A stretch of DNA of 64,000 bases from Candidatus Methylacidiphilales bacterium. GTDB taxonomy: Bacteria > Verrucomicrobiota > Verrucomicrobiia > Methylacidiphilales > UBA1321. The notes under the pieces are model-generated. The model was not told the DNA's origin, searched no databases, and was given only the letters and a program-made list of their open reading frames with translations. Positions 1 to 64,000 of the stretch are shown one piece after another (within the stretch, counting starts at the first letter, position 1; each line of letters starts with the position of its first letter). The DNA lies in NCBI GenBank assembly GCA_035948935.1, contig DASZIP010000022.1, positions 4,541 to 68,540 on the forward strand. The letters run 5' to 3'. The translations under genes and the position numbers were made by a program.

Positions 1-762
1 AATCCAGAGGACGTAGCTGGCGAACGTCTGGTTGTGCCAGGTGGCGAGAAAAGGGAGGACGGTCCAGCCGTGATCGACCTGATACTGCACGACGTCGGAG
101 AGGCGCAGGTTGCCCATGACGAGGAAGATGGGGATGACGGAGAGGCCCATGGAGACTTCGTAGGAGATCATTTGCGCGCTGGAGCGGATGCCGCCGAGGA
201 AGGGGTACTTGGAGTTGGAGGACCAGCCGGCCAGGACGATGCCGTAGACGCTGAGCGAGGCGATGGCGAAAACCAGGAGGACGCCGATGCCGACGTCGGC
301 GATGACGCCGGGCGATTTCATCGTGTAGTTGAAAAAGGGGAGGGTGATGTCGTGCGTGCTGGAAAACGGAATGACGCAGATGGTGAGGAGCGCCGGGACC
401 ATGGCCATGGCGGGGGCCATCCAGAAATAGAGCTTGTTGACGTGGGCGGGGGTGAATTCCTCCTTGAGCATGAACTTGAGCGCGTCGGCGAGCGGCTGGC
501 CGAGGCCCCACCAGGTCCACTTCGGCATGGTGAAGAGGCCGAGGATGTTGACGCCGCCGAGCGGAATGCCGACGCGGTTCGGGCCGATGCGGTCCTGGAT
601 CGCGGCGCTGATCCGGCGCTCGGCCATGACGGTGTAGGAGACGAGGCCGAGGATGACGTTGACCAGGACGAAGATTTTGATGAGCGAAACGAAAACGTCG
701 GGCACCCAAAGCGGGATGCTGGCGGGCAGGTCGGCGAAGAGGAGGGGAGGGGAATTAGACAT
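1..762 (-). CDS. nuoH: NADH-quinone oxidoreductase subunit H, partial (C-terminus runs off the window)
   Basis: Hand translation of the minus strand from ATG at 760-762 gives MSNSPPLLFADLP...YTVMAERRISAAIQDRIGPNRVG...SSNSKYPFLGGIRSSAQMISYEVSMG, typical NuoH motifs. It is absent from the ORF track because no stop lies in the window. It is last in a co-oriented nuoB-G series. Confidence 0.9.
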   Translation of the reverse strand, partial: MSNSPPLLFADLPASIPLWVPDVFVSLIKIFVLVNVILGLVSYTVMAERRISAAIQDRIGPNRVGIPLGGVNILGLFTMPKWTWWGLGQPLADALKFMLKEEFTPAHVNKLYFWMAPAMAMVPALLTICVIPFSSTHDITLPFFNYTMKSPGVIADVGIGVLLVFAIASLSVYGIVLAGWSSNSKYPFLGGIRSSAQMISYEVSMGLSVIPIFLVMGNLRLSDVVQYQVDHGWTVLPFLATWHNQTFASYVLWI

Positions 763-1077
763 GAGGAACATGAAGGACATGAGGATGGTTAAGGCAAGGC
801 TTGCCCCAATTTTCTTTCACAACGAGGGCGCACGAAGCGGGCAAAACGCGGAGCGATGATGAAACAGGCTGTAGAAAACAATGTGAGGATCAAAACGTAT
901 ACAAGAAGAAGTTGTCCTTGTTCTGAGTTTTCTATATGGGTCACATGAGCCTCATGGAGCGAATAAAGCACTGCCGCTGCCACAGCGGCAAAATTAAGTC
1001 CGAAGATGGGAAAGACGATCAGGGTGACTAACTCAAAACAGTCTGCCTTTTTCATGTGCTTCATGTTCCTCATGTCT
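757..1077. repeat. Inverted-repeat bracket (ACATGA-word family) around the 94-aa ORF
   Basis: 757-785 AGACATGAGGAACATGAAGGACATGAGGA matches the reverse complement of 1053-1077, AGACATGAGGAACATGAAGCACATG (24/25 by hand). The arms overlap the nuoH start (760-762), the small-ORF start (1071-1073) and the nuoG stop (1076-1078). Confidence 0.85.
789..1073 (-). CDS. hypothetical small membrane protein (94 aa, two hydrophobic helices)
   Basis: Track ORF MRNMKHMKKADCFELVTLIVFPIFGLNFAAVAAAVLYSL... fills the visibly AT-rich nuoG|nuoH spacer. Its start codon lies inside an inverted-repeat arm. I recognise no family. Confidence 0.4.
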   Translation of the reverse strand: MRNMKHMKKADCFELVTLIVFPIFGLNFAAVAAAVLYSLHEAHVTHIENSEQGQLLLVYVLILTLFSTACFIIAPRFARFVRPRCERKLGQALP

Positions 1078-2785
1078 AAACCGCAACTTGTGCTGATTGG
1101 CCAAGTTTCAAGTCGATGCCGAGGTCGCCGATTTTGCTGAGACTGAGACCGGCGAAGGCGGGGCTGGCTTCGGCCATGGCCTTGAAGACTTCCTCGATGG
1201 TGTGGATGCCGTTGCCGCCGCCGAGCGCCGCTTTGAGCTGGAGGAGAATCTGCCAGTCGTCCATGGCCTGGCCGGGGGGAGGGATCGCCTTGTTGAGGCG
1301 CTGGAGCCGTCCCGTGCCGTTGATCATCGAGCCCCGCTTTTCAGCGAAGCTGGCGCCGGGCAGGACGTAATCGGCGAGTTTCGAGGTGGGGCAGGGGAGG
1401 ATCGATTGGACGGCGAGCACTTTCACCTTTTGCAAGGTGGCCAGGGGCCAGCCGGCGTCGCCCATCAGATTTTCATGGAGGACGAAGAGCGACTGGATGC
1501 GGCCCGTTTCGATGCCGTGCCGGATTTGAGCGAGGGTTTTGCCCTGGTCGGAAAGCCCGAAAATTTCGAGGCCGTTGGTGTTGGGGTTGAGGTCGGCGCT
1601 GCGAAGGATGCCGTCGGCCTTGCCGAGACGGGGGACGATGTCGGTGAGGACCGCTTCGCCGCCGAGGAGCTGGCGGATTTCGCCGAGGAGAAAAGCTTCT
1701 TCGTTGGTGAGGCGGCCCGAGGCGACGATGGCGATCTGGTTGGGTTGAAATTCGCGCAATTGCGAGGCGAGGCGGGGGATGATTTCGCTCCAGGGCGTCG
1801 CAAGTTTGCCGTGGCCGACCCTGGCGACTGGTTCGGTGAACCGTTCGGGACTGTGGATATAATGGAAGCCGAGCCGGCCCTGGTCGCACATCCATTCCGA
1901 GTTGACCGCCTCGTTGCCGCGGGGGGTCTGGCGATAAACGAGTCCTTCGCGGCTGCCGACGATCGTGTTGCAGCCGGTGGCGCAGCCGGTGCAGATGCTT
2001 TTGGTTTCCTTGAGGAACCAGACACGCATCTGAAACCGGAAATCCTTGCTGGTGAGGGCGCCGACGGGGCAGATGTCGACGGTGTTGAGCGAGTAATTAT
2101 TGTCGAGCCGCTTGCCGGGATGGACGGCGAGGGTGGTGTGGCTGCCGCGGTCGATGAAGCCGAGAACATCGTCGTCGACCATTTCCTTCGAGAAACGGAT
2201 GCAGCGCGAGCACATGATGCAGCGTTCGTCGTCGAGGACGATCCGCTCGCCGATGTCGACCCGCTTCGGTTTCTTCACCTTCTCGTCGGTGAATCGGCTC
2301 CCCTCGTGGCCGTACTGGACGGAGTATTCCTGGAGCTTGCATTCGCCGGCCTGGTCGCAGATGGGGCAGTCGAGCGGGTGGTTGATGAGGAGAAATTCCA
2401 TGACGCCCTTGCGGCACTCGTCGACGAGGGGCGATTCGGTGCGGATGCCCATGCCTTCGGCGACGAGCGTGGCGCAGCCGATCTGCGGGCGGGGCATCCA
2501 GGAAATTTCGGGTTTGCCGTCGACGGCGAGGACGGGTTTGCGCTGGGCGTCGAGCTTGGGCATGCCGAGTTCGATCAGGCACATGCGGCAGTTGCCGGAG
2601 ATGGAGAGCTTGGGGTGGTAGCAGTAGTGCGGGACGAATTTCGCGGCGCGGCGGGCGGCTTCAACGGCGTTGAGGCCCTTGGGAAATTTCATCCAGACGC
2701 CGTCGACCTGCACGTTGAGGAGCGGGGCGTCGGCGGGCGTGTGGTCGTGGTCGAACGGATTTTTCATAAGCTCAGGATGACCCAT
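1076..2785 (-). CDS. nuoG: NADH-quinone oxidoreductase subunit G
   Basis: 569-aa ORF with N-terminal 2Fe-2S/4Fe-4S cysteine clusters (CYHPKLSISGNCRMCLIE, HPLDCPICDQAGECKLQ, CIMCSRCIRF) and a molybdopterin-like C-terminal half. An alternative ATG start lies at 2765-2767 (MKNPF...). Confidence 0.92.
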   Translation of the reverse strand: MGHPELMKNPFDHDHTPADAPLLNVQVDGVWMKFPKGLNAVEAARRAAKFVPHYCYHPKLSISGNCRMCLIELGMPKLDAQRKPVLAVDGKPEISWMPRPQIGCATLVAEGMGIRTESPLVDECRKGVMEFLLINHPLDCPICDQAGECKLQEYSVQYGHEGSRFTDEKVKKPKRVDIGERIVLDDERCIMCSRCIRFSKEMVDDDVLGFIDRGSHTTLAVHPGKRLDNNYSLNTVDICPVGALTSKDFRFQMRVWFLKETKSICTGCATGCNTIVGSREGLVYRQTPRGNEAVNSEWMCDQGRLGFHYIHSPERFTEPVARVGHGKLATPWSEIIPRLASQLREFQPNQIAIVASGRLTNEEAFLLGEIRQLLGGEAVLTDIVPRLGKADGILRSADLNPNTNGLEIFGLSDQGKTLAQIRHGIETGRIQSLFVLHENLMGDAGWPLATLQKVKVLAVQSILPCPTSKLADYVLPGASFAEKRGSMINGTGRLQRLNKAIPPPGQAMDDWQILLQLKAALGGGNGIHTIEEVFKAMAEASPAFAGLSLSKIGDLGIDLKLGQSAQVAV

Positions 2786-2829
2786 GCGCCGGGCCGTGGA
2801 AGACCCGGCGCAAAGGTTTTCAGACCGGC

Positions 2830-2970
2830 TTAGGAATTCGGCTTGACCGGTTCCGGAGCTGGTGGGGGCGGCGCCGCCGGCGGGGGAGTGTTATCCGAGC
2901 AGGCGGAGACGAGCGCGGCTGACAGGGTCACCGCGCAGATGAGTGCGAAGAGTTTCAGGTATGACTTCAT
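2830..2970 (-). CDS. putative small lipoprotein (46 aa)
   Basis: Hand-translated sequence, below the track size cut-off: MKSYLKLFALICAVTLSAALVSACSDNTPPPAAPPPPAPEPVKPNS. It has a signal peptide plus lipobox (VSAC) and a Pro-rich tail. It occupies the nuoF|nuoG spacer. Confidence 0.45.
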   Translation of the reverse strand: MKSYLKLFALICAVTLSAALVSACSDNTPPPAAPPPPAPEPVKPNS

Positions 2971-3058
2971 AGGTTTATTTCCGACTTTGGTTTGGGTTAG
3001 ACTTACAAGCGTTTATGTTAGCGGGAAGTTGGCGCGGGGCAAGGCTCCGGCTGATTTT

Positions 3059-4444
3059 TTAGGCGTGCTCCAGTTTCGTTTCGGGCGCGGAGGCCGGTTT
3101 TTTGGAGACGGTCGAGCCGTTGCCGAGGGCGCGGCTTTCAAATTCGTCCCTGAATTTTTCGACGAAACTCTGCACCGGCCATGCGCAGGCTTCGCCGAAG
3201 GCGCAGATGGTCCTGCCCGCGATGTTGTCGGCGACGTTGGTAAGCAGGGTGACGTCGTCGGGATGGCCGCGACCGGCGGAGAGGCGGCCGGTGACTTTCT
3301 TCATCCAGAGCGAGCCTTCGCGGCAGGGCGTGCACTGGCCGCACGATTCGTGGGCGTAGAACGTGGCGATGTTGGCCAGGCATTCGACCATGTCGCGGGT
3401 TTCGTCCATGACGATGACGCCGCCGCTGCCGGCCATCGAGCCGGCCGCGGCGAGGGTGTCGAAATCGAGCGGGATGTCCTCCAGGCCGAGATCCTTTTCC
3501 TCGATCGTGCCGTCGGGTTTCTTCGTCTTGATTTTGTAGCGGTCGCCGGCCTTCATCACCTTGGCCGAGGAGCCGCCGGGGATGAGCGCCTTGAGTTTGC
3601 GGCCGCCCTTGATGCCGCCGCAGACATCGTTGAGGAGCTGGCCGATGGTGAGCGCTCCGACTTCAAATTCGTAGTAGCCCGGTTTTTCGACATCGCCGCT
3701 GACGCAGAGGAGCCGCGTGCCGGTGTTGTTGGGCCTGCCGAGCTTCGCATAGGCCGCACCGCCCATCGCGACGATGTGCTTGATGTTGCACAGCGTCTCG
3801 ACGTTGTTGACGATGGTGGGGCACATGTAGAGGCCGAGGACGGCGGGGAAGTAGGGGGGCTTGATGCGCGGGTAGGGGCGCTTGCCTTCGAGCGATTCGA
3901 TGAGGCCCGTTTCCTCGCCGCAGATGTAGGCGCCGGCGCCGCGATGGACGTAAATTTCAAGGTCGAAGGCGGAGCCGCAGATTTTTTTGCCGAGGAAGTT
4001 TTTCGCCTTCGCCTCGGCGATGGCCTTTTCGAGGATTTTCGCGCCGAGGGTGAATTCGCCGCGGATATAGATGTAGGCGAGGTGGACGTTGTTGGCGTAG
4101 CAGGCGATGATCATGCCCTCGATCATCTGGTGCGGGTCCTTGTAGATGATCTGCTTGTCCTTGAAGGTGCCGGGCTCCGATTCGTCGGCGTTGCAGATGA
4201 GGTAGACGGGCTTGGTGTTTTTGGCGGGATCGATGAAGCCCCACTTGGTTCCGCAGGGAAATCCCGCGCCGCCGCGTCCGCGCAGGCCGGAGGCCTTGAC
4301 CTCGGCGACGATGTCGGGGCCGCGCATGGTGAGGGCTTTCTTGAGCTCCTTGTAACCGCCGTGGCGGAGGTAGCAATCGATGTCGATGGTGTACCCGGGC
4401 TGGTCGATGTTTTTGAAGATGAGTCTGTTTTCAGCGATGGGCAT
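3059..4444 (-). CDS. nuoF: NADH-quinone oxidoreductase subunit F
   Basis: MPIAENRLIFKNIDQPGYT...GLRGRGGAGFPCGTKW (FMN/NADH site)...ESCGQCTPCREG (4Fe-4S). The track ORF begins at 4465. The internal ATG at 4442-4444 fits homologue length better. Confidence 0.95.
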   Translation of the reverse strand: MPIAENRLIFKNIDQPGYTIDIDCYLRHGGYKELKKALTMRGPDIVAEVKASGLRGRGGAGFPCGTKWGFIDPAKNTKPVYLICNADESEPGTFKDKQIIYKDPHQMIEGMIIACYANNVHLAYIYIRGEFTLGAKILEKAIAEAKAKNFLGKKICGSAFDLEIYVHRGAGAYICGEETGLIESLEGKRPYPRIKPPYFPAVLGLYMCPTIVNNVETLCNIKHIVAMGGAAYAKLGRPNNTGTRLLCVSGDVEKPGYYEFEVGALTIGQLLNDVCGGIKGGRKLKALIPGGSSAKVMKAGDRYKIKTKKPDGTIEEKDLGLEDIPLDFDTLAAAGSMAGSGGVIVMDETRDMVECLANIATFYAHESCGQCTPCREGSLWMKKVTGRLSAGRGHPDDVTLLTNVADNIAGRTICAFGEACAWPVQSFVEKFRDEFESRALGNGSTVSKKPASAPETKLEHA

Positions 4445-4460
4445 AAGCGGATGGCGGAAG

Positions 4461-4976
4461 ACCAAATTACCAAATTTACTAAATTACCAAATTATTTAAG
4501 AAATAACCTCGAAGTTTAAGTGTGGAGGTTGGGCGGTTCTTGTTTTTTCTGGTAGTGAAGCGTTTTAGTTCGAAATTCCATGCTTGTGGCGCCGAAATTA
4601 ATTAAAAGCCCTTCCTCTATTTTCGTGACAGCCAGATAATTGATGAGTTGGGCTGCGTGGGCCGATGTCAAAGTTTCCACGGCTTTGAGTTCAACGATTA
4701 ACTTTTTTTCGATGATTATATCCGCCTGAAAAACTCCGACCTCGGTTCCCTCGTACATCACCGAAAGGATCGGGTGGCATTTAAAAGAGATATTTGCTTT
4801 GCGCAACTCGATAACCAAGGCGTTCCTGTACACGGTCTCAACAAACCCGCAGCCGAGTGTGCGATGAACTTTCATGGCTAGGCCGACAATCTGTTGTGCC
4901 AGCAAGTCGTGCGGTTGTTGCGTGGCAAATACCCTATTTTTCATTTGGTAATTTGGTTAATTTGGAAATTTGGTTA
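4461..4976. repeat. Inverted-repeat bracket (CCAAATT-word family) around GxxExxY gene 1
   Basis: 4461-4495 ACCAAATTACCAAATTTACTAAATTACCAAATTAT matches the reverse complement of 4943-4976, TAACCAAATTTCCAAATTAACCAAATTACCAAAT (29/32 over the aligned core, by hand). The outer edges touch the nuoF start (4442-4444) and the nuoE stop (4974-4976). A third, solo copy of the word family lies at 62437-62479. Confidence 0.8.
4516..4944 (-). CDS. GxxExxY family protein (PD-(D/E)XK nuclease-fold, function unknown)
   Basis: 142 aa with the signature GFVETVY, followed by ...DIIIEKKLIVELKAV...LINYL...GLLINFG. This is the typical TIGR04256/PDDEXK_3 pattern. It is a paralogue of the genes at 7546-7956 and 9125-9559. 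Confidence 0.85.
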   Translation of the reverse strand: MKNRVFATQQPHDLLAQQIVGLAMKVHRTLGCGFVETVYRNALVIELRKANISFKCHPILSVMYEGTEVGVFQADIIIEKKLIVELKAVETLTSAHAAQLINYLAVTKIEEGLLINFGATSMEFRTKTLHYQKKQEPPNLHT

Positions 4977-5561
4977 TGCAGTGTATTTCAAAAGAAGCTC
5001 GTCGGCGCGGGAGCGGGTGACGTTTTCGTAGAAGTCGTCGTTGATCATGATGACGGGCGCGGTGCCGCAGGCGGCGAGGCATTCGACGAACTCGACCGAG
5101 TATTTGCCGTCGGGGCTGAGGGCGAGGCCGTGCGGGTCCGGTTCGGCGGTCTTGCATTTTTCGCGGAAGTAATCGCAGAGCGCGTAGCCGCCGCCGAGGG
5201 CGCACGAGAGCGTGCGGCAGACTTTGATCTGGATTTTGCCCGCCGGATGCTGCCGGAACATCGGGTAGAAGGTGACGAGTTCGAGGATGTTGATCGGTTG
5301 CAGGCCGAGTTTGGCGGCGATCCATTCGATGCCTTCGGGCGAGATGTAGCCTAAGGTCTCCTGCCAGAGATGGAGCAGCGGCAGCGACGCGCTCCGTTTC
5401 GAGACGGGGTAATGGGTGATCAGTTCATCGGCCTGAGCTTCGAAGCCGTTGGGCAGCGCGGGCGTGGGATGATGAGGCTCGACCGCGCCGGGATAGACCG
5501 CCTCGGGCGGGATCGTTTGCGTGGCGGGATCGACGACGGGGCTGAGGCTTTTGGAGGTCAT
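4974..5561 (-). CDS. nuoE: NADH-quinone oxidoreductase subunit E
   Basis: MTSKSLSP...VSKRSASLPLLHLWQETLGYISPEGIEWIAAKLGL...IQIKVCRTLSCALGG...VECLAACGTAPVIMIND (2Fe-2S thioredoxin-like fold). The start is the internal ATG at 5559-5561. It overlaps the stop of the upstream lipoprotein gene by 3 nt (5559-5561 versus 5558-5560). Confidence 0.9.
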   Translation of the reverse strand: MTSKSLSPVVDPATQTIPPEAVYPGAVEPHHPTPALPNGFEAQADELITHYPVSKRSASLPLLHLWQETLGYISPEGIEWIAAKLGLQPINILELVTFYPMFRQHPAGKIQIKVCRTLSCALGGGYALCDYFREKCKTAEPDPHGLALSPDGKYSVEFVECLAACGTAPVIMINDDFYENVTRSRADELLLKYTA

Positions 5562-5827
5562 GATTTGGCTCCGGAAACGAATTCGGCTTTGAAGACGGTA
5601 CCATTGAGGAAGATGACGCGGCCTTCGCCGCCCCATCCGGGATAGTGATCGACCTCGCCGCTGATGGTCTGATCGGCGGTTTGGGATTGTTCAATGCGGG
5701 CAGGGCGGCCGAGAATGGCTTCAACCTGGTCCTGGCTCATGGCGGGTTTGATCTGCGCGATTTTATCGGGGGTGACGGAGGAGGTGCAGGCGGCCAGCGC
5801 GCAAGCGCTTCCTAATAGGGTTGTCAT
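5558..5827 (-). CDS. small lipoprotein, BamE/SmpA_OmlA-like (89 aa)
   Basis: MTTLLGSACALAACTSSVTPDKIAQIKPAMSQDQVEAILGRP...VIFLNGTVFKAEF has a lipobox (LAAC) and the K-x-GM-x(4)-V-x(2)-ILG-x-P pattern of SmpA_OmlA-type lipoproteins. The 5' part of track ORF 5558-5983 is rejected as non-coding. Confidence 0.6.
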   Translation of the reverse strand: MTTLLGSACALAACTSSVTPDKIAQIKPAMSQDQVEAILGRPARIEQSQTADQTISGEVDHYPGWGGEGRVIFLNGTVFKAEFVSGAKS

Positions 5828-5920
5828 CCTGAGCTTGTCGAAGGATCTCTTGCCATTTGTCCATGACAAGCCGCTCCGGGCAGAATAGTTAGAGGTCCCT
5901 CGACAGGCTCGGGATGACGA
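5822..5920. repeat. Miniature inverted-repeat element of the GTCATCCTGAGC family
   Basis: 5822-5846 TGTCATCCTGAGCTTGTCGAAGGAT pairs with 5896-5920 TCCCTCGACAGGCTCGGGATGACGA. The arms belong to the same word family as those around the GIY-YIG remnant at 24452-24744. A solo arm lies at 2768-2783. Confidence 0.75.
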
Positions 5921-5979
5921 TCTTTTATTAAAATCGCTTTCGCGAGCCGTTGCCATGTGCGCAGATGCCATCTGAGAGA

Positions 5980-6249
5980 TCATTTGAAATCCCCCTGCGT
6001 GGCGATCACCTTGTCGTCGAGGAAGGTGATTTTGACGTCGGATGTGTCGGTGTGATAGGTATAGGTCGTGCCGGTAATACCGAGTGCTCCGCCGGTTTGC
6101 GAGCTGGTCGGGTCGCCGAGAATCTCTTTCACTTCCACGGTCGTCATCCCGTTGTGGATTTTTTGGAGATTGTCCTCGGTGAGCCTGGAGCAGGCGGTGA
6201 CCAGGAGAAGGGCGGCAATGGCAAGGAGCGTTGTGTGGATGGTTTTCAT
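5980..6249 (-). CDS. small lipoprotein, BamE/SmpA_OmlA-like (89 aa), paralogue of 5558-5827
   Basis: MKTIHTTLLAIAALLLVTACSRLTEDNLQKIHNGMTTVEVKEILGDP...VKITFLDDKVIATQGDFK. This is the 3' end of the otherwise spurious track ORF 5980-7167. It matches its neighbour in length and architecture. Confidence 0.6.
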   Translation of the reverse strand: MKTIHTTLLAIAALLLVTACSRLTEDNLQKIHNGMTTVEVKEILGDPTSSQTGGALGITGTTYTYHTDTSDVKITFLDDKVIATQGDFK

Positions 6250-6254
6250 GATGG

Positions 6255-7505
6255 TTACCGGTCGCATTCTCCCATGACGAAATCGAGGCTGCCGAGAATC
6301 GCGACGACGTCGCTCATCATGTGGCCGGGCAGGAGTTTTCCCAGGATGCTGAGGTTGACGAAGGAGGGCGCGCGGATTTTGAGGCGATAGGGCACGCCGC
6401 CGCCCTTGCTCTGGATGTAGAAGCCGAGTTCGCCCTTCGGGTTTTCGGCGCCGAAGTAGACTTCGCCCACGGGCGCCTGGATGCCCTCGGTGACGAGGAT
6501 GAATTGGTGGATGAGTTCCTCCATTTTGGTGAGGACCTTCTCCTTGTGCGGAAGAAAACCCTTGCCGTCGCCGACGTTGATCGGTCCGCCGGGGAGCGTG
6601 TTGAGCGTCTGCTCGATGATATGGACGCTCTGGCGCAATTCCTCGAGGCGGCAGAGGTAGCGGTCGTAGGCGTCGCCGACGGAGCCGAGCGGCACCGAGA
6701 AGCCGTACTCGGAATAAGTGAGGTAGGGCCGGGCCTTGCGGACGTCGTAGTTGACGCCGCTGCCGCGAAGGTTCGGGCCGGTGAGGCCGAAGTCGATGGC
6801 GTCCTCCTTCGAGATAATGCCGACGCCCTGGTTGCGATCGACGAAAATTTTGTTGCGGGTGAGGAGCGTGTCGAACTCGTCGATCTTGCCCTTGAACTGC
6901 TCGGCAAACGCCTTGCACTGGTCGGTCCAGCCCGGAGGCAGGTCGCGGATCTGGCCGCCGACGCGGGTGTAGCTGGTGGTGAAGCGGGCACCGGTGAGCG
7001 ATTCGATCAGGTTGTAGATTTTTTCGCGCTCGGTGAAGGCGTAGAGGAAAAAGGTCATGGCGCCGGTGTCCATCGCCAACGCGCCCATGCCGAGCAGATG
7101 CGCGGAGATGCGGGCCAGCTCGCAACAGATGACGCGGATGACCTGGCCGCGCGGCGGGACGGTCCACCCCATGAGCTTTTCAACGGCGAGGGCGTAGGCG
7201 ACGTTGTTGGCCAGCGGGGCGAGGTAGTCGAGGCGGTCGGTGTAGGGGACGAACTGGTTGTAGGTCATGTTCTCGGCGATTTTTTCGTCGCCGCGGTGGA
7301 GATAGCCGATGTCGGGCACGGCCTTGGTGACGATTTCGCCGTCGAGTTCGAGCAGGATGCGCAGGACGCCGTGGGTGCTCGGATGGGAGGGTCCCATGTT
7401 GAGGATGAGCTTTTCGCCCAGAGGCCCGGTCTCGGCCTGCGCCTGCTCAAGCTGCCGCGCGGCGCGCGCCACGCTGTCGGGTGTTTCTAGAATGGTCTCA
7501 GGCAT
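6255..7505 (-). CDS. nuoD: NADH-quinone oxidoreductase subunit D
   Basis: MPETILETP...LILNMGPSHPSTHGVLRILLELDGE...YLHRGDEKIAE...GECDR at the C-terminus. The start is the internal ATG at 7503-7505. Confidence 0.95.
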   Translation of the reverse strand: MPETILETPDSVARAARQLEQAQAETGPLGEKLILNMGPSHPSTHGVLRILLELDGEIVTKAVPDIGYLHRGDEKIAENMTYNQFVPYTDRLDYLAPLANNVAYALAVEKLMGWTVPPRGQVIRVICCELARISAHLLGMGALAMDTGAMTFFLYAFTEREKIYNLIESLTGARFTTSYTRVGGQIRDLPPGWTDQCKAFAEQFKGKIDEFDTLLTRNKIFVDRNQGVGIISKEDAIDFGLTGPNLRGSGVNYDVRKARPYLTYSEYGFSVPLGSVGDAYDRYLCRLEELRQSVHIIEQTLNTLPGGPINVGDGKGFLPHKEKVLTKMEELIHQFILVTEGIQAPVGEVYFGAENPKGELGFYIQSKGGGVPYRLKIRAPSFVNLSILGKLLPGHMMSDVVAILGSLDFVMGECDR

Positions 7506-7514
7506 ATGCGAAAA

Positions 7515-8004
7515 AATTTTGACGAAATTAACGGAATGGACGGAATTACTGCTGAAGATTGGGAGGCTCCGGCATTCCGGGATGAAGCCGGGTCTTGGTT
7601 TTAAATTCAAGTTTTCTCGGGCCGAAATTCAGCAGCAGGCCAAGATCGATCTTGGAAATGGCGAGATAATTCACCAACTGTACGGAATGAGCGATGGCCA
7701 ATGAATCAACGGCCTTGGCTTCAACTATCAGACGGTTATCGATGACTAAATCGGCGATATAGCATCCGATTTCCATATTTCGGTAGGTGACCGTAAAGCG
7801 TTTCTGACGTTCATACGGAATGCGGGCCTCTTTCAATTCAACGATGAGGCCGCCAACGTAGAGAGACTCCAAAAGCCCACAACCAAGGTTATTATAAACA
7901 TCCATGGCGAGGCCGATGATTCGTTTGGCCAACTGCTGATCCGTATCGTTCTGCATTTGGAGTCTGTTAATCATTCCGTAAATTCCGTTAATTCCGTCAA
8001 AATT
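7515..8004. repeat. Inverted-repeat bracket (TTTTGACGGAATTAACGG-word family) around GxxExxY gene 2
   Basis: 7515-7549 AATTTTGACGAAATTAACGGAATGGACGGAATTAC matches the reverse complement of 7966-8004, AATTTTGACGGAATTAACGGAATTTACGGAATGATTAAC (29/32 by hand). The edges lie 9 nt from the nuoD start and 4 nt from the nuoC stop (8009-8011). Confidence 0.85.
7546..7956 (-). CDS. GxxExxY family protein (PD-(D/E)XK nuclease-fold)
   Basis: MQNDTDQQLAKRIIGLAMDVYNNLGCGLLESLY...DLVIDNRLIVEAKAV...LVNYL...GLLLNFG with the signature GLLESLY. The start is the internal ATG at 7954-7956. The longer track ORF to 8058 would read through the repeat arm and the nuoC 3' end. Confidence 0.85.
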   Translation of the reverse strand: MQNDTDQQLAKRIIGLAMDVYNNLGCGLLESLYVGGLIVELKEARIPYERQKRFTVTYRNMEIGCYIADLVIDNRLIVEAKAVDSLAIAHSVQLVNYLAISKIDLGLLLNFGPRKLEFKTKTRLHPGMPEPPNLQQ

Positions 8005-8008
8005 CAGT

Positions 8009-8617
8009 TCAGTGTTCGGCGGGGTTGGCGCGGGGTTCGCGGATCGTCGTGGGCGCATCGCCGATGGCCGGCGGCTTGTCGGTGGGCAGGGCGACGTAGG
8101 GTCCGCCTTCCATCGGCGCGCGACGCGAAAATCCTTCTTCGCCCGGCAGGTCGCTCGGCAGGCCTTCGAGGGGAAAATCTTTCTTGAGCGGATGGAACGG
8201 ATAGCCGTCCCACATGAGGATGCGGCGCAGGTCGGGATGGCCCGCGAAGGTGATGCCCATCATGTCGAAAATCTCGCGTTCGTGCCAATCGGCGCCCTGG
8301 AAGACGGGCACGATGGAATCGACGGAGGGGTCGTCCTCGCTGACCTTGAGCTTGACGCGCAGGTGCGCCAGGTTATTCGGGCCGCCGAGCGCGCAGAATT
8401 CGTAGACGACTTCGTAACGGGGCTCGTCGCCGAAATGGTCAACGCTCGTGATGTCGAGGAGGAGGTTGAAGCCGAGTTCGTTTTTGAGATGGGCGGCGGC
8501 GGCTCGGACGATCTCGCGGTCGATCTCGACGACCTGCTCGTCGCGAAATTCCTTCCCTTGCCCGACCTTGCCGGGAAATTGCTTTTGCAGGGAGGCGATG
8601 GCGTCAGCGGCGGGCAT
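8009..8617 (-). CDS. nuoC: NADH-quinone oxidoreductase subunit C
   Basis: 202 aa with ...ITSVDHFGDEPRYEVVYEF...VFQGADWHEREIFDMMGITFAGHPDLRRILM, typical of the NuoC/30-kDa subunit. Confidence 0.95.
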   Translation of the reverse strand: MPAADAIASLQKQFPGKVGQGKEFRDEQVVEIDREIVRAAAAHLKNELGFNLLLDITSVDHFGDEPRYEVVYEFCALGGPNNLAHLRVKLKVSEDDPSVDSIVPVFQGADWHEREIFDMMGITFAGHPDLRRILMWDGYPFHPLKKDFPLEGLPSDLPGEEGFSRRAPMEGGPYVALPTDKPPAIGDAPTTIREPRANPAEH

Positions 8618-8623
8618 GGGAAA

Positions 8624-8666
8624 GAATTTTGACGGGATTAGGGAAGGCAGACGGAATTAACGGAAC
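8624..8666. repeat. TTTTGACGG-word array (left bracket of the nuoB|nuoC insert)
   Basis: GAATTTTGACGGGATTAGGGAAGGCAGACGGAATTAACGGAACG is the same family and orientation as 7515-7549. A weak inverted partner lies at 9566-9580 (reverse complement ...TTTTAACAGGAAAAC). Other copies lie at 10697-10730 and 23271-23296. Confidence 0.7.
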
Positions 8667-9072
8667 GTTGCGGAGGGCGTGCGGCTGCCCAGGTCATAGC
8701 GAGGAAGCCGAGGAAAGGTATGGCCACAGATGGGAGTAATCCTAGCAGCGATGGATTGGTGCTGATTGCGGGCAGTATACTAATTAATCCTGTAGTCATC
8801 TCCCAAGCGGCAATGCTTAGAAGAAGACCTGAGAAAATCCCGAGACAGATTCGGACAACGTTACGCGAAAGATGAAAAGAGCCGAATATCCATGTTGAAA
8901 AGCTAAAAAATATACATATATCCTTCCAACTGCTGTTATAGAATTGGCCTATGTGAGAAGGAAAGCTGCTCAGAAAAACTGTTCCGAAAAGCAATATCAC
9001 AAGACAACCAAAAATCCGTGCAGTCCAAAGCATCACATGATCGAGCATTTGGAGCGCTTTCATGGTGGTCAT
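8638..9072 (-). CDS. hypothetical integral membrane protein (144 aa, about 4 TM)
   Basis: MTTMKALQMLDHVMLWTARIFGCLVILLFGTVFL...LGFLAMTWAAA lies in a visibly AT-rich stretch. The start is the ATG at 9070-9072, because the longer track ORF would overlap the next gene. I recognise no family. Confidence 0.45.
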   Translation of the reverse strand: MTTMKALQMLDHVMLWTARIFGCLVILLFGTVFLSSFPSHIGQFYNSSWKDICIFFSFSTWIFGSFHLSRNVVRICLGIFSGLLLSIAAWEMTTGLISILPAISTNPSLLGLLPSVAIPFLGFLAMTWAAARPPQRSVNSVCLP

Positions 9073-9124
9073 GCTTGTGGGAGGGTGCAGGCAGATTTTA
9101 ACAGGAAGACATGAAGGGAAGGAA

Positions 9125-9559
9125 TCAAGCTTCATGAAGGCGGAGGTCCGGATCGATGAGGGGCCGGTTGCGGTATTTGCGCTTAATTTGGAGCGGCGCT
9201 GTGCCAAAGTTGAGAATGAGGCCGACATCGAGACCGGATGCCTTGAGATAATTGACCGCCTGTACCTCCGCGCTAAGGGGCAGAAGTTCGAGAGCTTTTA
9301 ATTCCAAAAGCAGCCGCCCTTCGATGATGAGATCGGCGGTAAAATTGCCCACGACCCGGCCATGATAGGAAACGGTCAACGGAGCTTCGCTGACAAAATT
9401 CACCCCCCCTTCGGCCAGCTCAATTTCCAACGCGCGGTGGTAGATCGATTCGACAAAACCGGTGCCAAGCTCCGTATGAACCTTGATGGCCAGGCCAATC
9501 ACCTTGGAACTCAGCGGATCGTCCTCCCCGTGATTCCCATTTCGGTTCATGTATTTCAT
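9125..9559 (-). CDS. GxxExxY family protein (PD-(D/E)XK nuclease-fold)
   Basis: 144 aa with the signature GFVESIY, then ...DLIIEGRLLLELKAL...AVNYL...GLILNFG. This is the third paralogue within the nuo operon. Confidence 0.85.
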   Translation of the reverse strand: MKYMNRNGNHGEDDPLSSKVIGLAIKVHTELGTGFVESIYHRALEIELAEGGVNFVSEAPLTVSYHGRVVGNFTADLIIEGRLLLELKALELLPLSAEVQAVNYLKASGLDVGLILNFGTAPLQIKRKYRNRPLIDPDLRLHEA

Positions 9560-9581
9560 GTTTTCCTGTTAAAAAGGTTCT

Positions 9582-10112
9582 TTATGCCACGAGCGTGCTG
9601 GCGGGCGGGAGTTGTTTCAGGCCGACCGTGGAGCGATCGAGCATGATTTTGTTCTGGAGGCGCATCAGGCCCTCCAGCAGCGCTTCGGGGCGGGGCGGGC
9701 AGCCGGAAATATAAACATCCACCGGAATGATCTGGTCGACCCCCTGCAGGACCGCATAGCTCCGATACATCCCGCCAGTTGAGGCGCAGGCGCCCATGGC
9801 GATGCACCATCTCGGTTCGGGCATCTGGTCCCAGATGCGCTTGCAGGAAAGGGCCATCTTATAAGTGACCGTCCCGGCGACGATGAGCAGGTCGCTCTGG
9901 CGTGGGGAGAAGCGCATCACTTCCGCGCCGAACCGGGCGATGTCGAACCTCGCGCAGGAGGCGGCCATCAGTTCGATCGCGCAGCAGGCGAGGCCCATCG
10001 GCATCGGCCAGAGCGAGTTCTTCCGCATCCAATTGATCGAGGCGTCGAGCGTCGTGAGAACGACGTTGCCTTCGACCTTGGAGTTGTAGGAGAGGTCGCG
10101 TCCGTGGACCAT
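9582..10112 (-). CDS. nuoB: NADH-quinone oxidoreductase subunit B
   Basis: [10 protein letters not shown]...[15 protein letters not shown]...[13 protein letters not shown]...MGACASTGG...[13 protein letters not shown] (N2 cluster cysteines). The start is the internal ATG at 10110-10112. No nuoA lies upstream. Confidence 0.95.
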
Positions 10113-10222
10113 ATGAGGAAACGATAGGCGGCGCGAAGAGACCGGCAAGGCGAATTGTAAGAAAAAGATGGCAGCGACGGCAGGTGCTGCGCACGGCAGC
10201 TATTGCCGTCCCATTCGTTTTT

Positions 10223-10250
10223 GGAGCGCGAAGGGACTCGCGTCCCTACC
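10223..10250. repeat. GGGACGCGA-hairpin extragenic repeat, copy 1
   Basis: GGAGCGCGAAGGGACTCGCGTCCCTACC is the reverse complement of the copy at 54432-54459 except for a few bases. A further 15 nt of flanking similarity follow (TGCCGTCC...). A partial third copy lies at 27515-27529. Confidence 0.75.
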
Positions 10251-10271
10251 GTCGCTTCGGTAAAATGCCGC

Positions 10272-10646
10272 ATGGTGCAGAAAGGTTTTATCGCGGTTTT
10301 CGAGGCGACGCTCGCACGGGCCGGGATTTCGGAATGTGTCGCGTCGTGGCTGGAGCGCTTCGAAAAAATCGAGCAGGTGATCCCCGGAATGGGCGGCACG
10401 CTCGAGGTGAAGGACCCGCGAGAGATCATGTGGGAGCCGAACCTGCAATTCCGCGTCCTCAACGGCGAACAATTCGCCTGGGTCTACGCGTCGCTCGGCA
10501 AACGCGCCATGGAAACGACCGGCTTTCAGGACGCCGAAATTTCCCTTTGCCTCGAAGTCCTCCTCGAACTGCCCGGCGTTGCCGAGGTGATCGACGAGAA
10601 GAACCAGCGTCGGCTCGAGGAACTCGAGAAGTCCGGGATTATTTAA
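10272..10646 (+). CDS. hypothetical protein (124 aa)
   Basis: ORF MVQKGFIAVFEATLARAGISECVASWLERFEKIEQ...EKSGII has a protein-like composition. I recognise no family. The 5' part of the track ORF overlaps a repeat, so it is trimmed to the ATG at 10272. Confidence 0.5.
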   Translation: MVQKGFIAVFEATLARAGISECVASWLERFEKIEQVIPGMGGTLEVKDPREIMWEPNLQFRVLNGEQFAWVYASLGKRAMETTGFQDAEISLCLEVLLELPGVAEVIDEKNQRRLEELEKSGII

Positions 10647-10704
10647 TGTAGCGGCGGTCGGAGCCTGTCCTGAGCGGAGCCGAAGGAACCGTCGCTGAAT
10701 TTTT
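10647..10704 (+). terminator. TGTAGCGGCGGTC-family hairpin element plus T-run, directly after a stop codon
   Basis: The element starts on the base after TAA (10644-10646). Arm AGCGGCGGT (10650-10658) pairs with ACCGTCGCT (10688-10696), leaving a 29-nt loop. The hairpin is followed by GAATTTTT. Related copies lie at 31325-31350 and 31451-31499. Confidence 0.35.
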
Positions 10705-10763
10705 GACGGAATGCGTGTAAATTCGGTAAGGTGCGGACAGGATCAACCTGCACCACGTCCATT

Positions 10764-11321
10764 ATGAACCGCTTTATTTCCATCCCGCGCGAGGCGCTCG
10801 CCGAGTTGCTCCAGGCTGCGGGATCGCCCCTCACTCCCGAGCAATACATCGCCTCGCTGCCCGATCTGGTCGCTTACCGGAAGTATCCCGGCCGGGCGAA
10901 GGCTGCGACCGTGAACAAGTATTGCCTCCTCGTGGTGGCGGTCCTGGCCGTCGTCTGCCTCCCCTTTTTGGGATTTGATTTTGAGAATCTGCTCGTCACG
11001 GCGGGTCTGGTGACGGTCACTTTTTTTGAATACCGCGTGCACCGCTACTTTCGCGAAAACAATCCCCGGGCGCCCAGCCTCGGCTTTCGCAATCAATCGG
11101 CCTTCGCGGCGGCCATCTTGATCTACTGTTTGTACCACGCCATCGTCCCAACCTCGATACCCGTTCCGTCCGAATATCGCGAGGTGATGGACCCCTCCAT
11201 GGCGGAGTTGATGCAAGGCTTCGAGCGCATCGTCTATCTCGTCGTAGCCGTCATCGCAGGCGGTTCCCAATTCGCGCTGGCCTGGTATTACCGGAGCGCG
11301 GAAGTTCGGGCGAAGTCGTAG
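10764..11321 (+). CDS. hypothetical membrane protein (185 aa)
   Basis: MNRFISIPREALAELLQAAG... followed by four hydrophobic segments. I recognise no family. Confidence 0.5.
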   Translation: MNRFISIPREALAELLQAAGSPLTPEQYIASLPDLVAYRKYPGRAKAATVNKYCLLVVAVLAVVCLPFLGFDFENLLVTAGLVTVTFFEYRVHRYFRENNPRAPSLGFRNQSAFAAAILIYCLYHAIVPTSIPVPSEYREVMDPSMAELMQGFERIVYLVVAVIAGGSQFALAWYYRSAEVRAKS

Positions 11322-11418
11322 GGCGGCGATTGCGGGGCCGGGCTGGTTTCTGCCATTTCCGCAGGCCCTTTCGCATCGACAAAAATCGAAGCTTCTCCAC
11401 AATGGGACTGCCCGCTTC

Positions 11419-11490
11419 GCCGGTTTAGCTCAGTGGTAGAGCAGCGGTTTTGTAAACCGTTGGTCATCAGTTCAAATCTGATAACCGGCT
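11419..11490 (+). tRNA. tRNA-Thr (anticodon TGT)
   Basis: Hand-folded cloverleaf: acceptor GCCGGTT/AACCGGC, D arm GCTC-AGTGGTA-GAGC, anticodon arm GCGGT-TTTGTAA-ACCGT, T arm ATCAG-TTCAAAT-CTGAT, discriminator T. CCA is not encoded. Confidence 0.9.
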
Positions 11491-11878
11491 CCCCCCAGAA
11501 CTCGATTTTAAGAGTGGAAGAAGAAGGGGAAAAGCATCCGGTCGTTGCCTCGGCAGAGACTTCTCTTATAGATCAAGTCTTGGGGGAAAACGAGGGAGTC
11601 GCTGCGGGTGCTTTCTACTTTGTTCGCCGGGGCAGTCGCCGCGATCTGCGAGTTTATAGGTCTAAGTAATTGATATTCAATTTGTTGAATGCATAGATTT
11701 AGCGTTGCAATCCTTTGCTTTCAAGCCACTTAGAAAAAAAATTTGTTAGTGGGGCGTCCTTCCCATACGTGTTGTTTTGCACAAAAAAGTCCAAGTGGTA
11801 TCAGATTAGGCTAAGATCGTGGAGCTAGGGACTAGCAAAAACTACGCGCCGCGTTGTTTCAGCGATACCCTCGCGCGC

Positions 11879-11992
11879 ATGGAAAATCCTAAGCTAAGGC
11901 GATGCCCTTACACTTTACATCCCAGCTCAGAACTTTCCGAGACCAGTCGCGAGCATGTTATCATGGATGCCATCGGTGGCCCGAATGGATGA
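11879..11992 (+). pseudogene. possible N-terminal remnant of an HNH-type endonuclease
   Basis: A 37-codon ORF, MENPKLRRCPYTLHPSSELSETSREHVIMDAIGGPNG*, resembles the C-x-Y-C...EHVIP-x-A-x-GG N-terminus of a class of HNH/Abi-associated nucleases. It stops early in an AT-rich gap next to the tRNA. This rests on weak, by-eye similarity only. Confidence 0.2.
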
Positions 11993-12055
11993 GCCAATTT
12001 TATCGCGATCATGCGGCAACTGGCTATGACTTGATTCAACGGCACTGACCATGCA

Positions 12056-12943
12056 ATGAAGTTACCAGAAGTGGAAAAACGAGAGAAATGGGGCGGCAGG
12101 ATAATTCTCTGGAGCGAAATCGTGATCATCGCGGGATTTCTCCTGTTTCGCGGTTACGTGTCGATGGAAACGCCATTTCCGGCCACGCCTCCAGCCGCAG
12201 CGCCACAGGCTCAGCCCGATCGAGTTTCAGAGACGCTGCATTTGAAACAAGGCGATTTTACCGTCTACCGCTACGTTCCGGGAGACGCAAAATTCGCGGC
12301 ACATCCCCTGGCGGTGATCATTTTTGGCTCGGGAGATGGCGGATTCGATGGATGGGAGGACCGGGTTTCCCGCGCCCTCCAAGCCGCCGGGTACGAAATG
12401 CTCGGTTTCGACTGCGCACTTTATTCAAAAACCGACTATGATCTCGACATCTTGCAGTCCGATATGAACACCATCGCCCAAAGCTCGCTGGCCCGCTACG
12501 GCGATCATCCCCCGCCTCTGATTCTGGGAGGTTGGTCGATGGGGGCCGAGCAGGCGGTTCCCGCGGCAGGCGGTCCTCACCCCCCGGCGGGTCTTGTCGG
12601 GCTGCTGCTGATTTCGCCCGGAGATCGCGGACGCTACGGGCTTCGCGATGCCGACAGGTGGAGTGTAGCACCCACGGGACCGGGAACTTTTGGCTTGCGG
12701 GACTTTGCTCATAGTCTGGACAAAGTGCGTGTTGCCCAGTGGAATGCGAATCTTGATCTTCTCGGTTCAAAAAACTGGCTCAGCTCGTTGACAGCCACCT
12801 ACAAGGCGTATGACTTTCCCTGGGGATTGCATGATTACAACGGAGCCAGCGACTCATTTTTGAAATTGCTGAAAGAAAGCCTGACTTGGTTACTGTTGCC
12901 GGACCAGGTGGCTTCAAAAACCGAAGAGGTCAAAAAAGGCTGA
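12056..12943 (+). CDS. AcvB/VirJ-family alpha/beta hydrolase (putative aminoacyl-phosphatidylglycerol hydrolase), copy 1
   Basis: N-terminal membrane anchor, then FGSGDGGFDGWE...GYEMLGFDCALY...LILGGWSMGAEQ (GxSxG). This matches the SGDGGW and nucleophile-elbow motifs of the VirJ domain. It is a paralogue of the next gene. Confidence 0.75.
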   Translation: MKLPEVEKREKWGGRIILWSEIVIIAGFLLFRGYVSMETPFPATPPAAAPQAQPDRVSETLHLKQGDFTVYRYVPGDAKFAAHPLAVIIFGSGDGGFDGWEDRVSRALQAAGYEMLGFDCALYSKTDYDLDILQSDMNTIAQSSLARYGDHPPPLILGGWSMGAEQAVPAAGGPHPPAGLVGLLLISPGDRGRYGLRDADRWSVAPTGPGTFGLRDFAHSLDKVRVAQWNANLDLLGSKNWLSSLTATYKAYDFPWGLHDYNGASDSFLKLLKESLTWLLLPDQVASKTEEVKKG

Positions 12944-12970
12944 TGCCGACAATCCTTTTCCCTTAATTTC

Positions 12971-13783
12971 ATGTTCAAAAGAATTTCGATTCTCCTTTAC
13001 GCGCTCGTGATGATTGCTGTGGCTGTGTTCGACCTGTTCACCGTTCGACCGGTACCGTTCTCGTCGGACGGAAAATACCTGAAAATTGAATTGAAGCGAG
13101 GCACCTTCACCGTCTTTGACTTCCCATCGCGACAACCGGTCACGTCAGCTCTCATGCTCTTCGGCTCGGGAGACGGTGGCTGGGGAGGTCTTGAAGAGGC
13201 CATTTGTCGGGCGTTTCAGAATCAAGGTTTTGAAGTTATCGGGATTGATTCCCATGCTTATGCCAACACCGATTATGACTTGGACACTTTGCAATCGGAC
13301 TATGGCAAAATTGCCCGGACAGTCCTGGCCCCGTTTGGAAGCCATCCTCCTCCGCTGATCGTTGGTGGCTACTCAATGGGAGCGGCGCAGGCCATCGCGG
13401 TGACGGGAGGGCCTCACCCGCCTCAAGGCTTGATCGGCCTGCTGGTGATAGACCCCCTCAGTCGCGGCCGTTACGGCCTGCGCGAATCGGACCAGATGAA
13501 CATGCTTCCCACGGGCCCCGGCACCTTTAGCATGAATGATTTTGCTAAAACGATGTATTCCTTGCGGATCGTGCAATGGCATGCGGCAAACGATTCGATT
13601 GATTCCCGCTCCTGGCTCGATTCCCTGACGGCCCAACACAAGGAATTCAATTTCCCCAATGCCGAACACGGCTACGTGATTAATCGAGAAGATTTCCTTC
13701 GTCAGTTGGTCAAAAGCGCGCAGTGGGTCGTCAATCCGATGTCCGATGACACAGTGACACCAAAGGCCAGCGCAAATCCATAA
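12971..13783 (+). CDS. AcvB/VirJ-family alpha/beta hydrolase, copy 2
   Basis: Signal anchor MFKRISILLYALVMIAVAVF, then FGSGDGGWGGLE...GFEVIGIDSHAY...LIVGGYSMGAAQ. By eye it is roughly half identical to copy 1 along its whole length. Confidence 0.75.
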   Translation: MFKRISILLYALVMIAVAVFDLFTVRPVPFSSDGKYLKIELKRGTFTVFDFPSRQPVTSALMLFGSGDGGWGGLEEAICRAFQNQGFEVIGIDSHAYANTDYDLDTLQSDYGKIARTVLAPFGSHPPPLIVGGYSMGAAQAIAVTGGPHPPQGLIGLLVIDPLSRGRYGLRESDQMNMLPTGPGTFSMNDFAKTMYSLRIVQWHAANDSIDSRSWLDSLTAQHKEFNFPNAEHGYVINREDFLRQLVKSAQWVVNPMSDDTVTPKASANP

Positions 13784-13961
13784 GCAAATCACTCCTGCCA
13801 AACTTCAAACGCGATCGGCTACGGGTGCCTGCATGGCGGGAGTGACGCAAAGCCTTTATCGCAGGATTTGGTGCCCCGGAGACTTTTATAAAATTGTTGC
13901 AGCCGAATAGGGTGCGTCATACGTCTCCAATATAGCAAAATGTAAGACAGGAGCGAACCCA

Positions 13962-15731
13962 GTGCCCCGATCCGAAGCATTGCTGTTACCAACCGTGAAC
14001 GAAAGGCCGCCCGAAGATTTCGTGTCAAACGACAAGGCCAAGATCCTGCTTGGCCCGTCGTTGGGCATCGTTCTGCTTGCCTGGCTCGTTCGCCTTTCGG
14101 CGTTCATCAACCTGATTTCCTGCTTCCTGCCCGAAAAACCAAAGTTGGTTGATTGGCTCGGGCCTTGGATGCCCTTCGAAATCTCTGAGGAAATCAGGCT
14201 CCGCATGTTTCTGACATCCGTGTTGCTCTTTATCCTGGCCTCGGGATTGGCAAAAGGGAAACGGACGGCATGGCTCCTGACGATGGGGACCGTGGCGATT
14301 GCCCCCATTTTGCATCTCGGCTATGTGGACATCTGGCCGCAGATGTTAATCAACCTGGGGTTGATCGTCTTTCTTCTTCTCCATCACCGCCATTTTGTGG
14401 TGCGTTCCGACCGGCGCTCGGTTCGCTCGGCCTTGCTCATCTGCTCCGTCCTGGGTATCGCGCTTCTTGCGTTTGGCACGGTGCGGTTGCATGAACTCGT
14501 CGACCAGACCTCCGGTGGCGATGACTGGGGATCCTGCCTTCAGACGGCCTTTGAACTGGTGCTGGTGCAAAACGCTTACGCCCAGGGTCCTCAGACGATC
14601 ACGTCATTTAACTTTTTTGTGATCCTGCGAGTCGGCGGGCTCACGATCGCCCTGGTGGGTCTTTTTTTGACCTTGCGCCCGGTTTTACTGCAACGGCGGG
14701 TCCATGCCAGGGATCGGGAGAAGGTGCGAAAATTGATCGATCGGTACGGGGACGATCCGTTTGATGCCTACGTCTTGCTTGACGATAAAAGTTATTTTTT
14801 CAGCGGAGATGACGGAGCGGTGATTCCCTACGTTCTGTCCGGTAATTTCGCAGTTGTTCTGGCAGATCCCCTTGGTGATCCCGCGCTGCGCCCATCGGCC
14901 ATTGTTGATTTCGCCATCTTTTGCCGCCAACAGGATTGGGAGCCCATTTTCTATTTGGTTACAGACGAACTGACTCCCTATTATATACAGGCGGGCCTCT
15001 CGTTATTCAAGATTGGCGAAGAAGCCCGATTAAAAGCCGACCTGTTTCATCTCAAAGGCCATGATTTCCAGAACCTCCGCACCCTCCGCAACCGGGCGCA
15101 TCGCATGGGCATTCAGTTCCGCTGGTATGACGCCGCCCAAGCGCTTGACGAATCGCTTGAACACCGACTGTCCCTTATTTCACGCCGCTGGCTGGAAATG
15201 AAAAAGGCGCGAGAGATGGGCTTCGACATGGGTTCCTTTTCAATCGACGACATCCGTCGGCACGGCGCGGCGGTCGCCCTTGATTCCAACGGAGAACCTC
15301 TCGCTTTCGCGACCTGGCGGCCTTTCGCCCAAGACAAAGGCCGGGTGCTCGACCTGATGCGCACGCTTCCGCAGGCGCGCAACGTGATGGACTTCGTCCT
15401 CGTCGAATCGATTTCCCATTTCAACTCCATCGGCGTGACTCGCATCAATCTGGGTCTTGCACCCCTGGCCAACACGGACGATTCGCCCTCCCGTCCCGTG
15501 GCGGAAGAAAAAATGGTCCAGTTTCTCTTTGAAAATCTCAACCATATCTACGGCTACAAGTCGCTCTTTGAATTCAAGCGCAAGTACCGCCCAAAATGGC
15601 GTGGCCGTTATGTCGCCTACCGTCGAGGCGTTCACCTGCCGCTCGCCAGCCTGGCTTTGGTTCGTGTCCACGCGCCGGCAGGCGTCTGGAATTTCTTTTT
15701 CCCTGAACCTGAGCGAATGACCGAGGCATGA
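13962..15731 (+). CDS. mprF: MprF/LpiA-like aminoacyl-phosphatidylglycerol synthase (short form: TM region plus DUF2156/LPG_synthase_C)
   Basis: GTG start with AGGAG 8 nt upstream. The N-terminal third is hydrophobic. The C-terminal region reads ...DAYVLLDDKSYFFS...VLADPLGDP...FYLV...FKIGEEA...NLRTLRNRA...GFDMGSF...YGYKSLFEFKRKYRPKW, characteristic of the Lys-PG synthase domain. Confidence 0.85.
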   Translation: MPRSEALLLPTVNERPPEDFVSNDKAKILLGPSLGIVLLAWLVRLSAFINLISCFLPEKPKLVDWLGPWMPFEISEEIRLRMFLTSVLLFILASGLAKGKRTAWLLTMGTVAIAPILHLGYVDIWPQMLINLGLIVFLLLHHRHFVVRSDRRSVRSALLICSVLGIALLAFGTVRLHELVDQTSGGDDWGSCLQTAFELVLVQNAYAQGPQTITSFNFFVILRVGGLTIALVGLFLTLRPVLLQRRVHARDREKVRKLIDRYGDDPFDAYVLLDDKSYFFSGDDGAVIPYVLSGNFAVVLADPLGDPALRPSAIVDFAIFCRQQDWEPIFYLVTDELTPYYIQAGLSLFKIGEEARLKADLFHLKGHDFQNLRTLRNRAHRMGIQFRWYDAAQALDESLEHRLSLISRRWLEMKKAREMGFDMGSFSIDDIRRHGAAVALDSNGEPLAFATWRPFAQDKGRVLDLMRTLPQARNVMDFVLVESISHFNSIGVTRINLGLAPLANTDDSPSRPVAEEKMVQFLFENLNHIYGYKSLFEFKRKYRPKWRGRYVAYRRGVHLPLASLALVRVHAPAGVWNFFFPEPERMTEA

Positions 15732-16070
15732 ACACCGACGAGCAGACTACGATTACAGGATTGTATTTAAACTTTCGACTCTCGTGGACGTCTAACCTAA
15801 TGAGGTCCTCGATGGAGGCTGTGAGGCTTCCTCAGGTTCTTCGATTTCGTTCCGCAAGATCGGGGGTGAGGGTGGGACGGAATTGAAATCACTCTCTTCG
15901 GGACTGAACACCTAGTGAGGCATCTTGTCGATTTACGCCGATTAGCGCGAAAAAATACGAACGATATCAGATTGGGTATCAGATTCTGATCCCCGAGCCA
16001 GAGGCGGCTATGGAAAAGACATATCGATTTGGCTCCTCGTTCAAGACTCCGCTTAAGGGGATCAGATTGA

Positions 16071-17618
16071 CTAATGTTCCATCGGCATCGCCCCGCTCGA
16101 TATCGATTTCGGCATGAAAAAGAGCCCGCCGATGGCCAGGATGAGCGCGGCGCCGATGACGAGGAACGCGTCGCTATACGCCATGATGTAGGCATTATTT
16201 TGCACTGAGCGGTTCAGCGCCGCGAGCGCATAGCCGTTGGCCGTGCCGGCATCGATGCCCTTTGATTCGAAAAGCTTCCGCAGAAAATCGAGCCGCGCCT
16301 GCACGGACGGCGTATAGGCGGTGACAAACTCGCCGAGGTGAACCGAATGCAAATGCTCGCGCTGCGTCACGATGGTCGAAAGCATCGCGATGCCGACCGA
16401 GCCGCCGATGTTGCGCGACATGTTGAACAGCGCCGAGGCCGAGCCCGCTTCGCTGCGCGGAATGCCCTCGGTCGACATGCTCAGCAGCGGCACGAAAATC
16501 AGCGGCTGGCCCAGTGCGCGAATAATATTGGAAAAGCGGAACTGGTCCATGGCGAAGTCCGGCGACAAAAATCCGTCGATGATGCAACTGCCGCCGAACA
16601 ACGCCAGGCCGATGCCGGCCACGATACGGGGGTCGATAATCTTCATCAGCTTCGGCACGAACGGCAGCAGTACAAGTTGCGGCAACCCCACCCACATCAG
16701 CGTGATGCCAATCTGGAACGGGCTGTAGCCCTGGATTTGCGCCAGGTAAACCGGGATGAGATAGACCGTGCCGTAGAGCGCCAGACCCAGCGCGGCGAGA
16801 ATGAGCGTGGACAGGGTGAAGCGCAAATGTCGAAAGACGCGCAGGTTGACGAACGGCTTTTCGGTCGTGAGCTCGCGAATGAGAAATAGTGTGATGAAAA
16901 TCGCCGCCACGATGGCGAAGTTCCGGATCAGCGGGTTGCCGAACCAGTCCTTGCGCTCGCCCTCCTCCAGCACGTACTCGAGCGAGCCCAGGCCGAGCGC
17001 CATGCAGAAGATGCCGATGTAATCGCCTTCCGCCAGCAATTCCGGGCGCCGCTCGTCGCACTCCAGATAGTTGAAGAGCAGGAAGAACATCAGCACGCCG
17101 GGAAAAATATTGATGAAGAAAATCCACTGCCAGCCGTAGTTGTCGGTCAGCCACCCGCCGATGGTCGGCCCGATCGCGGGTGCGAATGTGGCCGTCATCG
17201 CGAAGATGGCGTTGCCCACCGGCCGCAGGCTCGGGGGCAGGATCAGGATATTGACCGTCATCGCCAGCGGAATGAGCGCGCCGCCCGTCAGCCCTTGGAG
17301 CGCGCGGCCAATGATCATCATGTTCAAATTTTGCGCGAAGGCGCAAAACATCGAGAAGATGACGAACGTGACCACGCTGAAGAGCAGGTACCGCTTGATC
17401 GAAAAGACGCGCGCAAGAAAGCCCGTCATGCCGATGACCACAATTTCGGCCACGAGGTACGAGGTGGAAATCCACGAGCCCTCATCCAGCGAGCAGCCCA
17501 GCGCGCCCGCAATGTCGTTGAGCGACGAGTTGGTGATCTGGATGTCGAGCACCGCCATGAACGCGCCCAACATCGCGCCCACGACCGCGAACCATTGCCG
17601 GCAGGTGACCTTTTCCAT
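16071..17618 (-). CDS. emrB: MFS transporter, DHA2 (EmrB/QacA) family, 14-TM type
   Basis: MEKVTCRQWFAVVGAMLGAFMAVLDIQITNSSLNDIAGALG...; 515 aa and hydrophobic throughout. It lies downstream of an HlyD-family gene. Confidence 0.85.
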   Translation of the reverse strand: MEKVTCRQWFAVVGAMLGAFMAVLDIQITNSSLNDIAGALGCSLDEGSWISTSYLVAEIVVIGMTGFLARVFSIKRYLLFSVVTFVIFSMFCAFAQNLNMMIIGRALQGLTGGALIPLAMTVNILILPPSLRPVGNAIFAMTATFAPAIGPTIGGWLTDNYGWQWIFFINIFPGVLMFFLLFNYLECDERRPELLAEGDYIGIFCMALGLGSLEYVLEEGERKDWFGNPLIRNFAIVAAIFITLFLIRELTTEKPFVNLRVFRHLRFTLSTLILAALGLALYGTVYLIPVYLAQIQGYSPFQIGITLMWVGLPQLVLLPFVPKLMKIIDPRIVAGIGLALFGGSCIIDGFLSPDFAMDQFRFSNIIRALGQPLIFVPLLSMSTEGIPRSEAGSASALFNMSRNIGGSVGIAMLSTIVTQREHLHSVHLGEFVTAYTPSVQARLDFLRKLFESKGIDAGTANGYALAALNRSVQNNAYIMAYSDAFLVIGAALILAIGGLFFMPKSISSGAMPMEH

Positions 17619-17638
17619 GGCTGCCTTTGATTGGCGTT

Positions 17639-18694
17639 CTAGCGCCCGGCGTCGGGCGGAATCGATTCGAGTTGCGGGTTCACCGGCGAGGAGCTGTTCG
17701 CCTCCCCGCCGCGCAGCAGCACCTCCGGTTCGCAGGAGAGCCCCGGCACGATCCGCTGCTCGTATCCCCGGATCGAATCCTGGTCGAACCGGATTTTCAC
17801 CGGCACGCGCTGGACGATCTTGGTGAAATTTCCCGTGGCGTTGTCCGGCGGCAGCAACGCGAAAACCGAGCCGGAGCCGGGCGACCAGCTATCGACAAAC
17901 CCGCGGAAAGTCTTGCCGGGAATCGCGTCGACGGTGATCGTCGCGCTCTGCCCGACGCGCATCTTGCCGAGCTGCGTCTCCTTAAAGTTGGCCACGACCC
18001 ACACGTCCTCGACCACGGCCATCAGCGCCGACCCGGCCGTCACGCGCTCGCCCGTCTCCACCGACTTGTGGCCGATCCGGCCGTCGGCCGGCGCGACGAT
18101 CGTGGTGTAGGCGAGTTGGTCCTGCGCGTCCTTGAGCTGCGCCTTCGCCACCTGCAGCGCGGCGTTGAACTGGTCGTAGTCCTGCTGCGAAATCGCACCG
18201 TTGCCCTGCAGTTTCTGCGCGCGCTCGTCATCGGCCTTGGCCTTCCCGTAGTTGGCCTCGGCCTGCGCCACCTGCACCTCGAAATCGGTCGGATCCAGCA
18301 CGACCAGCACCTCGCCCTGCTTCACGCGCTCGTTGTCGTCGACATTCACTTTCAGCACCGTGCCCGTGACGCGCGCGGCGATGTCGTGGACGTGGCCCGT
18401 GGTGTAGGCGTCGTCGGTCGATTCGTGAATAGTCGCCTCGTAAATAAAATAACCGATCACCAGCAGCGCTACGGCAGCCGCGGCGATCTGGAAAGTGCGG
18501 TTGTGAAACAGCGCGCCGATTTTCTGCCGGATCGGTCTTGGCTTCGTTTCCTCCGGCTTATCCGCTTTCCTCTCTTCCTTTTTGGGTTCCTCCGGCTTTT
18601 TCTTGAATTCTTCGCGCGCCTGTTCCACCCCCTCGTGGAAGCCGGCCTTGTAGCCCTCCGTGAACTCGGGCGCGCTGGGATTGGGCGTGGTCAT
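17639..18694 (-). CDS. emrA: HlyD-family membrane fusion protein
   Basis: Lys/Glu-rich N-terminus, a single TM, then ...TGHVHDIAARVTGTVLKVNVDDNERVKQGEVLVVLDP...coiled-coil...YTTIVAPADGRIG..., the EmrA architecture. Confidence 0.85.
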   Translation of the reverse strand: MTTPNPSAPEFTEGYKAGFHEGVEQAREEFKKKPEEPKKEERKADKPEETKPRPIRQKIGALFHNRTFQIAAAAVALLVIGYFIYEATIHESTDDAYTTGHVHDIAARVTGTVLKVNVDDNERVKQGEVLVVLDPTDFEVQVAQAEANYGKAKADDERAQKLQGNGAISQQDYDQFNAALQVAKAQLKDAQDQLAYTTIVAPADGRIGHKSVETGERVTAGSALMAVVEDVWVVANFKETQLGKMRVGQSATITVDAIPGKTFRGFVDSWSPGSGSVFALLPPDNATGNFTKIVQRVPVKIRFDQDSIRGYEQRIVPGLSCEPEVLLRGGEANSSSPVNPQLESIPPDAGR

Positions 18695-19377
18695 ACGGCG
18701 TACAGGGCCGGAACACGGCCACGGTTGGAGGTCTTCCCCTTGCGGGCGGAAGGCCTTTTATTAAAAAGATGGCACAAGGCTGCGAGAGTGAAAGTGGCGA
18801 TGTGATCGGAGATTCGCTCGATGCGGTCCGGCCCGCGGCTTAACTCGGGGGCGAGGCGCTCGATCATCGGCCGGCTGCGGACATAAAAGAGGCACTGACC
18901 GAGGACGCTCGACGCGAGCATGTCGAGCTTTGGGCCGGGGAGTTTTCTCCCGGCCACCGCGCCGATCAGCTCGCGCACCCGGCGGAAAATCGGCTCGGTC
19001 ATTTCGCGCACCAGGAAATCGAGCGCGGGCGTCGGGCGCATCATTTCCTGCGTGATGACCTGCACGTGCCACGCCGGGCGGTTGGGATCGAGCAACCGCC
19101 GCACGAACGTGAAGACGAAGCCGCGCAGTTGCTCCTCGGGCGCGCCGCGGAACTCGGTGGCGGCAAGATCGCCCGCCAGGCATTTGGCCTCGCGCAACAC
19201 GCGCATGTAAAGCTCGCCCTTGTCGCGGAAATGGTAGTTCACCGACGCGACGTTGACTCCGGCGCGGCGGGTGATCTGCCGGACGGTGGTGCCGTCGAAG
19301 CCGTGGCGGCCGAAAACCTCGCCCGCCGCGCGGACGATCCGCTCGCGGGTTTCGTCGGGTGAAGTTCTTCGTTTCAT
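18691..19377 (-). CDS. TetR/AcrR-family transcriptional regulator
   Basis: MKRRTSPDETRERIVRAAGEVFGRHGFDGTTVRQITRRAGVNVASVNYHFRDKGELY (HTH). Its stop overlaps the emrA start by 4 nt. The start is the internal ATG at 19375-19377. Confidence 0.85.
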   Translation of the reverse strand: MKRRTSPDETRERIVRAAGEVFGRHGFDGTTVRQITRRAGVNVASVNYHFRDKGELYMRVLREAKCLAGDLAATEFRGAPEEQLRGFVFTFVRRLLDPNRPAWHVQVITQEMMRPTPALDFLVREMTEPIFRRVRELIGAVAGRKLPGPKLDMLASSVLGQCLFYVRSRPMIERLAPELSRGPDRIERISDHIATFTLAALCHLFNKRPSARKGKTSNRGRVPALYAV

Positions 19378-19379
19378 CT

Positions 19380-19405
19380 CAAACAAAAGTTTGAAACAAA
19401 TGTTT
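19380..19405. promoter_or_regulatory. candidate TetR operator (two adjacent short palindromes)
   Basis: CAAACAAAAGTTTG (19380-19393) and AAACAAATGTTT (19394-19405) lie immediately upstream of the tetR start codon. Confidence 0.3.
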
Positions 19406-19576
19406 GGATTGTCAAGGACCCGGAGAATCCCACGAAGGTGAGGGTTGCCGAAGAGTCTTTCCGGCAAGCTCAATCTTTCCCGGTAGAATATCCATCTTAA
19501 TTCGAATCCGTTCTGGAAAAAGCGCCGCCTTCATCCACATCCACCGGTGCGAGGAAAGGTCGTGCATCGGGCAAAC

Positions 19577-20911
19577 CTACACCGCATCGGACACGCTCGA
19601 CAGCGTAAATTCATCGACCAGCAGCGTCGGCACCGCCGTCGGAATCCCGATCGATTCCTCGCCGTAGGCTCGCACGGAGGGTCCGAGCGCCACGACCTTG
19701 TTGAGCATTGCCACCGGACTTTCGTTGAACCGGAAATTGCAGGAGGGCTTCGCGATCTCGCCGTCCTCGATGAGGAAAACGCCGTCACGGGTGAGTCCCG
19801 TCAGCAGCACCGTTTGCGGATCGACTTCGCGGATGTACCAGAAGCGCGTGATGAGGAGCCCGCGCTTGATCTGCCTGATCATGTCGGCGGTCGGGGTTGT
19901 GCCGCCCGTCATCGTCAGGCTCGTCGGGGAGGGGACCGGTTCGCGGTTCGTTTTCTGCGCCCAGTAACGCCCGCACTGCAAATTTTTCAGGACGCCGCCG
20001 TCGATCCAGTCGATCCGCCGCGCGGGCAGGCCGTCGTCCGAATAGATGCTTCCCGGCACGAGCGGATCGTTTGGATCGGAATAGAGCGTCACATTCTTGC
20101 CGAAAACATTTTCGCCCAGGAGCGACCCTCCGCCTTTCTTCGTGGCGAAGCTGCGGCCTTCATCCGCCGAGCGCTGGTCGAATTCCCCGATCATGATGCT
20201 GAGCAGGTCGGAAACCGCCGACGGTTCGAGAATGACCGTGTACTTGCCGGGCGGCAGCCGGACCGGCTTTTGCGAGCGCACCGCCTTGTCGATCGCCACC
20301 GCGCCCATGCCCGCGACGTCGAGCTTGCTGAAGTCGTTGTGCGTCGTGCCGGCCCAGCCCGCACCCGTGCCGTCGGGCGTCCGCGCCGTCACGGTGTGCA
20401 GCACGTCCGTTTCCTGGTCGTGGACGAAAAGTCCCCGGCTGTTCGCGAAACTCGAAAACGACGCGCCGATGTTCAGGAAGCCGGACGCCTGAAGGTTTTT
20501 CGCCTGCGCCTGTTGCAGCACCGGCCCGATCGCCGCCGCCAGCATGGCTGAGGTCGCCGCCTGCGTCGCGGGAGAAAAAGCGGTCCCCGCCGCATATTTC
20601 TGCGGCCCGATCGGCGGCATGAACTCCGGGTTTTCGGGCGCGAGCTTCGCCGTGTTTTCGGAGGCCGCCACCAGCGCCGCCAGAGCGTCGTCGCTCAGGT
20701 CGGTTCCCGACGCCGAGCCGGACCTCTTTCCGAAATGCGACTCGACGCCGATTTCGATTCCGCTCGGCGAGCCGTTCGTCGTGGCCATGTTCTGGGCGAA
20801 GCGGACGTGCCGCTCCTCCGAACCGCCGATGGTCACGATGCACGAGTCAGCCTTGGAAAGGGCCGTGATTTTTGCCGTGATGTCCCTGGCATCGGCTTCG
20901 CTCAAGATCAC
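19577..20911 (-). CDS. pmbA: TldD/PmbA-family metallopeptidase (PmbA/TldE-like)
   Basis: Family-typical C-terminal region: ...GKYTVILEPSAVSDLL...DDGLPARRIDWIDGGVLKNL...ITRFWYIREVDPQTVLLTGLTRDGVFLIEDGEI. The proposed start is GTG at 20909-20911, preceded by AAGGAG. The track ORF N-terminus reads through a palindromic repeat. Confidence 0.8.
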   Translation of the reverse strand: MILSEADARDITAKITALSKADSCIVTIGGSEERHVRFAQNMATTNGSPSGIEIGVESHFGKRSGSASGTDLSDDALAALVAASENTAKLAPENPEFMPPIGPQKYAAGTAFSPATQAATSAMLAAAIGPVLQQAQAKNLQASGFLNIGASFSSFANSRGLFVHDQETDVLHTVTARTPDGTGAGWAGTTHNDFSKLDVAGMGAVAIDKAVRSQKPVRLPPGKYTVILEPSAVSDLLSIMIGEFDQRSADEGRSFATKKGGGSLLGENVFGKNVTLYSDPNDPLVPGSIYSDDGLPARRIDWIDGGVLKNLQCGRYWAQKTNREPVPSPTSLTMTGGTTPTADMIRQIKRGLLITRFWYIREVDPQTVLLTGLTRDGVFLIEDGEIAKPSCNFRFNESPVAMLNKVVALGPSVRAYGEESIGIPTAVPTLLVDEFTLSSVSDAV

Positions 20912-20934
20912 GAGAGGCTCCTTTCTTTCAAAGA

Positions 20935-21012
20935 GGTAGCCGTCGCACTCCGTGCGACGGTTCGCGGCGTCCATCCATGGAAGACACCGTCGCACGGAGT
21001 GCGACGGCTACC
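20935..21012. repeat. Perfect 26-nt inverted repeat, each arm itself a hairpin
   Basis: GGTAGCCGTCGCACTCCGTGCGACGG (20935-20960) is the exact reverse complement of 20987-21012, with a 26-nt spacer between them. Each arm contains CCGTCGCAC-nnn-GTGCGACGG. The element lies between the tldD stop and the pmbA start. Confidence 0.9.
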
Positions 21013-21020
21013 TAAAAGCA

Positions 21021-22613
21021 TCATGCGATGTCCTTTCTTTCCGTGTTCAGCACCGCGACCCGCCGGAACCGGGACGGCACCGCGCCATGCGACACGGGTG
21101 CGGTTTGCTCGGGCTGGCCCTTGCCGCAATTCGGCGCGCCGCCAAGGAAATAGGTGCTTTTGTCGCCGATGCCGTCCATCGAGTTCCAAAACTCGACCGT
21201 GCTCCCCTGGTAGGCGACGTCGCGCAGCATGGGGCCGAGCTTCCCGTTTTTGATCTCGTAGAAAAGCTGGCCGCCGAATTGGAAATTGTGCCGCTGCTGG
21301 TCGATGCTCCAGCTCCCGTTGCCGACGATGTAGATGCCCCGCTTCACGTCGGCGAAAAGGTCGTCAAGCGAACACGTCTTCGGGTTGGGCTGGAGCGAAA
21401 CGTTCGGCATCCGCTGGATCGGAAAGGAGTCCCAGCTGTCGGCGAAGGCGCAGCCGTTGGAGCGCTTTTGGCCGATGAGTTGCGCCTGACCGATGGCCGT
21501 CTGGTAATTCACGAAAATGCCGTCCTTGATGATCGGAAATTCGGTTCCGACCGAGCGCACGCCGTCGTCGTCGTAGCCGACGGTCGAGAGGCCCCCCTCC
21601 TGGCTCCGGTCGGCGATGATGTTCATCAGCCCGCTGCCGTATTGGAGTTTGCCGAGCTTATCCGGCGTGCAAAAAGTCGTTCCGGCGAAATTCGCCTCCC
21701 AGCCGAGGGCGCGATCGAGCTCCGTGGGATGTCCCACCGATTCGTGGATGGTCAGCCAGAGATGGGTCGGGTCGAGGACGAGATCGTAATCGCCGGGAAC
21801 GACCGGCCTGGCCTTCAATTTTTCCCGGGCCTGCTCGGCCGCCTTCGCCGCTTCCCCGATGAAATCGTAGCCGAGGATATAGTCGTAGCCGCTGCCCCGG
21901 GGCGCGGCGAGTGTGCCGCGCGAGGCAAACTTCCCGGTTTTCTTGTCGACCACGGTCACTTCGCCGTCCGGCATGGTGCGAACGCGGGTCTGGGTGATCC
22001 GGCTGCCGACGCTCGACGCGAAAAACTTTTCCTCGCGCACGAAAGCGAAGGAGAGCGTCGCGTAATCGGCGCCGGCTTTCAGCGCGGCTTCGTTGATCGC
22101 CAGCATCCGGGCGATCTTCTCGTCAGTCGGCACCAGGAAGGGGTCGGCCTTCATCGGCATGTCCCACCGGTCCTGGTGGGCCGGCACATCTTCCAGGACG
22201 AATTTGCGCAATTGCAGCGGCTGGCTCGCCTTGGCCACCTCGATGGCGCGCAGGGCGGTCCGCCGGACTTCGTCTTCGGTGGCCAGCGGACTGCTCGCGT
22301 AACCCCATGTGCCGTCGAGCAGCACCCGCACGCAAAAACCGGCGCTCACCCCGGTCGACGATTCTTCCAGCCGCCGCTCCCTCACCTCAAGATATTCGGT
22401 CTGATAACGGCACAGGCGAAAATCGGCATAGCTGGCGCCGCCGGTTTTGGCGATTCCGAGGGCCACGTCGGCCAAGCGCAGCTTTCCCGCGAGGTCGAGG
22501 TTGTCCGCCGCCTCGATGGCCATTGCGTTGCGCTCGCCCAAAAAAAGCGCCGACGGCAGAAGCGTGGCGCAGGCGCACCCGCTCACGGAGCGAAGAAACG
22601 AACGGCGATTCAC
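21021..22613 (-). CDS. tldD: TldD-family metallopeptidase with twin-arginine signal
   Basis: MNRRSFLRSVSGCACATLL (RR-x-FL Tat motif), then ...YADFRLCRYQTEYLEVRERR...HESVGHPTELDR (HExxxH-like site)...GAPNCGKGQP. Confidence 0.85.
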   Translation of the reverse strand: MNRRSFLRSVSGCACATLLPSALFLGERNAMAIEAADNLDLAGKLRLADVALGIAKTGGASYADFRLCRYQTEYLEVRERRLEESSTGVSAGFCVRVLLDGTWGYASSPLATEDEVRRTALRAIEVAKASQPLQLRKFVLEDVPAHQDRWDMPMKADPFLVPTDEKIARMLAINEAALKAGADYATLSFAFVREEKFFASSVGSRITQTRVRTMPDGEVTVVDKKTGKFASRGTLAAPRGSGYDYILGYDFIGEAAKAAEQAREKLKARPVVPGDYDLVLDPTHLWLTIHESVGHPTELDRALGWEANFAGTTFCTPDKLGKLQYGSGLMNIIADRSQEGGLSTVGYDDDGVRSVGTEFPIIKDGIFVNYQTAIGQAQLIGQKRSNGCAFADSWDSFPIQRMPNVSLQPNPKTCSLDDLFADVKRGIYIVGNGSWSIDQQRHNFQFGGQLFYEIKNGKLGPMLRDVAYQGSTVEFWNSMDGIGDKSTYFLGGAPNCGKGQPEQTAPVSHGAVPSRFRRVAVLNTERKDIA

Positions 22614-22706
22614 AGCCGGATTGTGCGCCGGCGTTTTTAAAAGTCAAAACAACCGGCGGTTACAAGTGTGTAGGAAAAAGTTGCGGGGGTTGAAAAGGCG
22701 TGGTCG

Positions 22707-23156
22707 CTACATCCTCCGCTCCCGGAAAAAATCCTGGAGCAGGCCGAGCGATTCCTCCGCGAGGACGCCGGCGGTGATCTCGCAACGGTGATTCAGTCCC
22801 GGAAGATCGAAAAGCTGAAAGGCGCCGCCGCACGCGCCCGTCTTCGGATCGCCGACGCCGAACACGATCCGGTCGATCCGCACATGGGCCAGCGCGCCCG
22901 CGCACATCGGGCACGGTTCCTTCGTCACGTAGAGAGTTGTGCCCGAAAGCCGCCACGTTTTCAGCAGCGCCTGCGCCTCCGCGATGGCCAGCATCTCGGC
23001 GTGGGCAGTCGCGTCCTGGCGCGCCTCGACTTCGTTGCCGGCCTCGGTCAGGATCGCGCCGTCGCGGACGAGGACCGCGCCGACGGGGACTTCCTCGCGC
23101 ACGCGGGCCGCGCGGGCCAGTTCGAGCGCGCGGCGCATGAAGATTTCGTCAGACAT
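22707..23156 (-). CDS. tadA: tRNA adenosine(34) deaminase
   Basis: ...VPVGAVLV...HAEMLAI...YVTKEPCPMCAGAL... (H-A-E and PC-x-x-C zinc site); 149 aa. Confidence 0.9.
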   Translation of the reverse strand: MSDEIFMRRALELARAARVREEVPVGAVLVRDGAILTEAGNEVEARQDATAHAEMLAIAEAQALLKTWRLSGTTLYVTKEPCPMCAGALAHVRIDRIVFGVGDPKTGACGGAFQLFDLPGLNHRCEITAGVLAEESLGLLQDFFRERRM

Positions 23157-23170
23157 GAGCTACAGAATTT

Positions 23171-23253
23171 AGACATGAGAAACATGAATGACATGAAGGG
23201 AAAATCTTCTTTTTCTCAGGTCTGTTTTCATGTCCTTCATGTTTCTCATGTCT
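23171..23253. repeat. Near-perfect long hairpin of the ACATGA-word family (no cargo)
   Basis: Left arm 23171-23198 AGACATGAGAAACATGAATGACATGAAG pairs with 23226-23253 TTTCATGTCCTTCATGTTTCTCATGTCT (26/28 by hand). The loop is 27 nt. It is the same family as the 757-1077 bracket. A partial AGACATGAGC overlaps the tadA start at 23151-23160, and a TTTTGACAGG word array lies at 23271-23296. Confidence 0.9.
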
Positions 23254-23301
23254 AAAAATCAGCCTGCCTTCCAATCCTGTTAATCCTGTCAAAATCAGCG
23301 G

Positions 23302-24267
23302 TCAAGCCACTGCTTCGGCGACTTCCCCGAAGGCGCGGAACTTGGCGTAGCGCTTCTCCTTCAACTCGAATTCGTCGAGCTTCTTCAGCTCTCCGATGTG
23401 GCGCAGCATGGCGTCCTTCACCGCGGAGGCGGCGGTTTCCCACGCGTGATGCGCGCCCCCCGCCGGTTCGGGGATCACCTCGTCGACGAGCTTGAGCTTG
23501 AGCAGATCGGGCGCGGTCATCTTCAGCGCGTCGGCCGCCTTCGGGGCGTGCGACTGGTCCTTCCAGAGAATAGCGGCGCAGCCTTCGGGCGAGATCACCG
23601 AGTAGTAGGCGTTTTCGAGGATCAGCACCCGGTCCGCAACGCCGATGCCGAGGGCGCCGCCGCTGCCGCCCTCGCCCAGCACCACGGCGACAATCGGCAC
23701 GCTGAACGTGAACATCTCGCGCAGGTTCACGGCGATCGCCTCGGCGATGTGCCGTTCCTCCGACGCGATGCCGGGGTAGGCGCCCGGCGTGTCGATGAAG
23801 CTCACGATGGGCAGGCCGAATTTGTCGGCCACGCGCATCAGCCGGAGCGCCTTGCGATATCCTTCCGGATGGGCCAGGCCGAAGTTGTGGCGGATGTTTT
23901 GCTTCGTGTCGTGGCCCTTTTGATGGCCGATGATCATGACCCGCTCGCCCCCGATCGAAGCCAGCCCGCCGAGGAGCGCGCGGTCGTTGCCGAAGCACCG
24001 GTCGCCGCTCATCTCCATGTAATCGTCCGCGAGGAGCTTGAGGTAATCGAGCGTGTAGGGCCGGGCCGGGTGGCGCACGATCTGCACCCGCTGCCACGGC
24101 GTCAGGTTCGAGTAGAGCTTCTCACGCTCCTCCGCGAGCTTCGCCTCGAGCGCCTCGATTTCGGGCCCGGCGTCGGTGATGTGTTCCTCGAACTGGACCT
24201 TGAGCGCCTCGATTTTCTTTTCGAGTTCGACCAGCGGTTTTTCAAACTCCAGGGGAGTCAATTTCAT
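23302..24267 (-). CDS. accA: acetyl-CoA carboxylase carboxyltransferase subunit alpha
   Basis: MKLTPLEFEKPLVELEKKIEALK...RHPARPYTLDY...FIDTPGAYPGIASEERHIAEAIA... is canonical AccA. Confidence 0.95.
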   Translation of the reverse strand: MKLTPLEFEKPLVELEKKIEALKVQFEEHITDAGPEIEALEAKLAEEREKLYSNLTPWQRVQIVRHPARPYTLDYLKLLADDYMEMSGDRCFGNDRALLGGLASIGGERVMIIGHQKGHDTKQNIRHNFGLAHPEGYRKALRLMRVADKFGLPIVSFIDTPGAYPGIASEERHIAEAIAVNLREMFTFSVPIVAVVLGEGGSGGALGIGVADRVLILENAYYSVISPEGCAAILWKDQSHAPKAADALKMTAPDLLKLKLVDEVIPEPAGGAHHAWETAASAVKDAMLRHIGELKKLDEFELKEKRYAKFRAFGEVAEAVA

Positions 24268-24451
24268 CTTTGTGCTTGGGTGCGGGGTGAGCGGAGATCA
24301 TGTGCGCGTTGAGGGGAAAGAGCAAGCTCCGGAGGAGGAGGGCGGCAGTGGCTCAGTTTCAATCTTCACTCTTTGCTTAATCTAACAGCGCAATCACTTC
24401 TTCCAAGCCCCGAATGTGAACGGATGAACAGCAAAATTCACTCATAAAAAT

Positions 24452-24744
24452 CCGTCATCCTGAGCGAAGGCGAGGGGGGTGCGTTTCTTTTTCAATAAAA
24501 GTTCGCCGAGCCGGAGTCGAAGGACCTAGCTTCTTTTCCCGATGATAGCCAAAGGAGGATGGACCTACATCGTGAGCGGCCATTCCCGCTGCCTTTACAT
24601 CGGCGTGACGAAGCGCGTTCTTTGAGAAAAGGAATCCTGGCTGGGAAGACCTGCCGCTTCCTGATGCGATGTAGGTCCTTCGACTCGGTTCGGCGGCATT
24701 CTTCGGCCAAACCCACCTCCCGCTCGCCTCGCTCAGGATGACGG
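24452..24744. mobile_element. Decayed GIY-YIG element: two nested inverted-repeat layers around a gutted nuclease gene
   Basis: Outer arms: 24452-24476 CCGTCATCCTGAGCGAAGGCGAGGG and 24716-24744 (reverse complement CCGTCATCCTGAGCGAGGCGAGCGGGAGG). Inner arms: 24506-24530 CCGAGCCGGAGTCGAAGGACCTAGC and 24667-24692 (reverse complement CCGAACCGAGTCGAAGGACCTACATC). Confidence 0.7.
24542..24672 (+). pseudogene. GIY-YIG nuclease remnant (internal deletion plus frameshift)
   Basis: MIAKGGWTYIVSGHSRCLYIGVTKRVL* preserves the GIY...YIG N-terminal motif. Another frame reads KRNPGWEDLPLPDAM*, resembling the family's C-terminal NP-x-W-x-DL. The middle of the gene is missing. Confidence 0.5.
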
Positions 24745-24883
24745 ATTGAGAAAAGAACGATTTTCGCAGAGGTCTCCTTCGGGATGGCAAGGCAGAGAGC
24801 GCTGAACCGCCGCGAGGGCCCGCGGCGGCTACCAACGGATTTTCAAACTGTACCGCCAACGGATTGCCTCTAAGACTAGCGTC

Positions 24884-25774
24884 ATGGCTTTGCCCGAAAA
24901 ATACATTCTGCCCGTCTTTTTTCTCACGCTGTTTCTGGGCGCGATGATTCTCGGGCCGCTCCTCTACTTCGGTATGGCCGTCGCGTGGCCGATCCCGTTC
25001 CACCGCGCGATGGACCGCGCGCTCCTCATCTCCGCCATCGCGGCGCTCGGCTTGTTCCGGTCGCGCATCCCCCTGGCAAAACTCTGGCCGTGGAACGGCG
25101 ACGCGTGGAAGCAACTGCTCCTCGGTTATTTCATCGCGGCGGTTTCAATCCAGGCGATGATCGGCGCGTACATGGCGCTCGTCGGTTTTACCAGCTCTGA
25201 CATATACGGGAGGCGGGCTGAGGCGAGGGTGTTCCTGGCCATCTTCGCCGCGCTGCTGGTGCCGCCCTTGGAGGAGACCCTCTTTCGCGGCTTCGTCCAA
25301 AGGGAATTGGTGCGGGGGCTCGGCTGGCGCGCGGGTTGGGTGCTCGCGGCCTTTATCTTCATGATCGCCCACTTCCTCAAAATCCCAGTCGATCTCGACC
25401 GCGAGCCGGTCCATCTCTGGAGCGGCGCGACCGCCTTGGGCGCGGCGTTTGTCAACCTTGGCCACGACCTCGCCCAGCCCGAAAACGTCGGCAAGGCGGT
25501 GAACCTCTTTCTCATCGGCCTGATTCTCGGGGGCGTCTTCCTGCGCTCCGGCACGCTCTGGATGAACGCCGGTCTCCACAGCGGCTGGATCTTCGGCCTG
25601 CTCCTTTTCACCGGCTTCACGCGTCCCGCGGAGCCTCCCTACGTTTCGTGGTTCGTCGGCGATATTCTTTCCAGTTTGGCGACGACGCTGGTATTACTGC
25701 TGCTAGGACTATGGCTATGGCGCTTCTATCGTCATCCCTCCGTTTTGCCCGGGACTGGGGAGAATGCGCCCTGA
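24884..25774 (+). CDS. CPBP-family intramembrane glutamic endopeptidase
   Basis: Multi-TM protein with LEETLFRGF (EExxxR motif) and FIFMIAHF (FxxxH motif). Confidence 0.8.
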   Translation: MALPEKYILPVFFLTLFLGAMILGPLLYFGMAVAWPIPFHRAMDRALLISAIAALGLFRSRIPLAKLWPWNGDAWKQLLLGYFIAAVSIQAMIGAYMALVGFTSSDIYGRRAEARVFLAIFAALLVPPLEETLFRGFVQRELVRGLGWRAGWVLAAFIFMIAHFLKIPVDLDREPVHLWSGATALGAAFVNLGHDLAQPENVGKAVNLFLIGLILGGVFLRSGTLWMNAGLHSGWIFGLLLFTGFTRPAEPPYVSWFVGDILSSLATTLVLLLLGLWLWRFYRHPSVLPGTGENAP

Positions 25775-26418
25775 ATCTCGCTTTTCCCTGGCCCGAAACG
25801 ACGGCCGCCGAGCCGGTGGCGATCGAGCGCCCCTATTGCCGCCAATGCGGTTATCCCTATCCCGGCCTGCCGGTCGACGACTCAACTTTCCTTTGCGCCC
25901 ATTGCTCGGAGCGAACCTGGCATTTCGAGTGGGCGCGCTCCGGCTATCGGACCGAGGGGCAGGTCCTCGACGCCATCATCGGCTTCAAGTACCGGGACGA
26001 ATATTACCAGCATGTGCGGTTGGTCCAATGGCTGACCAAGACCTTCGACGACCACGCCCGGCATGGCGACTGGCATGCGCTTGTGCCTGTGCCGCTCTAC
26101 CATCGGCGGCGGCGGGAGCGCGGATTTAACCAGGCCCACGAGATGGCGCGAGGGCTCGCGGTGAAGCGAAAAATACCGGTTTTGGACTGCCTTTACCGTT
26201 ATCGTGAGACCGTTTCGCAGACGAAACTCGAGCGCACCGCCCGCTGGGAAAACATGTCCGGCGCGTTCCGCATGAAACGGGGATTTGACGTGAAGGGTCG
26301 CTATTTGCTAATAATAGACGATGTTTTTACGACAGGCGCGACGGTTAATGCCTGCGCTCAAGCTCTGGCCCAGGCCGGGGCGGCCCGGCTTGCCGTCCTG
26401 ACTGTCGCCCGGAGTTGA
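25711..26418 (+). CDS. comF: ComF-family protein (phosphoribosyltransferase domain)
   Basis: Zinc-finger-like CRQCGYPY...CAHC, then ...VPVPLYHRRRRERGFNQAHEMA...LLIIDDVFTTGATVNACA. The start is the ATG at 25711, which overlaps the CPBP gene 3' end. Confidence 0.8.
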   Translation: MAMALLSSSLRFARDWGECALNLAFPWPETTAAEPVAIERPYCRQCGYPYPGLPVDDSTFLCAHCSERTWHFEWARSGYRTEGQVLDAIIGFKYRDEYYQHVRLVQWLTKTFDDHARHGDWHALVPVPLYHRRRRERGFNQAHEMARGLAVKRKIPVLDCLYRYRETVSQTKLERTARWENMSGAFRMKRGFDVKGRYLLIIDDVFTTGATVNACAQALAQAGAARLAVLTVARS

Positions 26419-26442
26419 GTCCTTCCTCCTTCCCACAAAACC

Positions 26443-27420
26443 ATGTCCAATCCCCTCACTTCCTCCGGCAGTTTTTTCCCAAAACCCGATTACGGCAAGA
26501 CGCCGTCGCGCAAAAAGGAAATGCCGGAGGGGCTTTGGACGAAATGCCCCGGATGCAGCGCCTACGTTTTCAACAAGGAACTCGAATCGCTGCAGATGGT
26601 CTGCAAGGAATGCGGCCATCATTTCAACATCACCGCGCACCAGCGGCTCCAGCATCTGCTCGACGAGGGCTCGTGGCAGGAATTCGACGCGGGCGTCTCC
26701 TCCGTCGATGTCCTGAAATTCACCGGCGCCACCAGCTACTCGGATCAGTTGAAGAAGTACCAGAAGAAGACCGGCCTCAAGGAAGGGGTCGTTGCCGGGC
26801 TGGGCAAGATCGAGGGGCATGCGATTTCCGTGGCGGTGATGGAATTTAATTTCCTGGGCGGCTCGATGGGTTCCGTGATGGGGGAAAAAATCACCCGCGC
26901 CATCGAACGGGCGACCGAAGGGGGGCTGCCGGTGCTGATTTTCTCCGCGTCGGGCGGCGCGCGGATGCACGAGGGCATGTTCAGCCTGATGCAGATGGCG
27001 AAGACCAGCGGCGCTCTTTCGCGCCATGCCGCGGCGCGCCTGCCTTACATTTCGATCCTGACCCATCCGACCATGGGCGGGGTGACGGCGAGCTTCGCCA
27101 CGCTGGGCGACTTCAACATCGCCGAGCCGAAGGCGATGATCGGCTTTGCCGGCGCGCGCGTCCTCAAGGAGACGACGCGGCAGGATCTGCCCAAAGGATT
27201 CCAGACCGCCGAATTTTTGCTCGAACGGGGGCTGATCGACCGCATCGTCTCGCGCCTCGAAATGCGCGCCGAACTCGCCAAGCTCCTCGATTATCTTGGT
27301 CAGCGGGCCGCTTCCCGCAAAGGCCACGATTCCCACCGCAAGGGCCATGCCCCCCATTCGCGGCCACAGGAGCCCCACGCCGTTCATCACAACGGCCACG
27401 CGCACAAACACGCGGCGTGA
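26443..27420 (+). CDS. accD: acetyl-CoA carboxylase carboxyltransferase subunit beta
   Basis: LWTKCPGCSAYVFNKELESLQMVCKECGHHF (Zn ribbon)...GGSMGSVMGEKI...SGGARMHEG... It ends in an unusual His-rich tail, SHRKGHAPHSRPQEPHAVHHNGHAHKHAA. Confidence 0.95.
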   Translation: MSNPLTSSGSFFPKPDYGKTPSRKKEMPEGLWTKCPGCSAYVFNKELESLQMVCKECGHHFNITAHQRLQHLLDEGSWQEFDAGVSSVDVLKFTGATSYSDQLKKYQKKTGLKEGVVAGLGKIEGHAISVAVMEFNFLGGSMGSVMGEKITRAIERATEGGLPVLIFSASGGARMHEGMFSLMQMAKTSGALSRHAAARLPYISILTHPTMGGVTASFATLGDFNIAEPKAMIGFAGARVLKETTRQDLPKGFQTAEFLLERGLIDRIVSRLEMRAELAKLLDYLGQRAASRKGHDSHRKGHAPHSRPQEPHAVHHNGHAHKHAA

Positions 27421-27428
27421 GGTTTCGC

Positions 27429-27496
27429 GTGGCCCGGCAACGACAGGCGTGCCTGTGTTGTCCGGGTTCGCGCGGAGTCATTCCGCGCCAACAGGA
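27429..27496 (+). repeat. Two-hairpin extragenic element, copy 1
   Basis: GTGGCCCGGCAACGACAGGCGTGCCTGTGTTGTCCGGGT (hairpin 1), TCGCGCGGAGTCATTCCGCGCCA (hairpin 2), then ACAGGA. Hairpin 1 is 38/39 identical to the reverse complement of 62635-62673. It begins 9 nt after the accD stop. Confidence 0.8.
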
Positions 27497-27572
27497 GGTT
27501 GCCGGAAGATTTTAGGGATGCGAAGGGACTTTTGGATTGCACCCTACCCAAACATGCGTTATTATATGCGTT

Positions 27573-27818
27573 GTGAAAACCGCCTCGGTTTATGACGTGC
27601 AGCACAATTTCAGTCGCATTCTCTCGTGGGTGACCGCCGGAGAAACCGTGATCATTCGCCGGCATCGTGTCCCCGTGGCGAAACTCGTGCCCACAAAAAA
27701 AGAGAAATCGCGCGCGAAAATGCCCGATTTCATGGCCCGTTTAAAAAAGAATTTCGGAGACAAGGTGTTTCCCGATTCCCAGCCCATTTTGGATGAATTG
27801 CGCGAGGATCGCTATTGA
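27573..27818 (+). CDS. type II antitoxin, Phd/YefM-like (VapB role)
   Basis: GTG start. (M)KTASVYDVQHNFSRILSWVTAGETVIIRRHRVPVAKLVP is a Phd/YefM-type N-terminus. Its stop overlaps the downstream PIN gene start by 4 nt. Confidence 0.7.
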   Translation: MKTASVYDVQHNFSRILSWVTAGETVIIRRHRVPVAKLVPTKKEKSRAKMPDFMARLKKNFGDKVFPDSQPILDELREDRY

Positions 27819-28255
27819 ATGTTTATTTCGATACGGGGCTTCTCGTGAAGCTCTATTTGACCGAGCAAAACTCTTCTGAAGCAACGGCCCTTATTCAAGG
27901 GCACGGAATCCCCATTTGCTTTTGCGGATTGCAGCAAACGGAATTGCGCAATGCTCTCTATCGCAAATGTGGCCGGAGTGAAATCACGGAAAGACAATTA
28001 ACGGTGGCACTAAAGGATATTCAATCCGATATGGATGGAGGTGTTCTGCAAATGCCTGATATTGAATGGCCGGAAATTTGGACCAATGCGGATCGGTTGA
28101 CGGCCAAATACGCCCTAGCCACGCAATGCCGAACACTCGACATGCTGCACGTGGCCGTGGCCGTGCAATTAGGGATAAAAACCTTCGGCACGACCGATAA
28201 TCGTCAGATGGTGCTGGCGCGAAAGGCAGGTCTGAAAGTGATAAGTTTGGCTTGA
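27815..28255 (+). CDS. vapC: PIN-domain toxin (VapC)
   Basis: TTG start. NVYFDTGLLVKLYL (first acidic residue), ...LDMLHVAVAV...FGTTDNRQ (PIN acidic residues); 146 aa. Confidence 0.8.
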   Translation: MNVYFDTGLLVKLYLTEQNSSEATALIQGHGIPICFCGLQQTELRNALYRKCGRSEITERQLTVALKDIQSDMDGGVLQMPDIEWPEIWTNADRLTAKYALATQCRTLDMLHVAVAVQLGIKTFGTTDNRQMVLARKAGLKVISLA

Positions 28256-28270
28256 AAACAGACTGGAGTC

Positions 28271-29257
28271 TTACAACCTCACCAACACATTCTCCGGCAC
28301 GGCGCCGAGCTCGAAGGCCGAAATGGTTTCCAGCGTCGTCTTCGCGATGTTCGCCAGCGCTTCGTGGGTGAGGAAAGCCTGGTGCGACGTGATCAGCACG
28401 TTGGGCAGCGAAATGAGCCGCGCGAGCACGTCGTCCTGCAGCACCTCGCCGGAGAGATCGTGGAAGAAGATGCCCGCTTCCTCCTCGTAGACGTCGAGCG
28501 CCGCGCCGCCGATGCGGCCCGACTTGAGCGCGTCGATCAGCGCCTGGGTTTCGATTAGCGCGCCCCGGCTCGTGTTGACGATGAAGGCGCCCGGCTTGAG
28601 TTGCGCGATCGTCGTTGCGTTGAGAAAATGACGTGTCTCCGGCAGCAGCGGGACGTGGAGGGAGATCACGTCGCTTTCGGCCAGCAGTTGCTCCGCCTTC
28701 ACGTAGGCGACCGGGAGATCGGCGCGCGGAAAGACGTCGAAGGCGAGGAGGCGGCAGCCGAAGCCAGCCATGATTTTCGCGAAAACAGCCCCGATCTTTC
28801 CCGTGCCGACGATCCCAACCGTCTTGCCGTGGAGGTCGAAGCCGACAAGCCCCTCGAGCGAAAAATTCGATTCGCGCACCCGGTTGTAGGCCCGGTGCAG
28901 CTTGCGGTTGAGCGCCAGCAACAGCGCCACGGCGTGTTCGGCAACCGCGTAGGGCGAGTAGTCGGGCACGCGCGTGACCGTCAGCCCCAGTTCCCGCGCC
29001 GCGGCGAGATCGACGTTGTTGAAACCGGCCGAACGCAGCGCCACGAGCCGGACGCCCGTTTCGCGCAGCGCGGTGAGGGTGGGCCGGTCGAGGACGTCGT
29101 TGACGAACGCGCAGACCGCCCCGCTCTCCGCCGCCAGCCTGGCGGTCTCGCGGTCGAGCCGCGCGCCGAAAAAGCGGAGGTCGTGCCCGAGTCGTGCGTT
29201 CTCGCTTTCGAGCGCGGCCCTGTCGAAACGGTGGGTGTCAAAGACGGAGACAATCAT
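28271..29257 (-). CDS. ldhA: D-lactate / 2-hydroxyacid dehydrogenase
   Basis: MIVSVFDTHRFD...LRSAGFNNVDL...VGIVGTGKIGAVFAKIM (NAD site)...NTSRGALI...TSHQAFLT. The start is the internal ATG at 29255-29257. Confidence 0.85.
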   Translation of the reverse strand: MIVSVFDTHRFDRAALESENARLGHDLRFFGARLDRETARLAAESGAVCAFVNDVLDRPTLTALRETGVRLVALRSAGFNNVDLAAARELGLTVTRVPDYSPYAVAEHAVALLLALNRKLHRAYNRVRESNFSLEGLVGFDLHGKTVGIVGTGKIGAVFAKIMAGFGCRLLAFDVFPRADLPVAYVKAEQLLAESDVISLHVPLLPETRHFLNATTIAQLKPGAFIVNTSRGALIETQALIDALKSGRIGGAALDVYEEEAGIFFHDLSGEVLQDDVLARLISLPNVLITSHQAFLTHEALANIAKTTLETISAFELGAVPENVLVRL

Positions 29258-29422
29258 ACGGCTTAAGGCTAGAAGCAAAACTCCCGCGGGCAAATTTATT
29301 GAACCTTTATTTGCCAAAAAACAGTTAACGCCAAATTTGAGCCATCCGCCTATGGACAAATGCGGACAACGCGCTAAGTAGAAAACGGGGACGGAATAAA
29401 TCCGTTCGCAGAAAGGGAAACC

Positions 29423-31324
29423 GTGAGTTCCAGCAACAGTTATTCTGCGTTAACAGGGGAATCGCCCATCGTCGCGCCGTTGCGGATGGCGAGGGCGCGC
29501 GCCGTTCCTTTCGCCACCCCGGCGCGTTTCTCATGGCTCGTTCTCGGCCTCATCGCCCTGCTCTACGCGGGCGTCTCCTTCGCGCCCGTGATTTTCGACG
29601 ACAACGAGGGTCTCTACGCCGGCGCGGTGCGCGAGATGCATCAGCGCGGCGACTGGCTTCTGCCCACCACCAACGGCTTCCCGCGTGTCCAGAAACCGCC
29701 GCTGGTCTACTGGACGATGCTCGTTTCCACCTCGGTTTTCGGCGACAACGAATTCGTCCTGCGCCTGCCCAACGCTCTGGCGACCGCCGGGTGGATCGCC
29801 GCCACCTACCTCATCATGCGGCGGCTTGGCGGCGAGCGCTTCGGCCTCGCTTCGGCGCTGGTTCTCGCTTCGATGATGGGTGTCTGGGTCTTCAATCATC
29901 TCGTCCAACCCGAGCCGTTCCTCGCCTGCTTTATTTCGCTCGCCATCTGGTGTCTCGTCGAGGCGCGGCTGTTTGCGAAACCCCACGACGCGACGCCGTC
30001 GAGCCACCTCATGGCCGGGCGTTTTCCGGGCGACGGCTGGTATCTCCTTTTCTGGATTTTTCTGGCGCTCGGCGCGTTGAGCAAGGGCCTCCACGGCGCG
30101 CTCTGGCCGTTGGGCACGGCGGCGCTGACCGCGCTTTTCGTTCCAGGCTGGCACGCGTGGCTCCGGCCTGTTTTGAGCCTGCGCGGCTTTCTCGTCTTTC
30201 TTCTCCTTCTCGCGCCCTGGTACGTCTACATGGCCGCGCGCTTTCCCGGATTCCTCGCCGCCCATTTCGTCAACGAACAATTGGGCGCGTGCCTGAACAC
30301 CCGTTATCCCGCCGACGCCCGGCAGCTTCCCCTCGTCCAATTTTACGCCCAGCACCTCCTCTTCTGGATGCCCTGGACCCTGCTCCTGCCCGGCGCGATT
30401 TACGCCGCGGTGAAAACGGCCCGCGCCGCCCGGCGCCAGCCCCACTTCTTCCCTCCGCAGACCCTCGACATCATCAAGCTCCTCGGCTGCTGGTTCGTCC
30501 TCACCCTGGTGTCGGTTGCCTTTTCCACGAGGCAGGATTATTACAGCATGAGTTGCTGGGGCGTGGCCGCCGCGTTCCTCGCCATGCCCTGGATGATGAG
30601 GGAACTTTCGCTGCCGCGCCTGCCCCGGCTTTACCTCGTCGCGCCCTGCGCGTTGGTCGCGATCGGAGGCGCCCTCGCGCTCGGCTTCGCCGTCTGGATC
30701 ACCCCGCGGCTCGGCGCGCTCGGCGAAATAACCGCCGCCCCCATCCGCGACAGGGACACGTTCATGGACGCCATTGCCGGGATTTCTCCCGCGTTATGGG
30801 GGCAATTCATCGCGCTGCTCGGAATTTTTGGCGCCGTCATGCTGATCGCCGGGGCCGTCGCGACCGCCCTCGCGTGGCGGAGAAAATCGTTCCCCGCCCT
30901 CCTCGTCGTCTCCGGCGCCATGGCCGTCCCGATTTGCCTCGCCGCCGCCGGTTTTGTCATGATGAGCCCCTACTTCTCGCTCGCCGGCCAGGCGCGGGCG
31001 ATCAATCGCGAGATCGCCGCCGAACCCGACGCCGTCGTCGCGTGCGAAGCGCAGCCCCACACCGCGTCGAGCCTCTTCTATTACCTCAACGCCCGCATCC
31101 ACTGGGTGAACGCCCCGTTCGACGAGCAATACGCCCAGCGGGTCCTCGGCTTGGGCCGCGATTATTATTGGGACGAGGCGGGGCTCGAGAAGGCCTGGCG
31201 CTCGCTCCATCCCGTTTATTTGATCGTCGAAGAGAGCCGGCTTGCCTATTGGCGGGGCATGCTTCCGCCCGGCGCGCGCGTGGTCGACAAAAGCGGCACG
31301 CGGCTCGTGTTGTGCAATCGATAA
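29423..31324 (+). CDS. ArnT-like glycosyltransferase (GT39/GT83, PMT_2 type)
   Basis: 633 aa with more than 10 TM. N-terminal DDNEGLYAGAVREMHQRGDWLLPT...PRVQKPPLVYW is typical of the ArnT/PMT family. Confidence 0.8.
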   Translation: MSSSNSYSALTGESPIVAPLRMARARAVPFATPARFSWLVLGLIALLYAGVSFAPVIFDDNEGLYAGAVREMHQRGDWLLPTTNGFPRVQKPPLVYWTMLVSTSVFGDNEFVLRLPNALATAGWIAATYLIMRRLGGERFGLASALVLASMMGVWVFNHLVQPEPFLACFISLAIWCLVEARLFAKPHDATPSSHLMAGRFPGDGWYLLFWIFLALGALSKGLHGALWPLGTAALTALFVPGWHAWLRPVLSLRGFLVFLLLLAPWYVYMAARFPGFLAAHFVNEQLGACLNTRYPADARQLPLVQFYAQHLLFWMPWTLLLPGAIYAAVKTARAARRQPHFFPPQTLDIIKLLGCWFVLTLVSVAFSTRQDYYSMSCWGVAAAFLAMPWMMRELSLPRLPRLYLVAPCALVAIGGALALGFAVWITPRLGALGEITAAPIRDRDTFMDAIAGISPALWGQFIALLGIFGAVMLIAGAVATALAWRRKSFPALLVVSGAMAVPICLAAAGFVMMSPYFSLAGQARAINREIAAEPDAVVACEAQPHTASSLFYYLNARIHWVNAPFDEQYAQRVLGLGRDYYWDEAGLEKAWRSLHPVYLIVEESRLAYWRGMLPPGARVVDKSGTRLVLCNR

Positions 31325-31360
31325 TGTAGCGGCGGTCTATGACCGTCGCTGACTTTTCAC
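31325..31360 (+). terminator. TGTAGCGGCGGTC-family hairpin plus T-run directly after a stop codon
   Basis: The element starts on the base after TAA (31322-31324). AGCGGCGGTC-TAT-GACCGTCGCT forms a 10-bp stem with one mismatch, followed by GACTTTTCAC. Confidence 0.45.
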
Positions 31361-31450
31361 TGGAGCGACGCGCTCCTGCGCGTCCGCGGACGGCCGGGAG
31401 GTCGTCCCTACAAAAAACCGTGGCATTCGACCATCCGAAATGGCACAGGA

Positions 31451-31499
31451 TGCGGCGGTTCCTTTGGCAAGCTCAGGGCGGGCTCCGACCGCCGCTACA
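31451..31499 (-). repeat. TGTAGCGGCGGTC-family element, inverted copy, directly after the stop of the convergent gene
   Basis: The minus strand reads TGA-TGTAGCGGCGGTCGGAGCCCGCCCTGAGCTTGCCAAAGGAACCGCCGCA. It is nearly collinear with 10647-10696. Confidence 0.8.
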
Positions 31500-32717
31500 T
31501 CAAGACGACCCTGTCAGCCGCTCGATTTCAATCCCCACAAGGCAGACGTCGTCCCGGAAATCGTCCTGCCCGGAGAACTGCCGCGCCTGGGTTAGAAGCG
31601 CGTCGAGAAAAGCTTCTCCACGCTGGCGCGCGCAGTTTTGGATGAGCGCGAGAAATCGCGGATCGTCGGGCGTCAGGTCCTTGTCTTCGCCGAGATCGGA
31701 GAGGCCGTCGGTATAGAGAAGCAGGAAATCGCCGGCCTTCACCGCGCCCTGCTCCGTCGGATAAACCGAATCCTCCGCCACTCCCAGCGCAAACGGATGG
31801 CGCTGCGAGTCGTCGCCCATGGTTCGCACCGTGTGGCGGTCCCGGCAGATGTGCAGCGGCTGCGGATGGCTCGCGTTGGCAAAGCGCACCGCGCCGGTCG
31901 TCGTATCGATAACCAGGTAAAGGGCCGTGACGAACATCGAAGTCGACAGCGGCCCGAAGAAGTGATGCAGCCGCCGGTTCAGTTCCCCGAGAAACGCGCC
32001 CGGGTCGCCCGCAAGTCCCTGGATTTCCTCCACCAGCACCCGCTCCACCGCCGTCACCAGCGCGGCATGGACTCCGTGCCCCATCACGTCGCAAATCAGA
32101 ACGCCCGCCTGTGTGTCCGAGATTTGGTTGATCGTGAAAAAATCGCCCCCGACCCGTCCTTCCGGCAGATAGCGGTGCGAGAAACGAAGCGCGCTGCCCG
32201 CTTCCGTCGCGTCGTGCGGGAAGGAGGGATAACTCTGCGGAAGCAACGCCTGCTGCACTTCCCGGGCCAGCGCGAGTTCCATCGCCATCTGCTCCTGCTG
32301 GCCCGCCAGCGCGTCGGTGTATTCCTTCAGTTTCTCCGATTGGAGGTGCTCCTCGGTCACGTCGCGCGAGATGCCGCATATCCCGATGATCTTTCCCGAG
32401 CCGTCCCGCGTAGGCACCTTGGTTGTGGAAACCCAGGTGATGCGGCCATCGGGGTGCTTTTCCTGTTCCAGCTTTCCCACCAGGGGCTTGCCGGTGGTGA
32501 TGATCTGCTGCTCATCGGCAAAAGCCTGGTTCGCATGTTCGGGCAAAAAGAAATCGAAGTCGGTCAGGCCCTCGATTTCCTTTTCATTGAGCGTCCTGTG
32601 AAATTCTCTCGTCGCCCGATTGACGGAAATGAAGCGTCCCTGGCAATCCTTGAAATAGATCCGGTCCGGAATCGTATCCATGAGTGCCATGAGCAGATGG
32701 TGATCGATCTGGGCCAT
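31500..32717 (-). CDS. PAS-domain PP2C/SpoIIE-family serine phosphatase
   Basis: N-terminal PAS (DRIYFKDCQGRFISVN...DGRITWVSTTKVPTRDGSGKIIGICGISRDVTE), then SpoIIE-type ...VGGDFF...ICDVMGHGVHAAL...LLLYTDGL...DDVCLVGIE. Confidence 0.85.
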   Translation of the reverse strand: MAQIDHHLLMALMDTIPDRIYFKDCQGRFISVNRATREFHRTLNEKEIEGLTDFDFFLPEHANQAFADEQQIITTGKPLVGKLEQEKHPDGRITWVSTTKVPTRDGSGKIIGICGISRDVTEEHLQSEKLKEYTDALAGQQEQMAMELALAREVQQALLPQSYPSFPHDATEAGSALRFSHRYLPEGRVGGDFFTINQISDTQAGVLICDVMGHGVHAALVTAVERVLVEEIQGLAGDPGAFLGELNRRLHHFFGPLSTSMFVTALYLVIDTTTGAVRFANASHPQPLHICRDRHTVRTMGDDSQRHPFALGVAEDSVYPTEQGAVKAGDFLLLYTDGLSDLGEDKDLTPDDPRFLALIQNCARQRGEAFLDALLTQARQFSGQDDFRDDVCLVGIEIERLTGSS

Positions 32718-32738
32718 AGACGACTTTTTGAACGGCTG

Positions 32739-34505
32739 CTAATCCGGCGACGCGGGCGGGAGCCGGTGGGTATCGAGCGGAGTGCCGGCGGCGTTCTTCT
32801 CCAAAGGTTCGGACTGGGTCGCCTCGGGCGCGTTCGTCGGGGCCGACACCGTCGTTCTGGGAGCGGGAGGCGGAGCCGGGGCCGGAGCCTTTGTCGAAGC
32901 CGAAGGGGGATTCGTCGCCGGAGCGATCGGCGGATGGGTCGGGATGACCCCGCCCGGCTCATAATTGAAATGCCAGTTGGCGACCATGATCTGCCCCGTC
33001 TCCGCGTTTTTGACCCGGATATTGACCAGCACCACCGGGGCGATCAGGTCGCGCGGCAGGTAGAGCCGCACCGTGTTCGTCCCGGGATCGAAATCGTGGC
33101 GAACCTCGCCGAAATCGCGCACTGAGGTTTCAATCGAAGTCGAGTCGATCTTGTCCGCGCCGATCGGCGCGAGCACGGCGGTGATCACCGGGCGGGGATT
33201 GCTCACCGTGGCTCCCGGCTCCGGATCGGCTTTGGTCAGACCCAGCGCGCTCTGGCGCAGGTAGGCGGCAAAATTCTTCTCCACCTCCTGCGTGATCGTG
33301 TAGCGCCCGATGCTGTGCAGGCTCGTCGTCGAGTGGACCGGATTATCGGCCACGGTGAAAATCGCCTCGTATCCCGCTGCGATGGCTTTCGCCTCGACCT
33401 CCTTGTTGTAGTCGCCGTAGGGATAGGCGAAGCAGGTGATCGCTTTGCCCATCTTTTTTTCGAGCAGCGCCTTCGCCCCGGCGGTCTCGTTCGTCAGCCA
33501 TGCGTCGTATTCCTCGGGCGTCAGATTGTGCCAGACCCCTTTGATCTTCTGCTTGTGGCGGGTCAGTTGCGGATGGGTCATCGAATGCGACTCGATGTCG
33601 ACACCCTCCGCCTGAAGCGCGAGAAGGTCGTTCCAGCTTGCCGCTCCGGGGCCTTCGCCCACCGTGATGAAGTCGGGATAAATGAAGAAGGTCCACGGAT
33701 AGCCATATTTTTTCAAAATCGGCGCGGCGTAGACAATCGCGCTTTTGTAGCCGTCGTCGATCGTGATCGCCACCGAACCGGGCGGGAGCGAAATCTTGTG
33801 CTTGATGAAACGCTGCACATCCGAAAGCGGCACCACGTGATAGCCGTTGTCGTGGATGTATTTCATCTCCGATTCAAAGACATCCACCGGCATGTTCCAG
33901 GGATTGTTCGAAGACGCGCCCGCAGCCCGGAATTGATGGTAGAGGAGGATGATCACGCTGGCTTCTCCGGTCGCGGGTTGAATGACGCCCGAGTTGTTCA
34001 CGGAAGGCGCGGCGGGAGCGGCCGGAACCGTGTTGGTCGCCGGGGAGGGGATTGTCGCGGCGGGGGCGGCGTTGGTGCTGATATTCGCGGGCGAGACATT
34101 CGTCGCGGGGCTGGCGGCGGGCGGCGCGGAAGGAGACGCCGTATCCCCCGTCAGGGCGCCGGCCATTTGGATCTCCGCGCCGTCGGAGGGACGGTACGAT
34201 GCGAGCAGCACAAAAGGCGAACCATTCGCCCGCGGCTCGTTCATGGTCGACGGGGCAGGCGTCGCTGGGGCCGAATTCGTAGCGGGAGCCGCCGGAGCCG
34301 GGCCGGCATCGGGCGCGGCCGAGGGGGCCGCTGTCGTGGTAGCCGGTCCCGACGGCGTCAGGATGGCGCCTTCGACATGGAACTTTTCCCGTTCCGCCCG
34401 GAAGCGGGCCTCCATTTGCATATTGGAGACGTAGAAATAGATAATAAAGGCGGCGATGAAGAGCAAAACTCCCCCCGCCAGGACGATGGACCGCTTGAGA
34501 AGCAT
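32739..34505 (-). CDS. polysaccharide deacetylase (NodB homology) with N-terminal TM and Pro/Ala-rich linkers
   Basis: ...ILLYHQF...VAITIDDGYKS...YGYPWTFFIYPDF...ESHSMTHPQL... (NodB motifs). Long PA-rich low-complexity segments flank the domain. Confidence 0.8.
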   Translation of the reverse strand: MLLKRSIVLAGGVLLFIAAFIIYFYVSNMQMEARFRAEREKFHVEGAILTPSGPATTTAAPSAAPDAGPAPAAPATNSAPATPAPSTMNEPRANGSPFVLLASYRPSDGAEIQMAGALTGDTASPSAPPAASPATNVSPANISTNAAPAATIPSPATNTVPAAPAAPSVNNSGVIQPATGEASVIILLYHQFRAAGASSNNPWNMPVDVFESEMKYIHDNGYHVVPLSDVQRFIKHKISLPPGSVAITIDDGYKSAIVYAAPILKKYGYPWTFFIYPDFITVGEGPGAASWNDLLALQAEGVDIESHSMTHPQLTRHKQKIKGVWHNLTPEEYDAWLTNETAGAKALLEKKMGKAITCFAYPYGDYNKEVEAKAIAAGYEAIFTVADNPVHSTTSLHSIGRYTITQEVEKNFAAYLRQSALGLTKADPEPGATVSNPRPVITAVLAPIGADKIDSTSIETSVRDFGEVRHDFDPGTNTVRLYLPRDLIAPVVLVNIRVKNAETGQIMVANWHFNYEPGGVIPTHPPIAPATNPPSASTKAPAPAPPPAPRTTVSAPTNAPEATQSEPLEKNAAGTPLDTHRLPPASPD

Positions 34506-34620
34506 AAAGGGCGAGCATCCTACCAGTTGAGGAACTCATGTTCAACTACTTCCAGAATCAGGTTTGCAGCGCGGCGTTGCTCTATTTCAAAACAGGCCCT
34601 AGAAATGGGATCGCGCCGCC

Positions 34621-35790
34621 ATGAAGATTTTCTTTCGCTACCTCTTTCTTCGGCTGTTCGTGCCGTTCGCCGTCTGCCTCTGCGGCTGCACCCTGATCTG
34701 GATCATGGCCGATCTCTACGGCAACATCGACGATTTCCTCGAGCATAAGATTAATGTCTTCAAGATCCTCTATTTTTACTTCCTCCAGATTCCCAGCATG
34801 CTCGTCCAGATCCTTCCCGCCTCGCTCCTTTTCTCCACGCTCTGGACGCTGCTCGCCCTGAACCGCCGTTGCGAGCTCGTCGCTTTTCAATCCGGCGGCA
34901 TGGCGCCCATCTGGCTCTTTACCCCTTTTTTCGCCTTCGCCTGCATCTGGATGGTCATCCTCGCCATCGATCTCAACGGACTGGCCGCCTCGGCCGAGGT
35001 GAAGCGCGAGCGGATCCTCCTCCAGGTCAAGGGGCAAAATGCCAAGAAAAACGTCCTCCTCAATCTCCCCTACGTCGACAAGGTCAACCGCCGCGTCTGG
35101 TTTTTCCAGAGCCTCGATACCAACCAGGGGACGGCCGGCGGCATGGAGCTTCTCCAGCGCGACGATCAGGGGCATGACCAGGTCAAATATTTTGCCACCA
35201 AAGCCGAATGGACCGGTGAGTTCTGGAGGCTGACCGGCGGCGTTCTCGAAATCCGCTTTGGCCTCGACAACACCGTGCAGGCCCGGAAGACATATAAAGA
35301 GCTGGATCTGCCTGACGTCACCACGCCTCCCTCGCAGCTCTCCCTCATCGTCTCGCAGCCGGACCAACTCACCCTCACCCAGCTTTCCCAGTATATCGCC
35401 ACCAGCACCGCCACCCCGGAACACCTCGCCGGTTATCGCACCGAATGGTGGTACCGCGTCCTCTATCCCTTCAGCCTCATCGTCCTGATGCTTTTCGCGC
35501 TTCACCATGGCACCCGCACCGACCGCCGCAGCCCGGTCGCCGGCGTCGTCTGGGCCATCGTCGTCCTCATCCTCTACGTCCTGTTCATGAATGGCTTCAT
35601 GGCCCTGGGCAGGCACGACCGGCTGTCCCCCTTTCTCTCCGTGATCGCCATGCAGATCGTTTTTGGCGCGATCGGCCTGCATCTGCTCGCCCTCAGCAAC
35701 GGCTGGTGGTGGCAATTGCTCGAAGCGGCCAGGCGCTGGCAGGCCCGGCGTTCGGAGGGGGAAGTCTCCGAACGCGACGACGAGCGGTGA
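34621..35790 (+). CDS. LptF/LptG-family permease
   Basis: MKIFFRYLFLRLFVPFAVCL...QIPSMLVQILPASLLFSTLWTLLALNRRCELVAFQSGG... is the YjgP/YjgQ pattern with a periplasmic mid-domain. Confidence 0.8.
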   Translation: MKIFFRYLFLRLFVPFAVCLCGCTLIWIMADLYGNIDDFLEHKINVFKILYFYFLQIPSMLVQILPASLLFSTLWTLLALNRRCELVAFQSGGMAPIWLFTPFFAFACIWMVILAIDLNGLAASAEVKRERILLQVKGQNAKKNVLLNLPYVDKVNRRVWFFQSLDTNQGTAGGMELLQRDDQGHDQVKYFATKAEWTGEFWRLTGGVLEIRFGLDNTVQARKTYKELDLPDVTTPPSQLSLIVSQPDQLTLTQLSQYIATSTATPEHLAGYRTEWWYRVLYPFSLIVLMLFALHHGTRTDRRSPVAGVVWAIVVLILYVLFMNGFMALGRHDRLSPFLSVIAMQIVFGAIGLHLLALSNGWWWQLLEAARRWQARRSEGEVSERDDER

Positions 35791-35798
35791 TCTGTCAG

Positions 35799-36002
35799 TT
35801 ATCGAAAAGATGTAAGCGTTCCCGCGTTCCCTTCCCGCTTCGCTTCTTCAAGCAAAAAATCGAGCTTGCCCGCCCGGACATCCTGACGGATTTGTTCGTC
35901 CCACTGCTCCTCCAGATATTCCTGGTACCATTGGTTGAACCGGGCCAGCTCTTCTTTGGGCAGGGTTTTGATCGCGGCTTCGATTTCGGCGACGCTCATC
36001 AA
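35799..36002 (-). CDS. small addiction-module-component-like protein (orphan)
   Basis: The 67-aa protein MMSVAEIEAAIKTLPKEELARFNQWYQEYLEEQWDEQIRQD... resembles antitoxin-like addiction module component proteins. No partner toxin ORF is adjacent. Confidence 0.35.
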   Translation of the reverse strand: MMSVAEIEAAIKTLPKEELARFNQWYQEYLEEQWDEQIRQDVRAGKLDFLLEEAKREGNAGTLTSFR

Positions 36003-36046
36003 AACGGCCTACGGCGAATTCCTCGAAGAGGCAATACTGGAGGCTG

Positions 36047-36931
36047 CTACACGCTCGCCCCGCTCCATTTCAGCTTCTGCCGCAGCACCCGATAGAAATC
36101 GGTGTGCGGCAGGTACGCAAGCTGCACCCTGGCCTTGGCCGGCTTGATCTCCAGCCACGCATGTGCGTGAAGTCGCCCGCCCGGCCGTCCGTCGAATTGC
36201 ACGCCCGGCGCCGGGACGCCCGGCTGCCGCACCACCCGCACGCGGATCACCTGGTCCGTCCCGACCACCAGCGCCCGGTTCGTCAGCGCATGCGGACAGA
36301 TCGGCGTCAGCACGATCGAGTCGGCGTCGGGGCTGAGAATCGGCCCGCCCGACGCAAGCGAATAGGCGGTCGAGCCCGTCGGTGTCGAGACAATCAGCCC
36401 GTCGCACACATATTCCGTGACGAGATAATCCCCCACCTCCACGCGAATCCGCGCCAGCCGCGACACATTCGCCCGCGCCACCACGATGTCATTCAGCGCG
36501 CACGGAATCAGTTCCTTTTTGCCGTTGGCGTGGTGAAAAACCGTCTCCAGGACGAGCCGCGGGCTCAGCAGCAAATCCCACGCGGCGACGTAGGGCAGGA
36601 TTTTTTCCACCTCCGTCTCGGCCACCGCCGTCAGGAAACCGAGGCTCCCGATGTTCACCCCGAGGATCGGCACTTGGGCGGGAAACACCGAATCGACGAC
36701 GTCGATCAGCGAACCGTCCCCGCCCGCGACCAGCAGCAGGTCCGATTTTTTCGCCAGCTCCGCTTCCGAAACGCCGGGCCGGCGGATCATCGCGCCGGTC
36801 CGTTTCTCGAAGTGCAGGCGCAGATTCGGGTGTCCCTGCGAGAACTCGATCAGTTGGTACAGCACGTCCCTCGCGCCCGGCTTCGAGCCGTTCACAATCA
36901 CGCCGATATTCACTTTTTTCGCAGCAGCCAT
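36047..36931 (-). CDS. nadK: NAD+ kinase
   Basis: ...LLLVAGGDGSLIDVV...ILGVNIGSLGFLT...STPTGSTAYSLASGGPI... The start is the internal ATG at 36929-36931. Confidence 0.9.
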   Translation of the reverse strand: MAAAKKVNIGVIVNGSKPGARDVLYQLIEFSQGHPNLRLHFEKRTGAMIRRPGVSEAELAKKSDLLLVAGGDGSLIDVVDSVFPAQVPILGVNIGSLGFLTAVAETEVEKILPYVAAWDLLLSPRLVLETVFHHANGKKELIPCALNDIVVARANVSRLARIRVEVGDYLVTEYVCDGLIVSTPTGSTAYSLASGGPILSPDADSIVLTPICPHALTNRALVVGTDQVIRVRVVRQPGVPAPGVQFDGRPGGRLHAHAWLEIKPAKARVQLAYLPHTDFYRVLRQKLKWSGASV

Positions 36932-37650
36932 AAAAATTCCTCGTTTCCGTCCCGGCCCGGCAGCGGGGAGGGGATCGTCCCCACCGTCGTCACCGGATAA
37001 TCCTTCGCCCATTCGCACAGGCCCCGCACCACCCCCGTTCTCACCTGCGCGTCGCGGACAATCCCGCCCTTGCCCACTTCGGCGCGCCCGGCTTCGAACT
37101 GCGGCTTGATCAGCGCGCAGACCCTTCCGCCGGAGCTAAGCAGATCGAACGCCGGAGGCAAGACCTTGCGTAGCGAAATGAACGAAACGTCGGCCACGAT
37201 CAGATCGAACGGAGCCCAAAAATGCTCCCGCGCAAATTCGCCAAGATCGCGCGCGTTGACCCCCTCGTGGAGCGCCACCCGCTTGTCCTGCCGCAACCGC
37301 CAGTGCAATTGTCCCCGTCCCACGTCGACCGCCACCACCTCCCGCGCCCCGTGCTGCAGCAGGCAATCGGTGAAGCCCCCCGTCGACGCCCCGATGTCGA
37401 GGCATCGCAGCCCCGTCACGTCGAGATCAAAACCCTTTAGCGCCCCCTCCATCTTGTGCCCGCCCCGGCTCACGTAACGGTCGCCTCCGCGCACCTCGAT
37501 CGCCGCCGAGGCGGCACAAAGCTTGCTTGCCTTGTCCCACCGTTGACCTTCCACCCATACCTCCCCAGCCAAAATCAGCCGTTGGGCTTGTTCGCGCGAT
37601 TCGGCGAGCCTCCTTTCCACCAATTCGACATCCAGGCGGCGGGGCTTCAT
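36910..37650 (-). CDS. tlyA: TlyA-family rRNA 2'-O-methyltransferase
   Basis: MKPRRLDVELVERRLAESREQAQRLILAGEV (S4 domain)...YVSRGGHKMEGAL...CLDIGASTGGFTDCLL (SAM site). Confidence 0.85.
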   Translation of the reverse strand: MKPRRLDVELVERRLAESREQAQRLILAGEVWVEGQRWDKASKLCAASAAIEVRGGDRYVSRGGHKMEGALKGFDLDVTGLRCLDIGASTGGFTDCLLQHGAREVVAVDVGRGQLHWRLRQDKRVALHEGVNARDLGEFAREHFWAPFDLIVADVSFISLRKVLPPAFDLLSSGGRVCALIKPQFEAGRAEVGKGGIVRDAQVRTGVVRGLCEWAKDYPVTTVGTIPSPLPGRDGNEEFLWLLRKK

Positions 37651-37789
37651 GCGATCCCATATTACGCTTCTCACGGGCGAACGGACAGAACGAATCGGAA
37701 CGCGACACTTATGTCGCCGTCGTCGGAAATCGAGTATAATCCAAATATCCCCTTGTGACTTTTCATCCACGCTCTAAAATGTAAACCCA

Positions 37790-40700
37790 ATGCCGCTCAA
37801 TCAAGCCATCCTCGACCACACCGGGTCCTTCCACGGACTCTACGATCCGGCTTTTGAACACGACGCGTGCGGAGTCGGCATGGTCGCCAGCATCAAGGGC
37901 GTCCGCTCCAATTCGATCCTCCGCAAGGCGCTCACCTGCGTCTGCTCCCTTATCCATCGCGGCGCGATGGACGCCGACGCCAAGACCGGCGACGGTGCGG
38001 GCGTCCTGACCCAGATCCCCTACAAGCTTTTCCGGCCCGAGGTCGAGAAAATGGGCTACAAGCTTTTCCAGGATTCCGATCTCGGCGTCGGCATGATGTT
38101 CCTCCCGAACGATCCCTACACCCAGGCCCGCTGCCGCCACATCACCGAGACCGTCCTGACCGAGCACAAGCTTTTCATCTTCGGCTGGCGCGTTGTCCCC
38201 GTCAACCGCGCCGTCCTCGGCGATAAGGCGCTCCGCACCTGCCCCGACATCGAGCAAATCCTCATCGGCCGCCCCGACCCCTCCATCATGAGCGACGACG
38301 AGTTCGAGCGCAAATTGTTCCTCTGCCGCAACCAGATCGAGGACCAGGCCGAAAGCCAGGGCATCAAGGATTTCTACATCCCCAGCTTCTCGAGCCGCAC
38401 CATCGTCTACAAGGGCCTCCTCGCCGCGCCGACCCTCGAACGCTTTTACCTCGACCTCCGCGACCCCAATTACACCACCGCCCTCGCCGTCTTCCATCAG
38501 CGGTACAGCACCAACACCTTCCCCACATGGCCCCTCTCCCAGTCCTGCCGGATGCTCAGCCATAACGGCGAAATCAACACCATCGCCGGCAACCGGCTTT
38601 GGACCAAAGCCCGCGAGCCGGAACTCAAAAGCCCCTTCTTCGGCGATGCCATCAAAAAACTCCGCCCCATCATCCAGCCCGGCGGCAGCGACTCCGCCAG
38701 CCTCGACAACGCCCTCGAACTCCTCGTCATGGGCGGCCGCGACATCCTCCATTCCATGCTCATGCTCGTCCCCGCCGCCTGGCAGGGCGACGCCTCCACC
38801 CCCGCCGAAGTGAAGGATTTTTACGAGTATCACCAGACCCTCAACGAGCCGTGGGACGGCCCCGCCGCCCTCGTCTTCAGCGACGGACGCACCATCGGCG
38901 CCTGCCTCGACCGCAACGGCCTGCGCCCCGCGCGCTACAAAATCACCGACGACGGCCTCTTCTCCCTCGGTTCCGAGGTCGGACTCCTCGTCATCGACGA
39001 CGCCAGGGTCGTCGAAAAAGGCCGCCTCGGCCCCGGCGAAATGATCGCCATCGACACGGTCAAGGGGATCCTCCTCAAAAACGACGAAATCAAGGCCGCC
39101 TACGCCAAAAAGAAGCCCTATGGCGCCTGGCTCCGCGAAAACATCAAGGACATCGTCGGCAAGCCCTCGCTCGAATCCCGCCCCGCCCCCGGCGCGACCC
39201 TCCTCCAGCAGCAGCTCGCCGCCGGCTACACCGAGGAGGAACTCGGCGTCACCCCCTCCATTCTCAAGATCATGGCCGAGACGGGCGAGGAAGCCATCGG
39301 ATCGATGGGCGACGACACGCCGCTCGCCGTCCTCTCCAAAAAGCCCCGCCTTCTCTACACCTACTTCAAGCAGCTCTTCGCCCAGGTCACCAACCCGCCC
39401 ATCGACCCCATCCGCGAAAAGCTCGTGATGTCCGTCGAAGTCCTCGCCGGCGCCCATCGCAACTGGCTCGAGGAAACCCCCGAACACGCCCGCCTCCTCC
39501 GGCTCCAGTCCCCCGTCCTCACCAATCCCGAAATGGATCAAATCCTCGCCCTCAAGGCCGATCCCTTTCATTGCGCCGCCATCACCTGCCGCTTCCCCGT
39601 CACCGAAGGGCCCGACGGCCTCAAGAAACATCTCGACCGCATTTGCGCCGAAGCCGAGAAAGCCGTCGACGGCGGCGCGGCCATCCTCATCCTCAGCGAT
39701 TGGGACATCGACGCCGGCCACGCGCCGATCCCGATGCTCCTCGCCACCGGCGCCGTCCACCACCATCTCGTCCGCGTCGACAAACGCTCCAAGGCGAGCC
39801 TCGTCTGCGAAACCGCCGAGTGCCGCGACGTCCACCAGATCGCCTGCCTCCTCGGCTACGGCGCCTCCGCCGTCAATCCCTACACCGCCTTCGCCACCCT
39901 CAACGACCTCGCCTCCCGCGAGCAGTTGAAGGTCGGCGAAAAGATCGTCGATCCCGTCGTCGCCGCCAAAAATTACCGCTACGCCCTCGAAAAAGGCCTC
40001 CTGAAAATCATGTCGAAGATGGGCATCTCGACCCTCGCCAGCTACAGCGGTGCGCAGACCTTCCACGCCATCGGCCTTCACCCCGACGTCATCGCCTTCG
40101 CCTTCACCGGCACGCCTTCGCAGGTCAAGGGCCTCAACTTCCGCGAGATCGCCGAGGAGACCCTCGTCCGCCACATGCGCGCCTTCGCCCCCGACGCCAA
40201 GCTTACCGACGAAGGCATCTACCGTTATCGCCGCGACGGCGAACTTCACGCCTGGACGCCCCCCGTCCTCCAAAGCTTCCACACCTACGTCGGCATCAAG
40301 GGCGCCGACAAGGCCGGCAAGTGGGAGGATTACGAGAAATACGTCGCCGCCATCGAGGAAGCCGCGCCCGTCGCCCTGCGCCAATGCCTCTCCTTGAAAA
40401 AGAACGGCAGCGCCATCCCCATCGACGAGGTCGAGCCCATTGAGGACATCCGCCGCCGTTTCACCACCGCCGGCATGTCGCTCGGCGCTCTTTCCCCCGA
40501 GGCCCACGAAACCCTCGCCATCGCCATGAACCGCATCGGCGGCAAATCCAACTCCGGCGAGGGTGGCGAGGACCGCGGCCGGTTCACGCCGATGGAAAAC
40601 GGCGACTCCAAGAACAGCCGCATCAAGCAGGTCGCCTCGGGCCGCTTCGGCGTCACCGCCGAATATCTCGCCAGCGCCACCGAAATCGAAATCAAGATGG

Positions 40701-42430
40701 CCCAGGGATCCAAGCCCGGTGAAGGCGGCCAGATTCCCGGCCACAAAGTCAGCGCCATGATCGCCAAGCTCCGCCGCAGCACCCCCGGCGTCACCCTCAT
40801 CTCCCCGCCGCCCCACCACGACATTTACAGCATCGAAGACCTCGCCCAGCTCATTTACGACCTCAAGCAGGTCAATCCCCGCGCCAAGGTCTGCGTCAAG
40901 CTCGTCGCCGAAGCCGGCGTCGGCACCATCGCGGCCGGCGTTGCCAAGGCCTACGCCGACATCGTCCTTATCTCCGGCCACGACGGCGGCACCGGCGCGT
41001 CGCCCCTCTCCTCCGTCAAAAACGCAGGCGGCCCGTGGGAGCTCGGCCTCGCCGAGGCCCACCAGGTCCTCCTCCTCAACGGCCTCCGCAATCGCGTCAC
41101 CCTCCGTACCGACGGCGGCATGAAGACCGGCCTCGACATCCTCATCGCCGCCATGCTTGGCGCCGAGGAATTCAACTTCGGCACCGCGGCACTCATCGCC
41201 ACCGGCTGCGTCTACGTCCGCAAGTGCCACCTCAACACCTGCCCCGTCGGTGTCACCACCCAGGACGAAAAATTCCGCGCGAAATACAAAGGCACCCCGG
41301 AGAACGTCGTTTTCTTTTTCAACGCGGTCGCCGAAGAGGTGCGCCGCTATCTCGCCGCCATCGGCGCGCGAAGCATGAACGAAGTCATCGGTCGCACCGA
41401 CTACCTCCAACAGCGCGAAGTCCCCGACCATCCCAAGGCCAACCTCCTCGATCTCTCCCGCCTCCTCGCCATGCCCAAAATCGACGACGGCTCGCCCCGG
41501 TTCCACACCTGGGAGCGCAACGACAAACTCGAAGACCGCACCCTCGACGACGTCATTCTTCAGGACGCCAAAAGCTGCCTCCAGACCAAGCATCCCCTCA
41601 GCCTCAAGTACAAGGTCAAAAATACCTTCCGCAGCATCGGCACCAACCTCTCCGGCGAAATCGCCTATCGCTTCGGCGACGAGGGCCTTCCCGAAAACAC
41701 CCTCAACCTCACTCTCACCGGCAGCGCCGGCCAGAGCCTCGGCGCGTTCCTCGTCAAGGGCGTCCGCATCACCCTCGTCGGCGAAAGCAACGACTACGTC
41801 GGCAAAGGCATGGGCGGCGGCGAAATCATCGTCGTCCCTCCGCCCTCCGCCAAATTCGATCCCGCCAAAAATTCGATCTGCGGCAACACCGTCCTTTACG
41901 GGGCCACCGGCGGCGCGCTCTACATCCGGGGCTGCGCGGGCGAGCGCTTCGCCGTCCGCAACAGCGGCGCCACCGCCGTCGTCGAAGGCATCGGCGACCA
42001 CGGCTGCGAGTACATGACCAACGGCCGCGTCATCGTCCTCGGCATGACCGGCAAGAATTTCGCCGCCGGAATGTCGGGCGGCCTCGCCTACGTTCTCGAC
42101 CAGGAAGGCGCCTTCGAGCAGCGCTGCAACCGCGCCATGGTCACCCTCCAGCGCCTCTCCGATCCCGACGACATCATCGCCCTCAAGGGCGCGATTTACA
42201 AACATCTCGAATTGACCGAAAGCGCCCGCGCCAAGGAAATCCTCGCCGACTGGGCCCGCTTCGAACCGCTGTTTTGGAGAGTCACCCCGCTGCCGCCCGC
42301 CGGCGCGACGCCTCCCGCCGTCCCCGCCGCCGCGGCCCAGATCGGCACCGGCCCGTCGAGCAACGGCAACGGCTCCTCCGCTCCGACTCCGCGCCCCCCT
42401 TCCACCTCAGGAGAACCGGCCAAGGCATGA
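37790..42430 (+). CDS. gltB: glutamate synthase large subunit
   Basis: 1546 aa. N-terminal amidotransferase with EHDACGVGMVA, FMN domain (...SGEGGED..., PPPHHDIYSIEDLAQLI) and C-terminal GXGXG barrel. It ends in a Pro/Ala-rich tail. Confidence 0.97.
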   Translation: MPLNQAILDHTGSFHGLYDPAFEHDACGVGMVASIKGVRSNSILRKALTCVCSLIHRGAMDADAKTGDGAGVLTQIPYKLFRPEVEKMGYKLFQDSDLGVGMMFLPNDPYTQARCRHITETVLTEHKLFIFGWRVVPVNRAVLGDKALRTCPDIEQILIGRPDPSIMSDDEFERKLFLCRNQIEDQAESQGIKDFYIPSFSSRTIVYKGLLAAPTLERFYLDLRDPNYTTALAVFHQRYSTNTFPTWPLSQSCRMLSHNGEINTIAGNRLWTKAREPELKSPFFGDAIKKLRPIIQPGGSDSASLDNALELLVMGGRDILHSMLMLVPAAWQGDASTPAEVKDFYEYHQTLNEPWDGPAALVFSDGRTIGACLDRNGLRPARYKITDDGLFSLGSEVGLLVIDDARVVEKGRLGPGEMIAIDTVKGILLKNDEIKAAYAKKKPYGAWLRENIKDIVGKPSLESRPAPGATLLQQQLAAGYTEEELGVTPSILKIMAETGEEAIGSMGDDTPLAVLSKKPRLLYTYFKQLFAQVTNPPIDPIREKLVMSVEVLAGAHRNWLEETPEHARLLRLQSPVLTNPEMDQILALKADPFHCAAITCRFPVTEGPDGLKKHLDRICAEAEKAVDGGAAILILSDWDIDAGHAPIPMLLATGAVHHHLVRVDKRSKASLVCETAECRDVHQIACLLGYGASAVNPYTAFATLNDLASREQLKVGEKIVDPVVAAKNYRYALEKGLLKIMSKMGISTLASYSGAQTFHAIGLHPDVIAFAFTGTPSQVKGLNFREIAEETLVRHMRAFAPDAKLTDEGIYRYRRDGELHAWTPPVLQSFHTYVGIKGADKAGKWEDYEKYVAAIEEAAPVALRQCLSLKKNGSAIPIDEVEPIEDIRRRFTTAGMSLGALSPEAHETLAIAMNRIGGKSNSGEGGEDRGRFTPMENGDSKNSRIKQVASGRFGVTAEYLASATEIEIKMAQGSKPGEGGQIPGHKVSAMIAKLRRSTPGVTLISPPPHHDIYSIEDLAQLIYDLKQVNPRAKVCVKLVAEAGVGTIAAGVAKAYADIVLISGHDGGTGASPLSSVKNAGGPWELGLAEAHQVLLLNGLRNRVTLRTDGGMKTGLDILIAAMLGAEEFNFGTAALIATGCVYVRKCHLNTCPVGVTTQDEKFRAKYKGTPENVVFFFNAVAEEVRRYLAAIGARSMNEVIGRTDYLQQREVPDHPKANLLDLSRLLAMPKIDDGSPRFHTWERNDKLEDRTLDDVILQDAKSCLQTKHPLSLKYKVKNTFRSIGTNLSGEIAYRFGDEGLPENTLNLTLTGSAGQSLGAFLVKGVRITLVGESNDYVGKGMGGGEIIVVPPPSAKFDPAKNSICGNTVLYGATGGALYIRGCAGERFAVRNSGATAVVEGIGDHGCEYMTNGRVIVLGMTGKNFAAGMSGGLAYVLDQEGAFEQRCNRAMVTLQRLSDPDDIIALKGAIYKHLELTESARAKEILADWARFEPLFWRVTPLPPAGATPPAVPAAAAQIGTGPSSNGNGSSAPTPRPPSTSGEPAKA

Positions 42431-42837
42431 GTGCGGAAATCGCACATCAACTCTCCATCTTCGTCGCCAACAAGCCGGGCGTATTGGGCAAAGTCTGCGA
42501 TCTGCTGAAGAAGGAGAAACTCAACATCTTCGCCATCACCACGTCCGACAACCGCGACCACAGCATCATCCGCCTCGTCGTCGACGAACCCCACCGCGCC
42601 CTCGGCCTCCTCGAGGATTACGGCACCCTCGTCCAGCAAACCGACGTCATCATGATCGGCGGCCCCAACCGCCCCGGCACCATCGCCGAAATCGCCCATC
42701 GTCTCGGCGAGGCCAACATCAACATCGACTACCTCTACTGCGCCACCGCCCCCACCGCCAGGCTCGGCCTCCTCGTCTTCAAACCCTCCAACGTCGCGAA
42801 AGCGCTGAAGGTGCTCAATCAGCGCGAGACGAAATAG
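42427..42837 (+). CDS. tandem ACT-domain protein
   Basis: MSAEIAHQLSIFVANKPGVLGKVCDLLKKEKLNIFAIT... and a second unit IGGPNRPGTIAEIAHRLGEANINIDYL. The ATG at 42427-42429 overlaps the gltB TGA at 42428-42430. Confidence 0.75.
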   Translation: MSAEIAHQLSIFVANKPGVLGKVCDLLKKEKLNIFAITTSDNRDHSIIRLVVDEPHRALGLLEDYGTLVQQTDVIMIGGPNRPGTIAEIAHRLGEANINIDYLYCATAPTARLGLLVFKPSNVAKALKVLNQRETK

Positions 42838-42876
42838 GACAGATGCGACTTGCCTTCAAAGAACCGTGGAATCTTC

Positions 42877-42892
42877 TCGGACGGATCCTTTG
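42877..42892 (+). repeat. 16-nt direct repeat, copy 1 (TCGGACGGATCCTTTG)
   Basis: It matches 45921-45936 (TCGGACGGACCCTTTG) at 15/16, with weaker similarity extending about 10-20 nt on both sides. The two copies lie in the two AT-rich gaps that flank the lipase-lipoprotein pair. Confidence 0.7.
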
Positions 42893-43358
42893 AGGATGGG
42901 GTTCCGTGCCCATTTTGACAGAGTGCCATACGATGCTTGCCGAGATTGATGACCAGGCAGGAAATATTTATGACCGGACACGCTTGCCTTTATTGGACAT
43001 CTGTTTTCCGTATCGCGCATCATACATCCAATCCCGAAAAATAGAGTAAGGCCATGGTGTAATGTGATGATTGCGAGTATCCTCCACTGTTTAATTTGTT
43101 AATACTTGGTAAAATATTGTTTGCATAAGTTCGCATGTATTATTTATAACATAAACTATTGCCTTTAATTATCTTAACCGGTGCATAAGCATGCCATTAT
43201 TTCAAATAAAAGGACTTTATCCTTGCGCAAGCTTTACCGATTCATCTTGTACCATGTCGCATCGCTTCGATCCCGTAATTCTGCCATGCAACAACACCGT
43301 TTTTGAAAACTGAACTCAAAATTCTCCCCGACATCCTTAAACCTCCATACCACTTATT

Positions 43359-44207
43359 ATGCCCCTTGATCCAATGACCGCCGTTAAGTTCGGACATTTT
43401 GTCCAAGATGCCTATTCTCTCCTGAGCGTTCCCGATCCAGACGGATTCGTATTGACGGAGCCTGGCTATATGATCGCAAATATCCTCTACGCGGATGACC
43501 TCCTCGCCGATTTGCCGGGATATATCACCTACGGATTTATTGCGAGGTCAACGGCAGCCCCGCCCTACGATGTCGTTATCGCGATCCGCGGAACGGAGGG
43601 CATCTTCGAGTGGATGGACAACGCCGTATTTGAACATCAGGATTGTCCATTTTGGCCCAATGGCCCGAAAACCGAGGATGGCTTTACGAATATATACAAA
43701 ACACTGGGAACGGCCCCCTCGCTTGCGGGCCAACCCGCCACTGCCGCGCTCAACAGCCTTGTGACTTTATTAGGCGCGGCAAGCGTTGGAGCGGTAACCG
43801 TGTGTGGACATAGCCTTGGAGGAGCCTTGGCCACTCTGCTTATTGGCGACATAGTCGCCAAGGCGATTTGGAGCCGTCCGTCCGTCTATACATTTGCGAG
43901 TCCCGCGGTCGGAGATGAGGCATTTGCGAATGCCTTTAATGCGGAGGTTCCGCAGTCGTGGAGGATATACAACAAGCCGGATATTGTGCCCATGCTGCCG
44001 CCCCCTTTATTGGGCTATGCTCATGTGGAAACACCATACGAGATTGATTCGAGCAGCTCCACGAAGAAATCCATCATATGCTGGCATTCAATGGAAACAT
44101 ACCTTCACATGCTCGACAATTCCGAACCGCTTGATGCCGACTGTGTGTTGGGCGGCGCGTCCGTTACAGGCACTGCCCCAGTCGCATCGACCTCGGCTCC
44201 CTCATAA
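43359..44207 (+). CDS. class 3 lipase (DAD1/PLA1-like alpha/beta hydrolase), no signal peptide
   Basis: ...VVIAIRGTEGIFEWMDN...VTVCGHSLGGALATLL (GHSLG nucleophile elbow)...RIYNKPDIVPMLPP...CWHSMETYLHML (His of the triad). The region is AT-rich. Confidence 0.8.
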   Translation: MPLDPMTAVKFGHFVQDAYSLLSVPDPDGFVLTEPGYMIANILYADDLLADLPGYITYGFIARSTAAPPYDVVIAIRGTEGIFEWMDNAVFEHQDCPFWPNGPKTEDGFTNIYKTLGTAPSLAGQPATAALNSLVTLLGAASVGAVTVCGHSLGGALATLLIGDIVAKAIWSRPSVYTFASPAVGDEAFANAFNAEVPQSWRIYNKPDIVPMLPPPLLGYAHVETPYEIDSSSSTKKSIICWHSMETYLHMLDNSEPLDADCVLGGASVTGTAPVASTSAPS

Positions 44208-44217
44208 GGATAAACAC

Positions 44218-45744
44218 ATGAAATCCGCTTACTACCGGCCTGCTCTTTTAATCTTAACAACTCTTTTAGTTGCAGGATGTGGAGGAGTTGCTCTGCATAA
44301 TGACGAAATTAATTATGCCGATACAGGGGCCTACGATGCAAACGAGCAATTATTAAATAACCTGGCGCGCTATTCTTGCTACGATCCTCCCTACTTTCTT
44401 CAACTTGGTCAAATTACGGCGCTGCATACCTATCAGGGTTCGGCTGGCCTCGCTCAAGACGCGCAGTCGCATAATCATTACGGAGCCACGGCAGGTCTAA
44501 TGACAACCGAGCAACCTTCATTTCAGTTCGTGCCCATTACCGGCACGAGCTTTATGAATGCCATATCCGCTCCCATTACTCCGAAATTATTCCTTACCTT
44601 TTATAGCCAGGGTTATCCCGCCGATGTATTGGCCAGAGTCCTGATCCAATCCGTCATTTTCGTCGTCCAAGTAAAAGACCCCAAAACCGGTAAGGACAAG
44701 ATCCGGGCTTACGTGGCAAGGAATGATCCGACTGACCCAACGTATCCTGATTTTTTAATCTTTTGCCTTCGGCTGAGGAGCGAACAAATGGCCGATATCA
44801 AATGGGTCTGGAAATCCCCGGACAGGAGCTTAAAGTTAAACAATGTTACCCCGGTGGATGCGATTAATGCGCTAAACGCGGGATATCAGCTAAAGAATGC
44901 CCCACCTGTGGCAAATTCAACAAACGGGTTGAGTTCATCAGCCGTGTCGGGTTCATCCGATGTCACGAGCGCATCAAAGCAATCGCCAAATAATGGCAAC
45001 TCCGTGGAGTTGTCCACACCAGGAGAGTCGGGATTATTCGTTACGGGTCAAGAATATGAGGGACTTGGAGATTATCAAATTACAGACGAGCAAAATGATG
45101 TATTACACCATCTACCAATTTTGTCGTTGGCAGCTAAAAAAGCATTAGGCACAAAAAATGCGAAAAATGATTTTTTTGTGAGCTTTCCAGGTACTCCGTC
45201 GAAAGTTTATTTTAATGGTAGCCATGAACAGATCAGTGACTCTGTTGAAGACATCTTCCAAATGCGCACGTTTGTAGAGGTGCTTCGCGCAACTGCGCAA
45301 GAAAAGGCTGAGTTTTCAGAACGATTCGGACCAAACGCCTCGGGAAACACGATGATCAAACCGTATCAAGGATCGAATGATCTCTGGAGTTTGATACCCG
45401 ATAATGGTCCCATTAAGGGCCCCTATTTGGTTCAGCCCATTTTGAGATTGAATCGCGAGGACCTTTCGGACTTGCTTTCGGCTAAGCATCGCCAGGTAAT
45501 GAATTCATCTTATTCCATCCTTGCCTCTGTCCATTATGATTCCAAGGATTATGTCCTTGGTGATTTAATGGATGAAAATGGGGTTCCAGTGGTGAACGCT
45601 CTGCGTAACAATGACAAAAATGATCGGCTTGATTCCTTGTTAACGTCCAACAAACAGGTCTTTCTTTTAATTTCTGAACTATACGCAGATATTTCGATCG
45701 ACCCAAAAAATCTTCCTGTTCAGCAATTCATCCAAACTCAGTAG
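44218..45744 (+). CDS. orphan lipoprotein (508 aa)
   Basis: MKSAYYRPALLILTTLLVAGCGG is a classical lipobox. It starts 10 nt after the lipase stop. I recognise no family. The N-terminal extension of the track ORF (from 43894) is rejected because it overlaps the lipase gene. Confidence 0.6.
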   Translation: MKSAYYRPALLILTTLLVAGCGGVALHNDEINYADTGAYDANEQLLNNLARYSCYDPPYFLQLGQITALHTYQGSAGLAQDAQSHNHYGATAGLMTTEQPSFQFVPITGTSFMNAISAPITPKLFLTFYSQGYPADVLARVLIQSVIFVVQVKDPKTGKDKIRAYVARNDPTDPTYPDFLIFCLRLRSEQMADIKWVWKSPDRSLKLNNVTPVDAINALNAGYQLKNAPPVANSTNGLSSSAVSGSSDVTSASKQSPNNGNSVELSTPGESGLFVTGQEYEGLGDYQITDEQNDVLHHLPILSLAAKKALGTKNAKNDFFVSFPGTPSKVYFNGSHEQISDSVEDIFQMRTFVEVLRATAQEKAEFSERFGPNASGNTMIKPYQGSNDLWSLIPDNGPIKGPYLVQPILRLNREDLSDLLSAKHRQVMNSSYSILASVHYDSKDYVLGDLMDENGVPVVNALRNNDKNDRLDSLLTSNKQVFLLISELYADISIDPKNLPVQQFIQTQ

Positions 45745-45920
45745 AGGAAATCTAATCTGCTATGCGCATAGGCGTTCGTGGTGGTCAGTTCTAGGGGAAG
45801 GCATCTTTTATATCTCCCTTCCCCTTGAAACTTGACTGTGGAGCCTGGCCCGTTCGTTCTCTTTTGTCAGTTGTGGCTGAAAGTGGCTAAAACTTGGCTT
45901 AAGAAGTGATAGATTTCTCC

Positions 45921-45936
45921 TCGGACGGACCCTTTG
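45921..45936 (+). repeat. 16-nt direct repeat, copy 2 (TCGGACGGACCCTTTG)
   Basis: See 42877-42892. Confidence 0.7.
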
Positions 45937-46096
45937 GCGACTGGTTTCTGCGTCCAATCAAAAACGAGATACTCCCCCCATCGTGGGAAACGTGGAAGCC
46001 CTACCATGCCAGTTCATAAGAAGAATGGACTTTACATGCGGCTGCGATATTCTCACAAAGAGTGTAGTTGCCATTTTGGCTGCTCTAAGGAGAATA

Positions 46097-49000
46097 ATGC
46101 GCTTCTTTCTTGCTAAATCTCTTTGCATCGGATTTTTTGTCTGGCTGGTGTCGGCTTCGGTTTGGGTGTCAGCCCAGACCCTTAACCTTACCCAGTACGT
46201 TAATCCGTTCATCGGCACAAATCCCTGTCCGACTGGAACGGGCGGATTCACTTTTGATACCGGCGACGTCTTTCCCGGAGCCACCACACCGGAGGGCATG
46301 GTGCAATTCAGCCCCGATACGCCCAGCAACCAGGCGGGAGGCTATTGGTATCCCGACACAACGATCAAGGCCTTCAGCCTGACCCACTTTTCCGGGCGCG
46401 GGATTCCTGTCTATGGCGACTTTGGTTTCTATCCGGTTGCGGGAGCGGTAAGCGCTTCGACCAGCTTTAGTTTTGCCAATTACACGACAGCGTTCTCGCA
46501 CAGCAACGAGACGGCTTTGCCCGGCTATTACAAAGTGGTGCTTAACAACAACCAGACGGTGGAACTGACGGACACCACTCATACCGGGATGATGCAGGCG
46601 ACCTATCCCTCCGGCACCACGGTGGGAACCATTTTTCTGAACATGGCCAATAATGTGCGCGGGATCAGCGCCGCCGCGGTCAGCATCGTCAATGGCAATG
46701 AGGTGACGGGATATGCCACCAGTACGACCAGTGGCGGTCAAGCCTACACGGTTTACATTTCGGTGGTCTTTGATCAGACCATTACGGCGTCGGGCACATG
46801 GAATGGAACAACATTGAGCACGACCAATCAATCGACGAGCACGACGAGCGGAGCGCAGTTGGGCGCTTATGTTTCTTTCAAGACGTCGTCCGCGAATGAG
46901 GTTGTCCATGCGACGGCCGGAATTTCCTACGTCAGCATTGCGAATGCCGAGTTGAACCGGACGACCGAAAACCCGTCGGGCACGAGTTTTTCCACCGTGG
47001 AACAGAACGCCGGCAGCGCTTGGAATACCCAGCTCAATCACATTCAAATCACGGACCCGAATGCATCGGTGAACAACCTGACCGTTTTCTATACGGAATT
47101 CTATCACACGTTGATTCACCCGAACATTTTCGATGACGTGAACGGACAGTACATCGGCTTCGATAACGCGATTCACACTCTAACGGGCGGGCACCATCAT
47201 TATACCGATATCTCCGGATGGGACCTGTACCGCTCGGCAAGCCCGCTCAAGGCTTTCCTCCTACCCGGCTACTATTCGGACGTGGCCCAATCCATGGTGG
47301 ATGATGCCTCGCAATCTGGTTACGTGGGACGATGGATCCAGCAAAATAGCGATTCCGCGGGAATGATTGGCGACGGGGGCATCATCGAGCTGGCGGATGC
47401 TTACGCTTTTGGCGCCACCAACTTCGACACCAGCACCGCTCTGACCTACATGAATGACAATGCCTCCGGGTCCAACGGATATCGTGCGGGCGAAAACCAG
47501 TTTCTGTCACTCGGTTGGGTCTATAATGATGGCAACTCGACCGAGGGCTCGTCGACTTTGGAATACGCCGTTTCGGACATGGCCATGGCCCAATTCTCGC
47601 AGAGCATGGGGAATACGGCTTATTACCAGAAGTATCAGACGAGCGCTCAATACTGGCGCAATATGTTTAATGCCAGCACGTTGTATCTCACCTCCCGCAA
47701 TTCATCCGGTGGGTGGGATAGCACAAGCTCGGGTTGGGCGGAAGGCTCGCAGGGGCAGTACACCTGGATGGTGCCGTTCAATCAAAATGGCCTCTTCACC
47801 GCCATGGGCGGTAATGCCAACGTTGTATCGAGGCTGGACGCCTACTTTGGTTGGAATGCCGCCACACAAATGTATACGACGCTTAATGCCAACCTTGGCT
47901 CCCAGATGCAATGCGACGGTAATGAGCCGGATGAATCGCAGCCTTGGGCCTATCTTTACGCGGGTGCGCCATGGAAGACGCAAAAGGTGATGCGCGACAT
48001 CCAGACGACCCTCTATACCAACACGCCGGGCGGCCTGCCTGGCAATGATGATGGCGGCGCTGAATCAAGCCGGTATGTCTTATCCGCGCTGGGAATTTAC
48101 CCGCTGATTTCCGGTGTCGGGGGGTTTGTGATCGGATCGCCCCTGTTCGCCAGCGCCACAGTCACGACGGATACGGGGCATGTCTTGCAAATCAACGGTA
48201 CCAACGCCGCGCCTGGCAATCCCTACGTGCAGAGTTTCCAGGTGAACGGCGTCTCAAGCACGAGTTTGTGGTTGCCGGTGAGCACCATTCTCAACAACCC
48301 GACGACGACCCTTGGTTTTACGCTCGGATCGACCCCGAACACATCCTGGGGAACGAGTCCGGCCGATGCGCCGCCTTCCTTCGACGCGCCGGGAACAACC
48401 ACGCCAACCATTGCGACAGCGCCGTCGGCCACTCCTTCGCCGGTAACGGGAACGACGATGACATTGAGCGTCCTGGGCGCCGACACCGGTCCGAACGGGG
48501 AGCCGGGACTGACCTATACGTGGAGCACAACGGCAGTTCCAACCGGGGTGGCGACACCGACATTTGGCAGCGGCAACGGAACCAATGCCGGGAAGAATCT
48601 GGTCGCGACATTTTATGCGGTGGGCAGTTACACCTTTCAAGTCGCAATTTCGAACGGCCTGCAGTCGGTGGATGGCACGGTCAGTGTGACCGTGAACCAG
48701 GCGGCGACCGGCATGGTGGTGATCACCCCTTCCGCGTCTTCCATTTATCCTGGTTGCACGCAGCAGTTTTCAGCCTTCGTGGCGGACCAATTTGGCAATG
48801 CCATAGCCACATCCCCACTTTCCGCGACGTGGTCGGTGACCGGCGGCTCCGGGAGCATCGGCGCGAGCAGCGGCTTGTTCCAGGCGGCGACAACGAATGG
48901 CGCCACCACCATCCAGGCGGTCAGTGGTTCCTATTCGGGGACGACAACCATTACGGTTGTCACTCCTCCGTCCGATGTCACGAATGGCCTGGTCGGGAGA

Positions 49001-51154
49001 TGGAATTTTGAAGAAGGAAGCGGCACGACCGCCCACGATACCTCCGGGAACTCCAACAATGGCACGCTGGAGGATGTGACGGGTGACTTGACGTGGTTTA
49101 CGCCGGGCGCGGTCGGGGAAGAATGTCTTAGCTATCCCAATGGCACCTTGGAATATGTGAAAGTCCCCGATGCGTCAAGCCTCGACCCGACGACGGGGAT
49201 TACGTTGTCGGCATGGGTGAATGTAACGAACTGGAACCAGAGCGAGAGCGCCAACCCGCGCATTATGGAAAAAGGCAATTCGGGCGGCGCCAATTCTGGG
49301 GACAATCAATACCGATTGTTGGTTGAAGACGGCGTGCTTAAGTTTGACCTGACGGGGGTCAGCCCCACTCCCTTGACGGCGCCCATCCCGACTGCCGGCG
49401 TATGGCACTTGATCGCGGGCACATACAACGGCTCAACGATGAGCCTTTATGTCGATAATGTCATGGTTGCCAGCCAGAGCGCCACGGGCGCGATTACAAC
49501 TCAGACCGGCTCGGCAAGCCCGCTGATCCTCGGCGGCAAAAACACGGTCTCGCAGACCACCAGCAACATCCTCTACGGCCTGCTCGATGATGCGCGCGTC
49601 TACAACCGCGGCTTGAGCCCCGCCGAGATGACCACTCTCTATAACGCGGCGACCGCGTCGCCCTGGTTCGCCACTGCTGCTGCGGCCAGCCCGGCAAGCG
49701 TTCTGCTGGGCTCGACCTCGACGCTTTCGGTCCTGGGAGCGGACGTCAACGGCGAAAGTATTTTGAACTATACATGGCAAACGACCGGGACGCCTCCCGC
49801 TCCGGTGACTTTTAGCGCCAACGGCACCAATAGCGCCAAGCAAACCGTCGCCTCATTCACACAGCCCGGCACCTATAACTTCCTCGTTACGGCGACCGAT
49901 CCACAGGGCCGGACAGCAACAAGCAGCGTGAGTGTTTCCGTAACGACGACCTTTGATGCGTCCTTCTCTTCAGCGGCGACGGTTCCTCTGACCGCGAACG
50001 GCTTCACGGCCACCGGGTTGAGCCTCAGCCTGAATCTGTCCTACGCGCCTTCTCCGGGCGACGTGTTGGTGGCCATTGACAATACCAGCTCAAATCCGAT
50101 CAGCGGCACATTCACGAATCTACCAAATAATGGAATCATCAGCACCGTCTATAACGGCATCACTTATTATTTCACCGCCAACTATGCGGGAGGAGGCACG
50201 GGTAACGACTTGACGCTGACTTTGGATGCCGCGCCAGCCATCACCAGCGCAAACAGCACAGCCTTTACCCTCGGCCAGCCGGGTAGTTTTACCGTGACAG
50301 CGACGGGCAAGCCTGCACCTGCATACACGGAGAGCGGCTTTCCCTCCTGGGTCGCCTTGAACCCAACAACAGGCGTACTCTCGGGCACGCCGACCGCCAC
50401 GGGCGCCTACACCGGCACGATTACCGCGGGCAACGGTATCGGTACTGATGCAACGCAAAACTTTTCGATCGCCGTACAGCAGGCGCCGTTGATCACCAAT
50501 GGGCCGCCGGCAACCGCTGCGATCAACGCGGCCTACAGCTTTGCCTACACGGCGAATGGCTATCCTGCACCGACATTCTCCGTAACTTCGGGAGCGTTGC
50601 CTACGGGACTGACTCTCTCTTCAGCGGGCGTTATTTCCGGTACGCCAACCGCGATAGGCACCTACACCGGCACGGTGAGCGCTGGCAACGGCGTTGGCAC
50701 GGCCGCCACGCAAAACTTCAGCATCTCGATCGTCAACGGCTATACGCAATGGGCCAACGGCTACTTTGGCTCGGGTTCTCCGAACGGAGCTCCGGCGGCA
50801 ACTCCTGAAAATGACGGAGTCCCGAATCTGCTCAAGTACCTCTACGACATCAATCCGACCACGCCGATGAACTCTGCGGACCTCGCGGCGTTGTCTGTGG
50901 TGGGCTTGGACACGACAACGACTCCCGGAACAAAATATATCACGCTTACTTATCGCGAGAACCCATTTGCAAGCGGCCTCACGATCAACGTGCAAACCTC
51001 AAGTGATTTACAAACATGGACGACCGTGAGTCCTCCTGATCTTTCCAAGCAAGTCGGCACCGATTTAACCACCGGAGATCCGATCATGGAAGTTGGAGTC
51101 ATCGTAAACAGCCCGAGCAAGCAATTTATCCGCTTGAATGTCATCACTCAATAA
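46097..51154 (+). CDS. giant secreted GH92-family alpha-mannosidase-like protein fused to Ig-like, LamG and He_PIG-type repeats
   Basis: Signal peptide MRFFLAKSLCIGFFVWLVSASVWVSA. GH92 N-terminal hallmark: YVNPFIGT...FPGATTPEGMVQFSPDT...FSLTHFSGRG. Ig-like modules span about 48400-48960. A LamG/ConA-like domain spans about 48965-49645 (GRWNFEEGSGTTAHDTSGN...LDDARVYNRGLS). Three putative-Ig repeats (...GVLSGTPTATGAYTGTI...) span about 50228-50745. The start is the ATG at 46097. Confidence 0.8.
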   Translation: MRFFLAKSLCIGFFVWLVSASVWVSAQTLNLTQYVNPFIGTNPCPTGTGGFTFDTGDVFPGATTPEGMVQFSPDTPSNQAGGYWYPDTTIKAFSLTHFSGRGIPVYGDFGFYPVAGAVSASTSFSFANYTTAFSHSNETALPGYYKVVLNNNQTVELTDTTHTGMMQATYPSGTTVGTIFLNMANNVRGISAAAVSIVNGNEVTGYATSTTSGGQAYTVYISVVFDQTITASGTWNGTTLSTTNQSTSTTSGAQLGAYVSFKTSSANEVVHATAGISYVSIANAELNRTTENPSGTSFSTVEQNAGSAWNTQLNHIQITDPNASVNNLTVFYTEFYHTLIHPNIFDDVNGQYIGFDNAIHTLTGGHHHYTDISGWDLYRSASPLKAFLLPGYYSDVAQSMVDDASQSGYVGRWIQQNSDSAGMIGDGGIIELADAYAFGATNFDTSTALTYMNDNASGSNGYRAGENQFLSLGWVYNDGNSTEGSSTLEYAVSDMAMAQFSQSMGNTAYYQKYQTSAQYWRNMFNASTLYLTSRNSSGGWDSTSSGWAEGSQGQYTWMVPFNQNGLFTAMGGNANVVSRLDAYFGWNAATQMYTTLNANLGSQMQCDGNEPDESQPWAYLYAGAPWKTQKVMRDIQTTLYTNTPGGLPGNDDGGAESSRYVLSALGIYPLISGVGGFVIGSPLFASATVTTDTGHVLQINGTNAAPGNPYVQSFQVNGVSSTSLWLPVSTILNNPTTTLGFTLGSTPNTSWGTSPADAPPSFDAPGTTTPTIATAPSATPSPVTGTTMTLSVLGADTGPNGEPGLTYTWSTTAVPTGVATPTFGSGNGTNAGKNLVATFYAVGSYTFQVAISNGLQSVDGTVSVTVNQAATGMVVITPSASSIYPGCTQQFSAFVADQFGNAIATSPLSATWSVTGGSGSIGASSGLFQAATTNGATTIQAVSGSYSGTTTITVVTPPSDVTNGLVGRWNFEEGSGTTAHDTSGNSNNGTLEDVTGDLTWFTPGAVGEECLSYPNGTLEYVKVPDASSLDPTTGITLSAWVNVTNWNQSESANPRIMEKGNSGGANSGDNQYRLLVEDGVLKFDLTGVSPTPLTAPIPTAGVWHLIAGTYNGSTMSLYVDNVMVASQSATGAITTQTGSASPLILGGKNTVSQTTSNILYGLLDDARVYNRGLSPAEMTTLYNAATASPWFATAAAASPASVLLGSTSTLSVLGADVNGESILNYTWQTTGTPPAPVTFSANGTNSAKQTVASFTQPGTYNFLVTATDPQGRTATSSVSVSVTTTFDASFSSAATVPLTANGFTATGLSLSLNLSYAPSPGDVLVAIDNTSSNPISGTFTNLPNNGIISTVYNGITYYFTANYAGGGTGNDLTLTLDAAPAITSANSTAFTLGQPGSFTVTATGKPAPAYTESGFPSWVALNPTTGVLSGTPTATGAYTGTITAGNGIGTDATQNFSIAVQQAPLITNGPPATAAINAAYSFAYTANGYPAPTFSVTSGALPTGLTLSSAGVISGTPTAIGTYTGTVSAGNGVGTAATQNFSISIVNGYTQWANGYFGSGSPNGAPAATPENDGVPNLLKYLYDINPTTPMNSADLAALSVVGLDTTTTPGTKYITLTYRENPFASGLTINVQTSSDLQTWTTVSPPDLSKQVGTDLTTGDPIMEVGVIVNSPSKQFIRLNVITQ

Positions 51155-51164
51155 ATGAGACCTG

Positions 51165-51237
51165 TGGAGCCTAGGGGATTCGAACCCCTGACCTCCTCAA
51201 TGCCATTGAGGCGCTCTACCAACTGAGCTAAGACCCC
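51165..51237 (-). tRNA. tRNA-Ala (anticodon GGC)
   Basis: Reverse complement: GGGGTCT-TA-GCTC-AGTTGGTA-GAGC-G-CCTCA-ATGGCAT-TGAGG-AGGTC-AGGGG-TTCGAAT-CCCCT-AGGCTCC-A. The G3:U70 identity pair is present. The anticodon loop is identical to E. coli tRNA-Ala(GGC). CCA is not encoded. Confidence 0.9.
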
Positions 51238-51317
51238 GATCAGGCGTCGCGCAAAACGCGAACGCGAGCGATAAGAATAAGCATCTCCTCGCCCGGCTTA
51301 CAACGGAAATTCGCGGG

Positions 51318-52472
51318 TTACCGCGCCCGTCCGATTGTTTCGAGGAGCTGATTCAGCACGACCGGCGCGGAGCAATGCGTTTCCGCGATCCGGCGCGCGG
51401 CGCGTCCGTGTTTGACAGGGTCTTTTGCCACGGTTTCCAGCGCGTTGCGCGCGCTTTCCTCGTCGTGGAAGGCGAGCAGCCCTTCGCCGTGCGGATAGAA
51501 ATCGGTCCAGCCGGTCTCCTGCAAAATGACCGGGCGGCCCAGGGCGAGATAGGCGACGCTGCGGTCGCTGAACCAGCCGCAGCGCGAGCGGACGTAGCCG
51601 TTTTTGGCCACGCAAAATTCGCCCCGGCTTTGCGCGAGGTAGTCGCGGTAACGCCGCCACGGCGTGTTGAGGGGACGCGCATCGACCAGCCTCCAGCCGC
51701 CTTCGAGGAACTGCCGCGTCGCCTGGTCCTCGGGATGGAGATCGGTGGCGATTTCAAGTTTTTCCCCCGTCTTTTTCGGGAGATCGGCAAGCCGGGCGAA
51801 CTCCTCTGATTTGTTGCCGTACCACATGCCGTCGTATTCGACCTGGGGATAGCCGTACCAATGGGTGAACGTGGTCCACACGTCGCCCGGTTGCTCCGCG
51901 TTCGGGTTGGTAAAGTAGTCGAGCACGACGGGCACACCGGCCGGCAGCCAGGCGCGTCCGGCGAGGGGCGCGCGGCATCCCTTTTTGCCGAGATGGCGGC
52001 CGATGGAGACGAACTTGTCGTGGCCGTCGAGGTTCATGTCGGACTTGTAGATTTCGGCCCAGATTTGGGTGAAGGCGGGATCGATATCGAGGTAAATTTT
52101 TTCCCGCGCCGCGGCGAGGACGTCGCCGTGTTTGAAATGGCCGGAGATGTTGAAGAGGAATTCGGCGTCGCGCGCGAAGCCCACCAGGCCGGGGAGTTCC
52201 TCCGACCGGCCGTCGAAGAGGAGCGTGGCGCGGCCCTCCAGGCCGAACTCGTTCTTCACGGCGTTCCAGTGGGCGAGATTGGCGCTGAGGGCCGGCGCGC
52301 ATTTTTGGCCGTTGGCGTCGATGCATTTCGAGGAGGGGACATCCTCGACCATCCAGACGTCCCAGCCCGCCTGGCGAAATCCGAGCACCCATTGCAGGAA
52401 GGCCCAGGTGTTGCCCGCGGCATGGAGCGGGTACGAGGCGATGCCGACTCCGATGATGACGCGGCGGGGCAT
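51318..52472 (-). CDS. glycosyltransferase-like protein (CgeB/GT1-type C-terminal domain)
   Basis: The C-terminal region ...YLAQSRGEFCVAKNGYVRSRCGWFSDRSVAYLALGRPVILQETGW...LLAFHDEESARNALETVAKDP...RRIAE... resembles the Glyco_trans_1_2 pattern. The start is the internal ATG at 52470-52472. Confidence 0.55.
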   Translation of the reverse strand: MPRRVIIGVGIASYPLHAAGNTWAFLQWVLGFRQAGWDVWMVEDVPSSKCIDANGQKCAPALSANLAHWNAVKNEFGLEGRATLLFDGRSEELPGLVGFARDAEFLFNISGHFKHGDVLAAAREKIYLDIDPAFTQIWAEIYKSDMNLDGHDKFVSIGRHLGKKGCRAPLAGRAWLPAGVPVVLDYFTNPNAEQPGDVWTTFTHWYGYPQVEYDGMWYGNKSEEFARLADLPKKTGEKLEIATDLHPEDQATRQFLEGGWRLVDARPLNTPWRRYRDYLAQSRGEFCVAKNGYVRSRCGWFSDRSVAYLALGRPVILQETGWTDFYPHGEGLLAFHDEESARNALETVAKDPVKHGRAARRIAETHCSAPVVLNQLLETIGRAR

Positions 52473-52480
52473 AAATCGAG

Positions 52481-52834
52481 TTATGAGCCGAAGAGAAAAA
52501 TCGAGCCGCACCAGAAGATTCCCCCACCGGCCATTATTACGCCCGGTGCGAGGATCCATTGATAATAGAAACCCATTTTATCGTGATATTGAGCATAGCA
52601 GTTGGCGAAAAGGATGATGGCGATGCCCAGGTAGGCCACGCCCATCAGAATCGCTTGCTTGCCCTCGACGGGGACAAACCGGAGAGAATAACGGAGCGCC
52701 CATATGGCGTATGAATGACGAGTCACGATTGAATAGATGCCCCACATCGTAAGAACGACGGGAACGGCGATGCCCAAAACATAACGCAGCCACCAAAAGT
52801 CGGTGTCATTGAGCGGAAGCTGGCGGTTCGGCAT
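52481..52834 (-). CDS. hypothetical membrane protein (117 aa, 3-4 TM)
   Basis: The ORF has clear hydrophobic segments and sits tightly between the UXS and GT-like genes. I recognise no family. Confidence 0.5.
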   Translation of the reverse strand: MPNRQLPLNDTDFWWLRYVLGIAVPVVLTMWGIYSIVTRHSYAIWALRYSLRFVPVEGKQAILMGVAYLGIAIILFANCYAQYHDKMGFYYQWILAPGVIMAGGGIFWCGSIFLFGS

Positions 52835-52852
52835 AAAACCGGAAGGCGCAGG

Positions 52853-53785
52853 CTACACCCGGCTCTTGAACCACGCGATGGTCTCGGTCAGCCCCGTTTC
52901 CAGGTCGACGACCGGTTTCCAGCCGAGCCGCTGCCAGGCGCGGGTGATGTCGGGCCGGCGCTGCTTCGGATCGTCCACCGGCAGGGGCAGGTGGGTGATC
53001 GTGCTTTTCGAGCCGACGAGCCGGACGATCCGCTCCGCGAATTCCTTGATCGTCAGTTCGTTCGGGTTGCCGATGTTGACCGGCTCATGGAAGTCGCTCT
53101 GGGAAAGCTTGAAGATGCCGTCGATGAGATCGGAGACGAAACAAAAGCTGCGGGTCTGTTTGCCGTCGCCGAAAATCGTGATCGGTTCGCCCTTGAGCGC
53201 CTCGCCGATGAAGGCGGGGACGACGCGGCCGTCCTTCAGCCTCATGCGCGGGCCGTAAGTGTTGAAGATGCGGACGATCTTCGTGTCGATTTTGTGGTAG
53301 CGGTGATAGGCCATCGTCATCGCCTCGGCGAAACGCTTGGCCTCGTCGTAGACGCCGCGCGGCCCGATCGGATTGACGTTGCCCCAGTATTCCTCGGTTT
53401 GCGGATGGACGAGCGGATCGCCGTAGCATTCCGAGGTCGATGCGAGCAGAAAGCCCGCGCCCTTCGCCCTGGCCAGGCCGAGCGCGTTGTGCGTTCCGAG
53501 CGAGCCGACCTTCAGCGTCTGGATCGGCAGCTCGAGGTAGTCGATCGGGCTTGCCGGCGAGGCGAAGTGGAAAACGATGTTCACATCGCCCGCCACCTCG
53601 AAGTGATTGCTCACGTCCTGCTTCTGAAAGCTGTAGTGCGGATTGTTTTTGAGGTGATCGAGATTGGCGGGGTTGCCCGTGATGAAATTATCGACACCGA
53701 CCACGCGAAATCCCTCCGCGAGAAGACGGTCGGTCAAGTGGCTGCCGAGAAACCCGGCCCCTCCGGTGACAACTGCGGTTTTCAT
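52853..53785 (-). CDS. UDP-glucuronate decarboxylase (UDP-xylose synthase)
   Basis: [17 protein letters not shown] (Rossmann)...STSECYGDP...YDEAKR (SDR Y-x-x-x-K)...; 310 aa with strong UXS-type similarity by eye. Confidence 0.9.
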
Positions 53786-53830
53786 GGAAACGACTTTATC
53801 GGCAATCAGGCGTTTGACTAGTCCGGAGAA

Positions 53831-54385
53831 TTAATTCTCTTCCCGCGCCGGGATGAGTCCGCTCTGGCGCGCAAAATTAAAGATGCCGCCCGCGTCGACG
53901 ACCGGCTTGACTTCCCCCAGCGGCTTGAGGGGATAGGTCTTGCCGTTGGCGCGGAGTTCGTCCTTGTCGAAATCGACTTCGACGTGGTCGCCGGTTTTGA
54001 TTTCCTGGCTTAAAGGCACGGCGCTTTCGTACGGGTAAAGCTCGCCGGTGGCGATCGAGTTGCGGAAGAAAATCCGGGCGAAACCTTCCGCCACGACCAC
54101 CTCGCATCCGGCCGCGCCGAGGGCGATGGGGGCGTGCTCGCGCGACGAGCCGCAGCCGAAATTGCGTCCGCCGATGACGATCGGGTACTTGCTCTTCATC
54201 GAGCCTTCCTCGACGTAGCGCTTGGGGTAGAGCGAGTCAGGCAGGCCGATGAGCGCGTAGCTGCCGAGCTTTTCGTACTCCTCGGGAATGGTCGGCACGA
54301 GCGTGAGATATTGCGCGGGGATGATCTGGTCGGTGTCGATGTTGTGCTGCACCACGTAGGCGGGCCCGGAGATGACTGTTGGCAT
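53831..54385 (-). CDS. leuD: 3-isopropylmalate dehydratase small subunit (LeuD/aconitase swivel-domain type)
   Basis: ...HNIDTDQIIPAQYL...VIGGRNFGCGSSREHAPIAL...FARIFFRNSI... No large-subunit gene is adjacent. Confidence 0.85.
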   Translation of the reverse strand: MPTVISGPAYVVQHNIDTDQIIPAQYLTLVPTIPEEYEKLGSYALIGLPDSLYPKRYVEEGSMKSKYPIVIGGRNFGCGSSREHAPIALGAAGCEVVVAEGFARIFFRNSIATGELYPYESAVPLSQEIKTGDHVEVDFDKDELRANGKTYPLKPLGEVKPVVDAGGIFNFARQSGLIPAREEN

Positions 54386-54431
54386 GGAGTTAGTTTAGCA
54401 GAAGTGCGCGCGTCACGCTACTGCGTTCGTG

Positions 54432-54459
54432 GGTAGGGACGCGAGTCCCTTCGCGTCCC
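54432..54459. repeat. GGGACGCGA-hairpin extragenic repeat, copy 2
   Basis: GGTAGGGACGCGAGTCCCTTCGCGTCCC contains GGGACGCGA-GTCCCT-TCGCGTCCC, a 9-bp stem. It is the inverted copy of 10223-10250. Confidence 0.75.
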
Positions 54460-54561
54460 ATAAATCGTCGGACGGCAGGGGATTGGCCTCCCGGCCTTTT
54501 CCAGTCAGGGGCCCGGAATATCTTTTGCGCTATCGCGCGGGAATTGCCGTCCGTGCCAGGA

Positions 54562-55278
54562 TCATTTATAATAGAGATCGTAAGTCGCGGTAACCGCGGC
54601 ATTGATTTCGATCTGGCCGGGAATCGCGGCGGGCGTGCCGCCCCCGCGAAAGGCCATGCTGGCGGCCATCATCATCGGGCGGGGACCGTTGTCGGGCGTG
54701 CCTTCGATGATTTCGAGTGGTTTTTCGATGTAGCATCCGGCGGTGACGGCAAGGTCGTTTGCCTTGTCATGGGCATTGAGCAGCGCCTGCTTGAGCGTTT
54801 CCCTTTTCGTTTCGTCTTCCTTCGAGGAAGCGTAATCGACCGACTGCACCTGCAGGCCGTCAAGCTTCGACAGGGCGTCGGCGATCGGGCCGTACTTGTC
54901 GAAATCGATCAGCGTAAAGGTGAACTGGGTCGAGCAGCTATACGGATTTTTTTTGGCGAAGGAGTCGTCGCCCGGATAAAGATTTTTGTCGAAACGAATG
55001 CCGCCGGTTTGCAGGTCCTTGACGGCGTCGCCGAGGCTTTTGATGTAGTCGAGCGCGGCGCTGAGCGATGCGTCATGTCGGGCCTTCGCCTGTGCCAGGG
55101 TCGCCTCGTTGATGCTCACCTGCACGGTCCAGAGCATTTCGTCCGGCACGACCTTGATGATCGCGGTGCCGATGACCGTGACCTTGCGCACCGGCGCGTC
55201 GGCGAAAGCCGGAGCTGAAACGAGAAGCGGGAGGAGAAGCGCGGCAACGCCAAGTGCAAGTCGGGAGAAGGAAGTCAT
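54562..55278 (-). CDS. SIMPL-domain (DUF541) periplasmic protein
   Basis: Signal peptide MTSFSRLALGVAALLLPLLVSAPAFA, then ...VTVIGTAIIKVVPDEMLWTVQVS...AKARHDASLSAALDYIKSLG...IEINAAVTATYDL. Confidence 0.75.
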   Translation of the reverse strand: MTSFSRLALGVAALLLPLLVSAPAFADAPVRKVTVIGTAIIKVVPDEMLWTVQVSINEATLAQAKARHDASLSAALDYIKSLGDAVKDLQTGGIRFDKNLYPGDDSFAKKNPYSCSTQFTFTLIDFDKYGPIADALSKLDGLQVQSVDYASSKEDETKRETLKQALLNAHDKANDLAVTAGCYIEKPLEIIEGTPDNGPRPMMMAASMAFRGGGTPAAIPGQIEINAAVTATYDLYYK

Positions 55279-55303
55279 GGGAAATCGTTGAGCGGACGAA
55301 TGT

Positions 55304-55489
55304 TTATTGCTTCCACCACACATAGGTAACGTATCCCAAGCCAATCACGGCCACAATGATAAGAAGAGGAAGATAGCCGCCAAAAAAATCGTGCCAATAC
55401 GTTCCAATCGCAATTCCCAAGGCTAACATTCCCCATTTGAACAAGGCGCCTTGCCACCATTTCAATGTGAATGTTTTGAACGGATTCAT
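55304..55489 (-). CDS. hypothetical small membrane protein (61 aa)
   Basis: MNPFKTFTLKWWQGALFKWGMLALGIAIGTYWHDFFGGYLPLLIIVAVIGLGYVTYVWWKQ has two TM helices. Confidence 0.4.
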   Translation of the reverse strand: MNPFKTFTLKWWQGALFKWGMLALGIAIGTYWHDFFGGYLPLLIIVAVIGLGYVTYVWWKQ

Positions 55490-55642
55490 GTAAGCCCCTT
55501 TTCTGCCAAGGCTAATATAGCCTATTTTCAGGACGTGTCTTCAAAATAGGGCAATGCGGCAGCGCACGACTTTTCGTTTTGAAAATCGCGGCGTCGGGCT
55601 AGAGTGAATTCGCAGCGACCCGGTTCCCGCTCCGTCATCATC

Positions 55643-56614
55643 ATGCCCGTCCAGTTCAAAGACTATTACGAAACTCTGGGCGTGGCGCGCACCGCCTCCG
55701 CCGATGAAATCAAGAAGGCCTTTCGCCGCCTTGCCCGCATTCATCATCCCGACGTTGCGAAAAACAAGGCTGCCGGCGAGGCGAAATTCAAGGAGATCAA
55801 CGAAGCCTACGAAGTCCTGAGCGATCCCGAGAAGCGCCGGAAATACGACCAGCTCGGCGCGAACTGGGAGCACGGCCAGGAATTCCACGCGCCCGGACAC
55901 GAGACCTATCGCCGCAGCGCTCATTTTCCCGAGGGCGAGTCGCCCTTTGAATTCACGGGCACCGGCTTCAGCGATTTCTTCGAGGCTTTTTTCGCCGGAA
56001 GCCGCGACCATCCCGGCTCTTTCCGGCGCACCTCTTTCCACGCCGACGATGCGACACTGGCCGCGCGCGGACACGACGCCGAAGCCGATATTCTCGTGAC
56101 GCTCGAGGAGGCGCTGCATGGCGCGAAACGCCAGATCACGGTGCGCAGACCCGAAGGGGACGGCGAGACCGAACGGACCGACACCTACCAGGTGAAGATT
56201 CCGCCCGGCGTGCGCGAGGGGAAGCGGATTCGCCTCGCGGGCCAGGGCGGTCCCGGTCGCGCGGGCGGCCCGGCGGGCGATCTTTTCCTGCGCGTCCGCC
56301 TGGCGAAGCATCCCGATTTTCGCGTCGAGGGGGCCGACCTCCATTACGACGTTCATCTCGCGCCGTGGGAGGCTGTCCTGGGCAAACAGGTCCCGATTCC
56401 GACGCTCGACGGCTCGGCGATGCTCAACGTGAAACCGTGCGCGCAGGCCGGCGCCGTTCTCCGCCTGCGCGGCCTCGGCCTGCCCAAGGACGACGCCCGG
56501 CGCGGCGATCTCTACGCGACCGTCTGCATCGAAAGCCCCGAATCGGTCACCGAGGAGGAAAAGAAACTGTGGGAGCAGCTTGCCGCGAAGTCGGGTTTTA
56601 ACCCGCGGGCTTGA
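55643..56614 (+). CDS. cbpA: DnaJ-class co-chaperone, CbpA type (J domain plus C-terminal domains, no Zn finger)
   Basis: [38 protein letters not shown] (HPD motif)...; DnaJ_C-type C-terminus. Confidence 0.85.
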
Positions 56615-56762
56615 TTTTGGAGAGTAGGATTCCGGCCTGAGCCTGATTTGGATGGGGCTTTTCCGGTTTGGCTTAAATGGCTTTCGTGTCCTCTATTTTT
56701 AGCCCATCTTGCGCATCGAGGAGATTTAGCGGGGTGGAAAGCGATCCGTGGCAGGCGTGGTT

Positions 56763-57942
56763 TCGCACAGAGGACCGAAGAGAAGGAAGGCAGAGGAAAG
56801 GCAGAGTGATTTTTATGCGGAGAAGCTCTGGCTATTTGGCTTCACGATTGCTAAAAAGATGCCTGTCCCCTATTCTCTATTCTACCTCCGGTCATTTGAC
56901 TCGTGCGGCCCGTACCGAAGAGGTAGCCTGCAGTAGGCCTCTTATAGGCAAGCAATTCCCATGAGCGCGCCAACTGACCGCATTCCTACGTCTCGCTACC
57001 TATATTATCTCGTTCGCACTTCGATTATTTTATTCGCCGGTCTATTTTTTGGGATCGTGATTTTGGTAGCGGTGGGAATCACGAGTGATTTTCTCCTCGA
57101 CCGTCGCTACGACGAAGCGCGCGCCAGGCTTGATCCCAAATTGAGAGATGCAGGCTTTACTCCGTCCGTCACGAATGAAGCGAACAGTTTAACTGAACTT
57201 TCGTCGAAGTCCCCGGATGGCGCCTGGGCCATGACAGCTCAATCCGTGTCGGGTCGCGGCTGGAACTGGGGCATCCGCAACAATAAAACGGGGAAGGTCT
57301 ACTTTCAGGATGAGAAGATTCAGTCCAATCGTGCCTTTCCGGACGGGTGCTCGGCGTTGTGGAGCCCAGACAGCCGGTATGTCGCGGTGGCGACGGCGTG
57401 GGGAACAGATACGGACTACGTCAGCGTCATCAACCTGTCCGGAGTGGATCCCACCTTCACGGCTTTTTCCGGAGATGGTCCTGATTATTACGTTTACCCG
57501 CTCAAGGATATTTTGCTGAAACCGGCTGATGCCTCGATTGCCGGAGAATGGATGGAGCAACGCACTGAGGCCCTGAAATGGGAAAATCCAACCGATCTAA
57601 ATTTGGTGGCCTATCTCATCATTCGCCTGGGCGATTTCAGCAAGCCCGAGCGCGCAGCCGCCGCTCACCTGACCCTGCGGTTTTCGGGCAACGCTTTCAC
57701 GGTGCTTGCCAGGCACGATGAGTTTTACGAGGAACTTCCCGTGACTGGCTCGCCATGATTGGAAATTAAAAGCGAAAATGGAGCTGAGGAAAAAGAAGGA
57801 AAAGGGGACAGGCATCTTTTCTTGGTTACAAATGCAACATGGGAACGAGGGAGGCAAATATATGGGGTCAGGATAGAGTCTGACCCTCCCTAAAAATCAT
57901 CCTGCTTGCCCTCTGCCTCCCACCTCTTCAGTCCTCTGTGCG
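56763..57942. repeat. Long imperfect inverted repeats bracketing an orphan gene
   Basis: Outer arms: 56763-56816 TCGCACAGAGGACCGAAGAGAAGGAAGGCAGAGGAAAGGCAGAGTGATTTTTAT and the reverse complement of 57890-57942, CGCACAGAGGACTGAAGAGGTGGGAGGCAGAGGGCAAGCAGGATGATTTTTAG. Inner arms: 56852-56872 TAAAAAGATGCCTGTCCCCTA and 57800-57820 AAAAGGGGACAGGCATCTTTT. Confidence 0.8.
56961..57758 (+). CDS. hypothetical membrane-anchored protein (265 aa)
   Basis: N-terminal TM (LVRTSIILFAGLFFGIVILVAVGI), then a soluble domain. I recognise no family. The GC content is visibly lower than in the neighbours. Confidence 0.5.
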   Translation: MSAPTDRIPTSRYLYYLVRTSIILFAGLFFGIVILVAVGITSDFLLDRRYDEARARLDPKLRDAGFTPSVTNEANSLTELSSKSPDGAWAMTAQSVSGRGWNWGIRNNKTGKVYFQDEKIQSNRAFPDGCSALWSPDSRYVAVATAWGTDTDYVSVINLSGVDPTFTAFSGDGPDYYVYPLKDILLKPADASIAGEWMEQRTEALKWENPTDLNLVAYLIIRLGDFSKPERAAAAHLTLRFSGNAFTVLARHDEFYEELPVTGSP

Positions 57943-57962
57943 AAATAATCAGGGAATCAGGG

Positions 57963-58835
57963 TCAGGCCGGAGGCTGACCCTCCAGGATAACGGCGAGCT
58001 TTTTGGCGGTGGCTTCGGGCCAGTGCTCCTTTTGGGTGAGGATGGCATACTTGAGGGCTTCGTGGGCCTTGGCATGGGTCAGCTTTGCGACGCGGGGGAC
58101 GGCTTCGAGGAGGATGGCCTGTGCGGTGGCCGTGTTTTTGTGGAGCCATTGGACGACCATTTCGACGGTGACGCTGTCGTGGTCGGGATGCCAGCAGTCG
58201 TAATCGGTGACCATGGCGACGGTGGCGTAGGCGATTTGCGCTTCGCGGGCGAGCTTGGCTTCGACGAGGTTGGTCATGCCGACGATGGCGTGACCGGAGC
58301 TGCGGTAGGTTTCCGACTCGGCCCGGGTCGAGAATTGGGGCCCTTCGATGTTTACGTAGGTGCCGCCTTTGTGGACGGTGGCCCCGGCGGCCTGAGCGGA
58401 GGCGTGGAGGACGTCCTGCAATTCGGGGCTGACCGGGTCGCCGAAAGCGACGTGGGCGACGATGCCTTCGCCGAAGAAGGTGTCGGCGGCGCGGCCCTTG
58501 GTCCGGTCGAAGAACTGGTCGGGCAGGACGACGTCGCCGGGCGCGTAGTCGTGCTGGAGGGAGCCGACGGCGCTGATGCTGATGATCCAGCGCGCGCCAA
58601 GCTGCCTGAAGCCGTGGATGTTGGCCCGGTGCGGAATTTCGCTTGGGAGAAGCCTGTGGCCGCGGCCGTGGCGGGGGAGGAAGGCGACGTCGTGGCCGGC
58701 GAGTTGGCCGCGGATGTAGGCGTCGGAGGGCGGGCCGAAGGGCGTGTCGAGGCGGAGTTCCTTCTGCCCGGTGAAAGCGGCGAGCTGGTAGAGACCGCTG
58801 CCGCCGATGATTCCGATGGGCGGGGGGAGAGACAT
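57963..58835 (-). CDS. mtnP: S-methyl-5'-thioadenosine phosphorylase
   Basis: [18 protein letters not shown]...[22 protein letters not shown]...[10 protein letters not shown]...[15 protein letters not shown]... The start is the internal ATG at 58833-58835. Confidence 0.9.
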
Positions 58836-59005
58836 ACCCTGGACTTTTGAGGAAGTGGCGCGGCGGTGCAATACTGATCTTTTCGCGGCTTCCTCGTAAA
58901 CGGCGTTGCGGGTAATAATGACTTGAGTTGTTTAAAGGGATTAGCCAATAGTGGAGGTTGGCGAATCGGTTTTCCGCGCTATTTTCCAAATCAGAAATAA
59001 AAGCA

Positions 59006-61858
59006 ATGCCAGCCGCCCCTCTTCCCGCAAACGAGGCCCAACGTCTCGAAGCGTTGCGGGCCTTGAACCTGCTCGATACGCCTCCGGAGGAGCGCTTCGA
59101 CCGGATCACCCGCCTGGCCGCGCGCATCCTGAACGTGCCGATGGCCTGCGTGACCCTGATCGACGAAAAACGGGATTTCTTCAAATCCCGGCACGGCTTC
59201 GATTTGGTTGAGGCGAGCCGGGAAGAATCGTTCTGCCCGTACACGATCCTCGAGAACAAGCAACTGGTCGTGCCGGATGCCACGCTGGACGCCCGTTTCA
59301 AGGAGAGTCCCTACGTTACGGGGAAGCCCAACGTCCGGTTTTACGTCGGCAACCCGATCGCGGCGGTGGACGGAAGCCTGGTCGGAGCGCTTTGCGTGAT
59401 GGATCACCAGCCGCGGGTTCCGAGCGCGGAAGACCTGGCGGTGTTGCGCGATCTTTCGCTGATCGCCCAGAACGAGCTGAACCTGGGCGAGCTGTCGACG
59501 GCTTACAAGGTGCAGCAGCAGACCGAGGAAAAGCTGCGGCAGAGCGAGGCGCGGTTTCGCGATGTGGTCGATATTCCGGGGAAGTTTGTCTGGGAAACGA
59601 CGCTTGAGGGAAAGACGCTCTTCATGTCCGAGCGGGTGAAGGACGTGCTCGGCTACAGCGCCGAGGAGATGACCAAACGGGGTTTTTTCGAGGGGGTGGT
59701 GGAGCAGGACGCGATCATTGCCAAGGCGAAGTTTTACTACGCGGCGCAGAAGGGCCAGCGCTTCAGCGATCTCGAATTCCGTTGCAAGACCAGGGACGGA
59801 AGCATCATCTGGCTGTCGGCGCGGGGCGCGCCGATGTACGAAAAGGACGGGGAAAAGCTTATCGCCTACCGGGGCGTTTGTCAGAACATCACCGAGCGCA
59901 AGCAGATTGAGCAGGAGTTGATCACGGCGAAGGACGCGGCCGAAAGCGCGAACCGGGCGAAGTCGGAATTTCTCGCCAACATGAGCCACGAAATCCGCAC
60001 GCCGATGAACGCCATCGTGGGAATGACCGGGCTTCTGCTCGGGACGAATCTTAACTCGGAACAGCGCGATTATTCGCAGACGATCCGGCAGAGTGCCGAC
60101 ACGCTTTTGACGATCATCAGCGAGATCCTCGACTTTTCCAAAATCGAGGCGGGCAAGCTCGAACTCGAGGACCATGCGTTCGACCTGCCGGTGCTGGTGG
60201 AGGAGGCGATTGATTGCGTGGCGATCCAGGCGAGTGAAAAAGGGATCGAGTTGTTCTGGCAGATTGCGCCCGATATGCCGCCCGGCTTTACGGGGGACGT
60301 GACGCGCCTGCGGCAAATCCTGGTGAACCTCCTGGCGAACGCGGTCCGGTTCACCGCGAAGGGCGACGTGAGCATCAACGTGACCCGTGCGGAAAACGAG
60401 GGGGGCGATTATTTCGTCCTCTTTTCGGTGTGGGACACGGGGATCGGCATTCCGGCGGACAAGGTGGACCGGCTTTTTCAATCCTTTTCGCAGGTCGATG
60501 CGTCGACGACGCGGAAATTCGGGGGCACCGGCCTGGGGCTGGCGATCAGCCGCAAATTGACGGAGATGATGGGGGGGAACATCTGGGTCGAAAGCGAGGA
60601 CGGGAAGGGATCGGGATTTCATGTGGCGATTCCGCTGAAGGAAGCGCTTCCGCCGAAGCCGCTGGTTCCGAATCCCATCCTCAAGGGGAAGACGCTGATC
60701 ATCGCCGCGCCGCATCACGGCGTGCGGTCGATGATCGAAGGGCTGGTGCAAAGCTGGGGCATGACGACCGTTTCGGTGGGAACGGCCGGCGAGGTGATGG
60801 AAAAATTGCGGGCGGGCCTGACCTTCCACGGCGCCGTGATCGAGGAGGAGCTTCCCGATCAGCCGGGCAAGGACCTCGCGCAGGACATGCGCCGCCAGCG
60901 GGGGTCGGCGAGCGCGCCGTGCATCCTGCTTTGCTCGCTCCAGCAGCAGGCGGCGTACGGGCAAAATCTCCCGCCGGGATTCGTCGCGTGCCTGGCCAAG
61001 CCGGTCCATTTTCAGCAATTGCACGGCATCCTGGCCACATCGCTCAAAGGCGGAAAGGTGACCAACAAGCTTTTGCGTTCCACGGGCCGGATCGACACCG
61101 GGTTCGGCCAGCGGCGCCCGCTGCGGCTGCTCCTGGCGGAGGACAACATCATCAACCAGAAGGTCGCGACGCGGATTCTCAGCCAGATGGGTTATCGCCC
61201 GGACGTCGTGCACAACGGCCTGGAAGTCCTCGAGGCGCTTGAACGGCAGAAGTACGACGTGATCCTGATGGACGTGCAGATGCCCGACATGGACGGGCTC
61301 GATGCGACGCGCCAGATTCGCTTGAGATATACGGGGGTGAAGCGGCCGTGGATCATCGCGATGACGGCCAACGCGATGGATTCGGACCGCAAGAACTGTT
61401 TCGACGCCGGCATGGACGGCTACCTGAGCAAGCCGGTGCGCATCGAGGCGCTCGAAGCCGAGCTGACCCGCTCGTCGGAAAACATCGGGCAGGTCGTCGA
61501 TTTCTCCGTCCTTTCCCGCTTTGGCGAGATGACCGGTTCGGGGTCGGAGGCGGTGCGCGAACTGGTCGAGATTTTTTCGGAGGAGACGCCGCAGGCCCTG
61601 AAGCAAATTCACGACGACATCGAGCGCCGGCACGTTCAGGGCATCAGCATCGCGGCGATGCAACTGGGCCGTGCGTGCCAGAACTTCGGGGCGGAGCGGA
61701 TGCAGATGCTTTGCTCGAGCCTCCAGGCCGCCGGGAAAAGCAGTGACTTTGTGCTGGCCGCCGAATTTGCCGACCGGCTCGAAGCCGAATTTGAGATCGT
61801 CAAGACGACGCTCGAAGAGTTCGCGAAGTCGGGTTCGTCGCCGTCGCAGAGTAATTAG
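59006..61858 (+). CDS. hybrid sensor histidine kinase / response regulator (GAF-PAS-HisKA-HATPase-REC-REC-Hpt)
   Basis: The GAF-like N-terminus follows the LPANEAQRLEALR motif, then a PAS domain. H-box: FLANMSHEIRTPMNAI. HATPase: GGTGLGLAISRKL. Receiver: LLLAEDNIINQKV...ILMDVQMPDMDG. The C-terminus is Hpt-like. Confidence 0.9.
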   Translation: MPAAPLPANEAQRLEALRALNLLDTPPEERFDRITRLAARILNVPMACVTLIDEKRDFFKSRHGFDLVEASREESFCPYTILENKQLVVPDATLDARFKESPYVTGKPNVRFYVGNPIAAVDGSLVGALCVMDHQPRVPSAEDLAVLRDLSLIAQNELNLGELSTAYKVQQQTEEKLRQSEARFRDVVDIPGKFVWETTLEGKTLFMSERVKDVLGYSAEEMTKRGFFEGVVEQDAIIAKAKFYYAAQKGQRFSDLEFRCKTRDGSIIWLSARGAPMYEKDGEKLIAYRGVCQNITERKQIEQELITAKDAAESANRAKSEFLANMSHEIRTPMNAIVGMTGLLLGTNLNSEQRDYSQTIRQSADTLLTIISEILDFSKIEAGKLELEDHAFDLPVLVEEAIDCVAIQASEKGIELFWQIAPDMPPGFTGDVTRLRQILVNLLANAVRFTAKGDVSINVTRAENEGGDYFVLFSVWDTGIGIPADKVDRLFQSFSQVDASTTRKFGGTGLGLAISRKLTEMMGGNIWVESEDGKGSGFHVAIPLKEALPPKPLVPNPILKGKTLIIAAPHHGVRSMIEGLVQSWGMTTVSVGTAGEVMEKLRAGLTFHGAVIEEELPDQPGKDLAQDMRRQRGSASAPCILLCSLQQQAAYGQNLPPGFVACLAKPVHFQQLHGILATSLKGGKVTNKLLRSTGRIDTGFGQRRPLRLLLAEDNIINQKVATRILSQMGYRPDVVHNGLEVLEALERQKYDVILMDVQMPDMDGLDATRQIRLRYTGVKRPWIIAMTANAMDSDRKNCFDAGMDGYLSKPVRIEALEAELTRSSENIGQVVDFSVLSRFGEMTGSGSEAVRELVEIFSEETPQALKQIHDDIERRHVQGISIAAMQLGRACQNFGAERMQMLCSSLQAAGKSSDFVLAAEFADRLEAEFEIVKTTLEEFAKSGSSPSQSN

Positions 61859-62046
61859 AGGCCGTTTATCTTCAAATTAGCGACCACCTGTTCGAACGGA
61901 ATGGTCGGGTCATTGGCGCGCTCGGCGATCACAGCCAAGTCATCAAGGTCTTCCAACAAGGCTTCATACTCAGCCAGTGGCAGAATAACGGAGGTCTTTT
62001 CCCCTTTTTGGTCGGTGACGAACTGAGCATTCGGACTCATAGACAA
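61855..62046 (-). CDS. Phd/YefM/RelB-type antitoxin (orphan)
   Basis: MSMSPNAQFVTDQKGEKTSVILPLAEYEALLEDLDDLAVIAERANDPTIPFEQV... is a typical antitoxin pattern. Its stop overlaps the convergent kinase stop by 4 nt. No toxin ORF is adjacent. Confidence 0.6.
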   Translation of the reverse strand: MSMSPNAQFVTDQKGEKTSVILPLAEYEALLEDLDDLAVIAERANDPTIPFEQVVANLKINGL

Positions 62047-62136
62047 AGGGTAATCGATACGGCGGGATTGTCGAGGCCATTGCGTTCCTCGTTCCCAAGT
62101 TGCACTTGGGAATGAGGGAGAGGGAAGCCAAGTCGC

Positions 62137-62382
62137 CTACCGCCCGTCGGCCTTGTTCGGCGGAGGCGGCACGACGCCCTGATCCGAGACGGAGGAGGGA
62201 TACGAGGCGTCGCCGCCCGGATGGGGATTCTGGTCCGTGACCGGACTGTTGAGGGTCGAACCCGAGTAGCTGCCGTTCGGTTCGGCATCCTCGCCGGAGC
62301 CGACGTTGAGTCCATTGACGCCCGAGCAGGCGGTCGCCATCAATGTCAGTCCAAGCAGAAAAGCGGCAAAAATCCTTGGCAC
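62137..62382 (-). CDS. putative small lipoprotein
   Basis: Possible GTG start at 62380-62382. (M)PRIFAAFLLGLTLMATACSG is followed by a Gly/Ser/Pro-rich tail. The longer track ORF begins inside a word-repeat array. Confidence 0.35.
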   Translation of the reverse strand: MPRIFAAFLLGLTLMATACSGVNGLNVGSGEDAEPNGSYSGSTLNSPVTDQNPHPGGDASYPSSVSDQGVVPPPPNKADGR

Positions 62383-62484
62383 GGCGTAACTGAATACCTC
62401 GTAACTTCCCAATGTGCGAGAAAAAGCTGGAAGACAAACCAAATTGCCAAATGAACCAAGTTGCCAATTAGTAATTTGGCCATC

Positions 62485-62941
62485 CTGTCGGAGGTCTCTG
62501 CGAAAGTGGCTTCATCGGCATCTTAGGCATTCCGGGGGAATGCAACAATCCTAGAGCATTTTAACTTATTGCGCATATGGTCGGAATTTGTGCACCGGAG
62601 AAATCGCTTCCTGTCGTCCCGCTTGGGCGGGACGACCCGGGCAACACAGGCACGCCTGTCGTTGCCGGGCCACCCGATGCAGTGTGTGCACAATATTTTG
62701 AAATGCTTTAGCCGGTGGTTGAGCCCCACCGTGGCGGGACGATACCACCGGACATCGATCTTCTCTTTGGTCTACCTCGGTTAGGGGTTGCACAGAGGGT
62801 GATACCCCTCCGGGGTAGGCGATATTAATGCCCTGTTCCGGTGGTGTTCGCCCGCGGCGGGCTCGACCACCGGCTAGGATTGTCGCAAGCCTCCGGCTTG
62901 CCAAAACCAGGCAGATCGACTTTCGCAGAGGTCTCTGTCGG
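62485..62941. repeat. Hairpin-dense non-coding block bounded by TTCGCAGAGGTCTC-type inverted repeats
   Basis: Bounds: 62485-62507 CTGTCGGAGGTCTCTGCGAAAGT and 62919-62941 ACTTTCGCAGAGGTCTCTGTCGG (18/23 as inverted repeat, by hand). A third copy lies at 24760-24782. Inside are GTCGTCCCGC-TTGG-GCGGGACGAC (62614-62637), the two-hairpin element copy 2, and two CCGGTGGT...ACCACCGG hairpins (62712-62752 and 62839-62876). Confidence 0.75.
62609..62673 (-). repeat. Two-hairpin extragenic element, copy 2
   Basis: The reverse complement reads GTGGCCCGGCAACGACAGGCGTGCCTGTGTTGCCCGGGT, then CGTCCCGCCCAAGCGGGACG, then ACAGGA. Hairpin 1 is 38/39 identical to copy 1. Hairpin 2 has a different sequence but still forms a hairpin. 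Confidence 0.8.
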
Positions 62942-63015
62942 GCCGCTATTTTTCTGCGATATCCTTTACAAAGCGGCTTGATTTCATCGGTGTGTGTGGG
63001 CATAGTTTCCGCGCC

Positions 63016-64000
63016 ATGCCTGCCGCCGACCCTGCCGTTAAAAACTTGAAAGCGAGTTCGTCGTCCCGTCTACCCGAATTGCAGCCCCGGCAGAAAATCG
63101 AGCTTTACCGCCAGATGCTCCTTATCCGCCGGTTCGAGGAGAAGGCGAAACAGGCCTTCACCCAGGCGAAAATCAAAGGCTTCTGCCACTTGTACAACGG
63201 CCAGGAGGCGGTCGCCGTGGGGACGATTTCGGCCCTCAACGACGATGACGCGGTGATCACCGCCTACCGCGACCACGGCCACGCGCTGACGCGGGGCGTC
63301 GATCCGAACGCCTGCATGGCGGAGCTTTTCGGCAAGATTACCGGCTGCTCGCGCGGGAAGGGCGGGTCGATGCATTTCTTTGACGCGAAGAAGCATTTCT
63401 ACGGCGGCCACGGCATCGTGGGGGGGCAGATTCCGCTCGGGACGGGGCTGGCCTTCGCGCAGAAATACCTCGGCACGAACCGGGTGACGCTCGCTTACAT
63501 GGGCGACGGCGCGATCAACCAGGGGGCGGTCCACGAGTCGATGAACCTGGCGGCGCTTTGGAAGCTTCCGATCATCTACATTATCGAGAACAACGAGTAC
63601 TCGATGGGCACCTCGATTTCCCGATCTTCCGCCGGCGACCCGCTCACCAAGCGGGCGGGGGCGTTCGACATGGCGGCGATCCAAGCGAACGGCATGGACA
63701 TCGACGACGTGCGCGCGAAGACGTTCGAGGCGGTTTCGCTGGCGCGGACCGAAAGCCAGCCGACGCTGATGGAAATCCGCACCTACCGTTACTTCGGCCA
63801 CTCGATGTCCGATCCGGGCCACTACCGCTCGAAGGAGGAGATCGAGGCGCGCAAGCAAAGCGACCCCATCGAGCTTTACAAGGCCCGCCTGCTCGAGCAG
63901 AAGGTCGCCACCGAGGAGAGCCTTAACGCGCTTGATGAGGAAGTCATGGCCCAGGCGCAGGCGGCCTACGATTTTGCGGAGCAGAGCCCCGAGCCCGAGC
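63016..64000 (+). CDS. pdhA: pyruvate dehydrogenase E1 component alpha subunit, partial (runs off the window)
   Basis: Hand translation from the ATG at 63016 gives MPAADPAVKNL...KIELYRQMLLIRRFEEKAKQAFTQAKIKGFCHLYNGQEAVAVG...YMGDGAINQG...ENNEYSMGT. It is absent from the track because no stop lies in the window. Confidence 0.9.
   Translation, partial: MPAADPAVKNLKASSSSRLPELQPRQKIELYRQMLLIRRFEEKAKQAFTQAKIKGFCHLYNGQEAVAVGTISALNDDDAVITAYRDHGHALTRGVDPNACMAELFGKITGCSRGKGGSMHFFDAKKHFYGGHGIVGGQIPLGTGLAFAQKYLGTNRVTLAYMGDGAINQGAVHESMNLAALWKLPIIYIIENNEYSMGTSISRSSAGDPLTKRAGAFDMAAIQANGMDIDDVRAKTFEAVSLARTESQPTLMEIRTYRYFGHSMSDPGHYRSKEEIEARKQSDPIELYKARLLEQKVATEESLNALDEEVMAQAQAAYDFAEQSPEPE

Follow-up and report, generated by a model that had tools for sequence, protein, structure and literature searches.

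Two probable classes of insert, inverted-repeat cassettes and resident lipoprotein genes, in a verrucomicrobial nuo cluster

The extra genes between the nuo cistrons described here probably belong to two unrelated classes, inverted-repeat cassettes and resident lipoprotein genes, a reading to which we assign a probability of about 0.6. The first class comprises three genes for GxxExxY-family proteins (Gx1, Gx2 and Gx3) and one for a 2-TM protein (TM2), plus TM4 in a decayed form; these would be mobile or selfish cassettes. Lip1, Lip2 and Lip46 form the second class, and the lack of nuoA and nuoI-N would be a separate matter. The window, that is, the whole 64-kb stretch of DNA analysed, comes from a lineage of peat-bog Verrucomicrobiota whose MAGs are labelled 'Methylacidiphilales'. 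An ORF listing together with Pfam/NCBIfam scans bore out the original prediction that all six nuoB-to-nuoH junctions (B-C to G-H below) carry extra ORFs. The nuo genes and inserts all lie on the minus strand of the window, and their arrangement is identical in four independent metagenome assemblies (L001-L004), which rules out an assembly artefact. The features are as follows.

1-780, minus strand: 5' part of nuoH (start ~780), NADHdh E 9e-57; last cluster gene, cut by the window edge
755-1079, minus strand: TM2 cassette; 5' arm 1052-1079 (TTAGACATGAGGAACATGAAGCACATGA), 2-TM ORF 789-1064, 3' arm 755-782
1076-2767, minus strand: nuoG; Fer4_Nqo3, NADH-G_4Fe-4S_3 and Molybdopterin domains
2830-2970, minus strand: Lip46, 46-aa lipoprotein, lipobox LVSAC, proline-rich mature peptide
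3059-4444, minus strand: nuoF, Complex1_51K E 9e-48
4461-4974, minus strand: Gx3 cassette; 5' arm 4943-4974, GxxExxY ORF 4516-4944, 3' arm 4461-4492
4974-5561, minus strand: nuoE, 2Fe-2S_thioredx E 5e-41
5558-5827, minus strand: Lip2, 89-aa BamE-like lipoprotein, lipobox ALAAC, Pfam BamE E 6e-6
5824-5918, minus strand: hairpin element from another repeat family (GTCATCCCGAGC...GCTCAGGATGAC), an insertion separating Lip1 from Lip2; RNA fold z = -3.8
5980-6249, minus strand: Lip1, 89-aa BamE/SmpA-like lipoprotein, lipobox LLVTAC, Pfam BamE E 6e-6
6255-7505, minus strand: nuoD, Complex1_49kDa E 6e-113
7515-8004, minus strand: Gx2 cassette; 5' arm 7973-8004 (AATTTTGACGGAATTAACGGAATTTACGGAAT), GxxExxY ORF 7546-7956 (alternative start 7974), 3' arm 7515-7546
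8009-8617, minus strand: nuoC, Complex1_30kDa E 9e-40
8625-8665, minus strand: solo right-arm sequences (TTCCGTTAATTCCGTC...CCCGTCAAAATT), read from the sequence, directly upstream of the nuoC start and overlapping the TM4 C-terminus
8638-9072, minus strand: TM4, 144-aa multi-TM ORF at B-C
9096-9574, minus strand: Gx1 cassette; 5' arm 9555-9574, GxxExxY ORF 9125-9559, 3' arm 9096-9115
9582-10112, minus strand: nuoB, Pfam Oxidored_q6 E 7e-28; first cluster gene
10690-10715, no strand assigned: solo arm (ATTCCGTCAAAAATTCAG) upstream of the divergent gene
23168-23256, no strand assigned: ORF-less mini-element of 89 nt in the accA-tadA junction; 30-nt arms (97%), 29-nt loop
~23268-23292, no strand assigned: solo ACAGGATT-type arm beside the mini-element in the accA-tadA junction (joint feature 23168-23292)

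Each of the four inserts Gx1, Gx2, Gx3 and TM2 is framed exactly by an inverted repeat whose 20-32 nt arms are 91-96% complementary. This key structural feature was absent from the observations behind the original prediction. The arms consist of tandem 8-9 nt units and directly adjoin the stop codon upstream and the start codon downstream. The Gx1 arms (TTTTAACAGGAAAACATGAA, ACATGAA-unit type; 20 nt, 95% complementary) include the ORF start codon in the 5' arm, and the Gx2 repeat has 32 nt with 91% complementarity. In Gx3 (32 nt, 91%) the 5' arm is composed of four CCAAATT units, overlaps the nuoE stop and contains the Gx3 start, while the 3' arm ends 16 nt ahead of the nuoF ATG; the two arms are paired in its minimum-free-energy structure (z = -3.15). 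The TM2 arms (28 nt, 96%) overlap the nuoG stop on the 5' side, contain the nuoH start on the 3' side and also pair in the fold (z = -4.66); the ORF between them encodes 91-94 aa, depending on the start (789-1064 or 789-1073). Comparable inverted repeats are rare in the remaining 54 kb, where one of the few is the mini-element of the same family. All three GxxExxY genes of the 64 kb lie within the nuo region of 9.4 kb. Inserts of the first class are AT-rich, with a GC3 of 0.46-0.63 versus 0.81-0.92 in nuo (Gx1 0.63 versus nuoB 0.84; TM2 0.48; TM4 0.46).

The cassette architecture recurs in 15 related genomes. All 25 occupied cassettes tabulated from the window and 12 related genomes have arms of 20-43 nt, with 720 of 775 arm positions forming Watson-Crick pairs; a Gx cassette in L165 has 42-nt arms that are 88% complementary. 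The left and right arms of one cassette agree at 92-93%, whereas a left arm compared with the right arms of orthologous cassettes reaches only 67-68%, and pairwise comparisons gave 130 two-sided compensatory differences versus 111 one-sided ones. The cassettes are ~0.3-0.5 kb long, sit exactly between cistrons and are always oriented like the host operon. Their outer termini are common across copies (CTGAATTTTGAC...GTCAAAATTCAG), and the arm units are of the ACGGAATT, ACAGGATT, ACATGAAnn and CCAAATT types. The usual cargo is a GxxExxY-family protein of ~140 aa; TM2, TM4, a TM-anchored variant of Lip2 and a CPCC protein are also carried. Across ~1.3 Mb of related loci, GxxExxY matches are confined to nuo junctions and are all on the nuo strand. 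No such inverted repeats flank the GxxExxY genes of phage contigs (27-47% identity), so the architecture is not family-wide.

Comparison of the copies has shown that the arms and their ORF behave as a single unit, both in movement and in replacement. The window copy at C-D combines a protein of the E-F clade with E-F-type (ACGGAATT) arms, whereas other C-D cassettes have ACAGGATT arms; the placement of Gx2 in the E-F rather than the C-D protein clade thus implies replacement or duplication. At E-F in L213, a ACAGGATT-type mini adjoins an ACGGAAT remnant. ORF-deleted minis are found at C-D in L007 and at E-F in L006 and L012, as well as at 23168-23256 of the window, and solo-arm footprints mark 'empty' junctions in L005, L011, L014 and L015. 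Among relatives the first-class inserts are variably present, with footprints and ORF-less derivatives at the same junctions, and genomes lacking Gx are nested among Gx-bearing ones in a NuoC, NuoD, NuoE and NuoF tree. No target-site duplication could be defined from the junctions of relatives and the metagenome elements. Gx copies group mainly by junction, so their history is mostly vertical and few independent insertions are documented. The original prediction that the operon is a landing pad for small cassettes stands for Gx1-3, TM2 and the older, decayed TM4, on the strength of inverted repeats, foreign composition, variable presence and footprints.

The same repeat family occurs outside nuo. 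Besides the elements at accA-tadA (names assigned by inspecting the proteins rather than by a family-library scan), a Gx gene of 59% identity, flanked by 43-nt ACGGAATT arms, lies between two genes of an RND-pump operon. A metagenome scan yielded 17 paired elements, the majority of them ORF-less minis (94-205 nt), together with ~60 unpaired motif matches, many of which are solo arms, often just 5' of a start codon. Among 80 metagenome loci fetched by arm motif, which include some chance matches, only one had a Gx gene nearby, in another nuoE-nuoF cassette. A link in trans between nuclease and arms is a conjecture.

TM4 is older, decayed cassette cargo. The TM4 start (MKAL/MKVL...) in L006 and L016 immediately follows a left arm, TTTT(T)[AG]ACAGGAAAACATGAA, and the solo right arm ahead of nuoC is present in most insert-bearing relatives (L005-L008, L010 and L016; decayed in L015). 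TM4 was also considered as a NuoA candidate and rejected; a PDB profile search returned no complex I chain and Pfam no Oxidored_q4.

The three lipoprotein genes are, by their sequence evolution, resident operon genes, vertically inherited under purifying selection. Lip2 is present in 12 of 12 relatives (L005-L016) as a lipoprotein or TM-anchored variant with a conserved VYHYP...VF(L/V)NG.VF motif, Lip46 in 11 of 12 at 55-79% and Lip1, by tblastn, in 10 of 12; L012 and L015 have a divergent small ORF at the Lip1 position. BamE-like genes are also found at D-E in L085, L089 and L213. The best 120 of 192 Lip1 homologues have identities of 69-85%, a level of conservation close to that of NuoC. The lipoprotein genes have nuo-like dS and omega of 0.1-0.4 (dN/dS 0.08-0.31 for Lip1, 0.24-0.44 for Lip2 and 0.11-0.24 for Lip46), and Lip46, with a GC of 0.64, has no flanking inverted repeat. 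The Lip1 start is 8 nt past the nuoD stop, and Lip2 ends in an ATGA overlap with the start of nuoE. Both genes are, judging from these junctions, tightly or translationally coupled to their neighbours. The hairpin between them gave a sub-threshold Rfam match on both strands; in its place the two genes overlap in L009, L011, L014 and L089.

The lipoproteins, perhaps with TM4 and TM2, could instead be lineage-specific accessory or assembly subunits of complex I, whose position in the operon would provide stoichiometric co-expression. We hold this as a tentative alternative. Conservation, host-like dS and the tight junctions with nuoD and nuoE speak for it, as does the fact that TM4 is a real family (~22 full-length homologue clusters, 26-47% identity, conserved MKALPMLDHVMLW and RPPQ motifs). 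However, export to the periplasm is likely for all three lipoproteins, but the nuoB-G products make up the peripheral arm of complex I in the cytoplasm; we know of no link between the BamE/OsmE-like fold and complex I. The nuoBCDEFG cluster of L084 lacks the lipoproteins; L009, L012 and L013 have no TM4, and the L016 copy carries an internal deletion; and a Lip2 variant is cassette-borne in L008 and L010. TM2 is cassette cargo confined to two species; its sole homologue occupies the corresponding junction of L213, with 81% identity. The accessory role originally proposed for lipoproteins and TM proteins is reasonable for the three lipoproteins only. These are possibly complex I accessories, with a function that is perhaps unrelated to complex I.

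It is unlikely that the inverted repeats are host RNA elements, such as intercistronic processing or stabilising stems or translational-control hairpins, which set differential expression of the nuo cistrons and carry their ORFs incidentally. The arms do adjoin stop and start codons and mask the start of the cassette ORF, long-range stems occur in minimum-free-energy folds (z -3.2 to -4.7), and MITE hairpins in transcripts are cleaved by RNase III, modulating expression (PMC10969869; PMC2649163). Nevertheless, armless, contiguous junctions work in the close relatives L011, L014 and L015, and purifying selection acts on the Gx ORFs. Unrelated operons have the sequence-specific termini and the tandem units in common, which points to a mobile DNA element. 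The non-Watson-Crick positions comprise 10 G.U and 15 A.C, with no wobble bias on the sense strand, and whole tandem units change together; it therefore seems to be at the DNA level that complementarity is maintained, which does not by itself demonstrate selection for an RNA stem.

The Gx proteins are predicted to have a PD-(D/E)XK fold, nearest to Cas4 and lambda exonuclease. Matches to PDDEXK_3 are strong for Gx1 (E 1e-33; TIGR04256 E 1e-34), Gx2 (Pfam E 1.5e-35; E 1e-36 across the Pfam/NCBIfam scans) and Gx3 (E 1e-37 and 1e-38, respectively), and an AlphaFold2 model of Gx3 (pLDDT 87) has Cas4 SSO0001 as its best PDB match. Residues E36, D75, E85 and K87 are invariant. Omega is 0.08-0.3 where measurable and dS is very high, which may stem partly from strong codon bias lowering the nuo dS rather than from cassette turnover. 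Selection acts on the protein, which looks catalytically intact and would be a minimal PD-(D/E)XK nuclease, its activity and target being inferred. Domestication of this protein by the host, for instance as an RNA or DNA endonuclease for nuo mRNA maturation or for repair of the region, would agree with the retention of intact, strictly co-oriented ORFs, their catalytic residues conserved, at the same junctions in many species. It is nonetheless improbable, given repeated loss of Gx without replacement (L011, L014, L015 and L213), a frameshifted or truncated copy in L005, foreign base composition and the same cassette type in the RND-pump operon. Frameshift-split nuo genes in L005 and L016, typical of long-read consensus errors, and L170, a perfect palindrome of 243 nt that is probably an assembly artefact, might suggest chimeric contigs or spurious ORFs in long spacers, but this explanation is effectively refuted by the four identical assemblies, homologous cassettes in more than 15 genomes, strong Pfam matches and measurable purifying selection.

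The reported absence of nuoA upstream of nuoB holds throughout the 64 kb, where tblastn with two NuoA sequences gave no match and no 3-TM ORF had a [YF]E[CSA]G motif. NuoB (176 aa as called in L001) lacks an N-terminal TM extension, and a divergent gene starts upstream at ~10271. Beyond the window edge, in L001, nuoH is followed by an oppositely oriented TP_methylase gene; the cluster thus comprises nuoB-H alone, and nuoI-N are missing as well. The absence of nuoA is not a peculiarity of this operon but a wider verrucomicrobial gene-order trait. The clean nuoBCDEFG cluster of the Verrucomicrobiales MAG L084 also begins with nuoB; on detailed reading, nuoB likewise comes first in the Chthoniobacterales MAG L050, where nuoB-nuoC stand alone, and nuoC lacks a following nuoD in ~65 other Chthoniobacterales-type loci. 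The absence of nuoA and nuoI-N reflects the scattering of nuo genes across the phylum and is not caused by the inserts.

If the cassettes are mobile, the nuclease could drive their insertion or retention, either by homing-like cuts in unoccupied junctions or by structure- or sequence-specific cuts at the arms, and the ORF-less and other-cargo copies would be non-autonomous relatives. Pairing of the transcribed 20-43 bp arms would loop out the cassette, mask its start codon and bring the flanking stop and start together. The cassettes resemble 23S rRNA intervening sequences in their long terminal inverted repeat and tandem units. The Coxiella example has 428 nt with a 28-bp terminal inverted-repeat stem and tandem heptamers (GACAGAT) ahead of the start of its ORF; RNase III excises it (PMC4990558). 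The paired arms would likewise form a canonical RNase III substrate, and by such pairing and cleavage an essential operon may tolerate the cassettes. The two alternatives of the original prediction, a landing pad for cassettes and a set of accessory factors, would both hold, each for a different subset of the inserts.

The nuo cluster of the window starts with nuoB, and nuoC, nuoD, nuoE, nuoF, nuoG and the 5' part of nuoH follow on the same (minus) strand, each with the expected Pfam domains. All six junctions between nuoB and nuoH are expanded, each by 294-967 nt. The original prediction that every one of these junctions carries extra open reading frames (ORFs) was confirmed, down to the same ORFs. 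An identical gene arrangement is found in four independent assemblies, including one 437-kb contig.

nuoB and the genes found in the nuo junctions (window coordinates; B|C stands for nuoB|nuoC, and so on)
9582-10112, minus strand: nuoB, with its Pfam domain
9125-9559, minus strand: Gx1, GxxExxY (PDDEXK_3) gene at B|C
8638-9072, minus strand: TM4, 144-aa multi-TM protein at B|C
7546-7956, minus strand: Gx2, GxxExxY gene at C|D
5980-6249, minus strand: Lip1, 89-aa BamE-like lipoprotein at D|E
5558-5827, minus strand: Lip2, 89-aa BamE-like lipoprotein at D|E
4516-4944, minus strand: Gx3, GxxExxY gene at E|F
2830-2970, minus strand: Lip46, 46-aa lipoprotein at F|G
789-1064, minus strand: TM2, 91-94-aa protein with two TM segments at G|H

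Compared to the canonical 14-gene nuoA-N operon, the window keeps the order, orientation and normal domain content of nuoB-C-D-E-F-G-H, but nuoA and nuoI-N are not adjacent and all junctions are expanded. The reported absence of nuoA upstream of nuoB is true as an observation. As a weak test, E. coli NuoA and T. thermophilus Nqo7 were searched by tblastn, which returned only noise in the window and no NuoA-like sequence in 84 loci. A scan of the window found no ORF with the motif [YF]E[CSA]G and three TM segments, and NuoB has no fused TM segment. A TP_methylase gene lies on the opposite strand directly after nuoH and is followed by a gene for an FHA-domain protein (19108-19785 in L001, one of the four assemblies; window 1-780 is nuoH). 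Therefore, nuoI-N are also missing from the cluster and must lie elsewhere. In L084, a Verrucomicrobiales MAG, nuoBCDEFG is contiguous and an unrelated gene precedes nuoB. In L050, a Chthoniobacterales MAG, nuoB is again first, and nuoB-nuoC stand alone. About 65 other Chthoniobacterales-type loci have nuoC without nuoD after it. The scattered nuo layout is thus a wider trait of the phylum, and the absence of nuoA beside nuoB is an ordinary gene-order trait of the lineage, not peculiar to the window. Two genes are divergent from nuoB, both on the plus strand (10203-10646, 124-147 aa, and 10764-11321, 185 aa with three TM segments), and neither has a match in Pfam or NCBIfam.

The key structural feature of the junctions, missed in the original prediction, is a long inverted repeat that an inverted-repeat search found around each of Gx1, Gx2, Gx3 and TM2. 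An ORF between two such arms is called a cassette here, an ORF-less arm pair a mini, and a single unpaired arm a solo arm.

Inverted-repeat arms of the cassettes in the window
9096-9115 / 9555-9574: Gx1 cassette, 20 nt, 95% complementary
7515-7546 / 7973-8004: Gx2 cassette, 32 nt, 91% complementary
4461-4492 / 4943-4974: Gx3 cassette, 32 nt, 91% complementary
755-782 / 1052-1079: TM2 cassette, 28 nt, 96% complementary

The arms are composed of tandem 8-9 nt units, ACATGAAnn, ACGGAATTn or CCAAATTn. The 5' arm starts at the stop codon of the upstream nuo gene or within about 12 nt of it, and the start codon of the cassette gene is inside the arm. Between the end of the 3' arm and the following start codon there are up to about 50 nt (12-16 nt at C|D and E|F); at G|H the nuoH start lies inside the arm. 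When whole cassettes are folded as RNA, the two arms come together in a long-range stem (z = -3.2 and -4.7). The cassettes are oriented with the operon and foreign in composition: GC3 is 0.46-0.63 for Gx1-3, TM2 and TM4, compared to 0.81-0.92 for the nuo genes and 0.67-0.74 for the lipoprotein genes. Comparable inverted repeats are rare in the remaining 54 kb of the window, and among the few is one of the same family. Known RNA families gave only sub-threshold matches in window 1-11000, and there was no rRNA match. Sigma-70 promoters and intrinsic terminators are not enriched, and none is found at the arms. No consistent direct repeat indicating a target-site duplication was found outside the arms, although the palindromic termini would mask a short AT-rich duplication.

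Two other repeat structures were noticed in the window. Positions 56618-57985 contain nested long inverted repeats over about 1.3 kb (55 nt, 84%; 40 nt, 80%; 31 nt, 81%), which may be another mobile element. A perfect hairpin with 28-nt arms and a 24-nt loop (AGGTAGCCGTCGCACTCCGTGCGACGGT...) is located at 20934-21013.

Of the loci recovered in a genome scan with NuoC, 12 belong to the same clade (L005-L016), with NuoC 68-88% identical and the MAGs mostly labelled 'Methylacidiphilales'. The remaining 68 come from more distant Verrucomicrobiota, mostly Chthoniobacterales, and further loci were obtained by protein look-ups. Six-frame translations of about 1.3 Mb were searched with an HMM of the Gx proteins; every match was in a nuo cluster of the clade, at B|C, C|D or E|F, and on the nuo strand. 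There are three Gx copies in L008, two each in L009, L010 and L016, one each in L005 (frameshifted), L006, L007, L012 and L013, and none in L011, L014, L015 and L213. The Gx-free genomes are nested within the Gx-bearing ones in a tree calculated from NuoC, NuoD, NuoE and NuoF. Few independent cassette insertions are documented.

The arms stay complementary within each unit. In 25 occupied cassettes from the window and 12 related genomes, the arms are 20-43 nt long and form Watson-Crick pairs at 720 of 775 positions (93%). The Gx cassettes span 466-525 nt; that of L165, another of the fetched loci, has arms of 42 nt that are 88% complementary. Arm sequences at the same junction differ between species, yet within one cassette the two arms vary jointly: the match is 92-93% between a left arm and its own right arm, and only 67-68% when the right arm is taken from an orthologous cassette. 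In pairwise cassette comparisons there were 130 two-sided, compensatory differences versus 111 one-sided ones. The outer termini are conserved across arm types and loci, with the consensus CTGAATTTTGAC(A/G)GGA...TCC(T/C)GTCAAAATTCAG.

Whole units relocate, are replaced, and decay to minis and footprints. The type of arm tracks the clade of the Gx protein.

Arm units of the Gx protein clades
B|C protein clade: ACATGAA
Old C|D protein clade: ACAGGATT or ATAGGATT
E|F protein clade: ACGGAATT; CCAAATT in some lineages

The C|D copies in the window, L016 and L089 have a protein of the E|F clade and E|F-type arms, and the whole unit has therefore been replaced at, or duplicated into, C|D. Furthermore, an RND-pump gene pair encloses a Gx gene that is 59% identical and has ACGGAATT arms of 43 nt, in the order stop-arm-ORF-arm-start. 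At E|F of L213, an ORF-less mini of the ACAGGATT type adjoins an ACGGAAT remnant. Minis that retain both arms and have lost their interior are present at C|D of L007 (135 nt) and at E|F of L006 and L012, whereas C|D of L005 has a truncated Gx remnant with one arm. Solo-arm footprints mark 'empty' junctions, namely E|F in L005, L014 and L015, and C|D in L011. The high dS of the Gx genes may be due in part to codon bias in nuo; dS was rejected as proof of horizontal turnover because this bias is extreme.

A bias of non-Watson-Crick arm positions towards wobble pairs on the sense strand would be a sign of selection at the RNA level. It is absent, with 10 G.U versus 15 A.C. Tandem units also change as a whole and together. 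Both observations count against a purely RNA-level role of the arms; homogenisation or constraint of the arms therefore seems to act on the DNA.

The original prediction considered the operon either a landing pad for small cassettes or a host of complex I accessory factors, with the lipoproteins and the TM proteins as candidates for the latter. The landing pad holds for the GxxExxY genes, TM2 and TM4. The two TM proteins are cassette cargo, and an accessory role may hold only for the three lipoproteins. No flanking inverted repeat surrounds Lip1, Lip2 or Lip46 in the window. By tblastn, Lip2 is present in 12, Lip46 in 11 and Lip1 in 10 of the 12 relatives; in L012 and L015 a divergent small ORF occupies the position of Lip1. 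Lip1 homologs are 69-85% identical among the 120 matches listed. The lipoprotein genes either overlap nuoD and nuoE or lie a few nucleotides from them, and the Lip2 stop overlaps the nuoE start. The dN/dS comparison suggested for the inserts gave omega values of 0.1-0.4 for the lipoprotein genes, with dS similar to that of their nuo neighbors, and 0.08-0.3 for the Gx genes where measurable. The three lipoprotein genes are thus located and inherited together with nuo under purifying selection. They are resident, selected genes and candidate lineage-specific partners of complex I. The lipoproteins are predicted to be exported to the periplasm, whereas the nuoB-G products form the cytoplasmic arm. 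The second D|E protein of L008 (12796-13179) and L010 (13070-13463) is a TM-anchored variant of Lip2 inside a cassette with an ACATGAA-type inverted repeat. A gene type that is otherwise resident can thus also move as the cargo of a cassette or give way to such cargo.

A second, unrelated family of hairpin repeats, GTCATCC[CT]GAGC...GCTCAGGATGAC, which translates as ...SFDKLRMT..., lies between Lip1 and Lip2 (5824-5918), and the Lip2 start is inside its 3' arm. Related motifs are found at 2775-2790 before nuoG and at 24449-24467/24729-24747 near 24.5 kb. The family has a sub-threshold Rfam match on both strands (RF02901).

TM4 belongs to a genuine, fast-evolving family of about 22 clusters. 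It starts directly after a left arm in L006 and L016. At the other end, the ORFs run into the right arm, so that the C termini of the family are translated arm repeats (NSVNSV, NPVNLVNPV, LPQSC; window 8625-8665 and alignment). TM4 is absent from several relatives and dispensable there. The possibility that TM4 is a divergent NuoA was rejected for this reason and because a Pfam scan yielded no Oxidored_q4 match even at E <= 1; a profile of 20 TM4 homologs matched no complex I chain in the PDB. One other species has TM2, and its divergence there matches that of NuoG and NuoH. TM2 and TM4 have no match in Pfam, and the Gx ORFs match PDDEXK_3 only.

The accA|tadA junction of the window (genes named from their ORF sequences) contains an 89-nt ORF-less mini (23168-23256) with 30-nt arms, 97% complementary, of ACATGAA units, and a solo ACAGGATT-type arm follows it (23168-23292 in all). 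The repeat family therefore extends beyond nuo in this genome. When metagenomes were scanned with the arm motif, 80 loci were recovered, about 20 of them chance matches in unrelated coding sequence. There are 17 paired elements, mostly ORF-less minis of 94-205 nt, and many solo arms. Host junctions, identified from flanking ORF sequences, include ispG|alaS and nuoE|nuoF. A Gx gene is nearby in only one of the 80 loci, which is another nuoE|nuoF cassette. Solo arms are often arrayed directly before a start codon: arms of two or three types follow one another, with a TTCCCCTGCCTTCC-like spacer in between. Such right-arm arrays (L099, L105, L106, L122, L129, L136, L137, L149, L161 and L168) may be footprints that successive insertions have piled up, or may function as a 5' leader module. 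Solo arms also often precede a conserved motif, TTCAGCGACGGTCATAGACCGCCGCTACA, with a 10-bp stem and a 3-nt loop; it is found at window 10650-10715 (with a longer loop), in L094, L126, L144, L156 and L172, and at B|C of L011.

Cargo other than Gx comprises TM2, TM4, the TM-anchored Lip2 variant and two kinds carried by metagenomic cassettes with the same arms: a Cys_rich_CPCC protein (L116 57-497; E 2e-28) and an immunity ORF with a weak TriTu-like match (L112 105-496). Such families are classed as polymorphic-toxin immunity genes. Two candidate elements were discarded: L134, where different arm types surround truB, is not a real element, and the 243-nt perfect inverted repeat around the arm motif at 1713-2545 of L170 is probably a palindrome artefact of metagenome assembly.

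Gx1, Gx2 and Gx3 are the only GxxExxY genes within the 64 kb. They score 116-129 bits against PF13366 (Pfam cut-off 22) and 119-134 bits against TIGR04256 (NCBIfam cut-off 35). In an alignment of 25 sequences of the Gx3 family, E36 (the glutamate of GxxExxY), D75, E85 and K87 are invariant. These residues form the PD-(D/E)XK catalytic constellation E...D...E-x-K on the alpha-beta-beta-beta-alpha-beta core. The AlphaFold2 model of Gx3 (pLDDT 87) has a minimal PD-(D/E)XK fold; its nearest neighbors in the PDB, with TM scores of about 0.5, are Cas4 SSO0001 (the best), lambda exonuclease and MGME1, followed by the AdnAB nuclease domain, splicing endonucleases and Hjc. A sequence search found no solved structure for Gx3. 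The GxxExxY/PDDEXK_3 family is large and widespread, and its function is given as unknown (PMC3424549). Full-text searches with the family name and Pfam identifiers found no paper that assigns it one.

The intervening sequences (IVSs) of 23S rRNA in Coxiella burnetii, Leptospira and Salmonella are the closest described architecture. [quoted passage not shown] IVSs are suspected to have originated by transposition, and their origin and mobility have been a puzzle for more than 30 years (PMC4990558). IVSs and cassettes are both about 0.4-0.5 kb long, are enclosed by a long terminal stem (~28 bp in IVSs), contain in its loop one small, decay-prone ORF with short tandem repeats just upstream of its start, and are inserted in sense orientation into an essential, highly conserved transcription unit. 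However, the cassettes are located between protein-coding cistrons and not in helices 25 or 45 of 23S rRNA, and their ORF is a PD-(D/E)XK (GxxExxY) protein, unlike the four-helix S23p protein (PF05635) of IVSs. Furthermore, the cassette family includes minis, solo arms and other cargo.

Next closest are the MITEs Correia/CREE of Neisseria, ERIC, and Chunjie of Geobacter. Paired terminal repeats of Correia are cleaved by RNase III, and Chunjie lies within an operon that it leaves intact (PMC10969869; PMC2649163). Like the cassettes, these MITEs have terminal inverted repeats and many ORF-less copies, sit in intergenic or intra-operon sites and are transcribed with their neighbors. The cassette family is likewise multicopy with conserved ends (CTGAATTTTGAC/GTCAAAATTCAG). 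MITEs, however, derive from IS elements with DDE transposases and generate target-site duplications, none of which was found for the cassettes. The ORF-containing form of the cassette encodes a nuclease-fold protein, and the arms are tandem 8-9 nt units. No cognate autonomous element with a DDE, HUH or serine/tyrosine recombinase was found, the sole enzyme among the cargo being the ~140-aa PD-(D/E)XK protein.

In RAYT/REPIN systems, one small enzyme gene lies between inverted REPs, which also occur in many ORF-less hairpin doublets throughout the genome. The cassettes and minis have a similar organization. However, RAYT is an HUH/Y1 single-strand DNA transposase, whereas Gx has a PD-(D/E)XK fold, and there are several diverged Gx copies per operon compared to one RAYT per genome.

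The PD-(D/E)XK fold can act as a homing endonuclease, for example in I-Ssp6803I. Free-standing homing endonuclease genes, such as T4 seg and mob, are small nuclease genes of variable presence between conserved genes, and the Gx genes show the same presence/absence variation among relatives. The flanking inverted repeats and non-nuclease cargo of the cassettes, however, have no counterpart in them.

Integron cassettes are likewise short units with a single ORF and no promoter of their own; their small cargo is diverse and includes immunity-like genes, they are expressed from an upstream promoter, and they recombine at an imperfect inverted repeat. They have one attC per cassette, whereas the ORF described here has an arm on either side, the two being inverted copies, and the units are scattered through housekeeping operons instead of being arrayed. 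The genes called in L001 and the other loci include no integrase, and no attI site was seen.

A phage or defence origin was rejected, as PHROGs had no match for Gx, TM2 or TM4 and PADLOC returned nothing. Of the 40 arm-motif matches in viral contigs, L219 and L226 alone look genuine and nearly all the others arose by chance within coding repeats, and none of the five viral GxxExxY loci checked, of nine, has a long, well-matched flanking inverted repeat.

The cassettes are apparently selfish elements, an undescribed variant of the IVS-like or MITE-like kind. The Gx nuclease would mediate insertion or retention of the cassette. The transcribed arms would pair, and the duplex would loop out, or RNase III would cut, the cassette from the operon mRNA. 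A more specific reading, to which we assign a probability of roughly 0.35, is that GxxExxY genes and tandem-unit arms constitute an undescribed class of mobile elements, 'operon intervening sequences', of the same kind as 23S rRNA IVSs. Such elements would have homed or transposed into intercistronic junctions of conserved operons by means of a minimal PD-(D/E)XK nuclease, with the terminal stem neutralizing the insertion in RNA, either because RNase III excises the cassette or because the cassette is looped out.

For annotation, the clade's nuo clusters should be expected to contain passengers, and a 'missing nuoA' to reflect the gene order of the phylum. The nuo case illustrates how an essential, translationally coupled operon tolerates six insertions. 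The cassettes have a defined, repeatable architecture and supply the first concrete functional hypothesis for the GxxExxY family. If the same kind of element also sits between the cistrons of mRNA operons, the origin of 23S IVSs becomes testable. 'Operon intervening sequences', if they exist as proposed, would provide a mechanism for the origin and spread of IVSs and a first function for the large GxxExxY family.

What the first reader, a model, noticed from the sequence alone, without database searches (positions are those of the whole stretch)
4461..9581. Three GxxExxY (PD-(D/E)XK-fold) paralogues sit in three different junctions of the complex I operon, each inside an inverted-repeat bracket
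Seen in the sequence:
- CDS 4516-4944, 7546-7956 and 9125-9559 are co-oriented with nuo. They carry the G-x-x-E-x-x-Y signature (GFVETVY, GLLESLY, GFVESIY) and a shared ...ELKA...NYL...GLL(I/L)NFG core.
- They occupy exactly the nuoE|nuoF, nuoC|nuoD and nuoB|nuoC spacers.
- Each insert is bracketed by inverted arrays of short AT-rich words. 4461-4495 matches the reverse complement of 4943-4976 (CCAAATT words, 29/32). 7515-7549 matches the reverse complement of 7966-8004 (TTTTGACGGAATTAACGG words, 29/32). 8624-8666 has a weak partner at 9566-9580.
- Bracket edges lie within 0-18 nt of the flanking nuo start or stop codons, closest at the nuoE stop, nuoC stop and nuoD start.
- The inserts are visibly AT-richer than nuo.

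Inference:
- These look like free-standing, homing-nuclease-like selfish cassettes that colonise spacers of an essential, highly transcribed operon. T4-type seg/mob genes between essential phage genes behave similarly.
- To my knowledge the GxxExxY family has no assigned function, so a mobility role would be new.
Basis: partly seen in the sequence, partly recalled or inferred. Interest (0 to 1): 0.8.

Follow-up and report, generated by a model that had tools for sequence, protein, structure and literature searches.

The report
Nuclease gene cassettes bracketed by repeats
Three small nuclease genes wedged between the genes of the respiratory complex I operon are each a self-contained unit of about 500 bases closed by inverted repeats built from short repeated words, and the same design recurs across this large uncharacterised gene family in several bacterial phyla, which points to an unrecognised kind of selfish insert resembling the intervening sequences of ribosomal RNA.

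Summary
G2 most likely starts at ATG 7974. The true partner of the G3 5' arm is 9096-9115 (19/20), not 8624-8666.

All three proteins are TIGR04256/PF13366 members. They keep an intact E..D..ExK..QxxxY site and a confidently modelled Cas4/RecB-like fold.

The inverted-repeat bracket is not local chance. 77 of 88 GxxExxY genes sampled in Verrucomicrobiota, Cyanobacteria and Bacteroidota have one, scoring 15 or more against a null maximum of 12. Words differ between elements but match between the two arms of one element.

Close relatives (NuoD 89-93%) show empty sites, presence or absence of G3, and different GxxExxY lineages at the same junction. Most other Verrucomicrobiota nuo operons have none. 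Elsewhere the genes sit in unrelated operons (fab, liu, V-ATPase).

The same bracket also encloses four-helix-bundle "23S rRNA IVS protein" genes and small membrane ORFs, and it occurs empty.

Best reading: selfish cassettes like rRNA intervening sequences. The arms loop them out of the operon transcript, and the nuclease probably drives copying. Neither mechanism is demonstrated. "Selfish cassette" is supported; "homing like T4 seg/mob" is untested and the weaker analogy. I found no published description.

The parts
4461..4974 (-). Cassette 1 (nuoE|nuoF), whole unit of 514 nt from outer arm end to outer arm end
   Evidence: Inverted repeat 4461-4492/4943-4974, 29/32. The RNA minimum-energy fold closes with this stem.
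4943..4974 (-). Cassette 1, 5' arm. CCAAATT words x4, period 8-9. It begins on the last base of the nuoE stop and ends on the AT of the G1 ATG.
4516..4944 (-). G1, GxxExxY protein, 142 aa
   Evidence: TIGR04256 3e-39 and PF13366 1e-37. GC 0.464.
4461..4492 (-). Cassette 1, 3' arm. It ends 16 nt before the nuoF ATG (4444-4442).
7515..8004 (-). Cassette 2 (nuoC|nuoD), whole unit of 490 nt
   Evidence: Inverted repeat 7515-7546/7973-8004, 29/32. The RNA fold closes with this stem, z = -7.4.
7973..8004 (-). Cassette 2, 5' arm. ACGGAATT words x3, period 9. It starts 4 nt after the nuoC stop and ends on the AT of ATG 7974.
7546..7974 (-). G2, GxxExxY protein, 142 aa (start revised from 7956 to 7974)
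   Evidence: TIGR04256 9e-37. Homologues at 92-94% identity are 142 aa and start MINR. AF2 model pLDDT 89.6. dN/dS 0.10 against L081.
7515..7546 (-). Cassette 2, 3' arm. It overlaps the G2 stop codon and ends 9 nt before the nuoD ATG (7505-7503).
9096..9574 (-). Cassette 3 (nuoB|nuoC), whole unit of 479 nt. It is present in the window and in L098, and absent in L001, L081, L083 and L002.
   Evidence: Inverted repeat 9096-9115/9555-9574, 19/20. Filled site compared with empty sites.
9555..9574 (-). Cassette 3, 5' arm (TTTTAACAGGAAAACATGAA). It contains the G3 ATG and starts 7 nt after the nuoB stop.
9125..9559 (-). G3, GxxExxY protein, 144 aa
   Evidence: TIGR04256 1e-34. An 84% orthologue sits at the same junction in L098.
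9096..9115 (-). Cassette 3, 3' arm (TTCATGTCTTCCTGTTAAAA)
8638..9072 (-). Second inserted ORF in the nuoB|nuoC spacer. Predicted membrane protein with no family hit, GC 0.462. It is present in L001, L081 and L083, and absent in L098 and L002.
8624..8666 (-). Orphan 3'-type arm (TTCCGTTAATTCCGTC ... CCCGTCAAAATTC) directly upstream of the nuoC ATG. It is complementary to the G2 5' arm on the far side of nuoC.
   Evidence: 8650-8665 pairs with 7983-7998, 16/16. The same arrangement occurs in L001, L081 and L083 with each genome's own word type.
755..1079 (-). A fourth bracketed cassette, just after nuoG. A 94-aa membrane ORF (789-1073) sits between ACATGA-word arms 1052-1079 and 755-782. The 5' arm supplies the nuoG stop codon.

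Best explanation
Each insert is a self-contained selfish cassette of about 480-515 bp. It consists of a promoterless GxxExxY nuclease gene enclosed by terminal inverted repeats made of tandem 8-9-nt words, and it sits in an intercistronic spacer of the nuo operon.

Shown:
- The unit, meaning ORF plus matched arms, is the normal form of this gene family.
- It is gained, lost and replaced at operon junctions between close relatives.
- The nuclease active site is conserved.

Inferred:
1. The cassette is transcribed as part of the operon mRNA.
2. The two arms pair into a 20-32-bp stem that loops the cassette out. This brings the upstream stop codon and the downstream start codon back to within 10-40 nt of each other and buries the cassette's own start codon.
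3. The insertion is therefore tolerated in an essential operon. This is the way ORF-bearing intervening sequences are tolerated in 23S rRNA, where RNase III cuts the equivalent stem.
4. The RecB/Cas4-like nuclease acts on DNA to promote copying of the cassette. It could cut an empty or arm-bearing site, with repair from a filled copy, the arms or flanks supplying homology. This would explain both spread and replacement of one lineage by another at the same junction.
For: Family and active site:
- TIGR04256/PF13366 membership.
- Invariant Y39, D75, E85, K87, Q99, Y103, and near-invariant E36.
- AF2 model with pLDDT 89.6 and pTM 0.81.
- Best structural matches are Cas4 SSO0001, lambda exonuclease, MGME1 and Hjc.

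The bracket is family-wide:
- 12 of 12 genes in the window plus genome loci have it.
- 77 of 88 genes with usable flanks score 15 or more, against a null maximum of 12 in 600 samples.
- Examples include Nostoc (46-nt arms) and Bacteroides and Bernardetia.

The two arms vary together:
- In 66 distinct elements, arms average 29.6 nt and are 91.7% complementary.
- Own-arm score averages 22, against 7.4 for arms of other elements.
- An element's own 3' arm is the best partner of its 5' arm in 52 of 66.

Mobility or turnover:
- L002 is empty at all three junctions, and other junctions are occupied in L008 and L031.
- G3 is in the window and L098 only, while L001, L081 and L083 have a 12-20-nt spacer there.
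- L001_CD is 39% identical to G2 although NuoD is 89% identical.
- Insert GC is 0.46-0.54 against 0.62-0.64 in nuo.

Unrelated host operons, co-oriented and tightly packed:
- liu, fabD|fabG, radA and ade, and V-ATPase.

Same architecture with other cargo:
- A four-helix-bundle IVS protein in nuoG|nuoH of L008 and in V-ATPase B|D.
- Membrane and BamE-like ORFs.
- Empty hairpins.

RNA folding and the IVS precedent:
- The RNA minimum-energy folds of all three units close with the arm stem.
- The Coxiella IVS is 428-444 nt with a 28-bp terminal stem, carries an ORF and is cut by RNase III (PMC4990558).

Selection:
- G2 dN/dS is 0.10.
Against: - No direct evidence of transcription, RNase III cleavage, nuclease activity or movement.
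- Mismatches in the arms are not enriched for G-U-compatible pairs on the sense strand (29, against 46 A-C). RNA-level selection on the stem is therefore not demonstrated. DNA-level homogenisation of the arms would give the same picture.
- The tandem-word build of the arms is not explained by a simple stem requirement.
- C|D and E|F occupancy persists across at least four species, so part of the pattern is vertical inheritance.
- Co-orientation with neighbours was only about 70% under my crude ORF calling. It was 6 of 6 in annotated records.
- Some distant members lack a clear inverted repeat: Prevotella, and Fusobacteria, which has direct repeats instead.
Confidence: 0.55

Rival explanations
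1. A DNA-level terminal-inverted-repeat transposon. The arms are transposon ends bound by the encoded GxxExxY protein, which acts as the transposase or excisase. Empty hairpins and brackets with other cargo are non-autonomous (MITE-like) derivatives.
For: - Matched terminal inverted repeats built from repeated short words, which look like arrays of protein-binding sites.
- Empty hairpins with the same word type lie near filled elements: L154, L160, L134 and window 23168-23256.
- The same arm type encloses different cargo: window G3 and the L001 BamE-like ORF.
- There is no sense-strand G-U bias.
Against: - No target-site duplication of 4 bp or more beyond chance in 66 elements.
- From established knowledge, PD-(D/E)XK nucleases alone are not known to carry out strand transfer. 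TnsA needs TnsB.
- The order of variant words and linkers is mirrored between the arms. Base pairing or copying predicts this; independent binding sites do not.
- Elements sit almost exactly between a stop and a start codon.
Confidence: 0.15
2. A plain free-standing homing endonuclease gene. The nuclease cuts the empty junction and the gene is copied in through flanking homology. The inverted repeats are incidental, or only dampen expression.
For: - Empty and filled alleles at identical junctions.
- An intact nuclease site.
- From established knowledge, PD-(D/E)XK homing endonucleases exist (I-Ssp6803I).
- Location between essential genes.
Against: - The bracket is present in about 88% of members across phyla and is shared with non-nuclease cargo, so it is not incidental.
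- Host junctions are highly diverse, which argues against one conserved target.
- No similarity to known homing-endonuclease structures appeared among the top Foldseek matches.
Confidence: 0.12
3. A host-beneficial gene rather than a parasite. It could be a stress-, repair- or defence-related nuclease whose translation is gated by the long-range stem, or whose mRNA hairpins serve to process or stabilise the operon transcript.
For: - Purifying selection.
- Persistence at C|D and E|F over several species.
- The family is very large, with 16,763 clusters at E <= 1e-10.
Against: - No PADLOC or PHROGs match.
- Patchy presence even among close relatives.
- About 70 of 80 Verrucomicrobiota nuo operons lack it.
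- Foreign base composition.
- No consistent functional partner genes.
Confidence: 0.1
4. Lineage-specific accessory subunits or assembly factors of complex I.
For: All three GxxExxY genes of the window lie in the nuo operon.
Against: - The same family sits in fab, liu, V-ATPase, radA and other operons.
- It has a nuclease fold and active site.
- It is absent from most nuo operons.
Confidence: 0.02

Closest known systems
ORF-bearing intervening sequences (IVS) of 23S rRNA, for example Coxiella burnetii and Leptospira, which encode the S23p / four-helix-bundle protein (PF05635, TIGR02436)
   Same: - A unit of about 430-510 nt made of a small ORF and terminal inverted repeats forming a stem of about 20-32 bp.
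- It sits inside an essential, highly transcribed unit and is tolerated there.
- Distribution is sporadic and base composition is foreign.
- In this dataset the IVS protein family itself sits in nuo and V-ATPase operon spacers inside the same kind of word-array bracket.
   Different: - The host is an mRNA intercistronic spacer, not an rRNA helix.
- The cargo is a PD-(D/E)XK nuclease.
- The arms are built from tandem 8-9-nt words.
- RNase III excision is not shown here.
Correia/NEMIS elements of Neisseria and other MITE-like hairpin repeats (recalled from memory, not tested here)
   Same: - Short elements with terminal inverted repeats inserted in intergenic regions and co-transcribed.
- Their stems are reported as RNase III substrates.
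- The empty word-array hairpins seen here look like this (L006 and L014, window 23168-23256).
   Different: - Correia elements carry no ORF and have a TA target duplication.
- Here the commonest form carries a nuclease gene, and no duplication of 4 bp or more was found.
REP/REPIN sequences with their RAYT gene (from memory)
   Same: A single gene flanked by inverted copies of a short repeat that also occurs as stand-alone hairpins.
   Different: - RAYT is a Y1 (HUH) transposase, not a PD-(D/E)XK nuclease.
- There is one RAYT per REP family per genome. Here there are several cassettes per genome, each with its own word type.
Free-standing homing endonuclease genes (T4 seg/mob) and the PD-(D/E)XK homing endonuclease I-Ssp6803I (from memory)
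   Same: - A small nuclease gene lodged between essential genes.
- Presence/absence polymorphism at a fixed site.
   Different: - seg/mob are GIY-YIG or HNH genes.
- None of these has terminal inverted repeats.
- No target cleavage has been tested.
- No structural match to a homing endonuclease appeared among the top hits.
Cas4 / RecB / lambda-exonuclease nuclease domains
   Same: Core fold and the E..D..ExK..QxxxY motif set.
   Different: - Only about 125-145 aa.
- No Fe-S cysteines and no partner domains.
- TM-score only about 0.5.

Membership tests
TIGR04256 GxxExxY / PF13366 PDDEXK_3 | Score above the curated HMM cut-off | tested here: met
   119-134 bits against a cut-off of 35 (NCBIfam), and 116-129 bits against 22 (Pfam).
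TIGR04256 GxxExxY / PF13366 PDDEXK_3 | G-x-x-E-x-x-Y motif | tested here: met
   GFVETVY, GLLESLY and GFVESIY.
PD-(D/E)XK nuclease superfamily | Alpha-beta-beta-beta-alpha-beta core with D ... (D/E)xK | tested here: met
   The AF2 model shows H-H-E-E-E-H-E-E. D75, E85 and K87 are invariant in 45 sequences. Foldseek matches are Cas4, lambda exonuclease and Hjc.
PD-(D/E)XK nuclease superfamily | Nuclease activity | not testable with these tools
   Needs biochemistry.
Homing endonuclease gene | Filled and empty alleles of the same site in related genomes | tested here: met
   G3 is in the window and L098 but not in L001, L081 or L083. L002 is empty at all three junctions.
Homing endonuclease gene | The encoded enzyme cleaves the empty allele | not testable with these tools
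   No assay possible.
Homing endonuclease gene | Relation to a known homing-endonuclease family | tested here: inconclusive
   The fold class contains I-Ssp6803I (from memory). However, no homing endonuclease is among the top 50 Foldseek matches, and the sequence search found no significant PDB match.
rRNA intervening sequence (IVS) | Terminal inverted repeats forming a stem of 20 bp or more that encloses the insert | tested here: met
   Compare the 28-bp stem of the Coxiella IVS.
rRNA intervening sequence (IVS) | Inserted in an rRNA helix | tested here: not met
   The inserts lie in nuo intercistronic spacers. The window has no rRNA.
rRNA intervening sequence (IVS) | Excised from the transcript by RNase III | not testable with these tools
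TIR transposon / MITE | Terminal inverted repeats | tested here: met
TIR transposon / MITE | Target-site duplication | tested here: not met
   No direct repeat of 4 bp or more across the ends beyond control in 66 elements. A 2-3-bp duplication cannot be excluded.
TIR transposon / MITE | A recognised transposase | tested here: not met
   The only Pfam/NCBIfam hit is PDDEXK_3/GxxExxY.
REP/RAYT | Y1 (HUH) transposase flanked by REPs | tested here: not met
   The protein is PD-(D/E)XK.
Anti-phage defence systems (PADLOC) | Match to a defence protein model | tested here: not met
   0 families.

The most novel reading that the evidence does not exclude
GxxExxY nuclease cassettes and four-helix-bundle "IVS protein" cassettes together form one widespread class of bacterial intervening elements. 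There are tens of thousands of protein clusters across many phyla. These elements colonise both rRNA helices and the spacers of essential operons, using word-array terminal repeats to loop themselves out of the transcript. On this reading the GxxExxY protein is the DNA nuclease that moves or exchanges them, which would be the long-missing mobility function for IVS-type elements and their empty hairpin derivatives.
Probability: 0.3. Interest if true: 0.9.

Novelty: new variant of a known kind. Interest (0 to 1): 0.78.

Why it matters
- GxxExxY/PDDEXK_3 is a very large family: 38,448 clusters at 50% identity with E <= 1e-3, and 16,763 with E <= 1e-10.
- The one survey I found that covers it lists its function as "Unknown" (PMC3424549). 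I found no paper describing its genomic architecture.
- The gene almost always comes as a unit with matched word-array arms, sits in operon spacers, turns over between close relatives, and shares this design with the 23S rRNA IVS protein family. Together these give the family a concrete, testable biology.
- The work also connects rRNA intervening sequences, whose origin and mobility have been open questions since about 1990, with a candidate mobility enzyme.
- It shows that essential operons such as nuo, fab and V-ATPase can be colonised without being broken.
- Practically, annotators could recognise these units, and the arms could serve as portable insulators for inserting genes into operons.

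Tried and rejected
- Standard covariation analysis (MAFFT plus RNAalifold) on arm mini-hairpins of 26 ACGGAAT-type elements. The repetitive words make the alignment register ambiguous, and only 10 pairs were recovered. It was not informative. I used a comparison of own arms against other elements' arms instead.
- Sense-strand G-U tolerance as a test of RNA against DNA pairing. The result was 29 against 46, inconclusive and if anything the wrong way for sense RNA.
- Target-site duplications: none of 4 bp or more.
- Remnants of GxxExxY coding sequence in the loops of empty hairpins: none. "Empty means deleted cassette" is therefore unsupported. The L006 and L014 empties are a MITE-like family with their own conserved loop.
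- Rfam: no family matches the arms.
- Sigma-70 promoters and intrinsic terminators within the inserts: no excess.
- PDB sequence search: no solved relative.
- PADLOC and PHROGs: no hits.
- Complex I accessory subunit idea: rejected on distribution.
- Neighbour orientation from my crude ORF caller is noisy. I rely more on the annotated records and called genes.

Full report
**What is in the window**

The nuo operon runs on the - strand in this order:
- nuoB 9582-~10100
- G3 9125-9559
- an unknown membrane ORF 8638-9072
- nuoC 8009-8617
- G2 7546-7974
- nuoD 6255-7505
- two BamE-like lipoprotein ORFs 5980-6258 and 5558-5983
- nuoE 4974-~5560
- G1 4516-4944
- nuoF 3059-4444
- nuoG 1076-2785

G1, G2 and G3 hit TIGR04256 "GxxExxY protein" (E 3e-39, 9e-37, 1e-34) and PF13366 PDDEXK_3. 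A profile built from the three finds no other member in the 64-kb window. An identical protein is named "GxxExxY protein [Candidatus Methylacidiphilales bacterium]" in NCBI, so the window comes from a Verrucomicrobiota metagenome-assembled genome.

**Checking the brackets**

- The third bracket was mis-paired. The 5' arm at 9555-9574 pairs with 9096-9115, right after the G3 stop (19/20).
- 8624-8666 is a separate, orphan 3'-type arm in front of nuoC.
- The word patterns are well above shuffled expectation.
- With a match +1 / mismatch -2 score, 600 random placements of the same geometry gave a mean of 8.1 and a maximum of 12. The three elements score 23, 23 and 17.
- G2 most likely begins at ATG 7974. 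Many homologues at 92-94% identity are 142 aa and begin MINR.
- With that start, in all three cassettes the 5' arm begins 0-7 nt after the upstream nuo stop and ends at or over the cassette's own ATG. The 3' arms of G1 and G2 end 16 and 9 nt before the next nuo ATG.
- GC is 0.46, 0.48 and 0.54 for G1, G2 and G3, against 0.62-0.64 for the nuo genes.

**The protein**

In an alignment of 45 homologues, Y39, D75, E85, K87, Q99 and Y103 are invariant and E36 is nearly so. That is the E ... D ... ExK ... QxxxY constellation of RecB/Cas4/lambda-exonuclease-type PD-(D/E)XK nucleases.

The AlphaFold model of G2 is confident (pLDDT 89.6, pTM 0.81) and has the expected alpha-alpha-beta-beta-beta-alpha-beta-beta order. 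Foldseek against the PDB gives Cas4 SSO0001 first (E 3e-5, TM about 0.52), then lambda exonuclease, LHK-Exo, MGME1 and Hjc. No solved structure is detectable by sequence.

G2 and its L081 orthologue have dN/dS 0.10. There is no match in PADLOC or PHROGs. The family has 38,448 clusters at 50% identity with E <= 1e-3 and 16,763 with E <= 1e-10. Many of the best-scoring representatives listed are tandem two-domain proteins.

**Relatives: empty sites and turnover**

Eighty Verrucomicrobiota nuo loci were fetched with NuoD and annotated. Most have no GxxExxY gene in the operon.

| Locus | NuoD identity to window | GxxExxY occupancy |
|---|---|---|
| L002 | 77% | empty at B\|C, C\|D and E\|F (spacers of 45-100 nt without words) |
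| L001 | 89% | C\|D and E\|F occupied, B\|C not |
| L005, L023 | 90%, 73% | E\|F |
| L008 | 73% | D\|E |
| L031 | 77% | F\|G |
| L081, L083, L098 | 91-93% | further close relatives |

Details from the close relatives:
- G2 has same-junction relatives of 83% (L081), 81% (L098) and 61% (L083).
- G1 has same-junction relatives of 63% in L081 and L083. The E|F occupants of L098 and L001 are only 52% and 51% identical to G1.
- L001's C|D occupant is 39% identical to G2. It is closer to G3 and to L023's E|F gene.
- G3 is present at B|C in the window and in L098 (84%). In L001, L081 and L083 the nuoB stop is followed after 12-20 nt by the membrane ORF. The window has 6 nt, then the 479-nt element, then 32 nt.
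- The membrane ORF is itself variable. It is absent in L098 and L002.

So there are empty sites, positional polymorphism and lineage replacement, alongside persistence of C|D and E|F occupancy within this clade.

**The bracket is a property of the family**

- All 12 GxxExxY genes in the window and the genome loci are flanked by inverted repeats made of tandem 7-10-nt words.
- After adding 72 metagenome loci and loci from exact-protein look-ups, 77 of 88 genes with usable flanks score 15 or more. Two apparent failures (L097, L098 C|D) do have arms on inspection.
- Word types differ widely: CCAAATT, ACGGAATT, TAGGATTAA, GACATGAA, ACGAATGT, CACAGATT, CGCTAATCTT, CACGAAGG, GACGCAGAG, AACGCAGAGG and others. 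Within one element the two arms match.
- For 66 distinct elements, arms average 29.6 nt at 91.7% complementarity.
  - The median unit length is 503 nt.
  - Own-arm score averages 22, against 7.4 for arms of other elements.
  - An element's own 3' arm is the best partner of its 5' arm in 52 of 66.
- The order of variant words and linkers is mirrored between the arms. L081 E|F is an example at 37/38.
- The feature is seen in Nostoc (46-nt arms), Bacteroides finegoldii and Bernardetia.
- It is weaker in Novilysobacter, Treponema and Sphingomonas.
- It is not seen in Prevotella, and the Fusobacteria plasmid has direct repeats instead.
- Some database proteins carry N- or C-terminal extensions such as LTELTEL and NSVNSV. 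These are translations of the arms.

**Where the cassettes sit**

In annotated records the gene is co-oriented with both neighbours and packed between them in 6 of 6 cases. Examples are fabD|fabG in Sphingomonas, radA|FAD-protein in Bacteroides and ade|manC in Bernardetia. It also sits in a liu operon and in a V-ATPase operon.

A crude ORF caller on the metagenome loci gave about 70% co-orientation. The 5' arm mostly began -7 to +20 nt from the upstream stop. Target-site duplications of 4 bp or more are not found beyond chance.

**The bracket is not exclusive to GxxExxY**

The same kind of word-array inverted repeat encloses several other cargos:
- A TIGR02436 four-helix-bundle protein, the "23S rRNA IVS protein" family (E 6e-22), between nuoG and nuoH in L008.
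- Members of that family between V-ATPase B and D genes, with GTTAT-type words. L178 carries both a four-helix-bundle cassette and a GxxExxY cassette (28/29 arms) in one operon.
- A 94-aa membrane ORF right after nuoG in the window (755-1079).
- A BamE-like ORF in L001, with arms of the same type as window G3.

It also occurs empty, as 140-180-nt hairpins in co-directional spacers:
- Window 23168-23256.
- D|E and E|F of L006 and L014, which form a MITE-like family with a conserved loop and no trace of GxxExxY coding sequence.
- L154, L160 and L134, next to GxxExxY cassettes with the same words.

An orphan 3'-type arm precedes nuoC in the window, L001, L081 and L083. In each genome it matches that genome's own C|D arms; in L001 it is 30/31 identical to the C|D 3' arm.

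**How it most likely works**

The published model closest in anatomy is the ORF-bearing IVS of 23S rRNA. The Coxiella element is 428-444 nt, is closed by a 28-bp terminal stem and encodes an S23p/four-helix-bundle ORF. [quoted passage not shown] The authors call it a selfish element of unknown origin and mobility (PMC4990558).

The nuo cassettes have the same size and design. The RNA minimum-energy folds of all three close with the arm stem (z = -7.4, -3.3, -1.9).

I therefore infer three things:
- The cassettes are co-transcribed with nuo.
- The stem loops them out. This restores a short effective distance between the upstream stop and the downstream start and masks the cassette's start codon. 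It may also provide an RNase III site.
- The conserved nuclease acts on DNA to spread or exchange cassettes.

None of these steps is shown. The arm mismatches give no sign of sense-strand G-U tolerance (29 G-U-type against 46 A-C-type). DNA-level homogenisation of arms, for instance by repeated cleavage and gene conversion, or protein binding to the words, remains possible. The tandem-word build is unexplained. Rfam has no matching family, and there is no excess of sigma-70 promoters or terminators in the inserts.

**Comparison with known systems, and novelty**

- The proteins are members of TIGR04256/PF13366 and of the PD-(D/E)XK superfamily.
- The elements work like ORF-bearing IVSs but are not IVSs in the strict sense, because they are not in rRNA.
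- They resemble MITEs, or REP/RAYT pairs, in having empty derivatives. They lack a target duplication and a known transposase.
- They resemble free-standing homing endonuclease genes in location and polymorphism, but the integral bracket sets them apart.
- Full-text searches for GxxExxY, PDDEXK_3, PF13366, TIGR04256 and the IVS protein in operons found no description of this architecture. The only functional entry is "Unknown". I cannot exclude a remark in database family descriptions that I could not read.

**Verdict**

The "selfish cassette" reading is supported by comparative evidence. The specific "homing like seg/mob" mechanism is untested and is not the closest analogy. The broader result is worth follow-up: this large uncharacterised family has a family-wide architecture of a cassette closed by word-array inverted repeats, and shares it with IVS-protein genes.

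Noticed in passing
window 755-1079 (- strand): A 94-aa predicted membrane ORF (789-1073, GC 0.46) sits immediately after nuoG. It is enclosed by 28-nt ACATGA-word arms (1052-1079 and 755-782). The 5' arm supplies the nuoG stop codon. The ORF has no family hit.
   Followed up: partly
window 8638-9072 and 8624-8666 (- strand): An AT-rich membrane ORF lies between G3 and nuoC. It is present in L001, L081 and L083 but absent in L098 and L002. It is followed by an orphan 3'-type arm that can pair with the G2 5' arm across nuoC. The same arrangement occurs in relatives with their own word types.
   Followed up: partly
window 23168-23256 and 23277-23294: An empty word-array hairpin (30-nt ACATGA-word arms, 29-nt loop) lies in the spacer between two co-directional - strand genes. 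Just upstream of it on the - strand there is an orphan 5'-type arm (TTTTGACAGGATTAACAG).
   Followed up: partly
window 56761-57945: A 55-nt inverted repeat (56761-56815 / 57891-57945, purine-rich CAGAGG-like words) encloses about 1.07 kb holding a 265-aa ORF of unknown function (56961-57758). A nested 22-nt inverted repeat lies at 56854-56875 / 57799-57820. The unit sits next to a probable methylthioadenosine phosphorylase gene.
   Followed up: no
window 5558-6258 (- strand): Two small BamE-domain lipoprotein ORFs lie between nuoD and nuoE. BamE-like ORFs occupy this junction in about 12 other Verrucomicrobiota nuo operons, so they look like lineage-typical operon members. One L001 copy, however, sits inside a word-array bracket.
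   Followed up: partly
L178 2501-3951: One V-type ATPase operon carries both a four-helix-bundle (23S_rRNA_IVP) cassette at the B|D junction and a GxxExxY cassette at the D|I junction.
   Followed up: yes
one search hit list: Many of the best-scoring family representatives are proteins of about 260-280 aa with two GxxExxY domains in tandem. They are either true fusions or read-through of adjacent cassettes.
   Followed up: no
L165 (Fusobacteria plasmid) 2200-2930: Here the GxxExxY gene is flanked by direct copies of a roughly 50-nt unit (AATCAGTGAAAA...AATCCGTGTACCTA) rather than by an inverted repeat.
   Followed up: no
L039, L045, L055, L051, L064, L079 nuo spacers: Other Verrucomicrobiota nuo junctions hold unrelated inserted genes. 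These include a conserved roughly 200-aa ORF at E|F, a Dps-like ORF, glyoxalase-like ORFs and a methyltransferase-like ORF. These operons tolerate insertions generally.
   Followed up: no
window 20934-21013: A 28-nt perfect GC-rich palindrome pair (AGGTAGCCGTCGCACTCCGTGCGACGGT) with a 24-nt loop. It is of a different kind from the word arrays.
   Followed up: no
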